Shown in pieces: positions 1 through 64,000 of a DNA stretch of 64,000 nt. The DNA comes from Ranitomeya imitator (lineage: Eukaryota): contig NC_091288.1 of assembly GCF_032444005.1 (NCBI RefSeq), positions 223,820,001 through 223,884,000 of the forward strand. The letters are read 5' to 3'. The stretch's first letter is position 1, and each line of letters begins with the position of its first letter. The translations under genes were made by a program, and so were the position numbers. The notes beneath the pieces are model-generated. The model ran no database searches, was not told where the DNA came from, and saw only the letters and a program-made list of their open reading frames with translations.

Positions 1-79
1 GTGCACGCAAGCATCCCGAAGCAAAACACCACGAAGATAAGCGTTGTGATACAGCAGTTATTCCATGGCAGGTAACCCA

Positions 80-3000
80 CACTCTGCTCTCCCTTCTATC
101 CATGTGCTTCATTCCTATCCTCCTATGTTCCCTTGCAATCCACATTCACTGTCCATCCCCCCTCCATCATGACTCCTATACATCAGCTCCTCTCTCCTTC
201 CCTCTCCCATGTAGAGCTCCCATGCACTTCTCACCTTCCTGAAAAACTTCAGCCCATCTTGCCCAAACACACTGCACAAAAAACCTTCAGACAATTCTAA
301 AAACTACTTGCTCTTTATCTTCCTGCTCCTACTGATTTCGGGAGACATCTCCACCAACCCTGGTCCACCATCCCCCAACCTCAACCCCTACCCTACCTCA
401 CATCAAAACCTTAATAATCTTACTAATATTATCTGCACTCCTTCATCTCCTTTTAATTGTGCCCTTTGGAATCCATGGTCTGTATGTAACAAGCTTCCTT
501 TCGTACACAATTACTTTCTGAAAAACTCTCTGAATCTGCTGGCCCTCACGGAAACTTGGATTCGGGATTCCGACACTGTCTCTCCTGCTGCCATTTCCCA
601 CGGTGGCTTACAATTCTCACATTCCTCGAGACCCACAAACAGACATGGTGGTGGAGTCGGCATACTCTAGTCCCCACAATGCACTTTCCTGGTCATCCCC
701 CCAGCTCCATCACTCCCATTCCCTTCTTTTGAGGTCCAAACCATCAGGCTTTTCTGTCACCTCTCCCTCAGAGTAGTGGTCATATACCAGCCCCCAGGCT
801 CACCCACCCACTTCCTGGACCATTTCTCTGCCTGGCTGCCGCACTTCATGTCCTCAGAACTCCCAACCCTTATCCTGGGAGACTTCAACATTCCCATTAA
901 CAGCCCCACTTCTACATCTGCATCCCAGCTGCTATCACTAACCACTTCTCTCGGCCTCTCACAGCTCTCAACCTCTGAAACACACAAAGACGGTAACACC
1001 CTTGACCTGGTGTTCATCCGGCTCTGTTCAATCTCCTACCTTGATAACTCACCGCTTCCCCTCTCTGACCACAACATTCTCTCCTTCACACTCACATATC
1101 CTCGCCCACCCCAGCACCCTCCTAGCTACCATTCAGTCAGAAATCTAAAAGCCATCAACCCTCATACACTTTCATTCTCCCTACACTCATCATTGTCCCC
1201 AATATCTTCTTTTTCCTGTCCTGATCTCGCTGTACATCACTTCAATGACACCCTTAGAAGCCCCCTGGACCAAGTAGCTCCCCTCACCCTCAGAAGCTCC
1301 AAACACAGAGTAAAACAGCCCTGGCTCACATCGCAAACCTGATTTCTCCAGCGATGCTTCAGGAGTGCTGAACACTTATGGAGGAAAACTCACACGCCAG
1401 AAGACTTCATACACTTCAAATTTATGGTAAGGACCTATAACTCTGCCCTTCACCTCGCCAAACAGTCCTACTACACCACCCTGATCTCCTCACTATTCAA
1501 CAACCCCAAGAAACTTTTGAACACCTTTCACTCCCTCCTCAGGCCAAAAGCACAAGCGCCTATCACAGACATTTGTGCTGATGACCTGGCCTCCCACTTT
1601 ATAGAGAAAATAGACAATATCCATCAGGAAATCCACTCCCAATCACCAAGTTCAGTGACTCCCATCCCTCCCCTCATTTCTCCTGGCTCACTCTCCACAT
1701 TCGATTCCATCACAGAAGAAGTCTCCAGGCTCCTCTCCTCTTCTCTTCCAACTACATGCACCACCGACCCCATTCCCTCACACCTCCTCCAGTCTCTCTC
1801 TCCAGTAGTCACAACTCACCTAACTACAATCTTTAATCTCTCCCTCTCCTCTGGCATTTTCCCCTCCTCCTTCTAACACTCTATCATTACTCCATTACTC
1901 AAAAAACCCACCCTCGACCCATCCTGCACAAACAAGTACAGACCAGTCTCAAATCTCCCCTTCATCTCTAAAATTCTTGGAGCGCCTGATCTACTCCCGC
2001 CTTACCCGTTACCTCTCCACTCATTCCCTCCTAGACCCTTCACAGTCCGGTTGACCAATGACCTTCTGACAGCAAAATGTAACGGTGACCACACTCTGCT
2101 CATTCTTCTCGATCTTTCTGCAGCTTTCGACACTGTTGACCACCCTCTCCTACTCTCTAGGCTCCAGTCACTTGGCATTAAGGACACTGCTCTCTCCTGG
2201 TTCTCCTCCTATCTTTCTGACCGCTCCTTCAGTGTTCTGTTCGTTGGCTCCACTTCATCTCCTCTTCCTCTCACTGTTGGGGTACCTCAGGGCTCAGTCC
2301 TTGGCCCCTTCTCTTCTCCCTCTACACAGCCCCAATTGGACAGACCATCAGCAGATTTGGCTTTCAGTACCATCTTTATGCCGACGACACACAACTATAC
2401 ACGTCATCCCCTGACCTTACCCCCGCTGTACTACAGAACACCAGTGACTGTCTGTCCGCAGTCTCCAACATCATGTACGCTCTCTATCTGAAACTCAACC
2501 TCTCCAAAATTGAACTTCTTCTGCTCCCACCATCTACTAACCTCCCTAAATCTGACATTTCCCTCTCCGTGGATGGCACCATAATAACACCCCGGCAGCA
2601 GGCGCGCTGTCTGGGTGTTATGTTTAACTCCGATCTCTCCTTCACCTCCTATATACAATCTCTTGCCCGCTCGTGCCGCTTACACCTAAAGAACATCTCT
2701 AGAATCCACCCTTTTCTCACCATGGAGATAACAAAACCCCTCACTGTCGCCCTGATCCACTCCCGCCTGGACTACTGTAACGCTCTATTAATTGGCCTCC
2801 CCCTCACTCGACTTTCCCCTCTCCAGTCCATCCTTAATGCAGCAGCCAGGGTTGTCCATCTAGCTAATCGTTACTTGGACGCGTCCGCTCTTCGCCAGTC
2901 ATTACACTGGCTACCCATTCATTACAGGATACAATTCAAAGTATTTGTTCTCCCCCACAAAGCTCTCCACAGTGCGGCACCCCCTTACATCTCCTCCCTC

Positions 3001-3508
3001 ATTTCTGTCTATCAGCCTAACCGACCGCTGCGCTCTGCAAATGACTTTCGGCTAACCTCTGCACTAATCCGTACCTCCCACTCTCGACTCCAAGACTTCT
3101 CCCGTGCTGCGCCAATCCTCTGGAATGCTCTACCCCAAGATATTAGGACCATCCACAACTTGCATAGTTTTAGGCGCTCGCTCAAAACACATTTGTTCAG
3201 AGCGGCCTACCACGTTCACTAATCAAAGTCATTTTATGTTTGTGTGCAGCCCATTCACTATCTCCATCTACCCTCCACCCCCTGAAGATGGCCGGACCCT
3301 CATTGTAAATACATCATTGTAAATACACACCTGTACTCTGTATCTCCCCACCTCATTGTAGATTGTAAGCTCTCACGAGCAGGGGCGGCTTATTTTGCTT
3401 TATTGTATTGTTAACGTTGTTACCTATGACTGTTGTGTTTGAAACTGTTAAACTGTAAAGCGCTGTGGAATATGTTGGCGCTATATAAATAAAGATTATT
3501 ATTATTAT
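80..3508 (+). mobile_element. L2/CR1-group LINE, near-complete ORF2 (APE endonuclease + RT), inactivated by stops and frameshifts
   Basis: ORF pieces 308-670 (LLALTETW, HGGGVG), 776-1342 (LILGDFN, DGNTLDLVF, SDH), 1424-1876, 2051-2491 ([23 protein letters not shown]) and 2473-3222 ([17 protein letters not shown]) are colinear with L2 ORF2. The 3' end is ...ggcgctatataaataaag(att)n ending at about 3508. The 5' boundary is approximate. Confidence 0.93.
308..367 (+). other. 2A-like (StopGo) motif at the N-terminus of the L2 ORF
   Basis: Translates as LLFIFLLLLISGDISTNPGP; compare the 2A consensus D(V/I)ExNPG|P. Confidence 0.7.
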
Positions 3509-3633
3509 CCTAGTGAAGGTATTCACAAGGAATACCACGGGGTTGAGCATACCCAACCCTCCTAGTCTCCTCGTACGGTAAGGAACCTCCCTCTTCACCA
3601 GGTTCAGTCTATTTCCCCAGAGAGACTCCGGCA
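3509..3633 (-). mobile_element. Short Tx1/L1-clade ORF2 fragment
   Basis: Minus strand reads LWGNRLNLVKREVPYRTRRLGGLGMLNPVVFLVNTF, resembling the FxW...R..GGLG motif that follows the RT of L1/Tx1 elements. Confidence 0.5.
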
Positions 3634-3879
3634 AGATGCTAATAAATTTACAAAGGAAGCAGATAGGCCTTGGTCAGATCTACACTTCCACTTCCTTTCC
3701 TCATGGACAAACACCATTTTATCCATTTGTTCACCTTCTGAATGGTGACATAAAGAGAACGTGTCAGCAGGATTTTGTCTATAATGGAGCCATAATACAC
3801 AATAAATTGATACCTTTAGTGAAGAAATTTGCTTTGTGGTTCTTCTCAGATTTTAGTACACAAGGGCAGAACTGCACAC

Positions 3880-4700
3880 GGGTCTTCTCCTCCCTGCCTG
3901 CGATTCACCTCCACCTGCCTCCAGTCTGTGATTCCCCAGCCCCTCTGTCTCCCGACCATGATTCCCTGGCTCCTCCAGCTGCCTCTTGTTTATGACTCCC
4001 CGGCTCCTCTGCTTTGCCTCAAGTTTGTGATTCCCCCGGACCCTTCCACCTGCCTCTGGTCAGTGATTCCTGGCCCTTCTGCCCACCTCCATCTGTTATC
4101 CCTGCCCCTCTGCCTGCCTATGGTCTGTGATCCTTGTCCTCTCCGCCTTCCTCCAATCTGTGATGCTCAAGCCCTTCTGCCTGCCTCCAGTTTATGATTC
4201 TCCGGCCCCTCTGCTTTGCCTCTGGTCAGTGATTCCCAGCCACTCTATCTGCCTCTGGTCAGTGATTCCTGGCCCTTCTGCCCACCTCCATCTGTTATCC
4301 CTGCCCCTCTGCCTGCCTATGGTCTGTGATCCTTGTCCTCTCCGCCTTCCTCCAATCTGTGATGCTCAAGCCCTTCTGCCTGCCTCCAGTTTATGATTCT
4401 CTGGCCCCTCTGCCTGCTTCCCGTCTGTGATCCCTGACCCCTCAGCCTGTCTCCAGTCCATGATTCCCTGACCCCAGCTGCCTCTTGTCTGTGATTCCCG
4501 GCCACTCTATCTGCCTCTGGTCAGTGATTCCCGGCCCCTCTGCTCACCTCAATCTGTCATCCCTGCCCCTCTGTCTGCCCCTGTTCTCTCCGCCTGCCTT
4601 CAATCTGAGATGCCCGAGCCCCTCTGCCTGCCTCCCATCTGTGATCCCTGACGCCTCTGCCTGTCTCCAGTCTGTGATTCCTCGGCCCCTCCGCCTCCTT
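3880..4700. repeat. Degenerate pyrimidine-rich tandem repeat (about 25-30 bp units) with a 199-bp internal duplication
   Basis: Recurrent tctgtgattccc...gcccctctgcctgcc. A block starting at about 4050 recurs at about 4249; ORFs 3829-4197 and 4127-4396 end in identical peptides 199 bp apart. Confidence 0.8.
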
Positions 4701-4948
4701 TATTTTATTTCTACTGCTCTCCAGAATATTTCTCTTTGTTATAGATCCTTTATACCCCCCAAAGTAAATACTTTTTATTGTTCACTAAAACCAGAGTAAA
4801 ATTTATTTCCTTTTACCCTTGATATCCTGATTATAAACGATCCATCAAAATTTAATCTGTGAGACGAAGAAGTGAAGACGAAGAAGCAAAATCATGGACT
4901 TAGCCTTCAGAAGGTTCTTGTTTCTTCATTCGGGTTCTCTCTCGCACA

Positions 4949-5887
4949 TTAATGGAAGGTCATTCTCAGGCCGAGTTTACTAATGGCATCCTTCATTTCT
5001 TTATTCTTCAGACTGTAGATCAGGGGGTTGATGGTCGGGATTATCACACAGTAGGACAGAGCCAACATCCTGTCCTCATAAGGAGAAAATGGATTGTCCA
5101 ATCGAAGGTGAACAAACATGGCGGCTCCAAAGAAAATAATAACAGAGACCAGATGAGAACCACAGGTAACAAAAGCTTTATGACGAGACTCTGCAGAATG
5201 GAGGAGGAGTATGGAGGTCAGGATCCTGATATAAGAGCAGATTAATAAAATTGGGAGCAAGGATGAAGTTGCACTAATGACTAGTTGATAGATCTCGACT
5301 ATGAATGTGTTGGCACAAGCGATACTCATCATTGGCGGAATATCACAGAAGAAATGAGCAATAACACGAGAACTACAATATGGCAAACTGTATATGAGGA
5401 AACATTCGATGAGGGCATTCCCAAGTGCCAAAACAGAAATATAAAGTGTCACCCGATAACAAAAGCTGACAGTCATCACAGACATGTATCTGAGAGGGTG
5501 ACATATGGCCGTGTACCGGTCAAACGCCATCACTGTGAGTATGGCACATTCACAAGCTGCCGCTGCTATAAAGACAAAAAACTGAGAGGCGCAACCAACT
5601 AAGGAAATGGTCCTTCCCACCCAGAAAAAGCTCTGAAGAGCCTTAGGAACTGTAGAGCTGATAGACACGAGCTCAACGAAGGACAAAACCTTCAGGAAAA
5701 AGTACATAGGAGAGTGAAGCCGAGGACTGAGATTAACGACTATGATAATGAGACCATTACCGACCAAGGAGAGAAGATAAGAAAGTAAGAAGAACGTGAA
5801 GAGTGAGATCTGGGTTATAAGAGACAAATCCGAAAACCCGAGAAGAATAAATGTTGTCCCATTACTTAGGGTCTCTCTTCTCTTCAT
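4949..5887 (-). CDS. Olfactory receptor, class II (gamma group), 312 aa, intact (OR-A)
   Basis: ATG at 5887, TAA at 4949-4951. Canonical OR motifs: N-glycosylation site NGT, LHSPMYFFL, MAFDRYTAICHPLRY, HFFCDIPP, KAFVTCGSHL, PTINPLIYSLKN. Seven hydrophobic segments. Confidence 0.97.
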   Translation of the reverse strand: MKRRETLSNGTTFILLGFSDLSLITQISLFTFFLLSYLLSLVGNGLIIIVVNLSPRLHSPMYFFLKVLSFVELVSISSTVPKALQSFFWVGRTISLVGCASQFFVFIAAAACECAILTVMAFDRYTAICHPLRYMSVMTVSFCYRVTLYISVLALGNALIECFLIYSLPYCSSRVIAHFFCDIPPMMSIACANTFIVEIYQLVISATSSLLPILLICSYIRILTSILLLHSAESRHKAFVTCGSHLVSVIIFFGAAMFVHLRLDNPFSPYEDRMLALSYCVIIPTINPLIYSLKNKEMKDAISKLGLRMTFH

Positions 5888-6902
5888 CTTCTTTTAGGAG
5901 ACTCTTTCCTACATAGCATGACACAACAGTTTTCATATAGATGACGCTATTGGCTTTGGCTCTGGACAAGTGATTTATAAATAAAATCCTCTCAGTTTCC
6001 TTAGGGACACGTTATACACTGCAGTGATTGGACAGTGGTTGTGTGGCAGGAGACACAGAGATGGTACAGATGTCCTGACAGGAAACCTCCACATAAGACG
6101 CCTCGGATCTCCTCTCGTTATCTGAAAGACAATTAAATGGAAGATGGTGGGAAGGAAGTAAAGCTTTCACCATCTGTGAGGACTTATTGAGGTGACTGGG
6201 TGATCCCACATCTCCAATACACGGGGCAGAATTAAGAACCACCATGGACAAGATACAATGGAGACTCACATTAGAGTGATATGGAGCAGCACTTGGGTAG
6301 AAAGTTCATACATTAATTTGTTAAAAAAGAGAATGGACAGCGCCTCCAAAAATCATACATTGATCTAATGCCGCTAGGCAAAAATATATATAACTGACCA
6401 TGAGGTTCTTAGGAGAGCACTCTGATCAGACTGTTTGAAGCCCACTGCCACATCTCGGCGAACCTCTCAGTAGGTCCCTATAGCCTTAAAGGAGCAGCAT
6501 GTGCGCTAACCACCGTCGCAGCGGCAATGCACCGGCAGGGTGGATGGCCTGATGCTTCACACCACCCGTGCTGGAAGAGTGAGTCCCCATGACTCCAGAC
6601 CACACCACCCCACCCCACCAGCGCAAAGCCACAGCAACAATGGCTGCCAGACATTAATTTATCAGAGTTTCGAATATCACATGCGCATCTCTGAAGCCCA
6701 TGTTATATCACACATATCGTACAGAGTATACATAGAAATTAATGGATGGAAAATAAATGTAATGTTTGTGATTGCACTAGTAATGGGGTGACAAAAAATC
6801 TTCCCACATATCCATATAACGCCCATTATACACATTCATGTAATGAACTTGTACCCCACTTTATCCGATGGCTGGTCACTATGTTAGTCTGGATGTTGTA
6901 CT

Positions 6903-7186
6903 GAGGGCCCTGCATCTATGAGGGCCCTGCATCTATGAGGGCTCTCCATCTATGAGGGCTCTGCATGATCCATGAGGGCTCTGCATCTATGAGGGCTCTG
7001 CATCTATGAGGGCCCTGCATCTATGACGGCTCTCCATCTATGAGGGCTCTGCATGATCCACGAGGGCTCTGCATCTATGAGGGCTCTGCATCCATGAGGG
7101 CCCTGCGTCTATGAGGGCTCTGCATCTATGAGGGCTCTGCATGATCCACAAGGGCTCTGCATCTATGAGGGCTCTGCATGATCTAT
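6903..7186. repeat. 17-bp minisatellite (gagggcYctgcatctat), about 16 copies, in the predicted OR-A 5'UTR intron
   Basis: Directly visible tandem units with occasional gatccat/gatccac variants. Confidence 0.95.
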
Positions 7187-8654
7187 GATGGCTATTCTGA
7201 CTCTTCAAGGCAGTATGAGTCTCTAAATCCTTAGCCATCAATCTCTTAGATAACTGTATGATTGTTGTACTCACATGCCAGGCTTCCTCAGACAGTGCCA
7301 ACCCAGCTAGCAATTACTTGTAATAAGAGTCCAGGAGAAACAGAGTTGATATTCTATGAAATCTTATATTAAGTACAATACAACAGGTGGAAAAAGTAAT
7401 CCAAGCAGAGAAGTATGCCTGTGCATCCAAAGATGGCTATAGCAACTGATAATGAAGAAGAAGAGAGGGGCAAGGGCTAACATCATCAACTACAGGAAGG
7501 AAGAAGGGACAAACTTCAAAAGGCAGAGCTTCTCCCTAGCAACAGCAGAATGAAATGCACAACACAGAAAATACACAAAAAGTTGTTCCAGTCATGGGAC
7601 ACAACAATGGCCCTGCATCTATGAGGGCTGGGGTGGTACCATCTATCTGTTATCATTCCCGCATGGTACCTGATCCCTATTACATCTACCATGTCCAATA
7701 TTGCTGCGTTCTAGTGAGTCTATCCTCGGCCCACCAGATGATCACTATAGCATAAAGATTGAATTTTTTTTTCTCTATCTCACACACTCATCATGGACCT
7801 CCAGATGATGTAGAGCTCTACCGGGATAATGTATGCAGACTAGCTCCTATCCAGGGGAAGACAGCGTCTCTTTGATGCCTACTCTTTGGGTATGACTCAT
7901 TGACGAACCTTGCATTATGAGTGGGGATACTAAGGTCGTGCCTCATCAGAGCAGAGCAGTGTAATGGTTGGCTGCAGGGTTTGGATGGGAGTCTACGTGG
8001 ACAGATAGGCTTCCACAGTTTGATGAAAGTGAGCATTAAGAACCTAGTAAATAAGAAGACAATGCAATTCACAATAATTCAGATATTCTCGGTCTCCACA
8101 TGTCTGGGCGCGGTTGTATCTATTGTGTTTGCTTTTCATTTCACTAACTGCAGCCGGTACTCCAGCATAATTTCATGTTGCCTGCACCGGCTGCTGTCTC
8201 TTCATTAAGCTTCATTAAGCTTCTGAAATCATTCATGAGAGAGTAAATCATGGAGTAGGGATGGATGTGTGCTATAACACATGGCTATTGGTCTGACTCC
8301 AGCATGGAGCATTTCAGGGGTTCTGTCCACTGCCGAGATGCCAGATTTCTCAAAGATCTCCAGAAGTTTGCCCGAGGTCCCTGGTATTGGTCTTCTACTG
8401 TAGACATTTCATATCTAGCTTCAATGCTTCACAGGACGCGTTATCATCATCTCAGTAAATGAGACCTTTGCTGGTATGAATGGAGTTTCCAGGATAAACC
8501 TATTGATAAAATCATTATAACATTTCTGCAGGTAACATTAGAGCGTGACCCAACCTGGACCCAAAGCCCAGAGAGCTCGAGCTGTCTGACCCTGCAGTGA
8601 GGGGCTGTTGAAGATGCTTGGTCTAGAGGATGTAACATACTCCAGGTGTATGGC

Positions 8655-8790
8655 GACTCACCTCAGTATATGTTCACTAGAGCTCCAGAGACATAATGTG
8701 CTGCGGTAATATGAAGTCTCACTAGTCCTTAGAGATCTGAGATCATAAGTCAGTGATGTGCCTGGGGCTCTGTGCTATCGTCAAAGGTAG
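8655..8790 (-). promoter_or_regulatory. Candidate non-coding first exon and promoter of OR-A
   Basis: Consensus donor GAG|GTGAGT at 8662/8661. The surrounding sequence is homologous to 37985-38090 upstream of OR-B. Confidence 0.5.
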
Positions 8791-9079
8791 AAATGCTGTA
8801 ATTCAAAAACCTTGGGGGAAGCCAAGAGGAAAAACACAAATATTGTACTGGGATCAAGCACAAAAAAATTATATCAATCTGTAAAATGAAATCAATAACT
8901 TTGTTCCTGGTAAAATTACTTATAAACAAATGAATATGCGGTGTATCAGAGAAGAGCCCTCACTATAGTGAATAAGGAGCTGACCAGGATGGAAGACACG
9001 AGTTGTTATTGACAGGTTGAAGAGGTGGATTAGACTTGTGATGAAGACTGTGGTAAAGTTTGGAATGAGGTGGGACGTT

Positions 9080-9320
9080 TTTGTGTCACGTTCACAGGTG
9101 GTGAGGTAAAGTATTCAACTGAGATGGGAGGGGGAACTGGTGGACGCAGGAAATAATTGAAAGCACTGAAGAGCTGTTTAGGGTTGTGAGACAGGTATGA
9201 TATGAGGGATGAGAAGTCGGTTTGTTTTGCTGCAGTCAAAATTTGCGCAGCATTTTTACAACTTCTGTTACTTGACAGGAAACTTTGCTTCTTTTCTTTG
9301 GCAGCCATACAATGGTACGC
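9080..9320 (-). mobile_element. Old L2 ORF2 fragment
   Basis: AAKQTDFSSLISYLSHNPKQLFSAFNYFLRPP matches AKQSYYTTLISSLFNNPKKLLNTFHSLLRP in the L2 at 1424-1876. Confidence 0.6.
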
Positions 9321-10043
9321 TTTGTAGATGAGGGCCAGAAACAACATGTGCTTCAGTAGATGGCAAGTGCTGCATCAAGTGGTCTCTGCTCCTCTTCCTC
9401 CACCTTAACATCACACACAGTACAGTCCTCAGCGATAGCACTCCAATCACTTTTTTTTCCCCTACATCACAACTCTCCAAGTGCCCAACTGACTGATGGG
9501 AACCACAGAAGGCGGTGTCCGCAGATCTGGTCACACATTCGATTCCATTGGTAACACAGATCTGCTCTAAAGACTCACAGAGTCTAGAGGAGGAAATCAT
9601 CTGCACCGATGGACAATTTTTTTCTCAGTTTGATCCATGGCTGGACGAAGTTGGGTCTGAGCATAATACAAACCCTTGTCCACCGTGTGGCTGGTGGATG
9701 GTGGTGTGTCACGGTTCACACCATGATGCCAACAATATGTCACAAATCCCAACAATATGCCAGGGATCCCGGGGAGGATACCTGTATCGGCCCCACTTCT
9801 CACACCAATTTGTCATTAACTGGGGTTGTTTGGTTGTCCCTGGTTCCTTCTGAAGGGGATTTATCTATATCCCACCTACTTTAAACGTACTACAGAGACC
9901 TTCTCTAAATTGCCTTAATATTGTGGTGACATTAATAAACTTTGCTCTTGTTATGCATTAAAAAATCCAAAATCTGAGTGCGGCTGTTTTCTCAAATATA
10001 TGAAGCTGCAGTGTGTGTCTGACATGGTACTTTCTAGAACAAA

Positions 10044-12173
10044 TCTAACTCCCAGACTCTCACTAACTTCTAACTCCCAGACTTTCACTAACTTCTAACT
10101 CCCAGACTCTCACTAACTTCTAACTCCCAGACTTTCACTAACTTCTAACTCCCAGACTCTCACTAACCTCTAACTCCCAGACTCTCACTAACTTCTAACT
10201 CCCAGACTTTCACTAACTTCTAACTCCCAGACTCTCACTAACTTCTAACTCCCAGACTCTCACTAACTTCTAACTCCCAGACTCTCACTAACTTCTAACT
10301 CCCAGACTTTCACTAACTTCTAACTCCCAGACTCTCACTAACTTCTAACTCCCAGACTCTCACTCACTTCTAACTCCCAGAATTTCACTAACTTCTAACT
10401 CCCAGAATTTCACTAACTTCTAACTCCCAGAATTTCACTAACTTCTAACTCCCAGACTCTCACTAACTTCTAACTCCCAGACTCTCACTCACTTCTAACT
10501 CTCAGACTCTCACTAACTTCTAACTCTCAGACTCTCACTAACTTCTAACTCCCAGACTCTCACTAACTTCTAACTCCCAGACTCTCACTAACTTCTAACT
10601 CCCAGACTCTCACTAACTTCTAACTCCCAGACTCTCACTAACTTCTAACTCCCAGACTCTCACTAACTTCTAACTCCCAGACTCTCACTAACTTCTAACT
10701 CCCAGACTCTCACTCACTTCTAACTCCCAGAATTTCACTAACTTCTAACTCCCAGACTCTCACTAACTTCTAACTCCCAGAATTTCACTAACCTCTAACT
10801 CCCAGACTTTCACTAACTTCTAACTCCCAGAATTTCACTAACTTCTAACTCCCAGAATTTCACTAACTTCTAACTCCCAGACTTTCACTAACTTCTAACT
10901 CCCAGACTCTCACTCACTTCTAACTCCCAGACTCTCACTAACTTCTAACTCCCAGACTCTTACTCACTTCTAACTCCCAGAATTTCACTAACCTCTAACT
11001 CCCAGACTTTCACTAACTTCTAACTCCCAGAATTTCACTAACTTCTAACTCCCAGAATTTCACTAACTTCTAACTCCCAGACTCTCACTAACTTCTAACT
11101 CCCAGACTCTCACTAACTTCTAGCTCCCAGACTCTCACTAACTTCTAACTCTCAGACTCTCACTAACTTCTAACTCTCAGACTCTCACTAACTTCTAACT
11201 CTCAGACTCTCACTAACCTCTAACTCCCAGACTTTCACTAACCTCTAACTCCCAGACTCTCACTAACTTCTAACTCCCAGACTCTCACTAACTTCTAACT
11301 CCCAGACTCTCACTAACTTCTAACTCCCAGACTCTCACTAACTTCTAACTCCCAGACTCTCACTCACTTCTAACTCCCAGAATTTCACTAACTTCTAACT
11401 CCCAGAATTTCACTAACCTCTAACTCCCAGACTTTCACTAACTTCTAACTCCCAGAATTTCACTAACTTCTAACTCCCAGAATTTCACTAACCTCTTACT
11501 CCCAGACTTTCACTAACTTCTAACTCCCAGACTTTCACTAACTTCTAACTCTCAGACTCTCACTAACCTCTAACTCCCAGACTTTCAATAACTTCTAACT
11601 CCCAGACTCTCACTAACTTCTAACTCCCAAACTCTCACTAACTTCTAACTCTCAGACTCTCACTAACCTCTAACTCCCAGACTCTCACTAACTTCTAACT
11701 CCCAGACTCTCACTAACTTCTAACTCCCAGACTCTCACTCACTTCTAACTCCCAGAATTTCACTAACCTCTAACTCCCAGACTTTCACTAACTTCTAACT
11801 CCCAGAATTTCACTAACTTCTAACTCCCAGAATTTCACTAACCTCTTACTCCCAGACTTTCACTAACTTCTAACTCCCAGACTTTCACTAACTTCTAACT
11901 CCCAGACTCTCACTAACTTCTAACTCTCAGACTCTCACTAACTTCTAACTCCCAGACTTTCACTAACTTCTAACTCTCAGACTCTCACTAACCTCTAACT
12001 CCCAGAATTTCACTAACTTCTAACTCCCAGACTCTCACTAACTTCTAACTCCCAGACTCTCACTAACTTCTAACTCCCAGACTTTCACTAACTTCTAACT
12101 CCCAGAATTTCACTAACTTCTAACTCCCAGATTTTCACTCACTTCTATCTCCCAGAATTTCACTCACTTCTAA
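10044..12173. repeat. 25-bp minisatellite (taactcccagactYtcactaacttc), about 85 copies, left part
   Basis: Period of 25 read directly (taactcccag at 10071 and 10096). Confidence 0.98.
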
Positions 12174-13323
12174 AGCTGGAGTCACACATAATGATATCGT
12201 TAACGATATCATTACAACATCACGCTTTTGGTGATGTAGCAACGATCCCGCTAACGATCTCGTTATGTGTGACAGCGACCAACGATCAGGCCCCTGGTGG
12301 GAGATCGTTGGTCGCTGAGGAATGATCAGGACCATTTTTTGGTTGCTGATCACCCGCAGTCATCGCTGGATCGGCGTGTGTGACGCCGATCTAGCGATGT
12401 GTTCACTTGTAACCAGGGTAAATATCGGGTTACTAAGCGCAGGGCCGCACTTAGTAACCCGATATTTACCCTGGTTACCATTGTAAAAGTTAAAAAAAAA
12501 ACAGTACATACTTACATTCTGATGTCTGTCACGTCCCCCGACGTCCACAGGGTTAAAACTGCTTTCGGCAAGAGCGCTGCTAATGCCCACGCTCCGGCCG
12601 ATAACTTCCCTGCACTGACTGTGTCAGCGCCGGCCGTAAAGCAGAGCACAGCGGTGACGTCACCGCTGTTACTGCCGGCGCTGACACAGTCAGTGCAGGG
12701 AAGCTATCGGCAGCAGCGCGTGCATTAGCAGCGCTCTTGCCGAAAGCAGTTTTAACCCTGTGGACGCCGGCGGGGGACGTGACAGACATCAGAATGTGAG
12801 TATGTAGTGTTTTTTTTTTTACTTTTACAATGGTAACCAGGGCAAATATCAGGTTACTAAGCGCGGCCCTGCACTTAGTAACCCGATGTTTACCCTGGTT
12901 ACCCGGGTGCTGCAGGGGGACTTCGGCATAGTTGAAGACAGTTTCAACGATGCCGAAGTCTTTCCCCGGATCGTTGTTCGCTGGAGAGAGCGGTCTGTGT
13001 GACAGCTCCCCAGCGACCACACAATGACTTACCAACGATCACGGCCAGGTCGTATCGCTGGTCCTGATCATTGGTAAGTCGTTTAGTGTGACTAATATAG
13101 TTAAGTAAATAAGGCAGCACACTGCAGCGCTAGAACATACAAACTTGAAAAATGAAATTTGAACTGCATTACTGCACTAGAAATATGAAAAATGAGAGCT
13201 TTTAGCGCATAAAAATGGCCAATTTTATGTGTACCTGGTATCCCCTTTACGGCATCTCTCTTATACCAGGTCCTACGCTTGCCTTACCTCGCTGAGAATA
13301 AACGTCTCCATCTGAATGGGTAC

Positions 13324-16300
13324 TGTTGTGAATTCTGTTTTGGAACTCCCTCCTGTGGTCATGAGTGGTACTTCGGCGAGTTCTGTCCATGGACTCCCTC
13401 TGGTGGCTGCTGGTTCTAAGGTTCCTTCCACAGGTGACCTGGTTTAGTCTCGGCTGGCTCCTCTATTTAACTCCACCCAGATCGTTACTCCATGCCACCT
13501 GTCAATGTTCCAGTACTGGTTCAGTTCGCTCTTGGATCTTTCTGGTGACCTGTCTACTCCAGCAGAAGCTAAGTCCCTGCTAGTTTATTTTGTTGTTCTT
13601 GTTTTCTTGTCCAGCTTGCTAATATGATTCTGTCTGGCTAGCTGGAAGCTCTGGGATGCAGAGTGGCACCTCCACACCGTGAGTCGGTGCGGGGGTCTTT
13701 TTGCACACTCTGCGTGGTCTTTTGTAGTTTTTTGTGCTGACCGCAAAGTTACCTTTTCTATCCTCTGTCTGTTTAGGTAGTCTGGCCTCCCTTTGCTGAA
13801 ACCTCTTTCATTCCTGTGTTTGTGTATTTCATCTTAACTCACAGGCAATATTTGTGGGGGGCTGCCTTTTCCTTTGGGGAATTTCTCTGAGGCAAGGTAG
13901 GCATTACTTTCTATCTCTAGGGGTAGCTAGCCCTTAGGCTGTGTCGAGGCGTCTAGGCCTGTTAGGTATGCTCCACGGCTATTTCTAGTGTGTGTGATAG
14001 GATTAGGGATTGCGGTCAGCAGAGTTCCCACATCCCAGAGCTTGTCGTGTGTTACTTTACCCATCAGGTCTTTCCGGGTGCTCCTAACCACCAGGCCCAT
14101 AACAGTACAGGTGGCCCAAAGTGTTAATGCATCTCAATAGAGGGATAAGAGAAGTTCTGAGACCATTTTTTTTTCTCTGCAGTGTGTTTTGTTTTTCTTT
14201 TCCCCTTTACCTCTGGGTGGTTCAGGACACAGGTGTAGATATGGACATTCAAGGTCTGTCCTCTTGTGTGGATCATCTCACTAGAAGGGTACAAAGCATT
14301 CAAGATTTTGTAGTTCGGAATCCAATGTTAGAGCCTAGAATTCCAATTCCTGATTTGTTTTCTGGGGATAGATCTAAGTTCCTGAATTTCAAAAATAATT
14401 GTAAACTGTTTCTTGCTTTGAAACCCCGCTCCTCTGGTGACCCAGTTCAACAAGTAAAAATCATTATTTCTTTGTTAGGTGGTGATCCTCAAGACTGGGC
14501 ATTTTCCCTTGCGCCAGGAGATCCTGCATTGCGTGATGTAGATGCGTTTTTTCTGGCGCTTGGATTGCTTTATGATGAACCAAATTTAGTGGATCAGGCA
14601 GAGAAAAACTTGCTGGCTTTGTGTCAGGGTCAGGATGAAGCTGAGGTATATTGTCAGAAGTTTAGAAAGTGGTCTGTGCTTACTCAGTGGAATGAGTGTG
14701 CCCTGGCGGAAATTTTCAGAAAAGGTCTTTCTGAAGCCCTTAAGGATGCTATGGTGGGATTTCCCACGCCTGCTGGTCTGAATGAGTCTATGTCCTTGGC
14801 CATTCAGATCGATCGGCGCTTGCGTGGTCGCAAAGCTGTGCACCATTTGGCGGTATTCTCTGAGCATAGGTCTGAGCCTATGCAATGTGATAGGACTTTG
14901 ACCAGAGCTGAACGGCAAGAACACAGACGTCAGAATGGGCTGTGTTTTTACTGTGGTGACTCCGCTCAAGCTATCTCTGATTGTCCTAAGCGCACTAAGC
15001 GGTTCGCTAGGTCTGCCACCATTGGTACGGTACAGCCTAAATTTCTTTTGTCCATTACTCTGATTTGCTCTTTGTCGTCCTATTCTGTTATGGCATTTGT
15101 GGATTCAGGCGCTGCCCTGAATTTGATGGACTTGGAGTTTGCCAGGCGCTGTGGGTTTTTCTTGGAGCCCTTGCAGTGTCCTATTCCATTGAGAGGAATT
15201 GATGCTACGCCTTTGGCCAAGAATAAGCCTCAGTACTGGACTCAATTGACCATGTGCATGGCTCCTGCACATCAGGAGGATATTCGCTTTTTGGTGTTGC
15301 ATAATCTGCATGATGTGGTCGTTTTGGGGTTGCCATGGCTACAGGTCCATAACCCAGTATTGGACTGGAAATCTATGTCTGTGTCCAGCTGGGGTTGCCA
15401 GGGGGTACATGGTGATGTTCCATTGCTGTCAATTTCGTCTTCCTCTCCTTCTGAAGTTCCTGAGTTTTTGTCGGATTACCGGGATGTATTTGATGAGCCC
15501 AAGTCCGGTGCCCTACCTCCTCATAGGGATTGTGATTGTGCTATTAATTTGATTCCTGGTAGTAAGTTTCCTAAGGGCCGACTGTTTAATTTATCTGTGC
15601 CAGAACACGCCGCTATGCGGAGTTATATAAAGGAGTCCTTGGAGAAAGGGCATATTCGCCCGTCGTCGTCACCGTTGGGAGCAGGCTTCTTTTTTGTGGC
15701 CAAGAAGGATGGGTCTTTGAGACCTTGTATTGATTACCGCCTTCTTAATAAGATCACGGTCAAATTTCAGTACCCCTTGCCGCTACTCTCTGATTTGTTT
15801 GCTCGGATTAAGGGGGCTAGTTGGTTCACCAAGATAGATCTTCGAGGGGCGTATAATCTTGTGCGTATTAAACAGGGCGATGAATGGAAAACAGCATGTA
15901 ATACGCTCGAGGGCCATTTTGAGTACCTGGTGATGCCATTCGGGCTTTCTAATGCTCCATCTGTGTTTCAGTCCTTTATGCATGACATCTTCCGAGAGTA
16001 TCTGGATAGATTCATGATTGTATATTTGGATGATATTTTGGTCTTTTCAGATGATTGGGAGTCTCATGTGAGGCAGGTCAGAATGGTGTTCCAGGTCCTT
16101 CGTGCTAATTCCTTGTTTGTGAAGGGGTCTAAATGTCTCTTTGGAGTTCAGAAGGTTTCATTTTTGGGTTTCATTTTTTCCCCTTCTACTATCGAGATGG
16201 ACCCTGTTAAAGTTCAGGCCATTTATGACTGGACTCAACCTACATCTGTGAAGAGTCTGCAGAAGTTCCTGGGCTTTGCTAATTTTTACCATCGCTTCAT

Positions 16301-19085
16301 CGCTAATTTTTCTAGTGTTGTTAAACCGTTGACTGATTTGACCAAGAAAGGTGCTGATGTAGTCAATTGGTCTTCTGCGTCCGTTGAGGCTTTTCAGGAG
16401 TTGAAGCGGCATTTTTCTTCTGCCCCTGTGTTGTGCCAGCCAGATGTTTTGCTCCCGTTTCAGGTCGAGGTTGATGCTTCTGAGATTGGAGCGGGGGCTG
16501 TTTTGTCTCAGAGAAGTTCTGATGGCTCGGTGATGAAACCATGTGCTTTCTTTTCTAGAAAGTTTTCGCCTGCCGAGTGTAATTATGATGTTGGCAACCG
16601 AGAGTTGTTGGCTATGAAGTGGGCATTCGAGGAGTGGCGACATTGGCTTGAAGGAGCCAAGCATCGCGTGGTGGTCTTGACGGATCACAAGAATTTGACT
16701 TATCTCGAGTCTGCCAAACGGTTGAATTCTAGACAGGCTCGATGGTCGCTGTTTTTCTCCCGTTTTGATTTTGTGGTTTCTTACCTTCCGGGCTCTAAGA
16801 ATGTGAAGGCTGATGCCCTTTCAAGGAGTTTTGTGCCTGACTCTCCGGATGCTCCTGAGCCGGCTGGTATTCGGGGTAATTTTGTCTGCCATCTCCCCTG
16901 ATTTGCGGCGGGTGCTGCAGAAGTTTCAGGCTGATAGACCTGACCGTTGTCCAGCGGAGAAGCTGTTTGTCCCTGATAGATGGACTAGTAGAGTTATCTC
17001 TGAGGTTCATTGTTCGGTGTTAGCTGGTCATCCCGGAATCTTTGGTACCAGAGATTTGGTGGCTAGATCCTTTTGGTGGCCTTCCTTGTCACGGGATGTG
17101 CGTTCTTTTGTGCAGTCCTGTGGGACTTGTGCTCGGGCTAAGCCCTGCTGTTCTCGTGCCAGTGGGTTGCTTTTGCCCTTGCCGGTCCCGAAGAGGCCCT
17201 GGACGCATATTTCCATGGATTTTATTTCAGACCTCCCTATCTCTCAAAGGATGTCGGTCATCTGGGTGGTTTGTGATCGCTTCTCTAAGATGGTCCATTT
17301 GGTACCCTTGTCTAAATTGCCTTCCTCCTCTGATTTTGTGCCATTATTTTTCCAGCATGTGGTTCGTTTGCATGGCATTCCGGAGAACATCGTCTCGGAC
17401 AGAGGTTCCCAGTTTGTTTCGAGGTTTTGGCGGTCCTTTTGTGCTAAGATGGGCATTGATTTGTCTTTTTCTTCGGCTTTCCATCCTCAGACAAATGGCC
17501 AAACCGAACGAACCAATCAGACTTTGGAAACATATCTGAGATGCTTTGTTTCTGCTGATCAGGATGATTGGGTGTCTTTCTTGCCTTTGGCTGAGTTCGC
17601 CCTTAATAATCGGGCCAGCTCGGCTACTTTGGTTTTGCCTTTTTTCTGTAATTCTGGTTTCCATCCTCGTTTTTCTTCAGGGCAGGTTGAGCCTTCGGAC
17701 TGTCCTGGTGTGGATTCTGTGGTGGAAAGGTTGCAGCAAATTTGGACTCACGTAGTGGACAATTTGACATTGTCCCAGGAGAAGGCTCAACGTTTCGCTA
17801 ACCGCCGTCGCTGTGTTGGTCCCCGACTTTGTGTTGGGGATTTGGTTTGGTTGTCGTCTCGTTATGTTCCTATGAAGGTTTCCTCTCCTAAGTTTAAGCC
17901 TCGTTTCATTGGTCCTCATAAGATTTCTGAAGTTCTTAATCCTGTGTCATTTCGTTTGGACCTTCCAGCTTCTTTTGCCATCCATAATGTGTTCCATAGG
18001 TCATGGTTGCGGAGATACGTGGCGCCTATGGTTCCCTCTGTTGACCCTCCTGCCCCGGTGTTGGTCGAGGGGGAGTTGGAGTATGTGGTGGAGAAGATTT
18101 TAGATTCTCGTATTTCGAGACGGAAACTCCAGTACCTGGTCAAGTGGAAGGGTTATGGTCAGGAAGATAATTCCTGGGTTGTTGCCTCTGATGTTCATGC
18201 TGCTGATCTGGTTCGTGCCTTTCATTTGGCTCGTCCTGATCGGCCTAGGGGTTCTGGTGAGGGTTCAGTGACCCCTCCTCAAGGGGGGGTACTGTTGTGA
18301 ATTCTGTTTTGGAACTCCCTCCTGTGGTCATGAGTGGTACTTCGGCGAGTTCTGTCCATGGACTCCCTCTGGTGGCTGTGAGTGGAGCTGCTGGTTCTAA
18401 GGTTCCTTCCACAGGTGACCTGGTTTAGTCTTGGCTGGCTCCTCTATTTAACTCCACCCAGATCGTTACTCCATGCCACCTGTCAATGTTCCAGTACTGG
18501 TTCGGTTCACTCTTGGATCTTTCTGGTGACCTGTCTACTCCAGCAGAAGCTAAGTCCCTGCTAGTTTATTTTGTTGTTCTTGTTTTCTTGTCCAGCTTGC
18601 TAATATGATTCTGTCTGGCTAGCTGGAAGCTCTGGGATGCAGAGTGGCACCTCCGCACTGTGAGTCGGTGCGGGGGTCTTTTTGCACACTCTGCGTGGTC
18701 TTTTGCAGTTTTTTGTGCTGACCGCAAAGTTACCTTTTCTATCCTCTGTCTGTTTAGGTAGTCTGGCCTCCCTTTGCTGAAACCTCTTTCATTCCTGTGT
18801 TTGTGTATTTCATCTTAACTCACAGTCAATATTTGTGGGGGACTGCCTTTTCCTTTGGGGAATTTCTCTGAGGCAAGGTAGGCATTACTTTCTATCTCTA
18901 GGGGTAGCTAGCCCTTAGGCTGTGTCGAGGCGTCTAGGCCTGTTAGGTACGCTCCACGGCTATTTCTAGTGTGTGTGATAGGATTAGGGATTGCGGTAAG
19001 AAGAGTTCCCACATCCCAGAGCTTGTCCTGTGTTACTTTACCCATCAGGTCTTTCCGGGTGCTCCTAACCACCAGGTCCATAACA
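13324..19085 (+). mobile_element. Ty3/Gypsy chromovirus LTR retrotransposon (Gypsy-1), full length
   Basis: LTRs at 13324-14104 and 18293-19085 (TGTTGTG...CATAACA; roughly 98% identical by eye, one 12-bp indel). PPT aagggggggtac lies before the 3' LTR. Direct repeat gggtac on both flanks. Confidence 0.98.
14241..18300 (+). pseudogene. Gypsy-1 gag-pol (Gag, protease, RT, RNase H, integrase, chromodomain) with one frameshift
   Basis: CFYCGDSAQAISDC knuckle (His replaced by Gln), FVDSGA protease, YLDDIL RT, RNase H, GHPG..CGTC, SMDF/SDRG/QTE integrase, EYVVEKILD..YLVKWKGY chromodomain. An 8-bp deletion near 16872 relative to Gypsy-2 shifts the frame. Confidence 0.95.
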
Positions 19086-19890
19086 GGGTACATGTGAAAC
19101 CTCTTCCTAGACCAAAATTCTCTCTCTCTGTGGGGGGTATCGGACCTGCTGTAATTAAAACACCTGAAGCTAGGAGGCGGAGTGCACGATCAGAAGGCTA
19201 GAGAATACATTTCAAAAACCTGACCGGCACATCCAAACATATACTCAGTGTGAACAGGTGCTGAACCTAGAGTCGCCAACTTGTATATATTTAAGTAAAT
19301 AAGGCAGCACACTGCAGCGCTAGAACATACAAACTTGAAAAACGAAATTTGAACTGCATTACTGCACTAGAAATATGAAAAATGAGAGCTTTTAGCGCAT
19401 AAAAATGGCCAATTTTATGTGTACCTGGTAGCCCCTTTACGGCATCTCTCTTATACCAGGTCCTACGCTTGCCTAACCTCGCTGAGAATAAACGTCTCCA
19501 TCTGAATGGGTACATGTGAAACCTCTTCCTAGACCAAAATTCTCTCTCTCTGTGGAGGGGTATCGGACCTGCTGTGATTATTCTCAGCGAGGTAAGGCAA
19601 GCGTAGGACCTGGTATAAGAGAGATTCCGTAAAGGGGCTACCAGGTACACATAAAATTGGCCATTTTTATGCGCTAAAAGCTCTAATTTTTCATATTTCT
19701 AGTGCAGTAATGCAGTTCAAATTTCGTTTTTCAAGTTTGTATGTTCTAGCGCTGCAGTGTGCTGCCTTATTTACTGAACTATATACGAGTTGGCGACTCT
19801 AGGTTCAGCACCTGTTCACACTGAGTCTATGTTTGGATGTACCGGTCAGGTTTTTGAAATGTTTTTGAAAAGTTTAGTGTGACTAAAGCT

Positions 19891-20718
19891 TAACTCCCAG
19901 ACTTTCACTAACTTCTAACTCCCAGAATCTCACTAACTTCTAACTCTCAGACTTTCACTAACTTCTAACTCTCAGACTTTCACTAACTTCTAACTCCCAG
20001 AATCTCACTAACTTCTAACTCCCAGACTTTCACTAACTTCTAACTCCCAGAATCTCACTAACTTCTATCTCCCAGACTCTCACTAACTTCTAACTCCCAG
20101 ACTTTCACTAACTTCTAACTCCCAGAATCTCACTAACTTCTAACTCCCAGACTTTCACTAACTTCTAACTCCCAGAATCTCACTAACTTCTAACTCCCAG
20201 AATTTCACTAACTTCTAACTCCCAGAATTTCACTAACTTCTAACTCCCAGACTTTCACTAACTTCTAACTCTCAGACTTTCACTAACTTCTAACTCTCAG
20301 ACTTTCACTAACTTCTATCTCCCAGACTCTCACTAACTTCTAACTCCCAGACTCTCACTAACTTGTAACTTCGAAACTTTCACTAACTTCTAACTTCCAA
20401 ACTTTCACTAACTTCTAACTCCCAGACTCTCACTAACTTCTAACTCCCAGACTCTCACTAACTTCTAACTCCCAGAATCTCACTAACTTCTAACTCCCAG
20501 ACTGTCACTAACTTCTAACTCCCAGACTGTCACTAACTTCTAACTCCCAGAATCTCACTAACTTCTAACTCCCAGACTGTCACTAACTTCTAACTCCCAG
20601 AATCTCACTAACTTCTAACTCCCAGACTGTCACTAACTTCTAACTCCCAGACTCTCTCTAACTTCTAACTCCCAGACTCTCACTAACTTCTAACTCCCAG
20701 ACTTTCACTAACTTCTAA
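19891..20718. repeat. 25-bp minisatellite, right part, about 33 copies
   Basis: Same unit as 10044-12173, resuming in register after the MITE end. Confidence 0.97.
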
Positions 20719-21128
20719 AGGTACCGTCACACTTAGCGACGCTGCAGCGATACCGACAACGATCCGGATCGCTGCAGCGTCGCTGTTTGGTCGCTGGAGA
20801 GCTGTCACACAGACAGCTCTCCAGCGACCAACGATCCCGAGGTCCCCGGTAACCAGGGTAAACATCGGGTAACTAAGTGCAGGGCCGCGCTTAGTAACCC
20901 GATGTTTACCCTGGTTACCAGCGTAAAAAAACAAACAGTACATACTTACATTCAGCTGTCTGTCCCTTGCCGTCTGGTTCCTGCACTGACTGCTGGCCGT
21001 AAAGTGAAAGTGAAAGCACAGCACAGCAGGGGCCTGATCGTTGCTGCCTGTCACACTGGACGATATCGCTAGCGAGGACGCTGCAACGTCACGGATTGCT
21101 AGCGATATCGTCTAGTGTGACGGTACCT
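20719..21128. mobile_element. PIF/Harbinger-type MITE, 410 bp
   Basis: Perfect 14-bp TIR aggtaccgtcacac / gtgtgacggtacct; TAA duplicated at 20716-20718 and 21129-21131; shares the internal gtaaccagggtaaa hairpin with the first MITE. Confidence 0.9.
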
Positions 21129-21876
21129 TAACTCCCGTACTTTTTTACTTTTCCTGTATGCAGTTTTGTGGGGTCTTACTTTATTATGTGCTAACATCTT
21201 AGTTTGCCATCTTAGGTGCATAACATTTTTCGATCACTTTTAAATTCATTTTTGTGAGGCTGTATAAGCAAAATCCATCAATTCTGTAATAGTTTTTTAT
21301 ATTTTTATTCTTACATCGTGCACCATGTAGAATAAGCAGTGATGTCGTTTTTTAGTTCAGGTCAATAGTTACATAGATATCCAGCTTCTATCATTTTTGT
21401 ACATTTTAATACTTTTGCACAACAAAATCACTTTTTGCCACCATTTTTATTGGGATAATTGCTGAGAGCCAGAACTTTTGTTATTTTTTTCAGTTACAGA
21501 GATGTATGAGGGCGTGGTTTCTACATAGTAAGTTGTCGATTTATTGGTACCATTGATAGTGCTTGTACCGGTGAGAACACAGGTCCTCGCAGTCCCATTG
21601 GAGCCTGGCTGTGTGTGGCAGAGGGATACTGGCAGCTGACCACATCGGGACAGAGCTGCACCATGCAATTCACATGACACACATACCCGTTTTGGAGCAC
21701 AAAGCCACCAGTGCTCATCATTGATATATCCATCATACAGCATTAGGAACTTAATGGGAACGTGTTCTTTCCATGTTTTTCACACATAAAACATGAATGA
21801 GTCCTAAGATGAAGAAGAAACCAGGATTTTGCCTTCAGAAAGTTCTTGTTTTTTCATTCGGGTTCTCTCTCGCACA

Positions 21877-22818
21877 TTAATGTAAGGTCATTCTCAGATT
21901 GAGTTTCCTGATGGCGTTCTTCATTTCTTTATTCTTCAGACTGTAGATCAGGGGGTTGATGGTCGGGATTATCACACAGTAGGACAGAGCCAACATCCTG
22001 TCCTCATAAGGAGAAAATGGATTGTCCAATCGAAGGTGAACAAACATGGCGGCTCCAAAGAAAATAATAACAGAGACCAGATGAGAACCACAGGTAACAA
22101 AAGCTTTATGACGAGACTCTGCAGAACGGAGGCGGAATATTGAGTTCAGGATCTTGATATAAGAGCAGATTATTAATATAGTTGGGAACACGGTCGCAAC
22201 TATAGACACAACTAATTGATACATCTTGACCATATATGTGTTGGCACAAGCTATTGTCATCATTGGAGGAACGTCACAGAAGAAATGAGCAATAACATGA
22301 GATCTGCAATACGGCAAATTGTACATCATAACACATTCAATGGTTGCATTCCCAATTGCAAACACAGATATACAAAGTGTCACCCGATAACAAAAGCTGA
22401 CAGACAACACAGACCTGTATCTGAGGGGGTGACATATGGCCGTGTAGCGGTCAAACGCCATCACTGTGAGTATGGCACATTCATAACCAGCAGTAGCTAT
22501 AAATATAAAGAACTGCAGGAGGCAGCTAAACGTGGAGATGGTCCTTCCTAACGGGATGTAGCTGTGAAGAGCCTTAGGAACCGTGGAATTGATGGACACA
22601 AGCTCAGTGAATGACAAAACCTTCAGGAAATAATACATTGGAGAATGGAGTCGAGGACTGAGAGTGACTGCCACAATAATGAGACCATTGCCAACCAACG
22701 AGAGAAGATAAGAAAGAAGAAAGAAAATAAATAAAGACACCTGGGACATAGGAGACAAATCTGAGAACCCAAGAAGAATAAACGTTGTCCCATTACTGGG
22801 AGTCTCTCTTCTCTTCAT
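21877..22818 (-). CDS. Olfactory receptor, class II, 313 aa, intact (OR-B), paralog of OR-A
   Basis: Same OR motifs (LHSPMYYFL, MAFDRYTAICHPLRY, HFFCDVPP, KAFVTCGSHL, PTINPLIYSLKN); ATG at 22818, TAA at 21877. Confidence 0.97.
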   Translation of the reverse strand: MKRRETPSNGTTFILLGFSDLSPMSQVSLFIFFLLSYLLSLVGNGLIIVAVTLSPRLHSPMYYFLKVLSFTELVSINSTVPKALHSYIPLGRTISTFSCLLQFFIFIATAGYECAILTVMAFDRYTAICHPLRYRSVLSVSFCYRVTLCISVFAIGNATIECVMMYNLPYCRSHVIAHFFCDVPPMMTIACANTYMVKMYQLVVSIVATVFPTILIICSYIKILNSIFRLRSAESRHKAFVTCGSHLVSVIIFFGAAMFVHLRLDNPFSPYEDRMLALSYCVIIPTINPLIYSLKNKEMKNAIRKLNLRMTLH

Positions 22819-23874
22819 CTTCTTGTAGGAGATGGACTCTTTTTACCAACACATAAGTCAACAGTTTAAATCTGCCGCACCCTATTGGGTTTAGCACCAG
22901 GTATTGGTTGTATAGCACCAGATAAGGTCTATATTCTGCAGTGATTGGACAGTGGTTGTGTGGCAGGAGATTAAGAGATTGTACAGATGTCGGGACAGGA
23001 AACCTCCAGAAGAGACGCCTCAGATCTCCTAACCTGTCGTTACCTGCAAGACAATTAAATGGAAGATGGTGGGAGAAGGAAGTGAACTGTTTCACCATCT
23101 GTGATGACATTTTGGGATGCTGGGACATTTCGGGAACAGAAAATCTCTCTTTACTTCTGTTTAGTTGCTATGAACAAGGTACAATGGAGACTCAGAAGAA
23201 AGAGAAGGAAGCAACACTCAGTGTAAATGGTCCATGATGTGACCCACCACACCAGCTCTCCCCAAATGTCAATGTGATGTGTGTTTGGTCTACGTGGTCA
23301 TATGTACGTGCGTGCTCCCTACTTTATCCATCTGCGGATCCCTATGTTAGTCCGGGGTCCTGCGTATCTAATCTAAAGGTTGTCACATGCTAATCTTTCC
23401 TCATAATGGACGTCGTGCCATGTTCAGTGCAGCACAGGGTAATGGTTGGAGAGTGGTTGTTGGGAGTTTGTGCCTGCAGATAAGCTTGTGTAATTTCATG
23501 GACGTGTCCCTTAGAAGCTCGGATCTTTAAGCTTGGTCAATGGGAACTTAAAGACGTCCTCGATATTCACGCGGAGCTGCCATGAAGTGGCATGTTGTGA
23601 TGAATTTGGAGAAATCCTTTGCTGTATTAGTTGTGTTCAGCTGTTCAGTGTTTTTGTTACTTTACTGTAAAGAGCAGAAAGTTTTGTACATTTTGCTAAT
23701 AATCTGAATTTACAATGGGAGTAGGTGAATAGCTTTGTCTGCCCCTGTATTCCAGGTCTCCATGTCTGGTGCTGCCTCGTGCTCCTTTGTGATCACTTCT
23801 GTATTTCACTAGCAGCTGCTTAATCTTTGTGATGTCTTCAATCTCTTCATTAACCTTATGTGAGCAGGTGACAA

Positions 23875-24401
23875 CAGCTCCCAGCGGGGGGCAGGAACCT
23901 CTGCTGCCATGTATGCCTCCTAGGCTGACTCCAGCATGTCCGGCAGGGGACAGGAAACTCTGCTGCCATGCATGCCTCCTAGGCTGACTCCAGCATGTCC
24001 GGCAGGGGGCAGGAACATCTGCTGCCATGTATGCCTCCTAGGCTGACTCCAGCATGTCCGGCAGGGGGCAGGAACATCTGCTGCCATTTATGCCTCCTAG
24101 GCTGACTCCAGCATGTCCAACAGGGGGCAGGAACATCTGCTGCCATGTATGCCTCCTAGGCTGACTCCAGCATGTCCGGCAGGGGGCAGGAACCTCTGCT
24201 GCCATGTATGCCTCCTAGGCTGACTCCAGCATGTCCGGCAGGGGGCAGGAACATCTACTGCCATGTATGCCTCCTAGGCTGACTCCAGCATGTCCAACAG
24301 GGGGCAGGAACATCTGCTGCCATGTATGCCTCCTAGGCTGACTCCAGCATGTCCGGCAGGGGGCAGGAACATCTCCTGCCATGTGTGCTTCCTAGGCTGA
24401 C
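23875..24401. repeat. 59-bp satellite, left part, about 9 copies
   Basis: Unit ggctgactccagcatgtccggcagggggcaggaacatctgctgccatgtatgcctccta; period 59 (23921 and 23980). Confidence 0.98.
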
Positions 24402-27334
24402 TGTTGTGAGTTCTGTTTTTGGGCTCCCTCTGGTGGTTACTGATGGTACTGGGTGATTTGTGTTCTGCTGTCTCTGGTGTCCACCTGTTCTATTAGGATT
24501 TGGGAGTTTCCTATTTAACCGGGCTTTCTTGTCATTTCCCCGCCGGCTATCAAGGTTATCAGAGTGTTTTGTTTCCTCAGCTTCTGGCTTCAGTAATCTT
24601 CAGGACAAGCTAAGTTTTTGATTTTCTTGTTCCACGTTTTGCTTTATTTTTGTCTTGTCCAGCTTGCATATAATTGTTTCTTTGCTGCTGGTTGCTCTAG
24701 TGGGCTGTAATTGCTCCTCATGTTCCATGAGTTGGAACATGAGTTCAAGTAATTACAGGATGGTTTTTTTGAAGGGTTTTTTGCTGACCGCGCAGTTTAC
24801 TTTTGTATCCTCTGCTATCTAGCTTTAGCGGGCCTCATTTTGCTGAATCTGTTTTCATACTGTGTATGTGCCTTCCTCTCATTTCACCGTCATTATATGT
24901 GGGGGGCTGCTATTTCTGTGGGGTATTTCTCTGGAGGCAAGAGAGGTCTGTGTTTCTTCTAATAGGGGAAGTTAGATCTTCGGCTGGTGCAAGACGTCTA
25001 GGACCAATGTAGGCACGTTCCCCGGCTATTGTTATTTGTGTGTTCAGGTTTAGGGTCGCGGTCAGCTCAGGTTCCATCACCCTAGAGCTCGTTGGTGCTT
25101 GTCCTTTTGTGATTCCCTGCCATTGGAATCATGACAGTATAGCCGGCCAAAATGTTTGGGCTGAAGTAGGAGGAAAAGTAGTCTGAGGAAGTTTTTTTTT
25201 TTTTTTCTCTCCTCTGAGGTTGCTGCCTAGCCTTAATTGCAGCCTGGCTGATTTTTTTTTTTTTTTTTTTCCTCCTCTTAATCCTTGAATGGCTCTGACC
25301 TTAGCTGTTTATCATGGACGTCCAGAGTTTAGCTTCCAGCTTGAATAATCTTGCTGCTAAGGTTCAAAATATACAAGATTTTGTTGTACATGCTCCTATG
25401 TCTGAACCTAGAATTCCTATTCCAGAGTTCTTTGCTGGAGATAGATCTAGTTTTCTGAATTTTAGGAACAATTGCAAGCTGTTCCTTTCTTTGAAATCTC
25501 GCTCTTCTGGAGACCCTGCTCAGCAGGTTAAGATTATTATATCTTTCCTGCGGGGTGACCCTCAAAATTGGGCATTTGCATTGGCACCAGGGGATCCTGC
25601 GTTGCTTAATGTGGATGCGTTTTTTCTGGCATTGGGTTTGCTCTATGAGGAACCTAACCAGGAGATTCAGGCTGAAAAAGCTTTATTGGCTCTCTCTCAG
25701 GGGCAAGATGAAGCAGAAATATATTGTCAAAAATTTCGGAAATGGTCAGTGCTTACTCAGTGGAATGAGTGCGCCCTGGCTGCAAAGTTCAGAGATGGCC
25801 TTTCTGAGGCCATTAAAGATGTTATGGTGGGGTTCCCTGCGCCTACGGGTCTGAATGAGTCTATGACTATGGCTATTCAGATTGATCGGCGTTTACGGGA
25901 GCGCAAACCTGTGCACCATTTGGCGGTGTCTTCTGAACAGGCACTTGAGACAATGCAATGTGATAGAGTTCAGTCTAGAAGTGAACGGCAAAACTATAGG
26001 CGGAAAAATGGGTTGTGCTTTTATTGTGGTGATTCAGCTCATGTTATATCAGCATGCTCTAAACGCACAAAAAAGGTTGATAAGTCTGTTGCCATTAGTA
26101 CGTTACAGTCTAAGTTCATTCTGTCTGTGACTCTGATTTGCTCATTATCATCCATTTCCGTCGATGCCTATGTGGATTCAGGCGCTGCCCTGAGTCTTAT
26201 GGATTGGTCATTTGCCAAGCGATGTGGGTTTAGTCTTGAGCCTCTGGAAGTCCCTATTCCTTTGAAGGGAATTGACTCTACACCTTTAGCTATGAATAAA
26301 CCTCAGTACTGGACACAAGTGACCATGCGTATGACTCCCGTTCATCAGGAGGTGATTCGCTTCCTGGTACTGTATAATTTGCATGATGTTCTAGTACTTG
26401 GTCTGCCATGGTTACAAACTCATAATCCAGTCCTTGACTGGAAAACAATGTCTGTGTTAAGCTGGGGATGTCAGGGGGTTCATGATGATGCACCTCCGAT
26501 TTCTATCGCTTCATCTACTCCTTCTGAGGTTCCTGTATTTTTGTTTGATTATCGGGATGTTTTTGAGGAGCCTAAGCTCAGTTCGCTTCCTCCTCACAGG
26601 AATTGCGATTGTGCTATAGATTTAATTCCTGGTAGTAAATTTCCTAAAGGTCGTTTGTTCAATCTGTCAGTGCCAGAGCATACTGCTATGCGGGATTATG
26701 TTAGGGAGTCCTTGGAAAAGGGACATATCCGTCCATCTTCGTCCCCTTTGGGAGCAGGTTCTTTTTTCGTGGCCAAAAAAGATGGGTCCTTGAGGCCTTG
26801 TATAGATTATCGTCTTTTGAATAAGATTACCGTAAAATATCAGTATCCTTTGCCTTTGTTGACTGATTTGTTTGCTCGCATTAAGGGGGCTAAATGGTTC
26901 ACTAAGATTGATCTTCGGGGTGCGTATAATCTTATACGAATAAAGCAAGGTGATGAGTGGAAAACCGCATTTAATACGCCTGAGGGCCATTTTGAGTATT
27001 TGGTGATGCCTTTTGGACTTTCTAATGCTCCTTCAGTCTTCCAGTCCTTTGTGCACGATATTTTCCGTGAATATCTGGATAAATTTATGATTGTGTATTT
27101 GGATGATATTTTGTTTTTTTCTGATGACTGGGAGTCTCATGTTCAGCAGGTCAGGAAGGTGTTTCAGGTCCTGCGGGCCAATTCCTTGTTTGTAAAGGGC
27201 TCAAAGTGTCTCTTTGGAGTCCGGAAAGAAATATATCTTGGTACCGTGTTAGCCAGTGGATAGAAAAATATTTAGAATTGAGAGTCCTCAGTGGTTGATA
27301 CCTTTTAATGGCTAACTGAAAAGATGGTAACAAA

Positions 27335-27375
27335 TTGCAAGCTTTCGAGACTACACAGGTCTCTTCATCAGGCAA
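27335..27375 (-). ncRNA. Minimal type I hammerhead ribozyme (Penelope)
   Basis: Reverse complement reads ttgc CUGAUGA A gagac-cuguguga loop region-gucuc GAAA GCU U gcaa: core, 5-bp stem II, palindromic AAGCUU stem III, 4-bp stem I. Identical to 29095-29135. Confidence 0.85.
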
Positions 27376-29094
27376 AGACTAAAACAAATTCTGAAGAATC
27401 ACATATTTATGCACAACATAGTATAGGAAAAAAAAAAAAAAGGGGAAAAAAAAAACCATGGATAAGCCAGGTGACATGAAGCAGAATTACCATGGGTGAT
27501 AAACAGTTACGTCCATAAATATTGGGCCAATTCTTAGATAAGGATTGTTTTATTGTCCTGTGATTAGGGTCTCTGTTGTAATGACCCTTCATGGTCTGAG
27601 GGGCAAGTTCCTTAGTTGATGTAAAAAGACATAAATCCATGCGACACATTCATTCCTGCATTAAGAGTGTCAAAGGTCATCATCAGTTTATATTCCCAGA
27701 CTCTCCTGTCTTTCTGCGATTTGAAGTTTCCTTTCAATACAAGTAATTTCATGTCCATAATGTTATGATTTGGGAGACAGAAATGTATTGCCACCGGTAG
27801 ATCCATTCTTTTTTCTCTTTTGTATGGCGATGGGAGTTCATTCTTGTTCTAAGCTTCTGCCCTGTCTCCCCCACATACAAACCCCCAGTTGGACATTTAG
27901 TACATATAATTAGGTTCACCACATTAGAAGTGACGCAGCTGAAAGTACCTGGGATCTTGTAGTCCTGATGTGACTTGGGATCTTTATCTTGTCCGTGGTC
28001 ATTATAAATGGACAGGTTTTACATTTTTTCTGGTTGCAAGGAAAGGTTCCTGCAGCTGTTGGAGAGGACAGGGAGCTCTTGACAATGATGCTTCTTAGAT
28101 TTGGGGGCTGCCTAAAACACAGTAGTGGTGGGGGGTCTGGAAAAATGGATTGTAATCGGGCATCTTTTTGCAGTAAAGGTTGTAATTTCCGTGCAGCTCC
28201 CCTTAGCACCTCCAGATTTGGATTGTAGGTGACCACTAGAGGTACCCGGTTATTTTCTTCTTTAGTTTTGTAATGTAGCAGGTGATTCCTTGATATTCTG
28301 GTGGCTCTTGTGATCTGATTTTCAATTGTTCTTGGATGGTAGCCCTGATTCAAAAAGATCTTTCTGAGGCGACCAAGGTGCTCATCCCTATCCATGGAGT
28401 TGGAACATATACGATTGTATCTGATGGCTTGGCTGTAGACAATAGAGTTTTTTATGTGTTTTGGATGGAAACTGTCCCATTTAAGGTATGTTGGGCGGTC
28501 GATTGGCTTCTGATACAGGGATGTCTCTATTTCATTTTTCTGCAGCCTAATGATGGTGTCCAAAAAGTTAATTTCAGTGCAGGAGTAGTTGAGTGTCAAG
28601 TTGATGGTAGGATGAAATTGATTAAACTGTTCATGGAACGTCCCATCGCCATACAATAAGAGAAAAAAGAATGGATCTACCGGTGGCAATACATTTCTGT
28701 CTCCCAAATCATAACATTATGGACATGAAATTACTTGTATTGAAAGGAAACTTCAAATCGCAGAAAGACAGGAGAGTCTGGGAATATAAACTGATGATGA
28801 CCTTTGACACTCTTAATGCAGGAATGAATGTGTCACATGGATTTATGTCTTTTTACATCAACTAAGGAACTTGCCCCTCAGACCATGAAGGGTCATTACA
28901 ACAGAGACCCTAATCACAGGACAATAAAACAATCCTTATCTAAGAATTGGCCCAATATTTATGGACGTAACTGTTTATCACTCATGGTAATTCTGCTTCA
29001 TGTCACCTGGCTTATCCATGGTTTTTTTTTTTTTTTTTTTTTCCTATACTATGTTGTGCATAAATATGTGATTCTTCAGAATTTGTTTTAGTCT

Positions 29095-29135
29095 TTGCCT
29101 GATGAAGAGACCTGTGTAGTCTCGAAAGCTTGCAA
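29095..29135 (+). ncRNA. Minimal type I hammerhead ribozyme (Penelope), second copy
   Basis: ttgcCTGATGAAgagacctgtgtagtctcGAAAGCTTgcaa; predicted cleavage after 29131. Confidence 0.85.
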
Positions 29136-32104
29136 TTTGTTACCATCTTTTCAGTTAGCCATTAAAAGGTATCAACCACTGAGGACTCTCAATTCTAAAT
29201 ATTTTTCTTTGGAGTCCAGAAGATTTCTTTCTTGGGGTATATTTTTTCCCCTTCTACTATTGAGATGGATCCCGTCAAGGTTCAGGCTATTTGTGACTGG
29301 ACGCAGCCTACATCTCTTAAGAGTCTGCAGAAGTTCTTGGGCTTTGCTAATTTCTATCGTCGTTTTATAACTAATTTTTCTAGTGTTGTTAAGCCTTTGA
29401 CGGATTTGACTAAGAAGGGTGCTGATGTTGCTGATTGGTCTCCTGCGGCTGTGGAGGCCTTTCAGGAACTTAAGCGCCGGTTTTCTTCTGCTCCTGTGTT
29501 GCGTCAGCCAGATACGTCGCTTCCTTTTCAGGTTGAGGTTGATGCTTCCGAGATTGGAGCGGGGGCGGTTTTGTCACAGAGAAGCTCCGATTGCTCGGTG
29601 ATGAAGCCATGTGCGTTCTTTTCTAAGAAGTTTTCGCACGCTGAGCGGAATTATGATGTGGGTAATCGGGAACTTTTGGCCATGAAGTGGGCATTTGAGG
29701 AGTGGCGTCATTGGCTAGAGGGTGCTAGACATCGTGTGGTGGTCTTGACTGATCACAAAAATCTGATTTACCTTGAGTCTGCCAGGCGTCTGAATCCTAG
29801 ACAGGCTCGTTGGTCACTGTTTTTCTCTCGTTTCAATTTTGTGGTTTCGTACCTGCCAGGTTCAAAGAATGTGAAGGCGGATGCTCTTTCTAGGAGTTTT
29901 GTGCCTGACTCCCCTGGAAATTCTGAGCCCACTGGTATCCTTAGGGATGGGGTGATTTTGTCGGCCGTCTTCCCAGACTTGCGACGTGCTTTGCAGGAGT
30001 TTCAGGCGGGTAAACCTGATCGTTGTCCGCCTGAGAGACTGTTTGTTCCGGATAGTTGGACCAGTAGAGTCATCTCCGAGGTCCATTCTTCTGCGTTGGC
30101 AGGTCATCCTGGAATATTTGGTACTAGAGACTTGGTGGCCAGGTCTTTTTGGTGGCCTTCCTTGACGAGGGATGTGCGTTCTTTTGTGCAGTCTTGTGAG
30201 GTTTGTGCTCGGGCTAAGCCTTGCTGTTCTCGAGCCAGTGGATTGTTGTCACCTTTGCCTATCCCGAAGAGGGCTTGGACGCACATTTCCATGGACTTTA
30301 TTTCGGATCTCCCTGTCTCTCAAAAAATGTCTGTCATCTGGGTTGTGTGTGACCGCTTTTCTAAAATGGTTCATCTTGTACCCTTGCCTAAGTTGCCTTC
30401 CTCCTCTGAGTTGGTCCCTCTGTTTTTCCAGAATGTGGTGCGTTTGCATGGGATTCCGGAGAACATCGTTTCTGACAGGGGATCCCAGTTTGTGTCTAGA
30501 TTTTGGCGGACGTTCTGTGCTAAGATGGGCATTGATTTGTCCTTTTCGTCTGCATTCCACCCTCAGACGAATGGCCAGACGGAGCGAACTAATCAGACCT
30601 TGGAAACTTATTTGAGGTGTTTTGTTTCTGCTGATCAGGATGACTGGGTTACCTTTTTGCCGCTTGACGAATTTGCCCTTAATAATCGGGCTAGTTCTGC
30701 TACCTTGGTTTCTCCTTTCTTTTGTAATTCGGGGTTTCATCCTCGTTTTTCCTCTGGTCAGGTGGAGCCTTCTGATTGTCCTGGAGTGGACATGGTGGTG
30801 GATAGGTTGCATCAGATTTGGAGTCATGTGGTGGACAATTTGAAGTTGTCCCAGGAGAGGGCTCAGCAGTTTGCTAATCGCCGTCGCCGCGTGGGTCCTC
30901 GACTTCGTGTTGGGGACTTGGTGTGGTTGTCTTCTCGTTTTGTTCCTATGAAGGTCTCTTCTCCTAAGTTCAAGCCTCGGTTCATCGGTCCTTATAGGAT
31001 CTTGGAAATTCTTAACCCTGTGTCGTTTCGTTTGGATCTCCCGGCATCGTTTGCTATTCATAATGTGTTCCATCGGTCGTTGTTGCGGAGGTATGAGGTA
31101 CCTGTTGTTCCTTCGCTTGAGCCTCCTGCTCCGGTGCTGGTGGAGGGAGAATTGGAGTATGTTGTGGAGAAGATCTTGGATTCTCATGTTTCCAGACGGA
31201 AACTCCAATATTTGGTCAAGTGGAAGGGTTATGGTCAGGAGGATAATTCTTGGGTGGTTGCCTCTGATGTTCATGCTGATGATTTGGTCCGCTCTTTTCA
31301 TAGGGCTCATCCTGGTCGCCCTGGTGGTTCTCGTGAGGGTTCGGTGACCCCTCCTCAAGGGGTAGGTACTGTTGTGAGTTCTGTTTTTGGGCTCCCTCTG
31401 GTGGTTACTGATGGTACTGCGTGATTTGTGTTCTGCTGTCTCTGGTGTCCACCTGTTCTATTAGCATTTGGGAGTTTCCTATTTAACCGGGCTTTCTTGT
31501 CATTTCCCCGCCTGCTATCAAGGTTATCAGAGTGTTTTGTTTCCTCAGCTTCTGGCTTCAGTAATCTTCAGGACAAGCTAAGTTTTTGATTTTCTTGTTC
31601 CACGTTTTGCTTTATTTTTGTCTTGTCCAGCTTGCATATAATTGTTTCTTTGCTGCTGGTTGCTCTAGTGGGCTGTAATTGCTCCTCATGTTCCATGAGT
31701 TGGAACATGAGTTCAAGTAATTACAGGATGGTTTTTTTGAAGGGTTTTTTGCTGACCGCGCAGTTTACTTTTGTATCCTCTGCTATCTAGCTTTAGCGGG
31801 CCTCATTTTGCTGAATCTGTTTTCATACTGTGTATGTGCCTTCCTCTCATTTCACCGTCATTATATGTGGGGGGCTGCTATTTCTGTGGGGTATTTCTCT
31901 GGAGGCAAGAGAGGTCTGTGTTTCTTCTAATAGGGGAAGTTAGATCTTCGGCTGGTGCGAGACGTCTAGGACCAACGTAGGCACGTTCCCCGGCTATTGT
32001 TATTTGTGTGTTCAGGTTTAGGGTCGCGGTCAGCTCAGGTTCCATCACCCTAGAGCTCGTTGGTGCTTGTCCTTTTGTGATTCCCTGCCATTGGAACCAT
32101 GACA

Positions 32105-35100
32105 GCTGACTCCAGCATGTCCGGCAGGGGGCAGGAACATCTGCTGCCATGTATGCCTCCTAGGCTGACTCCAGCATGTCCGGCAGGGGGCAGGAACATC
32201 TGCTGCCATGTACGCCTCCTAGGCTGGCTCCAGCATGTCCGGCAGGGGGCAGGAACATCTGCTGCCATGCATGCCTCCTAGGCTGGCTCCAGCATGTCCG
32301 GCAGGGGGCAGCAACATCTGCTGCCATGTATGCCTCCTAGGCTGACTCCAGCATGTCCGGCAGGGGGCAGGAACATCTGCTGCCATGTATGCCTCCTAGG
32401 CTGACTCCAGCATGTCCGGCAGGGGACAGAAACCTCTGCTGCCATGCATGCCTCCTAGGCTGACTCCAGCATGTCCGGCAGGGGACAGGAACCTCTGCTG
32501 CCATGCATGCCTCCTAGGCTGACTCCAGCATGTCCGGCAGGGGACAGGAACCTCTGCTGCCATGCATGCCTCCTAGGCTGACTCCAGCATGTCCGGCAGG
32601 GGGCAGGAACCTCTCCTGCCATGTATGCCTCCTAGGCCGACTCCAGCATGTCCGGCAGGGGGCAGGAACATCTGCTGCCATGCATGCCTCCTAGGCTGAC
32701 TCCAGCATGTCCGGCAGGGGGCAGGAACATCTGCTGCCATGCATGCCTCCTAGGCTGGCTCCAGCATGTCCGGCAGGGGGCAGGAACATCTGCTGCCATG
32801 CATGCCTCCTAGGCTGGCTCCAGCATGTCCGGCAGGGGGCAGAAACATCTGCTGCAATGCATGCCTCCTACGCTGGCTCCAGCATGTCCGGCAGGGGGCA
32901 GCAACATCTGCTGCCATGTATGCCTCCTAGGCTGACTCCAGCATGTCCGGCAGGGGGCAGGAACATCTGCTGCCATGTATGCCTCCTTGGCTGACTCCAG
33001 CATGTCCGGCAGGGGACAGGAACCTCTGCTGCCATGCATGCCTCCTAGGCTGACTCCAGCATGTCCGGCAGGGGACAGGAACCTCTGCTGCCATGCATGA
33101 CTCCTAGGCTGACTCCAGCATGTCCAGCAGGGGACAGGAACCTCTGCTGCCATGCATGCCTCCTAGGCTGACTCCAGCATGTCCGGCAGGGGGCAGGAAC
33201 CTCTCCTGCCATGTATGCCTCCTAGGCTGACTCCAGTATGTCCGGCAGGGGACAGGAACCTCTGCTGCCATGCATGCCTCCTAGGCTGACTCCAGCATGT
33301 CCGGCAGGGGACAAGAAACTCTGCTGCCATGTATGCCTCCTAGGCTGACTCCAGTATGTCCGGCAGGGGACAGGAACCTCTGCTGCCATGCATGCCTCCT
33401 AGGCTGACTCCAGCATGTCCGGCAGGGGACAGGAACCTCTGCTGCCATGTATGCCTCCTAGGCTGACTCCAGCATGTCTGGCAGGGGGTAGGAACCTCTG
33501 CTGCCATGTATGCCTCCTAGGCTGACACCAGCATGTCCGGCAGGGGACAGGAACCTCTGCTGCCATGTATGCCTCCTAGGCTGACTCCAACATGTCCGGC
33601 AGGGGGCCGGAACCTCTGCTGCCATGTATGCCTCCTAGGCTGACTCCAGCATGTCCGGCAGGGGGCAGGAATCTCTGCTGCCATGTATGCCTCCTAGGCT
33701 GACTTCAGCATGTCTGGCAGGGGACAGGAATCTCTGCTGCCATGCATGCCTCCTAGGCTGACTCCAGCATGTCCGGCAGGGGACAGGAACCTCTGCTGCC
33801 ATGTATGCCTCCTAGGCTGTCTCCAGTATGTCCGGCAGGGAACAGGAACCTCTGCTGCCATGCATGCCTTCTAGGCTGACTCCAGCATGTCCGGCAGGGG
33901 ACAGGAACCTCTGCTGCCATGCATGCCTCCTAGGCTGACTCCAGCATGTCCGGCAGGGGACAGTAACCTCTGCTGCCATGCATGCCTCCTAGGCTGACTC
34001 CAGCATGTCCGGCAGGGGACAGGAACCTCTGCTGCCATGTATGCCTTTTAGGCAGACTCCAGCATGTCTGGCAGGGGGCAGGAATCTCTGCTGCCATGTA
34101 TGCCTCCTAGGCTGACTCCAGCATGTCTGGCAGGGAACAGGAACCTCTGCTGCCATGCATGCCTTCTAGTCTGACTCCAGCATGTCCGGCAGGGGACAGG
34201 AACCTCTGCTGCCATGTATGCCTCCTAGGCTGTCTCCAGTATGTCCGGCAGGGAACAGGAACCTCTGCTGCCATGCATGCCTTCTAGGCTGACTCCAGCA
34301 TGTCCGGCAGGGGACAGGAACCTCTGCTGCCATGCATGCCTCCTAGGCTGACTCCAGCATGTCCGGCAGGGGACAGTAACCTCTGCTGCCATGCATGCCT
34401 CCTAGGCTGACTCCAGCATGTCCGGCAGGGGACAGGAACCTCTGCTGCCATGTATGCCTTTTAGGCAGACTCCAGCATGTCTGGCAGGGGGCAGGAATCT
34501 CTGCTGCCATGTATGCCTCCTAGGCTGACTCCAGCATGTCTGGCAGGGAACAGGAACCCCTGCTGCCATGCATGCCTCCAAGGCTGACTCCGGCAAGTCC
34601 GGCAGGGGACAGGAACCTCTTCTGCCATGTATGCCTCCTAGGCTGACTCCAGCATGTCCGGCAGGGGACAGGAACCTCTGCTGCCATGTATGCCTCCTAG
34701 GCTGAATCCAGCATGTCAGGCAGGGGGCAGGAACCTCTGCTGCCATGCATGCCTCCTAGGCTGACTCCGGTATGTCCGGCAGGGGTCAGGAACCTCTGCT
34801 GCCATGCATGCCTCCAAGGCTGACTCCGGCAAGTCTGGCAGGGGGCAGGAATATCTGCTGCCATGCATGCCTCCTAGGCTGACTCCAGCATGTCCGGCAG
34901 GGGACAGGAACCTCTGCTGCCATGTATGCTTCCTAGGCTGACTCCAGCATGTCCAACAGGGGGCAGGAATCTCTACTGCTATGCATGCCTCCTAGGCTGA
35001 CTCCAGCATGTCCGGCAGGGGGCAGGAACCTCTGCTGCCATGTATGCCTCCTAGGCTGACTCCAGCATGTCGGACAGGGCGCAGGAATCTCTGCTGCCAT

Positions 35101-37666
35101 GTATGCCTCCTAGGCTGACTCCAGCATGTCCAACAGGGGGCAGGAATCTCTACTGCTATGCATGCCTCCTAGGCTGACTCCGGCATGTTCGAAAGGGGGC
35201 AGGAATCTCTGCTGCCATGTATGCCTCCTAGGCTGACTCCGGCATGTCCGGCAGGGGGCAGGAACCTCTGCTGCCATGTATGCCTCCTAGGCTGACTGCG
35301 GCATGTTCGACAGGGGGCAGGAACCTCTGCTGCCATGTATGCCTCCTAGGCTGACTGCAGCATGTTCGACAAGGGGCAGGAATCTCTGCTGCCATGTATG
35401 CCTCCTAGGCTGACTCCAGCATGTCCGGCAGGGGACAGGAACCTCTGCTGCCATGTATGCCTCCTAGGCTGACTCCAGCATGTCCGGCAGGGGACAGGAA
35501 TCTCTGCTGCCATGCATGCCTCCTAGGCCGACTCCAGCATGTCCAACAGGGTGCAGGAATCTCTGCTGCCATGCATGCCTCCTAGGCTTACTCCGGCATG
35601 TCCAACAGGGTGCAGCAGTCTCTGCTGCCATGCATGCCTCCTAGGCTGACTCCAGTATGTCCGGCAGGGGACAGGAACCTCTGCTGCCATGCATGCCTCG
35701 TAGGCTGACTTCAGCATGTCCAGCAGGGGACAGGAACCTCTGCTGCCATGCATGCCTCCTAGGCTGACTCCAGCATGTCCAGCAGGGGGCAGTAATCTCT
35801 GCTGCCATGCATACCTCCTAGGCTGACTCCAGCATGTCCGGCAGGGTGCAGGAATCTCTGCTGCCATGCATGCTTCCTAGGCTGACTCCAACATGTCCGG
35901 CAGGGGGCAGGAACCTCTGCTGCCATGTATGCCTCCTAGGCTGACTCCAGCATGTCCGGCAGGGGGCAGGAACCTCTGCTGCCATGCATGCTTCCTAGGC
36001 TGACTCCAGCATGTCCGGCAGGGGGCAGGAATCTCTGCTGCCAAGCATTCCTCCTAGGCTGACTCCAACATGTCCGGCAGGGGGCAGGAACCTCTGCTGC
36101 CATATATGCCTCCTAGGCTGACTCCAGCATGTCCAGCAGGGGGCAGGAATCTCTGCTGCCATGCATGCCTCCTAGGCTGACTCCAGCATGTCTGGCAGGG
36201 GACAGGAATCTCTGCTGCCATGCATGCCTCCTAGGCTGACTCCAGCATGTCCGGCACGGGACAGGAACCTCTGCTGCCATGCATGCCTCCTAGGCTGACT
36301 CCAGCATGTCCGGCATGGGACAGGAACCTCTGCTGCCATGCATGCCTCCTAGGCTGACTCCAGCATATCCGGCAGGGGACAGGAACCTCTGCTGCCATGT
36401 ATGCCTCCTAGGCTGTCTCCAGTATGTCCGGCAGGGAACAGGAACCTCTGCTGCCATGCATGCCTTCTAGGCTGACTCCAGCATGTCCGGCAGGGGACAG
36501 GAACCTCTGCTGCCATGTATGCCTCCTAGGCTGACTCCAGCATGTCCGGCAGGGGACAGAAACCTCTGCTGCCATGTATGCCTCCTAGGCTGAATCCAGC
36601 ATGTCCAACAGGGGGCAGGAATCTCTACTGCTATGCATGCCTCCTAGGCTGACTCCAGCATGTCCGGCAGGGGGCAGGAACCTCTGCTGCCATGTATGCC
36701 TCCTAGGCTGACTTCAGCATGTCTGGCAGGGGACAGGAATCTCTGCTGCCATGCATGCCTCCTAGGCTGACTCCAGCATGTCCAACAGGGGGCAGGAATC
36801 TCTACTGCTATGCATGCCCTCTAGGCTGACTCCAGCATGTCCGGCAGGGGGCAGGAATCTCTGCTGCCATGTATGCCTCCTAGGCTGAATCCAGCATGTC
36901 CAACAGGGGGCAGGAATCTCTACTGCTATGCATGCCCTCTAGGCTGACTCCAGCATGTCCGGCAGGGGGCAGGAACCTCTGCTGCCATGCATGCCTCCTA
37001 GGCTGACTCCAGCATGTCCGGCAGGGGACAGGAACCTCTGCTGCCATGTATGCCTCCTAGGCTGACTCCAGCATGTCCAACAGGGTGCGGGAATCTCTGC
37101 TGCCATGTATTCCTCCTAGGCTGACTCCAGCATGTCCGGCAGGGTGCAGGAATCTCTGCTGCCATGTATGCCTCCTAGGCTGACTCCAGCATGTCCAACA
37201 GGGTGCGGGAATCTCTGCTGCCTTGCATGCTTCCTAGGCTGACTCCAGCATGTCCAACAGGGTGCGGGAATCTCTGCTGCCATGCATGCTTCCTAGGCTG
37301 ACTCCAGCATGTCCGGCAGGGGACAGGAACCTCTGCTGCCATGTATGCCTCCTAGGCTGACTCCAGCATGTCCAACAGGGTGCGGGAATCTCTGCTGCCA
37401 TGTATGCCTCCTAGGCTGACTCCAGCATGTCCAACAGTGTGCGGGAATCTCTGCTGCCTTGCATGCTTCCTAGGCTGACTCCAGCATGTCCAACAGGGTG
37501 CGGGAATCTCTGCTGCCATGCATGCTTCCTAGGCTGACTCCAGCATGTCCGGCAGGGGACAGGAACCTCTGCTGCCATGTATGCCTCCTAGGCTGACTCC
37601 AGCATGTCCAACAGGGTGCGGGAATCTCTGCTGCCATGCATGCTTCCTAGGCTGACTCCAGCATGT
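32105..37666. repeat. 59-bp satellite, right part, about 94 copies
   Basis: Resumes in register after the Gypsy-2 3' LTR; regional variant blocks. Confidence 0.98.
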
Positions 37667-37984
37667 ACCAGGAGCTCAGTCTACTGCATAGACTTCAGAG
37701 TTCTCCACGTTTTCTAGTGTTTTGCCCTGTATAGGACATCTACTCTGGGCATGTCTGTACTAGCTTCAGTCCTACACATGGTTTATTATCATCATTTTAA
37801 TAAATGAGATATTGGGCGATATGAATGGTTGTAGTGTTATGTCATGAAGTCATGATGACTTATCTGCACTTGGTAGAGGCGCACGATCCATCCTTAACCC
37901 ATAGCCCATCCATTGTGAGTCTCACCCTGCAGTACTGGACCGGTGAGGAACGTTATTTTATAGTGTGTATGTTTTCAGGCGCGC

Positions 37985-38090
37985 AACGACTCACCTGTGA
38001 ATGTGATGACTTGGGCTCCTGAGATATAATGTGCTGGGGTAATATATAGTATCATCAGTCCTCAGAGGTCTGGTCCCTGGACCTGATGCT
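37985..38090 (-). promoter_or_regulatory. Candidate non-coding first exon and promoter of OR-B
   Basis: Consensus donor CAG|GTGAGT at 37995/37994; gctcctgagatataatgtgctggggtaatat matches gctccagagacataatgtgctgcggtaatat at about 8682. Confidence 0.5.
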
Positions 38091-38278
38091 ATAAATCATT
38101 AATGTGCGGCATCCTCTGCGATATCATCAAATATAGAAATAATTCACAGGCCTGTGGGAAAAACACAAGAAGAATACACAAATATCGGGCTCAGATTAAC
38201 CCCTTTCTGACATTTCCAGTAACAGTACATTCACGTGACCTGGACATTATTGACCAGGGATGTACAGTGAGGGAAATA

Positions 38279-39902
38279 CAGTTGTCTTCAAAAGTTTACA
38301 TACCCCAGCCAGAATTTTTCATTCTTGGCCATTTTTTTTTAGAGAGAATATGAATGATAACACGAAAACTTTTTCTCCACTCATGGTTAGTGGTTGGGTG
38401 AAGCCATTTATTGTCAGACTCCTGTGTTTTCTCTTTTTAAATCATAATGACGACTCAAAACATCCAAATGGCCCTGATCAAAAGTTCACATTCCTTGGTG
38501 ATTTTGGCCTGATAACATGCGCAGAGGTTGACACAAATGGGTGTGAATGGATTTTAAAGGTAACATCCTCACCTGTGATCTGTCTGCTTGTAATCAGTGT
38601 GTGCATAAAAGCTGAGTGAGTTTCTGGGATCCAGACAGACTCTTGCCTCTTTCATCCAGCCACTGACATTTCTGAATTGTGAGTCATGAGGAAAGCAAAA
38701 GAATTGTCAATGGATCTACGGGAAAAGGTAGTTGAACTGTATAAAACAGGAAAGGGATACAAAAAGATATCCACGGAATTGATAATGCCGGTCAGCAGCG
38801 TTCACACTGTGATTAACAAATGGAAAATCAGGGGCTCTGTAAAAACAAAACCACGGTCAGGTAGACCAACAAAAATGTCATCCACAACTGCCAGGAAAAT
38901 TGTTCAGGATGCAAAGAAAAAGCCACAAATAACATCAGATGAAATACAGGACTCTCTGAAAACTAGCGGTGTGGCTGTTTCAAGATGTGCAATAAGGAGG
39001 TTCTAGAAGAAAAATGGGCTGCATGGTCGAGTCTCCAGAAGAAATCCGTTACTGCACAAATGCCACAAAGTATCTTGACTACAATATGCAAAACAGCACA
39101 GAGATAAACCTCAAAACTTCTGGAACAAGGTAATTTGGAGTGATGAGACCAAAATTGAACTCTTTGGCTACAACCATAAACAATACATTTGGAGAGAGGT
39201 CAACAAGGCCTATGATGAAAGGAACACCATTCCTACTGTAAAGCATGGAGGTGATCCCTGATGTTTTGGGGATGTGTGAGCTACAAAGGCATAAGAAACT
39301 TTGTCAAAGTTGAAAGATGAATGCAGCACGTTATCGGCAAATACTGGAGGCCAATTTGCAATCATCAGCCCGGAAGCTGCACATGGGACATACTTGGATG
39401 TTCCAGCATGACAACGAACCAAAACACAAGGCCAAGTCAATCTGTCATTGGCTACAGCAGAGCAAAGTGAAGGTTCTGGAGTGGCCATCTCAGTCTCCTG
39501 ACCTCAATATCATTGAGCCACTCTGGGGAGATCTCAAGCGCACAGTTCATGATAGACAGCCCAGGAATTTACAGGAACTGGAGGCTTTATGCCAAGAAGA
39601 ATGGGCAGCTTTACCATCTGAGAAAATAAAGAACCTCATCCACAACTACCACAAAAGACTTCAAGCTGTCATTCATGTTAGAGGGGGCAATACACGGTAT
39701 TAAGAAATGGGCTAAGTGAACTTTTTATCAGGGTCATTTGGATGTTTTGGGTTGTAATTATGATTTAAAAAGAGGAAACACAGTAGTTTGACAATAAATG
39801 GCTTCACCCAACCACTAACCATTGCTGTTATCATTCATATTCTCTGAAAAAGGCCAAGAAGCAAAAATTCTGTCGGGGTGTGTAAACTCTTGAGTACAAC
39901 TG
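38279..39902 (+). mobile_element. Tc1/mariner DNA transposon with long (about 200-bp) inverted repeats
   Basis: TA|cagttgtcttcaaaagtttacatacccc ... ggggtgtgtaaactcttgagtacaactg|TA; the inverted repeats align over about 200 bp. Confidence 0.93.
38686..39703 (+). pseudogene. Tc1 transposase (DD34E), disrupted
   Basis: MRKAKELSMDLREKVVELY..GYKKIS, GRP, WSDETK, QHDNEPKH, SPDLNIIEPLW; premature TAG at 39004 plus frameshifts. Confidence 0.92.
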
Positions 39903-40123
39903 TAAGTATTTTGATTTGATGCATTTTCTTACTATTGCACCAACAGTTGTCTCCTTCTCACCCAGCATCTTACTTATGGCTTTGAGGTCCCATTCCAGCT
40001 ATGTGCAGGTCTACAATCTTGTCCCTGACATCCTTATAAAGCTCTTTGGTTTTACCCATGCTGTAGAGGTTAGAGTCTGATTGATTAATTGAGTCTGTGG
40101 ACAGGAGTCTTTTATAAAGGTGA

Positions 40124-41562
40124 TGTAACAACTCTGCTGGCATCATGGCATGGCCTCTCATCTCTCACACTATCTTACCCACTGCTCCAGGCCATGATGT
40201 GGTTTCTGTTTCTTGCCAGCTCCATATTCTGTGTCTCTGCTCTCTGCATGCCTCATGGCTATGTGTATAGGGGGCCGGCGCCTGAACTCTCTGGTTCTTA
40301 TCGGAATCAGGTGCACCTGTCTAATCTGTTCCTGACCAATTGCCAAGATGCCTCCTGTATATAGTGCAGCTCCACCCTGTGCTCTGGGCCTGTGCAATGT
40401 GTTAGCTCAGTTAGTGTTTAGCTGCTGAGTTTGCCTGGCCTTGCTCTGTGTTATTCCCTCTCTGGAGGCTTTTCTCTGTGCTATTGCCTTGATCTTGTTG
40501 TCCGCCCTCCAGGAGGCAGAATATCCTGGTCCCTGTGTCTTTGTTCTTGTTTCTTGTCTTGTTCCATTTCCTTGTCTGAACTTAGTCTTATCTCGGTCTC
40601 CTTGTCTGTGGCTTCCTTCCCTGCTGTGTCTTTCCTCGTGTTCTCAGTCTGCTTACACTCCGCACTCTTGCGGCTCTGCCTGCTCTGTACCTTTGTGGCT
40701 TTACCTCTGCTCCGCACTCCTGCGGTTCTGCTCTGTTCTACTCTGCTTATCTTCTGCTGCTGCAGTAATCTCTTGCTGCAGCTCCTCTCCACATTCCTTG
40801 TGGCTCCGCTCTGCTTAGATTCTGCAGAAATCTCTTGCTGCAGCTTCTCTCCTCATTCATTGCGGTTCTGCTCTGCTTAGCTTTTGTTGCTACGCTATCT
40901 CTTGCTGTTCTTCCGCTCCTATCTGCAGCCTTGCTCTTCTTTTCCTGTGTGAACAGGTCCCAACCTGTTCCTTCATTCTCCTTTCCTTCTGACTTTTTTC
41001 TGTACCTGCACCTCCAGTGTGAACAGGTCCCTACCTGTTCATTCATTCTACATATCCATACCTGCACCTCCTGTGTGAACAGGTCCCTACCTGTTCCTTC
41101 ATACACCACACCAACCTGCCCTGTGTTCTCTGCCGTGCCTGCCAGCCCTGTGTTCTCTGCTGTGCCTGCCAGCCCTGTCTCTTTGCCGTTCCTGCCAGCC
41201 CTTTGTTCTCTGCCATGCCTGCCAGCCCTGTGTTCTCTGCCGTGTCTCTGCCAGCCCTGTGTCTCAACTGTGCCAGCCTACTCGTCTGAGTTTCAGCCGT
41301 GCTCTTCTGCCAGTCCTGCCTGATGCCTGCACCTGTCCTAGGGTTCCTGTTCTCCAAGTGGGATCAGCAGCCACAGCCAGACACCACCCTGGAGTAGCAC
41401 CTGGCAGCTGCTTGCTGCACAAGCCTGTCCTCACCATCAGAGGCTCCAGTGAAGACCCAGGCAGCTGTCATAGTCACGCCCCTTCCAGGGTAGTCTGGTT
41501 TGTGGCACAGTGGGGCACAAACCCCCGAGCTCACGCCCACCAGTCAGGGCGTGAGCGTGACA
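40124..41562. mobile_element. Solo LTR (or LTR-only derivative) of a different family, 1439 bp
   Basis: TGTAAC...GTGACA termini; 5-bp duplication ggtga at 40119-40123 and 41563-41567; internal C/T-rich tandem repeats. Confidence 0.8.
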
Positions 41563-41646
41563 GGTGACTTTGTAAGACAGCTGTCTTCAATGCAGGTGAC
41601 GAGTTGGTTAGAAGCGTCTAACTGGTCTGTAGGAGCCAGAACTCTA

Positions 41647-42784
41647 AGGCCATGTTCACACAGTGCGTTTTTTACCGCGGAACCGCGGCGGTTTTGCCGC
41701 TGCGGTTCCGCAGCTGTTTTCCATGCAGGGTACAGTACACTGTACCCTATGGAAAACAGGACACACTGTGCACATGGTCCGGAAATTGTAAAAAAAAAGA
41801 CGCGCTGAATAGCTCCCGGAAAAAAGAAGGAGCATGTCAATTCTTTTTCCGGAGCCGCAGCGGTTCTGCACCCATAGACCTCCATTGTGAGGTCCAAACC
41901 GCAGTAAAACCCGCAGATCAAAAATATATCTGCGGGTTTTACTGCGGTTTGATGTGCAGAACCGCTGCAGCAGGAAGTGCGGGGAGCGGGCGGAAGTGCG
42001 TGGGCGGAGTGTGGCTGCCCCCCCCGTGTTCCGATCCCGCCCCCCGTGCTCCGATGCCCCCCCCCAGTGCTCCGATGCCCCCCCCCCCAGTGCTCTGATG
42101 CCCCCCCCGTGCCCTAATCTCCCCCCCTTATACTCACCCGGCGTCCCGGTGTCCGTCCGGCCGTCTTCTCCCTGGGCGCCGCCATCTTGCAAAATGGCGG
42201 GCGCATGCGCAGTGCGCCCGCCGAATCTGCCGGCCGGCAGATTCGTTCCAAAGTGCATTTTGATCACTGAGATATAACCTATCTCAGTGATCAAAATAAA
42301 AAAATAGTAAATGACACCCCCCCCCCTTTGTCACCCCCATAGGTAGGGACAATAAAAAAAATAAAGAATTTTTTATTTTTTTTTTNNNNNNNNNNNNNNN
42401 NNNNNNNNNNNNNNNNNNNNNNNNNNNNNNNNNNNNNNNNNNNNNNNNNNNNNNNNNNNNNNNNNNNNNNNNNNNNNNNNNNNNNNNNNNNNNNNNNNNN
42501 NNNNNNNNNNNNNNNNNNNNNNNNNNNNNNNNNNNNNNNNNNNNNNNNNNNNNNNNNNNNNNNNNNNNNNNNNNNNNNNNNNNNNNNNAACCCTAAAAAA
42601 ATTCCTAGAAAACACACAGACTCTGGCTAGAAAACTGCATAAAAAAACGCATCAAAAAACGCATCAAAAACGGACCAAAAAAGGACCAAAAAAAGGACCT
42701 GCGTTTTCTGCCAAGAGCTGCAGTTTTTTAAAAAACAGTCAGGAAAAAAAAAGGATGGAAATCCTGAACGTGTGAACATACCCT
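41647..42784. mobile_element. Harbinger-type MITE spanning the assembly gap
   Basis: aggccatgttcacac ... gtgtgaacataccct termini next to TAA-like sites; host Tc1 sequence continues on both sides. Confidence 0.65.
42386..42588. other. Assembly gap (N run)
   Basis: 203 N bases. Confidence 1.
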
Positions 42785-43569
42785 TAATGGTTGGTCGGGG
42801 ATCAAATACTTATTTACACTGCAAAATGTAAATAAATGTATATAGTTTATACAATGTGATTTTCTGGATTTTATTTTTGATATTCTATCTCTCAATGTTA
42901 AAATTAATCTCCCCTTAAAATTATAGACTGTTCATGTCTTTGTCAGTGGGCAAATTCCCAAAATCAGCAAGGGATCAAATACTTATTTCCCCCACTGTAT
43001 TATTACTGCATCACGATCGTGCATGCACACAGGCTGTGACTGGGTGATCACCGCTGGGTGTCAGCTGATTCTGACAGCTTCTGATTCTGACAGCTGACAC
43101 CTGGCACTGGCACTAAGTGCCAAGAGTGGTCCCGCACCGTTCCCAGCGCTTTAACCCCCTAAATGCCACAATCAAGACTGCAGTAATCCACGCAAACACC
43201 CCCAGTGATCCCCCTCTCCCTCCCCACCCAGAAACATCCCATCTAACAATAATGAGGCAAACACAAAGAATTGATGGGTGAAGGTCGGTCACAGCTTTAT
43301 TTATTTAATAGAAATATATAGCAATAAAAGGAAGCACTTGAAACTTAACAAAAAGACCAGTAGCGATATGCCCTGCAACATCTACAGGCAAGTCAGACTA
43401 CGTAGTCACAATATTCCAGTGCTTCCTTCATTGAAAACAGCCATGTAGGATCGTGAGTAGTACTATACAGGACTCCGACAACCACCCATCAGGCACAAAG
43501 CTTGGTCTATCCTATATTGGAGACCCGACAAGAGAATAGCAGAACTGTCTAGGACAGGGACCTTTATAA

Positions 43570-43803
43570 ACACTTAGGAGCCTTTACAGGTGTTTTTTGT
43601 TAATTATTCTAATTTACTGAGATAATGACTTTTGGGTTTTCATTGGCTGTAAGCCATAATCATCAACAGTAACAGAAATAAACTCGTGAAATAGATCACT
43701 CTGTGTGTAATGACTCTATAGAATATATGAGATTCACTTTTTGTATTGAAGAACTGAAGTTAATTCACTTTTTGATGATATTCTAATTTTGTGAGAAGCC
43801 CCT
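43570..43803. mobile_element. Tc1-like terminal repeat fragment
   Basis: AT-rich block ending ...tgatgatattctaattttgtgagaagcccctcta, resembling a Tc1 IR end (recognised by eye). Confidence 0.5.
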
Positions 43804-43905
43804 CTATAGATAAAAGTGTTACCCACTGCCGTGCTGCTGCCACCGACCCCAGGATAATGTATCAGACGTGAACAGTAGCCGGTGACGTCCATTACACAGC
43901 GAACA

Positions 43906-43911
43906 TTTATT
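43906..43911 (-). terminator. Candidate polyadenylation signal AATAAA of the TIR-like gene
   Basis: Plus-strand tttatt about 1.06 kb downstream of the TGA at 44971. Confidence 0.45.
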
Positions 43912-44406
43912 GCACAAAAACAAAACTATGTGAAAGATGATGAGATGTCACACATCTGCCTGTGACACAACAGTAGATAGTACAGCACAAAATGACATAA
44001 AGTAATAATCAGATCTCAAAAATATCGATCAAAACCAACATAGAAATACCTTAAACTTCTGAGAAAAAACTGCATCTAGTAATACAGCACCAGGTATGTG
44101 GTTCCTGGGCTTTACCCATATGTCATGGTGTATACTGTAGGTCCATAGTGTGTGGTGGCCTTTGGTTCTGATGGTGACACCCAAACCTTAATGGTGGCCA
44201 CCTGCTCATCATAATGACCTGTTAGCACTGATCATGACCCCTAGGTTCGGATGGTGACCCAATGATGTTGATGATGACATTTGGTATAATTGATGAGTCT
44301 CTGATCTGATGATGAAGCTTTGGCAATGGTGTTGGCCTCCTAATATTGCTGATGATGACGAGTCTTTCGTTATAATAATGATCCCTCTTCAGTGATTATG
44401 ATGATG

Positions 44407-44915
44407 AGTCTTCGGTGATAGTAATCACTCTTCGGTGATGGTGATGATGACTCTTCGGTGATAGTAATCACTCTTCGGTGATGGTGATGATGACTCTTCG
44501 GTGATAGTAATCACTCTTCGGTGATGGTGATGATGACTCTTCGGTGATAGTAATCACTCTTCGGTGATGGTGATGATGACTCTTCGGTGATAGTAATCAC
44601 TCTTCGGTGATGGTGATGATGACTCTTCGGTGATAGTAATCACTCTTCGGTGATGGTGATGATGACTCTTCGGTGATAGTAATCACTCTTCGGTGATGGT
44701 GATGATGACTCTTCGGTGATAGTAATCACTCTTCGGTGATGGTGATGATGACTCTTCGGTGATAGTAATCACTCTTCGTTGATAGTGATGATGACTCTTC
44801 GGTGATAGTAATCACTCTTCGGTGATGGTGATGATGACTCTTCGGTGATAGCAATCACTCTTCAGTGATTGTGATGATGACTCTTCAGAGATAGTAATCA
44901 CTCTTCGGTGATGGT
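44407..44915. repeat. 43-bp tandem repeat (20+23 subunits), about 12 copies, in the predicted 3'UTR
   Basis: ctcttcggtgatagtaatca-ctcttcggtgatggtgatgatga; period 43 (44451 and 44494). Confidence 0.95.
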
Positions 44916-44970
44916 GACTCTTTGGTTACAATGATGATGATGACTTCCGCACTTGCTGATTTCAGATTCT

Positions 44971-45045
44971 TCACAATGTCACGCTCAGGACGATAATCAG
45001 CACAACGAGTAACAAGAGGATGACACCCCCGATAATCCAGAGCAC
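44971..45045 (-). CDS. TIR-like gene, last coding exon (C-terminal transmembrane anchor)
   Basis: Acceptor tttgtctcttag|; encodes VLWIIGGVILLLLVVLIIVLSVTL followed by TGA. Confidence 0.8.
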   Translation of the reverse strand: MLWIIGGVILLLLVVLIIVLSVTL

Positions 45046-45728
45046 CTAAGAGACAAACACAATTACTGACACATTGTATCAGCCGTATGACAGCGCTCCA
45101 CCATCCTGACCCTGCGATCAGATCTTCTCATCATGGCTTGTTCTCTAAGATTACATTCACGATGAATGTTCCCTCATTTTCCACTTTGTCCCTGTTCACA
45201 TTGTCTGTTCGCTATTGAACACTGGAGTGGGATTAAATCTAGAGGAAACATTCCATTCTCTGAGGTTCCAGACGTGGATCCATAGGAGGAAAATCTCAGT
45301 TCTTGCTCCCAAAATAAAGTCTTAGATTGACGGGAGCAGATTATATTAGTAAGCCATTGTTTGGGCAAGAAATCTCTATGAAGTCACCCCCAGTCGGGAG
45401 ATGACCTCCATATTATACAAGGTGAAGAGTCCCAGAGTAATGTCTGTGGGGTACCAGACGACTACAAGCCCCGATAATGACAAAAGAGAAGCTGCAGTGT
45501 ACAGCAAGAAGGCCAAGGTCCTGTACTTATCTGAGTGCTTAGTGCAAGATGTGGCCAGTGCTCCGGATAGTCAGCAATTACCTTGTCCTTTCTCCAGCTT
45601 TTTTGGCCCTTTTAATATAAAGAAATAATCAAAGTCAGACATGAGGTAGAAGAGTTCACCACATCTCCAGTCATTAATGGTCCATATCTGGCAGACCCCC
45701 CATTGTACCGGTCTGACGCATTATATCA

Positions 45729-45729
<1 letters not shown>

Positions 45730-45789
<60 letters not shown>
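45730..45789. repeat. (TA)n microsatellite, about 30 units
   Basis: Seen directly. Confidence 0.99.
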
Positions 45790-45792
<3 letters not shown>

Positions 45793-45889
45793 ATAACTGT
45801 AATGGGTTTATTGTGAAAGAGAGGAGCCAGAAGACGGGGCATATGATTTCCACTTCTCCTGCGCTGACTGGAAGCACTTCACATTTATA

Positions 45890-46455
45890 TTAAATGGTGC
45901 AGGTTTATTTTAGCAGTGCAGGGGTTAATCTGCTCAGGTGAGCTCCGGGAAGCTTTCCTGCATTAAGGCTCCCAGCTGTTCACTGTTAGCTCCTCCCATC
46001 TCCTATATTACCTTGGCCCTGGCTAACACTCATTGTCAGAGAAGCTTATGCTGCATGGCTGGAGGTTGGTGGTGGTTGTTATTGGAGAAGGCGTTTGATG
46101 GATTTATCTGTGACTGTTGCTAGGTTTTGAGTGTGTGATAATTCCCTTTCTTCTCCTACTTTAGTTAAACCCCATCCTCCACTCCCTGATGCATTCCTCT
46201 GTTATATGTGTGAGTATATTTGTATGCTTGGTTTATTTCGTTACCCCTGTCCTTATTATCTTGTTAGTCAGGTTGATGTACTACAGTACACTACTACTCC
46301 CCTCTTCCCTGGGTGGGGGAAAGGTACAGACTGAGGGCGGATGCAGGAGCTCTGACACGGTACGTGGCCCTGGCATCTTCACCATCAGAAGTAATTCGGG
46401 GAGCAGGGCGAGCTAGGGTGCCCCTAGCATTAGAGACAGGGAAGGAGCCCCGACA
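45890..46455. mobile_element. Possible truncated LTR fragment
   Basis: Composition and ending (..gagctagggtgcccctagcattagagacagggaaggagccc) are LTR-like, but no clear TG..CA termini or TSD were found. Confidence 0.35.
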
Positions 46456-46988
46456 ACGAAGTTATGACTAATAACTAAGCTATGCTGTGACAGATGTCAC
46501 TAGTGCCATCTGACCTTTAATATGGTCAATTAGGTTCCTTCTCGTTTTTTTTTTAATTTTTGTTTTTTTTCCATCAAACCTCCTGATGACCCTACAAAGT
46601 CTAGAGAAAATAAGATTGCTGTCACTCCACCCTGTGAATCTTATTCAGCCCATTATTTGGGAGCTGTCAAGTTCCCCTTCCTATACCTAAAACTATGACT
46701 GGTCTGGAGGAGATAATACAATCCTGTCCACTCTTCCCTCATCATGGAAACTCAGATTTGAAGAACTAAATGGACAGATTGTAGAAGGATCCCATCATGA
46801 CCCCCTAAGGGCCATTAGACCACCCTCTATTCTACATGACATGACCACATTTCTGGTTGGTGTAAAATTTACCTTTTCGTTATTGTCGTTGTGCTGGGAA
46901 ATCTATAATAGAAAAAGATAAATCAATGTATGGAGATGTAGAGTGCTGCCCTGTGTAGAAGGCCCATCGCCCGTCAGGCCTAACTCAC

Positions 46989-47039
46989 CGGTAAGCTGTC
47001 GGACGCGTTTCTGCCGTTGTTGTCACTGATGAGGTTTCT
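46989..47039 (-). CDS. TIR-like gene exon (51 nt, phase 0-0)
   Basis: ttttttatag|...|gtgagt; RNLISDNNGRNASDSLP. Confidence 0.8.
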
Positions 47040-47859
47040 CTATAAAAAATAGGAAAGAACTAATTTTCAGCCACCGGAGGAATAGTAAAGATAGAGCCCC
47101 TCATGGTGCTGGATGAGCCGGGGATCTGTTCTCCCACCCAATCCCAACTCATGAACTTCAGGATGAATACAATGTGCAGACGAGAAGGATTTGTGGCCGA
47201 CTGTCACTGCGAATTTCACCCATTGTCCGGGCAGTGACATAACATGAAGTCTCGGATAGGACACTAACTATCATGGGTCTGCAGTAGTAGTGGTCTTGTC
47301 ATATGGGCCACAGGAACCTCCAAGCTCCAGGACCAGCTGCATCCCCGCTGCACCCATGATACTAGCGCTCCTGAGTCCGGGGCAGGAGAAACATACAGGG
47401 ACGGATATAATAATCCTGTACAAGAAACAGGCATGGTGCCGCAATTTGTTCTTGTATATTAAGCCACACCTTCTCTCCCCTTAAGCCACACCCTCTTCCA
47501 CAAAGCCACACCTTTTCTCATGAAGACACACTCCCAATCACAAAGTATTTCTTACAGTGCCACACCCTCTTCCACAAAGCCACACCCTCTTTTTCAAAAT
47601 ACCACACCCCATTCACAAGATCCACGCCCTTTCACATGGTGCCACACCCACTTGTAAAAAGCCACACCCTATTTCCAAATAAGGGGTTAACAGTATTATA
47701 AGCACATATATAGGCCTATAAAAAGTGGTGTCAATTTGCATCAAAAGGTTTGAACATTTGTTGCATTTTCCTCCAAAGTTGAGGCGTAAACAATAGCAAA
47801 TTCTGAGTACGATATGGCGGCATTATTATCACTGCTATCAGAAACCCGGAGACTCGCAC

Positions 47860-47879
47860 CTCTTCATCGTTCCTCAGAT
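47860..47879 (-). CDS. TIR-like gene microexon (20 nt, phase 1-0)
   Basis: ttacatttcag|atctgaggaacgatgaagag|gtgcga; (D)LRNDEE. This exon supplies the phase change needed to reach the TM frame. Confidence 0.7.
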
Positions 47880-48080
47880 CTGAAATGTAAGATAAAGTCA
47901 TCAGAATTCTAAGAACTGTTATTACCACTATTATTACTACTACTCCTATTATCTTCTGTTATTATTTCCTCCGGTCACACGATGATAAAACCCGTGGGCA
48001 GGACATGAACCGCATGCATTAATGTCCGGTGGTGACCGATAGGGGCTGGGAGGTTGGAGGGTGCAATTAGCCCAGGGTGA

Positions 48081-48290
48081 TGTGAGAGGAGAGAAGAGGA
48101 GAGAAAAGGAGAGAAGAAGAGAGAAGAGGAGGTAGAGAAAAAAAGAAAGGAGAGAGGAGAGAAGAGGAGAGAAAAGGAGAGAAGAAGAGAGAAGAGGAGG
48201 TAGAGAAAAAAAGAAAGGAGAGAGGAGAGAAGAGGAGAGAAAAGAAGAGGAAAGGAGAGAAGAGAAGTAGAGAAGTAGAGAAGAGAAGGG
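48081..48290. repeat. Polypurine (GAGAA-rich) tract
   Basis: Almost exclusively A/G on the plus strand, with an internal duplication. Confidence 0.9.
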
Positions 48291-48409
48291 TGATGGGTGG
48301 ACGCCGCCCCGGGGACCCCAGGTACAGTGTCCTGCTGCCATAACCCCATGTCCATGGCCCTGGGGGCAGATAATGATACAGGACCCCTGGGGGGCTCTTC
48401 ACTCCTCAC

Positions 48410-48448
48410 CTGAGCCGGGTCGCTGGGACGATCGGACGCTGGTGTCAT
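48410..48448 (-). CDS. TIR-like gene exon (39 nt, phase 1-1)
   Basis: tctcttgtctccatcag|...ggctcag|gtgagg; (D)DTSVRSSQRPGS. Confidence 0.75.
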
Positions 48449-48709
48449 CTGATGGAGACAAGAGAGATCATAAGTTACAATGATAACAGTTCAGAGCAAT
48501 GACAATGACGTAACCACCCGAGCATCACAATGAGCTCCGCACACCGCAGAGACATCGCCAGGAATAATCAGGACTTATGTAGGTGTCTTGTAGCACATGG
48601 ACAACTTTTGGGGCATTTTTGTTCTGATTGCTTGTTCTTTTGTCTGTAAAGCATTTCTGGAATAGGGTATTCTTAACAAGTTTGCACAGTTTGTCTTTTT
48701 CAACCTCTG

Positions 48710-50530
48710 TGTATCACTGTACATAGCAGGCTGCAGAATGAGTTACCAGGGATCAGTCAGGCAGCTCGTCTGTAACACTTATCTCCCTTCTCCTGGACCA
48801 TCTTCTACATCCTCTTTATATCACTGTACATAGCAGGCTGCAGAATGAGTGACCAGGAATCAGTCAGTCAGCTTGTTCTGTCTGTAACACTTATCTCCCT
48901 TCTCCTGGACCATCTTCTACATCCTCTATATATCACTGTACATAGCAGGCTGCAGAATGAGTGACCAGGGATCAGTCAGTCAGCTCGTTCTGTCTGTAAC
49001 ACTTATCTCCCTTCTCCTGGACCATCTTCTACATCCTCTATATATCACTGTACATAGCAGGCTGCAGAATGAGTGACCAGGAATCAGTCAGTCAGCTTGT
49101 TCTGTCTGTAATACTTATCTCCCTTTTCCTGGACCATCTGCTACATCCTCTATATATCACTGTACATAGCAGGCTGCAGAATGAGTGACCAGGTATCAGT
49201 CAGTCAGCTTGTTCTGTCTGTAACGCTTATCTCCCTTCTCCAGGAACATCTTCTAAATCCTCTGTATATCACCGTACATAGCAGGCTGCAGAATGAGTGA
49301 CCAGGGATCAGTCAGTCAGCTCGTTCTGTCTGTAACGCTTATCTCCCTTCTCCTGGACTATCTTTTACATCCTCTATATATCATTGTACATAGCAGCCTG
49401 CAGAATGAGTGACCAGGGATCAGTCAGTCAGCTTGTTCTGTCTGTAATGCTTATCTCCCTTCTCCTGGAACATCTTCTACATCCTCTCTATATCTCTGTA
49501 CATAGCAGACTGCAGAATGAGGGACCAGGGATCAGTCAGTCAGCTCGTTCTGTCTGTAGCGCTTATCTCCCTTCTCCTGGACTATCTTCTACATCCTCTA
49601 TAGATCACTGTACATAGCAGGCTGCAGAATGAGTGACCAGGGATCAGTCAGTCAGCTCGCTCTGTCTGTAACGCTTATCTCCCTTCTCCTGGACCATCTT
49701 CTACATCCTCTGTGTATCACTGTACATAGCAGGCTGCAGAATGAGTGACCAGGGATCAGTCAGTCAGCTTGTTCTGTCTGTAACACTTATCTCCCTTCTC
49801 CTGGACCATCTTCTACATCCTCTATATATCTCTGTACATAGCAGGCTGCAGAATGAGTGGCCAGGGATCAGTCAGTCAGCTCGTTCAGTCTGTAACAATT
49901 ATTTCCCTTCTCCTGGACCATCTTCTACATCCTCTATATATCATTGTACATAGCAGGCTGCAGAATGAGTGACCAGGGATCAGTCAGTCAGCTCGTTCAG
50001 TCTGTAACACTTATCTCCCTTCTCCTGGACCATCTTCTACATCCTCTATATATCACTGTACATAGCAGGCTGCAGAATGAGTGACCAGGGATCAGTCAGT
50101 CAGCTCGTTCAGTCTGTAACACTTATCTCCCATCTCCTGGAACATCTTCTACATCCTCTATATATCACTGTACATAGCAGGCTGCAGAATGAGTGGCCAG
50201 GGATCAGTCAGTCAGCTTGTTCTGTCTGTAACACTTATCTCCCTTCTCCTGGACCATCTTCTACATCCTCTATATATCACTGTACATAGCAGGCTGCAGA
50301 ATGAGTGACCAGGGATCAGTCAGTCAGCTCGTTCAGTCTGTAACACTTATCTCCCATCTCCTGGAACATCTTCTACATCCTCTGTATATCACTGTACATA
50401 GCAGACTGCAGAACGAGTGACCAGGGATCAGTCAGCTTGTTCTGTCTGTAACGCTTATCTCCCTTCTCCTGGACCATCTTCTACATCCTCTATATATCAC
50501 TGTACATAGCAGGCTGCAGAATGAGTGACC
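48710..50530. repeat. 112-bp tandem repeat, about 16 copies (intronic)
   Basis: Unit tatatcactgtacatagcaggctgcagaatgagtgaccagggatcagtcag...; homologous ORFs at 49741 and 50077 lie 336 bp (3 x 112) apart. Confidence 0.97.
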
Positions 50531-50784
50531 ATTATGCAGATGACTACACAGCCCAAGTCATACAGAGAAAAATAAAGTCCTTCATAACTAGAAGATAATC
50601 TGGAGCGATCATTTACGAAATGGCGGAAATCACAGATGAATTTAAATACTTTTCCCCACATTTCTATTACTCAGATTCACACAATCCCCTAAAGCTGCTT
50701 CGTCTTCCTGCCGCACAGAGGACAAAGCTTCCTCCTCAGGTAAAACTATCTCAGAAAAAGAAATCTCAAGGGGAATAAAATTCA

Positions 50785-51277
50785 AGGGGTTTTTCCCACA
50801 AAGTTAGTTTTATTCAATAGATCTTGTAATAATAATAATTTTCACAATTAAATGTGATAAATAAAATCTTCCTGTGCTGAGATAATCTTATAACTGTGCC
50901 CCTGATGTTCTGTGTAATGGTCGTGTCCGAGTATACAGGAACATGGTCTGATCGTACCACTGCTCCTGGGCGGGGGAGGACACAAAAGAGAATATACAGA
51001 CATTACATATAAGCAACATTTTATCTCAAAGAAAGAATCATCTGTGATCCCGGCTGTAATGTCTGTATACTCTCTTTTGTCCCCCCTGCCCAGGAGCAGT
51101 GGTACGATCAGACCATGTTCCTGTATACTCGGACACGACCATTACACAGAACATCAGGGGCACAGTTATAAGATTATCTCAGCACAGGAACATTTTATTT
51201 ATCACATCTAATTGTGGAAATTATTGTTATTCCAACATCTATTGATTAAAATGAAATTTGTTCTTGGGACGACCCCT
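50785..51277. mobile_element. T2/Kolobok-like palindromic MITE
   Basis: aggggt...acccct ends beside degenerate TTAA-like sites; arms of about 200 bp are near-perfect reverse complements around a short spacer. Confidence 0.75.
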
Positions 51278-51473
51278 TTAGAAGTCCAGTCCCAGACGGC
51301 CGTCCCTCCTTCTATTATGTCCCATCCAGAGCTGAGCTTCTGTGGTATTTGATAACTTTATCCAATGAGATCTAATCTGGGAGATCCGTTCATGACCAGA
51401 CTTTGGTTGCAGAAATCTCCATTGTTCCCAAAGAAGAGAAAGATCCTTCATTGTGCAGTAAGTATCTTCTGAC

Positions 51474-51518
51474 CTGACCCCTGAATGCAGACGGGAAAGT
51501 TTTCAGAAGATATTGGCC
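51474..51518 (-). CDS. TIR-like gene exon (45 nt, phase 1-1)
   Basis: aatgtcttag|...ggggtcag|gtcaga; (G)PISSENFPVCIQGS. The splice sites are weaker than at the other exons. Confidence 0.55.
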
Positions 51519-51599
51519 CTAAGACATTTGCTCTCCATAGTAATTAGTGAAGATCAGTTGGATTTTGCTCCAAGCAGAGAAGGTAAAGACCACCCCATC

Positions 51600-52354
51600 T
51601 GTTATGTAGGCAATCCAGTGACACAGTGTGCCAGCAATCAGAGCACATACAGTGATCTGACAATAACCCAAAAACAATAGAACGAGCTCTGAGACGTGGA
51701 ATCTCTGTAGACTGCAATACCTGATCTATCCTAAACACAACTAAAGGCAGCTGTGGATTGCGCCTGTCACTACCTATGCAACTCGGCACTGCCTGAGGAA
51801 CTGACTAGCCTGAAGATAGAAAAACAAGCCTGACTTGCCTCAGAGAAATACCCCAAAGGAAAAGGCAGCCCCCCACATATAATGACTGTGAGTAAGATGA
51901 AAAGACAAACGTAGGGATGAAATAGATTCAGCAAAGTGAGGCCCGATATTCTAGACAGAGCGAGGATAGCAAAGAGAACTTTGCAGTCTACAAAAAAACC
52001 CTAAAGCAAAAAAACCACGCAAAGGGGGCAAAAAGACCCACCGTGCCGAACTAACGGCACGGCGGTACACCCTTTGCGTCTCAGAGCTTCCAGCAAAACG
52101 AAATGACAAGCTGGACAGAAAAAGTAGCAACAAAAGCAAAAAGCACTTATCTAAGCAGAGCAGCAGGCCACAGGAAAGATCCAGAAGCTCAGATCCAACA
52201 CTGGAACATTGACAAGGAGCAAGGAAGACAGAATCAGGTGGAGTTAAATAACAAAGCAGCCAACGAGCTCACCAGAACACCTGAGGGAGGAAGCTCAGAA
52301 GCTGCAGTACCACTTGTGACCACAGGAGTGAATTCAGCCACAGAATTCACAACA
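51600..52354 (-). mobile_element. Solo LTR of the same chromovirus group as Gypsy-1 and Gypsy-2
   Basis: Reverse complement starts tgttgtgaattc and ends cataaca; TATTTAA at 52250-52244; duplication cccatc at 51594-51599 and 52355-52360. Confidence 0.92.
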
Positions 52355-54133
52355 CCCATCATTCCCCAGAGTCCAATCCCCCTGCTACACCTGGGCAGTA
52401 AAGGCGCCGCACATGGTAGAGAAGGTAAAGACCACCCCATCATTCCCAAGAGTCCAATCCCCCTACTACACCTGGGCATGGATGCAGTAAAGGCGCTGCA
52501 CATGGTAGAGAAGGTAAAGACCACCCCATCATTCCCCAGAGTCCAATCCCCCCTCCTACACCTGGGCATGGATGCAGTAAAGGCGCTGAACATGGTAGAG
52601 AAGGTAAAGACCACCCCATCATTCCCAAGAGTCCAATCCCCCCTCCTATACCTGGGCAGTTAAGGCGCTGCACATGGTAGAGAAGGTAAAGACCACCCCA
52701 TCATTCCCCAGAGTCCAATCCCCCCTACTACACCTGGGCATGGATGCAGTAAAGGCGCTGAACATGGTAGAGAAGGTAAAGACCACCCCATCATTCCCAA
52801 GAGTCCAATCCCCCCTCCTACACCTGGGCAGTAAAGGCGCTGCACATGGTAGAGAAGGTAAAGACCACCCCATCATTCCCCAGAGTCCAATCCCCCCTAC
52901 TACACCTGGGCATGGATGCAGTAAAGGCGCTGAACATGGTAGAGAAGGTAAAGACCACCCCATCATTCCCAAGAGTCCAATCCCCCTTCCTACACCTGGG
53001 CAGTAAAGGCGCTGCACATGGTAGAGAAGGTAAAGACCACCCCATCATTCCCCAGAGTCCAATCCCCCCTACTACACCTGGGCATGGATGCAGTAAAGGC
53101 GCTGAACATGGTAGAGAAGGTAAAGACCACCCCATCATTCCCAAGAGTCCAATCCCCCCTCCTACACCTGGGCAGTAAAGGCGCTGCACATGGTAGAGAA
53201 GGTAAAGACCACCGTGCGTCTGATCCATCATTCCCCAGAGTCCAATCCCCCCTCCTACACCTGGGCAGTAAAGGCGCTGCACATGGTAGAGAAGGTAAAG
53301 ACCACCGTGCGTCTGATCCATCATTCCCCAGAGTCCAATCCCCCCTCCTACACCTGGGCAGTAAAGGCGCTGCACATGGTAGAGAAGGTAAAGACCACCG
53401 TGCCTCTGATCCATCATTCCCAGGAGTCTAATACCCCTCCTACACCTGGGCAGTAAAGGCGCTGCACATGGTAGAGAAGGTATAGACCACCGTGCGTCTG
53501 ATCCATCATTCCCCAGAGTCCAATCCCCCCTCCTACACCTGGGCAGTAAAGGCGCTGCACATGGTAGAGAAGGTAAAGACCACCGTGCCTCTGATCCATC
53601 ATTCCCAGGAGTCTAATACCCCTCCTACACCTGGGCAGTAAAGGCGCTGCACATGTTAGAGAAGGTAAAGACCACCGTGCGTCTGATCCATCATTCCCCA
53701 GAGTCCAATCCCCCCTCCTACACCTGGGCAGTAAAGGCGCTGCACATGGTAGAGAAGGTAAAGACCACCGTGCGTCTGATCCATCATTCCCAGGAGTCCA
53801 ATACCCCTCCTACACCTGGGCAGTAAAGGCGCTGCACATGGTAGAGAAGGTAAAGACCACCGTGCGTCTGATCCATCATTCCCCAGAGTCCAATCCCCCC
53901 TCCTACACCTGGGCAGTAAAGGCGCTGCACATGGTAGAGAAGGTAAAGACCACCGTGCGTCTAATCCATCATTCCCCAGAGTCCAATCCCCCCTACTACA
54001 TCTGAGCAGTAAAGGCGCTGCACATGGTAGAGAAGGTAAAGACCACCGTGCATCTGATCCATCATTCCCCAGAGTCCAATCCCTCCTCCTACACCTGGGC
54101 ATGGATGCAGTAAAGGCGCTGCACATGGTAGAG
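52355..54133. repeat. Composite tandem array: alternating 82/90-bp units (172-bp dimer), then 93-bp units
   Basis: ORF starts at 52674, 52846 and 53018 are 172 bp apart; later taaagg at 53176 and 53269 are 93 bp apart. Confidence 0.95.
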
Positions 54134-54691
54134 TGGATCTACACAGGAAACATTTCATCTGTCCCAACAATCCATCTCCGCGGTGTTTACAATGTGTCAT
54201 AAACTCTTAGCATCCAGGTTAATGATTGAACAGAAGCTCCGAGAAGACACAAGGATCCTGGGGTGAGGTTTGGCTGCCCTGACCACAAATCTGCAGCATA
54301 CGCTGGTGCCTACTTCTTATGACCACCAATCCTAGAAACACCCTCCCAGCGGAGTGACGGCCATAGAAGTATAAGGGAAACGCTCAATCTTTAAGGAGAC
54401 ATGAGCCAACCTCAAATACTGACCATACGTTACCGATTAGAGGAGCAGCACGGATGGGGTTTGTGAACACAACGTTTCTTTATGGAAAGTAGCAGCACAG
54501 AAGCTCCCCATAAAATGTGCACAATGCACACAAAGTCAAGACGTCATGTGCCCATGGTCAGTCTTATAAATTAGGACAGATATGGGGCTTTCCCTCTACA
54601 GAAGGTGTCGATAAGGTCCACTCCGCACCCTGCAACCACAGCCGCCTTCCCCAGCGCTTCTGTCTATTTACCGTCCCCTGTTGCCCTGGGT

Positions 54692-54758
54692 GGGATTAGA
54701 ACTCAGGACACCAGTGCTGCAAGGCTGCTGTGCTAACCACTGCGCCACCGTGCTGCCC
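54692..54758 (-). mobile_element. tRNA-derived SINE head
   Basis: Reverse complement gggcagcacggTGGCGCAGTGGttagcacagcagccttgcagcactggtgtcctGAGTTCTAATCCc, with Pol III A-box and B-box. Confidence 0.7.
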
Positions 54759-54789
54759 ATTCTTTTACTGGTTATATATAGTATTATTG

Positions 54790-55560
54790 GTTCGCATGCT
54801 CTATGAATATCATTCTTATGCCGAGATTCTATCACCTTACCATGGATACTACTTGATTTGATGTCGTATGATTCTCTGGACCTGGTTCTGTACTTAATAT
54901 GTGTTGTTGGTCTCCGGAAATATGGCCGCTGATGGAACGCATGCGCACTGTAATCTACCTGACACTGTGCGTTCTCTGGTTAGCGTCAATTAAACAGGCG
55001 GCGTGCGTGGTTATTGGTGCCATTGAGTGTTATGTAACCCACATGCGCGCTGTGTGATGACGCTGATGGAGTGCACCTTTTCATGTGTAGGGTGTCACGG
55101 GCGCATGCGCCAACTATATTGCTCTATAACTAGTGCGGCAATGACAGGACTTTGTTATCAATTCCCCTTTGAGAAAGCGATTACGCGAAACGTGCGTCGG
55201 GGCCGTGGGAAGATCTCTCTGTAGTCCGGACTAATTATGGGTGAGCATGTACTTTGCCTTATTAATATGTGATGTTACTGGGTGCCTCATATAAGGTAAT
55301 ACTATAGGATAATACTGTGCAATATACATTTAGCACCTGGATATGATTAGTTACATCTAAACACTTCAATTTGCTCACCCTGGTCATACAGTGGACTTGT
55401 GTCCTATCCTCAGTGTAACGCTTGTTTTCTCAAAGTACATTATCGATTTATGGGAGAGCCAAATCATTGAATTATGCTCTCGGCCGTTGATATAAGAACG
55501 TGTTTTTTGACTATTGCGTTTGCTTACATTTCTTCCATCGGAGCGGCGAGCACCTTTCTC
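54790..55560 (+). mobile_element. Penelope-like remnant (pLTR region)
   Basis: Contains a hammerhead at 55164-55202 and gcgcatgcgc motifs; boundaries are approximate. Confidence 0.55.
55164..55202 (+). ncRNA. Minimal type I hammerhead ribozyme, U3:A8 core variant
   Basis: ccct TTGAGAA A gcg-atta-cgc GAAA cgtgcg TC gggg: stem I ccct/gggg (one G-U pair), stem II 3 bp, GUC cleavage triplet. Confidence 0.7.
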
Positions 55561-55799
55561 ATGTTACGTTCAGTCTTATGCCACGTTTGGTAACTGCTTA
55601 ATTGTTCATAAACCCTGCAGTGGTGAAAAGAAGGGACCTGCTCGATCCGCTCTCTATACTTAGAGTAAAAGACGCCAGTGGTGGAGCCACAGCGAGAACA
55701 TCGGCTGTATCAACAATGAAGTCACTGCCGCAAAATGACCACAAGTGTTTTCCAGAAGTGGCTTTGTGTAGGAAGCTGTGTGGGAGCGCCATTGTCTGA

Positions 55800-56330
55800 T
55801 GCACGCCGTGTGCACAGAGCCACATTTCCCTCTGATTGGTCCACACCTTCCATAAAGTTTCTGAGCACTAACATCTCCACTGACCTAAAGGAATTACACA
55901 AAAATCATGTTCCACCAGAACTAAACCATAGAGCTCCTTAATCTCAAGCTGGTCCGTCCCTTACATCTTGGCTCTACAGGAAAATCCTCATAAAAAGTAT
56001 AATTTGGCCTAAAATGACTTCGCTCCTACAAGCTCTCCCAAATACTCTACTACAAACTGTCATCTGTTTTTCAGTAAACTCATCTCTGGCTTTTTGTGGG
56101 GCCACAACAATCCTAGACATTGATTGTCACACCCTGAAGGTGAACCTGACCTCACAGCCCCACTACAATCTCAATAAGCAATCCACCTTCGAGGAATATC
56201 AGACTGGATCCAGCGATGTGCTCCAAAACCTGGATCCACATGGAAGGAACCACAGTGATGAGCAAAAGGGTAACAATGTTGTGACCTTCTGCCTCTCAGG
56301 CTCCATATCTCACCATCCACTACTGCTGTG
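55800..56330 (+). mobile_element. Degraded L1 ORF2 (post-RT) fragment
   Basis: IKFLSTNISTDLKELHKNHVPP and FFSKLISGFLWGHNNPR resemble the L1 IKYLG..L...N..P and FF..L...I..F.W...PR motifs. Confidence 0.55.
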
Positions 56331-56982
56331 AACGTGAGACCACCATCATCTTATAGACGATCATCTTTTCTATCTCAGACATAAATTTCACTTGCAACTC
56401 TTTAGCATATGATTAGTTATGCATCGTAGGGTCAAAGGATTTTTTAAAACCTCCTCTATGTCTTGAAGAAATATATAAAGTCCTCACGTGACGTCCTTCA
56501 GTAGGAAACACATTCCAGGAAAATGAACAATTACTGTACGCAGTACACTCCTAAGCTATAGTTTTACTAAGTCCTAGTTCGGTCACGATGCAACTACTGT
56601 CTAATAGCAGAAAGTCTTGTCACCCCACCTCATCCCCTCCATTTACCCCCATTACCTTCTCCCTCTTATCCTTCTCTCCCCTATTCCTTATTATATACAG
56701 CTTGAAACCCTTTAATCTTTATGTGCTAATAGAAGGCAGGAGATCGGTTTTGTTCCATTGTTTATCAACGAAAGAGCAATAGACCAACCACCTGGTAACA
56801 CATTTAGTTTTCTGCCGTTCTGAGCTCCATACTGGATGTAGAACATGGTTCATGATAGTTGAGATGAGTGTTATAATCCGGAGGTCACACACTGACAGTA
56901 ACACATTCTGCAGTCTGCTATGTGCTATGATACATAGAGGATGTAGAAGAAAAAATGGCCATGAAGTGTAATGGAACCTTAC

Positions 56983-56997
56983 CCGAAAAATGAATAT
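56983..56997 (-). CDS. TIR-like gene microexon (15 nt, phase 1-1)
   Basis: cattattttatttag|atattcatttttcgg|gtaagg; (D)IHFS. Confidence 0.6.
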
Positions 56998-57424
56998 CTA
57001 AATAAAATAATGTAATAAGTCGTCATCCCATAAGGTAAAACCATCTGCTCAATGTTGTGAAAGCATCAAATCTACATCTATTTTACTATCAATGGTCACT
57101 TTGGTGTCATGGAGGAGCAATGACTGACTGCAACACTACCCTCACTAATAGAAGGAGATAACGTAAAGGAGGTGGAGACATGGTCAGGAATATTATCAGG
57201 GTGCGATACCTCAATGTCGTGTTCACCCAGAAAAAGTAAAAGGTCATACAGGTGTTTAATAAGCAGGTCACATCAGGAGAGCGGACAGATCATCTCACTT
57301 TTCCATCTTTTTGAGTGGCTCCGATGCACAAACCATTCATGTAGGAAGAGAACATGAGATGGATTGTAAATCTGAAGATCCCTATATCACACCGCACCTT
57401 CTGGTTGTATCATCAGCGCCTTAC

Positions 57425-57472
57425 CGGGAGACCTGAAGCCACTGGTAGAAGTCACCACTGATGGGACTCGTC
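57425..57472 (-). CDS. TIR-like gene exon (48 nt, phase 1-1)
   Basis: ttttctatttcag|...ctcccg|gtaagg; (G)RVPSVVTSTSGFRSP. Confidence 0.8.
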
Positions 57473-57563
57473 CTGAAATAGAAAACACTCGTGAGAAGAG
57501 TCTAGAGGTCGTAGTCAATCTTTGGCAGAATCTCTGCTCCTCATCATGTCTCGTAGGGTTTAC

Positions 57564-57611
57564 CTGTTCTCCTGCCGACATATGAGGACTCAGACGAGGT
57601 TATTCTGATCA
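57564..57611 (-). CDS. TIR-like gene exon (48 nt, phase 1-1)
   Basis: tatttttatag|...gaacag|gtaaac; (V)IRITSSESSYVGRRT. Confidence 0.78.
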
Positions 57612-57852
57612 CTATAAAAATATAAGTCTTCCCCCGGTGCGGCCCACATCAGTGTGCTGATCAGTGATAGAGACCACCGGCCGGAGCGATGCTGACACTG
57701 ACATGTCCATGCTACATATATACGACCCCGTATTATTCATCTCTATGGTCTGACTACCACTGAGAATCACTGTTCAGCTCCCCTCCGCTGTATAAAATGT
57801 GGTCAGTGAGAACATTTGGCCACTTTACCCCTCCTGGCCCCGTGGCTGGTAC

Positions 57853-58125
57853 CTGTGTTTCTGTATGGAGCATTGTTGATGATGTCCTTCAGTTTAAGCA
57901 GCTTGTGATACAAGGAGCTGTAGGCGTCGTGCAACTGGACAGAGATCGGTGATTCGCTAAAGATTGGATCGGGACCCATCAGACTGGCCGATTCCTTCTC
58001 CTGCTCACTGATGAGGATCAGTTCTGTGGCGTAGGAGTCCAGCCGCTGCTCCTCTAATATCCGCCTCCTGTTACTGTCACCGCTGTCCTCCACATCATCC
58101 ACCAGCACAACCACATTACTTGTCC
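57853..58125 (-). CDS. TIR-like gene exon, second half of the alpha/beta domain (273 nt, phase 1-1)
   Basis: tctgtctccgctcag|...acacag|gtacca; (G)TSNVVVLVDDVEDSGDSNRRRILEEQRLDSYATELILISEQEK...YHKLLKLKDIINNAPYRNT. Confidence 0.88.
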
Positions 58126-58180
58126 CTGAGCGGAGACAGAAGATACTGTAATATCTCATCAATATTCAATAGAAAACGCA

Positions 58181-60100
58181 GTGTGCCGCATTCACAAACA
58201 CCAGCCCGGGTGTCAGAACCCCACATATACCGGCCCTGGTGTCAGATACCACAAACACTGGCCCAGAAGTCAGACCCCACAAATACCGACCCTGGTGTCA
58301 GATACCACAAACACTGGCCCAGAAGTCAGACCCCACAAATACCGACCCTGGTGTCAGATACCACAAACACCGACCCTGGTGTCAGATACCACAAACACCG
58401 TCCCGGAAGTCAGACCCCACAAACACCGGCCCGGGTGTCAGAACCCCACATATACCGGCCCTGGTGTCAGATACCACAAATACCGGCCCTGGTGTAAGAT
58501 ACCACAAACACCGTCCCGGAAGTCAGACCCCACAAACACCGGCCCTGGTGTCAGATACCACAAACACCGGCCCGGAAGTCAGACCCCACAAACACCGGCC
58601 CGGGTGTCAGATACCACAAACACCGGCCCGGAAGTCAGACCCCACAAATACCGGCCCTGGTGTCAGATACCACAAACACCGTCCCGGATGTCAGATCCTA
58701 CATACACCGGCCCGGAAGTCAGATACCACAAACACCGTCCCGGATGTCAGATCCTACATACACCGGCCCGCATGTCAGATACCACAAACACCGGCCCGGA
58801 TGTCAGAACCCCACATATACCGGCCCTGGTGTCAGATCCTACATACACCGGCCCGGATGTCAGATCCTACATACACCGGCCTGGATGTCAGATCCTACAT
58901 ACACCGGCCCGGATGTCAGATCCTACATACACCGTCCCGGATGTCAGATCCTACATACACCGGCCCGGATGTCAGAACCCCACATATACTGGCCCGGAAG
59001 TCAGATACCACAAACACCGGCCCGGATGTCAGATACCACAAACACCGTCCCGGATGTCAGATCTTACATACACCGGCCCGGAAGTCAGACCCCACATATA
59101 CTGGCCCGGAAGTCAGATACCACAAACACCGGCCCGCATGTCAGATACCACAAACACCAGCCCGGATGTCAGACCCCACATATACCGGCCCTGGTGTCAG
59201 ATACCACAAACACCGGCCCGGATGTCAGATCCTACATACACCGTCCCGGATGTCAGATACCACAAACACCAGCCCGGATGTCAGAACCCCACATATACTG
59301 GCCCAGAAGTCAGATACCACAAACACCGGCCCGGATGTCAGATACCACAAACACCGTCCCGGATGTCAGATCTTACATACACCGGCCCAGAAGTCAGACC
59401 CCACATATACTGGCCCGGAAGTCAGATACCATAAACACCGGCCCGCATGTCAGATACCACAAACACCAGCCCGGATGTCAGAACCCCACATATACTGGCC
59501 CGGATGTCAGATACCACAAACACCAGCCCGGATGTCAGAACCCCACATATACTGGCCCGGATGTCAGACACCACAAACACCGGCCCGCATGTCAGATACC
59601 ACAAACACCAGCCTGGATGTCAGAACCCCACATATACTGGCCCGGATGTCAGACACCACAAACACCGGCCCGGATGTCAGACACCACAAACACCGGCCCG
59701 GATGTCAGATACCACAAACACCGGCCCGGATGTCAGATACCACAAACACCGGCCCGGATGTCAGATCCCACATACACCAGCCCGGGTGTCAGAACCCCAC
59801 ATATACCGGCCCGGATGTCAGATACCACAAACACCGGCCCGGATGTCAGACCTCACAAACACCGGCCCGGATGTCAGACCTCACAAACACCGACCCGGAT
59901 GTCAGACCTCACAAACACCGGCCCGGATGTCAGACCTCACAAACATCGGCCCGGATGTCAGACCTCACAAACACCGTCCCGGATGTCAGACCCCACAAAC
60001 ACCGACCCAGATGTCAGATCCCACATACACCAGCCCGGAAGTCAGACCCCACAAATACCGACCCTGGTGTCAGATACCACAAACACCGTTCCGGATGTCA
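58181..60100. repeat. 28-bp minisatellite, about 68 copies (intronic)
   Basis: Unit ccggcccggatgtcagataccacaaaca; period 28 (59701 and 59729). Confidence 0.97.
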
Positions 60101-60419
60101 TAAATCCCTGTGTGGAAGATTCAATTACTATGATTTTTGTAGTCATTATCTGAGCATAGCTTTATCTGTGCTATTCCTATTGATATATTCTGTTATTGGC
60201 TCATTACATATTACGTTATCTTATTCAGAAGGACCTCCTGGTCACTAATCTTCTGTCCTCACACTGTGACTGTGGATGACAGTTGCATCTGTGGTTGTCT
60301 TCGTGCTACACAGCTCTGCCGTGCTCTGACCAAGGTGGGGAACAGTGGGCCCAGTTACCACAGAAGCCATCTCTTTCATGGAGATCAGTTATGTGTTATA
60401 TGAACTTTTGTCTCCTTAC

Positions 60420-60702
60420 CAAAGTGATCTGACAGATCCTTCAGCTCCTCATCATACAGAGAATCGGTCACATTTGCAATATTTAGGCGCCCTCTCTTCT
60501 TGGTGTGGTACAAAATGGCAAAAGAGTTCTGAGACAGGCCGAAGATGAAGTTTTCACCACTGTTGGAAATATATATAGGATTGACCTTCCCCACCAAGCT
60601 CTGAAACATTGCGTAGAAGGAGAGCAGGTTAAACAGCCACTTGTAATTGGCATCTCCATCTCTGGAGAAGATCCCGACCTTGTGATTTTGATTTTTAGTC
60701 AT
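60420..60702 (-). CDS. TIR-like gene, first coding exon (283 coding nt; exon starts at 60721)
   Basis: tttctccccag| at 60721, ATG at 60702, donor TTTG|gtaagg; MTKNQNHKVGIFSRDGDANYKWLFNLL...FAILYHTKKRGRLNIANVTDSLYDEELKDLSDHF. The phase-1 end joins the next exon in frame. Confidence 0.88.
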
Positions 60703-61391
60703 TATATTTGCAGTACCGTTCCTGGGGAGAAATCATAGGAAACATTTCATGTTACTGGTGTGTTGGAATCATGGAGGAGCTAATATCAGTATAACGTGAC
60801 CATCCTCAGTTCATGTTAGTCCCATATTTCCTCTCTATGGCTGATGTGAATCTATCTGCAGGTATTACGGCATGTTCAAAATGAAACCAGCCTAAAGTTC
60901 ACGGAGGTCCTAGGTCCCCCTTGTGATTTGGGTGGGTGAACACCTATACTAGACGGCGTGTCCTGAACTGATGTTGGAGCACCATTTTCATATTTACTAT
61001 GGAGGTTCTCCACTCTACAATCCCTGAATTCAGCCGGACATAGTCATGACTTATACAAGATCACAAAAAACATGTGCTAGACGGTGACTGCAACACCAGA
61101 TACTGTATAACCACAGACAAGGGAGGCGATATTAGATATGGCAGCCAGCCAGAGATGGGGCATCAATAAAACAGAACACAGATCTGGAATCATTGCTGAC
61201 AATTGTATAAAGTGAAATCGGCATCTCTTCCAGTTATCGTCTCTAGATTAACGACGGAACTTCTCATAGAAAACTGCATGAAATAGTTTATACCAAGGGG
61301 TATTCTCAGGGTAATGATGCTTGAATTTCATCGCTGTTATCCATGTGTCATTACCCTGAAAAACCTCCTATGATGAAACATCTTCTACGTG

Positions 61392-61432
61392 TCTCCTGAT
61401 GAACCAGCATCAAAATGGGAAAACGCGTTGAA
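61392..61432 (+). ncRNA. Degenerate hammerhead-like motif (Penelope remnant)
   Basis: ctcCTGATGAAcca-gcatcaaaa-tggGAAAACGCGTt; one extra A in the GAAA segment and a weak stem I. Confidence 0.4.
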
Positions 61433-61436
61433 TTCC

Positions 61437-61945
61437 CACACTCTACAGACCCTTACTCTACAGACCCCCACTCTACAGAGGAGATCTTCACTCTACAGAG
61501 GAGATCCCCACTCAACAGAAGAGACCCTCACTCAACAGAGGAGATCCTCACTCAACAGTAGAGACCCTCACTCAACAGAGGAGATCCTCACTCTACAATG
61601 GAGAACCTCACTCAACAGAGGAGATCCTCACTCAACAGAGGAGATCCTCACTCTACAGTGGAGAACCTCACTCAACAGAGGAGATCCCCACTCAACAGAG
61701 AAGACCCTCACTTAACAGAGGAGATTCTCACTCTACATTGGAGACCCTCACTCAACAGAGGAGATCCTCACTGTACATTGGAGACCCTCACTCAACAGAG
61801 GAGATCCCCACTCAACAGAGAAGACCTTCACTTAACAGAGGAGATTCTCACTCTACAGTGGAGATCCTCACTCAACAGAGGAGATCCCCACTCAACAGAG
61901 AAGACCCTCACTCTGCAGATGAGACCCTCACTCTAGAGAGGAGAA
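61437..61945. repeat. 20-bp minisatellite (ctcaacagaggagatcctca), about 25 copies
   Basis: Seen directly. Confidence 0.93.
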
Positions 61946-63159
61946 TATCACTAATTTTCAATTGATTGTAGTCCTACAGATTCTTCCATCATTTTACAGT
62001 GCAGACCATCTCTCTCGTCAGTGCAGACCATCTCTTCAAACAACTGACAATTTCTTTACTTATTAATCTTTGGTCCTACAGATGATACAGATATTATACA
62101 TCATTCTACACACAAATCCACCACACAATGGAGGAGACCATCATGCTACAGCGGAGACCGTAGTCTCCATAGTCAATATATGACTTTGACTGGATCACTT
62201 CCACGTTCAGCCAGCACCTATCTAACTTGAGTGCACACAATTTTCTCTATAACAGTGGAGACCATGGCTTTACAAGTATCTGTGGTCTTACAGAATATAC
62301 CTTAATTCTATAACGAAGACCATCAGTCTTTAGAGGAGACCATTGCTTTGCTGGAAGACCTTGTTCTACATATTATTGTGTCATTCTACAGCCAAGACCA
62401 TAAGTGTATGGAACAAAGACCATCTCTTTACAGAGGACATCATTGCTTTACACGTCAGCTTGTTGTTCTCTAGATTATTCCATTACTCTATAGAGGAGAC
62501 AACTTTAGACCTTTTGTCTACAGGTGAGACATCTTCTCTATAGTTCTCACCATTCACTATTATCAGTTGTCTGCTTGTAACCCCCAAAAGACCCCAGTCC
62601 TTATCGTCTTCATTACATGTACCTGTGTAGCCCGGTTTCTGTGCATCTGTAGAGACTTCAGAGCTCTGATCTTTGATCTCGTTGTACCAGGAAGAAAGCG
62701 TAGAAACGGCTGCAATCATGGTGTAGGGTGTGGTGTGTGAGATTATTGCTGGAAGGTCGCAGTTTCTGTTTTATTGGACTCTATGCAAATTTGGTCTTTT
62801 GCCAACCATAACCGACTGAAGAAGGAAATGTAGTGAGATAGACATAGCAGTGTGAACCTGCCCAAAAGACTGACGGCAGAGACCAAGCCTGGACTCAGAA
62901 GATTCCCACATATTGTTATATCCACAGACAGAATCAATGACAGAATGTGAATAGAACCATAAAAGTGGAGGTGAGAGCTGACTAATACAGGAAGGCCCCC
63001 GGCCATGTCAGAGTCAACCTGATGAAGTCACAATTATATAATGTAGTCACTATAGATGAAACATAGCAGCTCCAGCCCAGTAGAGGCTAAGACGGGTGAA
63101 ATCCTGAAAACTCTGAAAATAATATATATCCACAATGTATTTGTGCTGGTGACTATGAT

Positions 63160-63800
63160 GAGACAAGGAGTGTAAAAGATGGCAGATGTTGTGTGACCAA
63201 CGATATAAGGACTAAAGAGACCCGACGACAATGTTCCGCAGTGAATAAACTGCACCACGCAATGACCACCGACCAACTGACCTAACGAGGAGTCTCGGAG
63301 TCCCGGTGTGCAGGTGTCAGATGTTGGCAGATTTCAAGCAATGGTTGTGCTGGTGAGTGGTCCAAAATCCTCAGTTATACAATGGCTGATAATTCGAGCC
63401 GGACATAATAAATTTGGAAAAGCATCTACCGATAGCAACTCCACCACCGTACACCAGACTACTACCCACGATTATTGGTGGTGATCTGTCAGCAAGTGGC
63501 ACTTAGGAAAAAAATTGGGATAAACGTGAATTTATTGAATAACTGAAGAGCGTGTTAAAAAGAAATGTGGTTTTATTCAACGAGCTTCAAAGTACTGAGA
63601 CTTCTTCATCAGGAGATACCACAAACGGCATGTTACACTTGAAGACCGGCACTCCGAGACCCTTCATCAGGTCGGTTGATCAGTCGTTTCATTGCGTGGT
63701 GAAGTTTATTAACTGCAGGACATCGGCATCTGCTGTCCTTATTCCCTATATCATTGGTAACACAGCAGCTGCGATCTGTTATTATACTCCTTGTTATTAG
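63160..63800. mobile_element. Two diverged, inverted Penelope-like pLTR remnants
   Basis: 63160-63320 (+) aligns with the reverse complement of 63640-63800 (aataaac.caccacgcaatga, tctcggagt.ccgg). The minus copy carries two CTGATGAAG motifs (63612-63604 and 63670-63662). Confidence 0.5.
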
Positions 63801-63885
63801 AACTGAGCACATTTTTCAAAATTCAGTTCCAATTACGATCGGCGGTGAATTCCTTCAGTTTAGATGTTTTCCCTAACCCTAAGGT

Positions 63886-64000
63886 GAACCTCCATCTCAG
63901 TCTCAAAACACTGACAGACTGAAACAGGTTTTGCTCAAGAATATCAATGTATTTCCCACCATCCATCTTCTCCTTGACTCGGCGGACCATTTTCCCTGTC
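63886..64000 (-). mobile_element. Tc1 transposase fragment running off the window edge
   Basis: Minus strand reads KEKMDGGKYIDILEQNLFQSVSVLRLRWRFT. Confidence 0.75.

Follow-up and report, generated by a model that had tools for sequence, protein, structure and literature searches.

A spliced protein-coding gene of Ranitomeya imitator lies on the minus strand at positions 44971-60702 of the window, that is, of the whole 64,000-nt stretch of DNA analysed here. The gene is real and expressed, and its protein belongs to a large, unstudied frog domain family that comprises several hundred uncharacterised proteins and has no Pfam model. Our explanation as a whole, an expressed tail-anchored protein that carries a frog-expanded domain with a pocket and is preferably read as a divergent TIR protein, has in our estimate a probability of about 60%. 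Nine exons with GT-AG sites (283+273+48+39+20+51+30+27+75 = 846 nt) encode 281 amino acids, and the product of the joined exons is 100% identical to P0158, which NCBI RefSeq lists as 'uncharacterized protein [Ranitomeya imitator]'.

All exons are given here on the minus strand. The coding part of exon 1 (60420-60702, 283 nt, ATG at 60700-60702) covers residues 1-94 and includes strands b1-b3 together with a conserved loop, HTKKRGRLNIANVTDSLYDEEL; it rests on the open reading frame and GT donor read directly, on the identity to P0158 and on 352 relatives found by phmmer. An atlas search with exon 1 alone gave a weak lead only. Exon 2 (57853-58125, 273 nt), placed by its AG/GT sites and frame, covers residues 95-185 with strands b4-b5 and a long helix at 157-179, and it is contained whole in 15 small runs from 5 studies. 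The linker begins in exon 3 (57425-57472, 48 nt, RVPSVVTSTSGFRSP) and continues through exon 4 (48410-48448, 39 nt, DTSVRSSQRPGS), exon 5 (47860-47879, 20 nt, LRNDEE, phase 1 to 0), exon 6 (46989-47039, 51 nt, RNLISDNNGRNASDSLP) and exon 7 (46873-46902, 30 nt, ISQHNDNNEK). Exon 8 (45582-45608, 27 nt, GQKSWRKDK) provides a basic flank N-terminal to the transmembrane helix, and the coding part of exon 9 (44971-45045, 75 nt with the stop codon at 44971-44973, VLWIIGGVILLLLVVLIIVLSVTL) encodes the tail-anchor transmembrane helix itself.

Checking the junctions against RNA gave a positive result. The splice-joint contigs come from four runs in four studies and cover exon 3 to the last exon, and each of the joints between them (exons 3/4, 4/5, 5/6, 6/7, 7/8 and 8/9) is found on the minus strand with GT..AG sites. 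What precedes 48448 in each of the four runs is the 3' end of exon 3. Four runs show the joint 47879>48410 between exons 4 and 5, and three show 47039>47860 between exons 5 and 6, where the contigs carry SNPs; the joints on either side of exon 5 are both present in contigs. The joint 46902>46989 (exons 6/7) is present in run X1, and 45608>46873 (exons 7/8) in runs X1 and X13, with an allelic form in X6. Exon 8 is joined to exon 9 in all four runs, and exon 9 is contained in 13 runs.

The original prediction of a spliced ten-exon gene was right about the existence of the gene and about the exons of 283, 273, 48, 39, 20, 51 and 75 nt, but the rest of its exon list held only in part. Its 15- and 45-nt exons, placed after exon 3 and before the 39-nt exon, are unsupported, as exon 3 joins 48448 in all four runs, and the 30-nt (46873-46902) and 27-nt (45582-45608) exons had been omitted. 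A filtered exon list based on the predicted sizes recovered the 48-, 39-, 20- and 51-nt exons only. A second predicted 48-nt exon does exist, as an optional cassette at 57564-57611 (minus strand, VIRITSSESSYVGRRT), where the splice sites are AG/GT and the frame is open. It is skipped in the RefSeq model P0158 and used in the orthologues P0159 and P0160, and a matching peptide is found in P0157, P0159, P0160 and P0163. Judging from its sequence, inclusion of the cassette is predicted to yield an isoform of 297 amino acids, so that the product of 298 amino acids originally proposed becomes one of 281 (P0158), or 297 with the cassette exon.

The skipping of the cassette in the RefSeq model, together with one orthologous gene whose isoforms lose the transmembrane helix (P0015, P0157), could be taken to mean that the locus is transcribed without being functional, or that its gene model is wrong, a decaying paralogue being one example. 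We consider this very improbable, in view of the frame that stays intact through nine exons, the Anura-wide conservation of the domain and the transmembrane helix, and the same spliced form in four studies.

The gene had also been described as of an unannotated type, a description that has to be withdrawn: RefSeq predicts exactly P0158, and about 290 named frog relatives exist, all uncharacterised. Sequence similarity takes in the full 180-aa domain, with phmmer E-values as low as 1e-119 and profile E-values between 1e-54 and 1e-94, and the members share the motifs GIFSRDG, FAILYHTKxRGRLN, DSLYDxEL and hhhhDD. The named relatives that we examined come from more than 25 frog species and are without exception anuran, and the best 120 matches listed in a profile search at E<=10 are likewise all from frogs. 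The family is strongly expanded, with dozens of tandem paralogues per frog genome, and its members carry the domain singly or in tandem, some with a membrane anchor and some without; one gene model joins the domain to a GVIN/URGCP GTPase. RefSeq family members from R. variabilis (LOC143785029/30), X. tropicalis (LOC100489478) and Pelobates fuscus (LOC134571058) share 45-100% identity over residues 1-185, and the orthologues among them have the linker and tail-anchor layout of P0158. Relatives matched by structure alone occur in elephant-shark, sea-urchin, amphioxus and coral. The sea-urchin match is an AIG1-containing protein, in which the matched part may be the AIG1 domain or another region. 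A literature search on tail-anchored TIR proteins in amphibians and on six Xenopus LOC identifiers found no relevant paper.

The layout first proposed for the protein, with no signal peptide, an alpha/beta domain, a disordered linker and a C-terminal transmembrane segment, is upheld by the AF2 model and by Kyte-Doolittle hydropathy. The N-terminus is polar. The alpha/beta domain spans residues 7-179, about 180 amino acids, at a pLDDT of about 96, and the disordered linker that follows evolves fast, with 10-30% identity outside dendrobatids. The transmembrane helix is placed by AF2 at residues 258-280 of 281, within the last 24 residues, and has a mean Kyte-Doolittle value of 3.41. The protein therefore has the features of a tail-anchored protein, namely a single hydrophobic transmembrane helix within about 30 C-terminal residues and no signal peptide. 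Beyond the helix only two uncharged residues precede the stop, and the prediction that no basic residue follows it was correct. Because the helix is highly hydrophobic and lacks a basic C-terminal flank, it would probably insert post-translationally into ER-type membranes, which would leave the domain facing the cytosol.

The comparison with MAVS survives only as a generic tail-anchor layout. Both proteins have a folded N-terminal module, a long disordered linker and a C-terminal tail anchor, but the CARD and other MAVS features are absent from the frog protein, and its anchor, without a basic C-terminal flank, looks ER-type rather than mitochondrial. Profile scans, including a Pfam scan of 63 family members, gave no match to a CARD or death-fold, and a search of the linker found no conserved TRAF or pLxIS motif. 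A pLxIS-like 'SLPIS' was set aside for lack of conservation: it occurs in R. imitator only and is absent from P0159, P0160 and P0163.

Fourteen polar residues of the domain are invariant or nearly so (S13, R14, H66, R70, R72, N74, D80, S81, D84, E86, D104, D105, Q121 and K138), and in the predicted structure all of them lie at the C-terminal edge of the parallel sheet. This placement suggests that a candidate nucleotide-type ligand is bound or hydrolysed there, and the domain would act via this pocket. A rival reading makes the domain a flavodoxin-like or CheY-like binder of a small molecule or cofactor, with a housekeeping role at the membrane unrelated to immunity. This is quite unlikely, given that Pfam matches to flavodoxin, FMN_red and Response_reg are absent, and that a family which sequence comparison finds in frogs alone, whose tandem paralogues run to dozens in each genome and whose linker changes fast, is unlike a housekeeping enzyme.

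GIMAP GTPases have the same layout as the frog protein. The resemblance to GIMAP/AIG1 proteins covers the 180-200-aa alpha/beta domain, the helical segment and the C-terminal membrane anchor, and extends to lineage-specific tandem expansions and G-domain-like structural scores. The frog domain could be a degenerate P-loop-type G domain, that is, an IRGQ-like pseudo-GTPase that serves as a GIMAP-like tail-anchored, non-catalytic scaffold binding partners. We regard this as unlikely. GIMAP/AIG1 proteins carry a P-loop and other G motifs, whereas the b1-a1 loop of the frog domain reads SRDGDAN and has no GxxxxGK[ST] (Walker A) motif, and of the 63 members scanned against Pfam none matched AIG1 or another GTPase. 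The order of secondary structure between b2 and b3 also differs: TRAFAC GTPases have a hairpin there, while the AF2 model of the frog domain has a helix.

The preferred reading, for which we see about even odds, is that the domain is a very divergent member of the TIR superfamily. The frog domain may be a distant TIR relative, although the original label 'TIR-like' is unproven. All sequence-profile tests for TIR failed: the profiles PF01582, PF13676, PF08937, PF10137 and PADLOC ThsB gave no match at E<=10 in 63 members or P0117, and hhalign against a ThsB_TIR alignment scored at the level of shuffled sequences. In control comparisons, hhalign of the domain profile against the single sequences of TcpC (E. 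coli, TIR_2), a ThsB_TIR protein and the CheY-type regulator HprR gave probabilities below 1% throughout. A profile search of the PDB found no TIR chains; protocadherin matches in a PDB sequence search were dismissed as chance. Structure searches place TIR level with G domains, flavodoxin-like reductases and CheY receivers. The frog domain differs from the TIR domains of SARM1, of plant proteins such as RPS4 and of bacterial TIR-STING, ThsB and Cap12 in lacking a TIR profile match, and G domains fit it equally well. Glu86, conserved in at least 90% of members, is positioned at the start of helix 3 and does not align significantly onto the TIR catalytic Glu; it is doubtful that a putative NAD-cleaving chemistry is retained through this residue.

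As a divergent TIR protein, P0158 would serve as a membrane-tethered module of cell-autonomous defence or signalling. To our knowledge, no vertebrate TIR protein is tail-anchored, and we know of no classical one built as a domain, a disordered linker and a C-terminal transmembrane segment. A more far-reaching and rather improbable version makes the domain a cryptic NAD(+)-cleaving module of the TIR superfamily. The gene would then belong to a frog-specific set of several hundred TIR-like enzymes, some tethered to membranes and others soluble, that serve cell-autonomous defence and parallel, in a vertebrate, the expansions of TIR proteins in plants, corals and bacteria. Were the domain a TIR-type NADase, the family would represent the first case in a vertebrate of a large expansion of TIR enzymes, and the first tail-anchored one; a pseudo-GTPase or cofactor binder would still represent a new domain family without a Pfam model. 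Frog populations are being lost to ranaviruses and chytrid fungus, and a large part of the innate immune repertoire of frogs has yet to be mapped. With its several hundred proteins, confident fold, putative pocket of invariant charged residues and repeated membrane anchoring, the family is a concrete candidate for defence or signalling chemistry specific to this lineage, and one that can be tested.

Around the gene, tblastn detected no paralogues in the 64,000-nt window, and an Rfam scan found no RNA family; a scan for bacterial promoters and terminators was set aside as having no relevance to a frog gene. A search for contigs encoding the protein returned the genome assembly only, with no transcript contig and no neighbour genes within 10 kb. 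Downstream of the stop codon, the start of the 3' UTR (44918-44970, minus strand) is covered by contig pieces that match 44918-45043 and carry 30-84 further letters. A 43-bp tandem array occupies 44381-44917, and the RNA contigs continue past 44918 into it.

The gene occupies window positions 44971–60702 on the minus strand and is spliced from nine coding exons (E1–E9). E1 starts with the ATG at 60702 and runs for 283 nt to a GT donor, and E2 (57853–58125, 273 nt) opens in phase 1 after an AG acceptor. In a follow-up to the phmmer search, E1 and E2 proved 100% identical to P0158, a 281-residue RefSeq "uncharacterized protein" of Ranitomeya imitator. Mapping of the P0158 peptide to the window places, all with AG/GT sites on the minus strand, E3 (57425–57472, 48 nt), E4 (48410–48448, 39 nt), E5 (47860–47879, 20 nt), E6 (46989–47039, 51 nt), E7 (46873–46902, 30 nt) and E8 (45582–45608, 27 nt). 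The last exon, E9 (44971–45045, minus strand), codes VLWIIGGVILLLLVVLIIVLSVTL and then a stop. The nine joined exons (846 nt) translate exactly to P0158; the gene is already present in RefSeq, and the original prediction was wrong to call it unannotated. Its ten-exon model had seven exons right, but its 15- and 45-nt exons are unsupported and it overlooked those of 30 and 27 nt. Its second 48-nt exon matches a cassette exon at 57564–57611, whose splice sites are good and whose frame is open; orthologues use it, but the R. imitator RefSeq model leaves it out. The predicted product is 281 aa, or 297 aa, in place of the proposed 298 aa. The initial observation was largely right, with its gene model corrected.

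We placed RNA contigs of four runs from four different studies on 44918–48700. Joints E4–E5 and E8–E9 occur in all four runs, E5–E6 in three, E7–E8 in two and E6–E7 in one, with intron ends at every joint reading CT..AC on the plus strand, equivalent to GT..AG on the minus strand. Beyond 48448 each of the four runs continues with the reverse complement of E3's 3′ terminus, which implies that E3 is spliced straight to E4, over an intron of 9 kb. Where a joint goes unlisted for a run, the exon is still found in the contig, with SNPs, and the lengths add up in run X2; run X6 carries an allelic E7. The joints confirm the reading frame of the final exons, the point on which the prediction had said it could be refuted. 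Fifteen small contig sets, drawn from five studies, cover E2 whole; 13 cover E9. The linker exons E6 and E7 (46873–47039) hold several SNPs between the contigs of different studies, for example ISQHN to ISQDN in X6, a sign that the disordered linker varies between alleles or populations.

An AlphaFold2 model built with 63 relatives has a pLDDT of ~96 over residues 7–180; modelled alone, the domain reaches a pLDDT of 94 and a pTM of 0.91. After a polar N-terminus, strand b1 (residues 7–13) is followed by helix a1, b2 (37–44) by a2, b3 (61–67) by a conserved 16-residue loop and a3 (84–94), b4 (99–106) by a4, and b5 (129–134) by a short helix. A long helix (157–179) leads into a linker of low confidence, and a further helix spans 258–280. 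This transmembrane (TM) segment is strongly hydrophobic (mean Kyte-Doolittle 3.41), and Thr-Leu alone follows it. Across orthologues both the domain (45–87% identity) and the TM helix (44–96%) are conserved, and the linker falls to 10–20%. The description as tail-anchored was correct. A C-terminal anchor recurs in 42 of the 255 relatives retrieved, among them short paralogues of Bombina, Pelobates, Discoglossus and Xenopus. ER-type insertion, with the domain on the cytosolic side, is inferred from the general behaviour of tail-anchored proteins. In P0015 and P0157, predicted isoforms of the orthologue in the sister species R. variabilis (LOC143785030), read-through of the exon 3 donor or entry into another exon removes the TM helix, so soluble forms may exist; exon 3 donor read-through in the window would yield ...GKALMIQPEGAV.

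The domain had been predicted to be TIR-like. Pfam at E ≤ 10 matches no family in the window exons, orthologues or 63 members, PADLOC TIR models do not match the domain, and a profile search for solved TIR structures finds none. For comparison we took real TIR proteins of E. coli CFT073, TcpC and one ThsB_TIR protein, and built a ThsB_TIR alignment. The hhalign alignment to it is co-linear and full-length, but 27 of 100 controls with shuffled columns match its score of 14.7. In Foldseek no PDB entry passes E < 1e-3. The structure searches have no clear winner, and Swiss-Prot models again return a mixture of TIR, G-domain, flavodoxin-like and CheY hits. A degenerate G-domain is an unlikely reading; a true GTPase is opposed by the lack of a Walker A motif in the b1–a1 loop. 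Another flavodoxin-like binder seems slightly less probable still. In favour of TIR we count the strict beta-alpha alternation, the top Foldseek probability (TIR-STING), the nearest named Atlas clusters (TIR families) and the near-invariant Glu86 at the start of helix 3 after the long loop. Two relatives, one an R. imitator paralogue, are also auto-named "TIR domain-containing protein" in UniProt; since the paralogue has no Pfam TIR match, its name must come from another signature. Every sequence test for TIR failed. The label is plausible, if unproven, and we put TIR-superfamily homology at a probability of about 0.5. In the serU island of CFT073 (L002:37764-40301), tcpC is adjoined by a macro-domain gene and by a second gene, of ThsB-type TIR, whose 169-aa product has 1724 matches, and its family appears unusually conserved among the 120 matches listed, which share 70–99% identity across many bacterial phyla.

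E1 matches 352 cluster representatives by phmmer. Across all searches, every one of the ~290 named matches examined is anuran, the range running from Ascaphus and Bombina to neobatrachians. Their names are "uncharacterized" or misleading automatic ones (golgin-like, ice nucleation-like, eIF3A-like). Likeness outside frogs, to elephant shark, sea urchin, amphioxus, coral and tilapia proteins, is at the structure or language-model level only. The gene belongs to a large, frog-wide and unstudied family, which merits its own Pfam model and biochemical testing. Many of its proteins have two to six domain copies. One gene model, the Bombina "interferon-induced very large GTPase 1", combines the domain with a GVIN/URGCP GTPase, and others join it to kinesin or Ig domains; some of these joined models may be artefactual mergers.

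Every invariant or near-invariant polar residue (S13, R14, H66, R70, R72, N74, D80, S81, D84, E86, D104, D105, Q121 and K138) is found either at the C-terminal end of strand 1, 3, 4 or 5 or in the loop that comes next. In doubly wound alpha/beta folds, ligands bind at these strand ends and following loops. Their position points to a domain that, held on the cytosolic face of an endomembrane, may bind or hydrolyse a charged, nucleotide-like ligand. The hints at a candidate immune role are indirect only: tandem expansion specific to the lineage, a linker that changes fast, allelic variation among contigs and the association with GVIN.

Two intact, closely related olfactory-receptor-like ORFs on the minus strand (4949–5887 and 21877–22818; 312 and 313 aa, 7-TM pattern) indicate that the gene adjoins a chemoreceptor cluster. 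Two plus-strand Ty3/gypsy-type retrotransposons with long gag-protease-RT and integrase ORFs lie at 14121–18300 and at 25314–27263 and 29232–31424, the second split by ~2 kb containing a minus-strand ORF; positions 776–3222 hold LINE-like RT fragments. A 59-bp satellite (32105–37666; 94 copies, 92% matches, GC ~0.60) explains the GC-rich block of the composition profile. At 42386–42588, 2.4 kb downstream of the gene, a run of 203 N marks either an assembly gap or a masked stretch. Tandem arrays fill the introns: intron 1 has 28 bp x68 (58193–60100), and the 9-kb intron has 93/172/185 bp and 112 bp x16 (52355–54101 and 48704–50531). A further 43-bp x12.5 array (44381–44917) starts 54 nt past the stop codon, within the 3′ UTR.

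What the first reader, a model, noticed from the sequence alone, without database searches (positions are those of the whole stretch)
57853..60702. Domain pattern maps onto a TIR fold, with Glu86 at the NADase catalytic position
Seen: alternating elements KVGIFSR / NYKWLFNLL / VNPIYISN / ENFIFGLSQ / SFAILYHT / DSLYDEELKDLSDHFG / NVVVLVDD / RRRILEEQ / LILIS. By eye these parallel TIR betaA (DVFISY), alphaA, betaB, alphaB, betaC, alphaC (S.WC..EL) and betaD (VIPIFY). L82-Y-D-E-E86-L aligns with W-C-x-x-E-L. Established: that Glu is catalytic in SARM1 (E642) and in plant and bacterial TIR NADases. The basic insert KKRGRLN after betaC is atypical and could bind nucleotide or nucleic acid. SEFIR or nucleoside-deoxyribosyltransferase-like folds are alternatives.
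Basis: inference. Interest (0 to 1): 0.8.

Follow-up and report, generated by a model that had tools for sequence, protein, structure and literature searches.

The report
Tail-anchored frog TIR-like domain gene
The two exons encode the N-terminal domain of an expressed, membrane-anchored poison-frog protein from a large frog-only gene family; it is a divergent TIR-type immune domain with the usual catalytic glutamate, but a 2026 preprint already lists the family and saw no enzyme activity in one member.

Summary
Minus-strand exons 60420-60702 and 57853-58125 are spliced in RNA-derived contigs. They form residues 1-186 of a 281-aa, nine-exon, tail-anchored protein, 100% identical to an NCBI "uncharacterized protein" of Ranitomeya imitator.

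- **Fold:** Glu86 is the third residue of helix 3.
- **Family:** At least 22 tandem paralogues lie within 2.7 Mb, and 378 clusters at 50% identity exist; all 44 named hits are frogs. Glu86 is kept in 210 of 222 domains.
- **TIR or not:** Pfam TIR models miss the family. Solved-structure searches tie TIRs with GTPases, deoxyribosyltransferases and receivers. Profile-profile comparison singles out bacterial CAP12/Pycsar TIRs (P 7e-5; all 82 shuffled or reversed controls and two other-fold families lower). It puts Glu86 on their catalytic Glu, and R72/N74 of the "basic insert" on their invariant R-x-N, the NAD-contact motif of SfSTING.
- **Prior work:** Hurieva et al. (bioRxiv, April 2026) list the Xenopus homologues as TIRs with this Glu. 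They expressed one in E. coli and recorded no activity.

Catalysis is unproven. The scan noted this only on this same window.

The parts
60420..60702 (-). Coding exon 1 (residues 1-94 plus the first base of codon 95): strands 1-3, helices 1-2, the conserved loop and the start of helix 3
   Evidence: ORF and splice sites. 100% match to P0165. The RNA contig loose end equals the exon's 3' end.
60481..60501 (-). Codons K68-N74 (KKRGRLN). R72 and N74 align with the invariant R and N of CAP12/Pycsar TIRs (SfSTING R78/N80, which contact the NAD phosphodiester and ribose)
   Evidence: Conservation; hhalign; PMC9402430.
60445..60447 (-). Codon of Glu86, the candidate catalytic glutamate, third residue of helix 3 (alpha-C equivalent)
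   Evidence: Hurieva et al. Tables S2 and S4.
58126..60419 (-). Intron 1 (phase 1), mostly a 28-bp minisatellite at 58193-60100 (about 68 copies). The long plus-strand 'ORFs' there are repeat artefacts
57853..58125 (-). Coding exon 2 (residues 95-186): strand 4 with the invariant D104-D105, helix 4, strand 5, then the start of the linker
57425..57472 (-). Coding exon 3 (residues 186-201, linker)
   Evidence: Spliced contigs in four runs; protein mapping.
45579..48448 (-). Span holding five small linker exons, about 48410-48448, 47860-47880, 46989-47039, 46873-46902 and 45579-45608 (limits within about 2 nt), encoding a Ser/Asp/Asn-rich low-complexity linker
   Evidence: Exact protein-to-genome mapping of P0165. 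The exon 3 to exon 4 junction is seen as an RNA loose end.
44971..45042 (-). Last coding exon: a 23-residue hydrophobic helix that ends the protein (tail anchor), plus the stop codon
   Evidence: The same ending occurs in orthologues from many frogs.

Best explanation
The stretch holds exons 1 and 2 of an expressed nine-exon gene (44971-60702, minus strand) for a 281-aa tail-anchored protein. The N-terminal 140 residues, which face the cytosol, form a highly divergent TIR-type domain. Shown: the gene model, the splicing, the high-confidence fold, and membership of a large tandemly expanded frog family. Also shown: near-invariance of S13, R14, W22, Y65, H66, G71, R72, N74, Y83, D84, E86, D104, D105 and Q121, which mostly sit at or just after the C-terminal ends of the strands, where such folds bind ligands. 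Inferred: E86 is the alpha-C catalytic glutamate, and R72/N74 are counterparts of the R-x-N that contacts the phosphodiester and ribose of NAD in SfSTING. On this reading the domain binds NAD+ or a related nucleotide and cleaves its N-glycosidic bond when copies are brought together on a membrane, either making an ADPR-type signal or depleting NAD+ as an innate-immune output. My odds: about 0.75 that it is a true TIR-superfamily domain, and about 0.35 that it is an active NAD+-cleaving enzyme.
For: - **Gene and expression:**
- **Family size:** 22 paralogous exons within C7:221.32-224.02 Mb. 378 clusters at 50% identity. All 44 named hits are anurans, from Ascaphus to Ranitomeya.
- **Fold:** pLDDT 93.6 and 92.5.
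- **Nearest annotated neighbours among predicted structures:** Cap12 TIR-STING and PycTIR in Swiss-Prot (ranks 1, 2, 5, 18 and 27). PF10137, DUF4062 and TIR_2 clusters in the ESM Atlas. TIR-STING 9lmq is rank 3 in Foldseek PDB.
- **Profile comparison:** hhalign A2 against PF10137 TIRs gives probability 63%, P 7e-5 over 90 columns, with R-x-N on R-x-N and E on E. Controls are all lower. Two bona fide TIR families, TLR and CAP12, reach only 30.5 against each other.
- **Conservation:** E86 is kept in 95% of domains.
- **Literature:** Table S2 of doi 10.64898/2026.04.20.719644 classes the Xenopus homologues as TIRs, with this Glu 2.0-2.3 A from ThsB E85. The SfSTING pocket residues are described in PMC9402430.
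Against: - No Pfam TIR model reaches the family. Only 2 of 54 members touch PF10137, at E 0.026, and PF01582 finds only TLR-type loci in this genome.
- hhalign against TLR-type TIRs and against TIR_2 is not significant.
- N74 and E86 are 12 residues apart, against 4 in CAP12-type TIRs.
- The X. tropicalis member, expressed in E. coli for 1 h, has no entry under Active, any cADPR isomer, NAD+ depletion or ThsE activation in Table S4. [quoted passage not shown]
Confidence: 0.6

Rival explanations
1. It is a TIR-like domain that no longer catalyses anything. It would work as a homotypic scaffold or adaptor on a membrane, as most TLR, IL-1R and MyD88 TIRs are thought to do, with the conserved Glu and loop serving packing or partner binding.
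For: One family member showed no detectable product or NAD+ loss in E. coli. Many members carry 2-6 tandem copies of the domain, as expected for assembly platforms, although some may be fused gene models. The layout is tail-anchored.
Against: A dense set of near-invariant polar residues (S13, R14, H66, R72, N74, D84, E86, D104, D105, Q121), mostly at or just after the strand C-termini, looks more like a ligand or active site than an interface. The negative assay is weak evidence, since 49 of 61 Glu-bearing animal TIRs were also negative.
Confidence: 0.22
2. It is a nucleotide N-glycosidase or transferase of the wider TIR, deoxyribosyltransferase and MilB kind. It would use the same Glu but act on a substrate other than NAD+, for example a nucleoside monophosphate or a modified nucleotide.
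Against: The only significant sequence-profile link is to NAD-cleaving CAP12/Pycsar TIRs, including their NAD-contact R-x-N. I made no profile test against the deoxyribosyltransferase family.
Confidence: 0.1
3. It is not related to TIRs at all. It would be a degenerate GTPase-like, or otherwise independent, flavodoxin-like domain whose resemblance to TIRs is convergent.
For: The top solved-structure matches by Z are GTPases: CysN 9.4, SelB 8.9 and IRGQ 8.5-8.8. Weak Pfam hits of the VVIDDL strand to KAP, NB-ARC and AAA_16 Walker-B regions occur in a few members. A remote structural relative is auto-named as an AIG1-type G-domain protein.
Against: There is no P-loop (GxxxxGK[ST]) after strand 1 in any member. 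hhalign against 20 MMR_HSR1 GTPases scores 14.8 over 18 columns, and against receivers 16.1 over 6 columns, compared with 33.6 over 90 columns for PF10137 TIRs. The model is all-parallel beta/alpha and lacks the antiparallel strand 2 of GTPases.
Confidence: 0.08

Closest known systems
Xenopus TIR cluster A0A1L8EZ87 / A0A803JPW1 / A0A8J1LQJ2 in Hurieva et al. 2026 (bioRxiv 10.64898/2026.04.20.719644, Tables S2-S4)
   Same: Same protein family. P0174 (= A0A803JPW1) is 43% identical to residues 1-190 of the window product. It shares the GIFSR, ILYHTKxRGRxN and SLYDEEL motifs, and its predicted catalytic Glu83 aligns with window Glu86.
   Different: It is a paralogue or orthologue from another frog. 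The tested protein has 174 aa and ends without the hydrophobic tail. The preprint lists it only in supplementary tables. Its main text does not mention Xenopus, frogs or amphibians.
Bacterial CAP12 (TIR-STING, e.g. SfSTING) and Pycsar PycTIR effector TIR domains (Pfam PF10137)
   Same: Best profile-profile match, over strands A-D. Shared R-x-N and alpha-C Glu. Best annotated structural neighbours in Swiss-Prot and the ESM Atlas.
   Different: The family falls below Pfam's threshold. There are eight extra residues between the R-x-N and the Glu. No STING or cyclic-nucleotide sensor domain is attached. It is eukaryotic, has introns and is tail-anchored.
Human SARM1 TIR domain (E642 NADase)
   Same: An animal TIR with a catalytic Glu on alpha-C. 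Table S4 of the preprint prints its sequence, which shows a similarly long loop between strand C and the Glu.
   Different: No detectable sequence-profile similarity was tested or found here. SARM1 has ARM and SAM domains for regulation and octamerisation, whereas this protein has only a linker and a tail anchor.
Dictyostelium TirC (PMC13142454)
   Same: A eukaryotic CAP12-type TIR tethered by a single hydrophobic helix. It is an active NADase whose release from the tether is toxic. This offers a working model for a membrane-held TIR.
   Different: TirC's helix is N-terminal. TirC is a recent bacterial transfer that matches PF10137 outright. The frog family is far more diverged and its activity is unknown.
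MAVS-type tail-anchored innate-immune adaptors
   Same: An N-terminal cytosolic signalling domain, a disordered linker and a C-terminal tail anchor.
   Different: MAVS carries a CARD, not a TIR-like domain. The target membrane of the frog protein is unknown.

Membership tests
TIR domain superfamily (Pfam clan STIR) | Five parallel strands alternating with five helices (betaA-alphaA to betaE-alphaE), flavodoxin-like | tested here: met
   AlphaFold2 models at pLDDT 93.6 and 92.5 show a strict five-fold beta/alpha alternation.
TIR domain superfamily (Pfam clan STIR) | Match to a curated TIR profile above threshold (PF01582, PF13676, PF10137) | tested here: not met
   No hit for either exon at E up to 10. 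None in 10 full-length relatives. 2 of 54 domains touch PF10137 at E 0.026, below the cut-off. PF01582 finds 21 loci in this genome, none in the C7 cluster.
TIR domain superfamily (Pfam clan STIR) | Profile-profile similarity to bona fide TIR families | tested here: inconclusive
   Against PF10137 TIRs: probability 63%, P 7e-5, 90 columns, above all 82 controls and above the receiver and GTPase profiles. Against TLR TIRs and TIR_2: not significant. For scale, TLR against CAP12 TIRs gives only probability 42%.
TIR domain superfamily (Pfam clan STIR) | Conserved glutamate protruding from helix alpha-C | tested here: met
   E86 is the third residue of helix 84-94 and is kept in 210 of 222 domains. 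It aligns to the invariant Glu of PF10137 TIRs and to Glu83 of the Xenopus homologue, which lies 2.02 A from ThsB E85 in the preprint. I could not measure side-chain direction, because model coordinates are not exposed.
TIR domain superfamily (Pfam clan STIR) | Solved TIR structures are the nearest structural neighbours | tested here: inconclusive
TIR NADases (SARM1, plant TIRs, ThsB, CAP12) | Glu-dependent cleavage of NAD+ | not testable with these tools
   The only data are in Table S4 of doi 10.64898/2026.04.20.719644: the X. tropicalis member has blank entries for activity.
TIR NADases (SARM1, plant TIRs, ThsB, CAP12) | Self-association that completes the active site | tested here: inconclusive
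   The homodimer prediction gave no verdict (score 0.02), which is not evidence either way.
CAP12/Pycsar TIR (PF10137) | R-x-N-V-x-x-E-x-G motif at the start of alpha-C (SfSTING R78, N80, E84) | tested here: inconclusive
   R72, N74 and E86 are present, conserved and aligned. The spacing is 12 residues rather than 4, and the Gly after the Glu is absent.
P-loop GTPases | G1 P-loop GxxxxGK[ST] after strand 1 | tested here: not met
   The consensus after strand 1 is FSRSxExxYxWL, with no GK[ST] in any member. hhalign against MMR_HSR1 scores 14.8.
Response-regulator receiver domains | Profile similarity and the acidic pocket with the phospho-accepting Asp at the end of strand 3 | tested here: not met
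   hhalign scores 16.1 over 6 columns. Strand 3 ends in Y-H-T.
Nucleoside 2-deoxyribosyltransferase / MilB-like N-glycosidases | Sequence-profile membership | not tested
SEFIR | Match to PF08357 or a SEFIR profile | tested here: not met
   PF08357 is part of Pfam-A and did not appear for either exon at E up to 10, in 10 relatives, or among the listed families for 54 domains. I made no profile-profile test.

The most novel reading that the evidence does not exclude
Frogs carry a lineage-specific, massively expanded family of tail-anchored TIR enzymes. On this reading, their NAD pocket (R-x-N plus the alpha-C Glu) descends from, or is most closely related to, the bacterial CAP12/Pycsar effector TIRs rather than the TLR/IL-1R TIRs. 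Clustering on an organelle membrane would make them produce a nucleotide signal or deplete NAD+, giving a MAVS-like platform with a built-in enzyme. The assay of the preprint would have missed this because the isolated domain was not oligomerised, or because the product was not among the three cADPR isomers measured.
Probability: 0.2. Interest if true: 0.7.

Novelty: new member of a known kind. Interest (0 to 1): 0.4.

Why it matters
Catalytic TIR domains are an emerging theme in animal immunity. A family that grew to dozens of tandem copies per frog genome, sits on a membrane through a tail anchor, and keeps a complete NAD-pocket signature is a plausible fast-evolving immune module in amphibians. 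Amphibians are heavily affected by chytrid and ranavirus disease. If active, it would add a vertebrate example of a membrane-tethered TIR enzyme. It would also be a rare visible sequence link between animal TIRs and the bacterial CAP12/Pycsar effector TIRs. If inactive, it is one more TIR-like scaffold. Either way, the basic idea (TIR fold with this Glu) is already in a public preprint, so the added value here is narrower:
- the full gene model;
- the tail anchor;
- the size and clustering of the family;
- the R-x-N correspondence;
- the specificity controls.

Tried and rejected
- **Pfam on each exon, on 10 full-length relatives and on 54 domains:** no family above threshold.
- **Profile search of PDB sequences:** only caspase-3 p12 at E 0.078, over the FSR..W..L and LY segments. 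No structure search returned caspases, so I treat this as chance.
- **Weak Walker-B-like Pfam hits** (KAP_NTPase, AAA_16, NB-ARC) come from the VVIDDL strand alone. I rejected an NTPase reading because there is no P-loop.
- **ESM Atlas features on exon 1 alone:** nothing useful. On residues 1-145, only the protein's own family came up.
- **hhalign against own-genome TLR TIRs and bacterial TIR_2:** not significant.
- **Homodimer prediction:** no verdict, so it counts neither for nor against self-association.
- **Supplementary files of the TIR atlas paper PMC13142454:** no mention of Xenopus or of these proteins.
- I did not lay reads across intron 1, because of the 1.9-kb minisatellite. The exon 1 to exon 2 junction was read from the loose ends instead.
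Full report
**What is in the sequence.** On the minus strand an ORF starts at ATG 60702 and runs to a GT donor at 60419-60418. A second coding block follows an AG acceptor at 58127-58126 and ends at a GT donor at 57852-57851. The 2.3-kb intron between them is almost entirely a 28-bp minisatellite (58193-60100, about 68 copies). That repeat produces the long meaningless plus-strand ORFs.

**Gene model and expression.** A database protein, P0165, has 281 aa and is named by NCBI and UniRef "uncharacterized protein [Ranitomeya imitator]". It is 100% identical to the window and maps as nine coding exons from 60702 down to the stop at 44971-44973.
- Residues 1-140 form the domain.
- Residues 141-258 form a Ser/Asp/Asn-rich linker encoded by small exons.
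- The last 23 residues are a hydrophobic helix that ends the protein, which is a tail anchor.
- Orthologues from many frogs have the same layout.

Contigs from four public runs, from at least three studies, lie only on exons 2 and 3 and skip 57473-57852 (GT..AG on the minus strand). Beyond 58126 they continue with the reverse complement of the last 30 bases of exon 1. Beyond 57425 they continue with exon 4, with one base difference that changes T203 to S. The gene is therefore transcribed and spliced as modelled.

**The family.** In the same genome, exon 1 has 22 matches, all within C7:221.32-224.02 Mb, at 35-57% identity. All have the same phase-1 donor after "LG". Many copies lack an ATG in this exon, so the exon is internal there. 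A profile of 19 copies found 378 clusters (50% identity level) among 1.84 billion proteins, 357 of them at E of 1e-10 or better. Many carry 2-6 copies of the domain. All 44 hits for which a source gives a name are anuran "uncharacterized proteins", from Ascaphus and Bombina to Xenopus, ranids and dendrobatids. The full domain is about 140 aa: exon 1 plus the first 50 residues of exon 2.

Across 222 domain instances the best-kept positions, in window numbering, are:
- S13, R14, W22 and L23;
- C59 (an Asn in the window copy);
- Y65 and H66;
- G71, R72 and N74;
- Y83, D84, E86 and L87;
- D104, D105, Q121 and K138.

E86 is Glu in 210 of 222. The "basic insert" is thus part of the most conserved block, ILYH[TS]KxRGRxNxTxVTDSLYDxEL.

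**Fold.** AlphaFold2 with family alignments gives pLDDT 93.6 for the Ascaphus orthologue and 92.5 (pTM 0.87) for the window's own residues 1-150. The elements are strand 7-13, helix 17-29, strand 37-44, helix 50-58, strand 61-67, a 16-residue loop 68-83, helix 84-94, strand 99-106, helix 111-120, strand 129-134 and a short helix.

**Which superfamily?** Structure alone does not decide.
- Foldseek against the PDB gives only weak generic matches, with TM about 0.5: flavodoxin, TIR-STING 9lmq at rank 3, FprA, receivers, GTPases, and MilB/BcmB.
- Among predicted structures, the first annotated neighbours are TIRs. Cap12 TIR-STING and PycTIR lead the Swiss-Prot list. PF10137, DUF4062 and TIR_2 clusters follow the family itself in the ESM Atlas, mixed with receivers and ParA-like proteins.
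- AlphaFold DB clusters also show non-frog relatives at 21-27% identity and TM 0.71-0.79. They also show a 132-aa frog fragment that automatic annotation already calls "TIR domain-containing protein".

**Sequence-profile tests.** Curated Pfam TIR models miss the family.
- nine TLR TIRs of this genome (A3);
- 14 bacterial PF10137 TIRs (A4);
- 25 bacterial TIR_2 domains;
- 13 receiver domains and 20 MMR_HSR1 GTPases.

| hhalign comparison with the frog family | Score | Notes |
|---|---|---|
| PF10137 TIRs | 33.6 | probability 63%, P 7e-5, 90 columns from strand 1 to strand 4 |
| TIR_2 | 16.5 | not significant, yet again places E on E |
| TLR TIRs | 14.6 | not significant |
| Receiver domains | 16.1 | 6 columns |
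| MMR_HSR1 GTPases | 14.8 | 18 columns |
| Reversed profiles | 11 | control |
| 40 column shuffles | at most 17.9 | control |
| 40 block shuffles | at most 20.8 | control |

For scale, two undoubted TIR families, TLR and CAP12, reach only 30.5 against each other. So the link to CAP12/Pycsar-type TIRs is modest but specific.

**The catalytic position.** In that alignment the family's G-R-x-N falls on the invariant R-x-N of PF10137 TIRs. After an eight-residue frog-specific insertion (window residues N77-D84), E86 falls on their invariant Glu in "FELG". Morehouse et al. 2022 (PMC9402430) describe these residues in SfSTING: R78 and N80, with S10, coordinate the phosphodiester and ribose of NAD+. 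E84 is catalytic, and D110 of the neighbouring TIR completes the site.

**Prior work.** Hurieva et al. (bioRxiv, 22 April 2026, doi 10.64898/2026.04.20.719644) collected eukaryotic TIRs from InterPro and by Foldseek. They called a TIR catalytic if a Glu C-alpha lay within 3 A of ThsB E85 after TM-align.
- Their Table S2 lists A0A1L8EZ87 (Glu85, 2.09 A), A0A803JPW1 (Glu83, 2.02 A) and A0A8J1LQJ2 (Glu182, 2.3 A) as one Xenopus cluster.
It is 43% identical to the window product, and its Glu83 aligns with Glu86.
- It was candidate 27 of 154 expressed in E. coli. [quoted passage not shown]
- Only 12 of 61 animal TIRs were active in that assay, so the negative result is weak, but it is the only experimental datum.
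- The main text does not mention frogs.

**Mechanism and rivals.** The best reading is a divergent TIR-superfamily domain (about 0.75) with an intact NAD-pocket signature, held on a membrane by a tail anchor. Whether it is an enzyme is open (about 0.35). The rivals are:
- a non-catalytic scaffold;
- a glycosidase with another nucleotide substrate, since MilB-like enzymes share the Glu position;
- an unrelated GTPase-like remnant, disfavoured because there is no P-loop and no profile signal.

The tandem expansion, fast-diverging linkers and multi-copy architectures fit an immune arms-race family, but that is inference. The Dictyostelium TirC study (PMC13142454) shows that a CAP12-type TIR held by one hydrophobic helix can be a potent NADase kept in check by its tether, which is a useful working model.

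**Verdict.** The idea is already public at table level, and catalysis is unproven. What this work adds:
- the full tail-anchored gene model with RNA support;
- the scale and clustering of the family;
- the R-x-N correspondence;
- controls showing that the only specific profile link is to CAP12/Pycsar TIRs.

Noticed in passing
window 58193-60100: A 28-bp minisatellite (about 68 copies, 83% matches) fills intron 1. It creates plus-strand ORFs of up to 669 aa that are repeat artefacts, not genes.
   Followed up: partly
window 48704-50531 and 52355-54101: Two further large tandem arrays lie inside the long intron between exon 3 and exon 4 of the same gene. One has a 112-bp unit (16 copies, 93% matches). 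The other has a 93/185-bp unit (about 10 copies, 94-97% matches).
   Followed up: no
window 61469-61944: A 20-bp tandem repeat (about 24 copies) lies just upstream of the gene's first coding exon. An acceptor-like site at 60722 suggests an untranslated 5' exon further upstream, which I did not locate.
   Followed up: no
window 48442 (exon 4): The RNA contigs of all four runs read G where the window's minus strand has C. This changes Thr203 to Ser in the linker, so it is an allele or a strain difference.
   Followed up: partly
window 22895-23299 and 6014-6112 (minus strand): The C-terminal part of a Ranitomeya variabilis isoform (P0168) matches these places at 43% and 79% identity. That part is unlike the other orthologues. 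It is probably a repeat- or transposon-derived piece wrongly joined in that gene model.
   Followed up: no
window 42373-42600 (approx.): A run of N (assembly gap or masked stretch) lies downstream of the gene.
   Followed up: no
G000:C7:221.32-224.02 Mb (loci L002-L020): About half of the paralogous domain exons have no ATG and follow an acceptor site. Database relatives carry up to six domain copies. So the family includes multi-domain genes, or gene models fused across tandem copies.
   Followed up: partly
alignment A2, profile positions 7-84: A weak profile match to the caspase-3 p12 subunit (E 0.078) covers the FSR..W..L and ..LY.. segments. No structure search supported it.
   Followed up: partly
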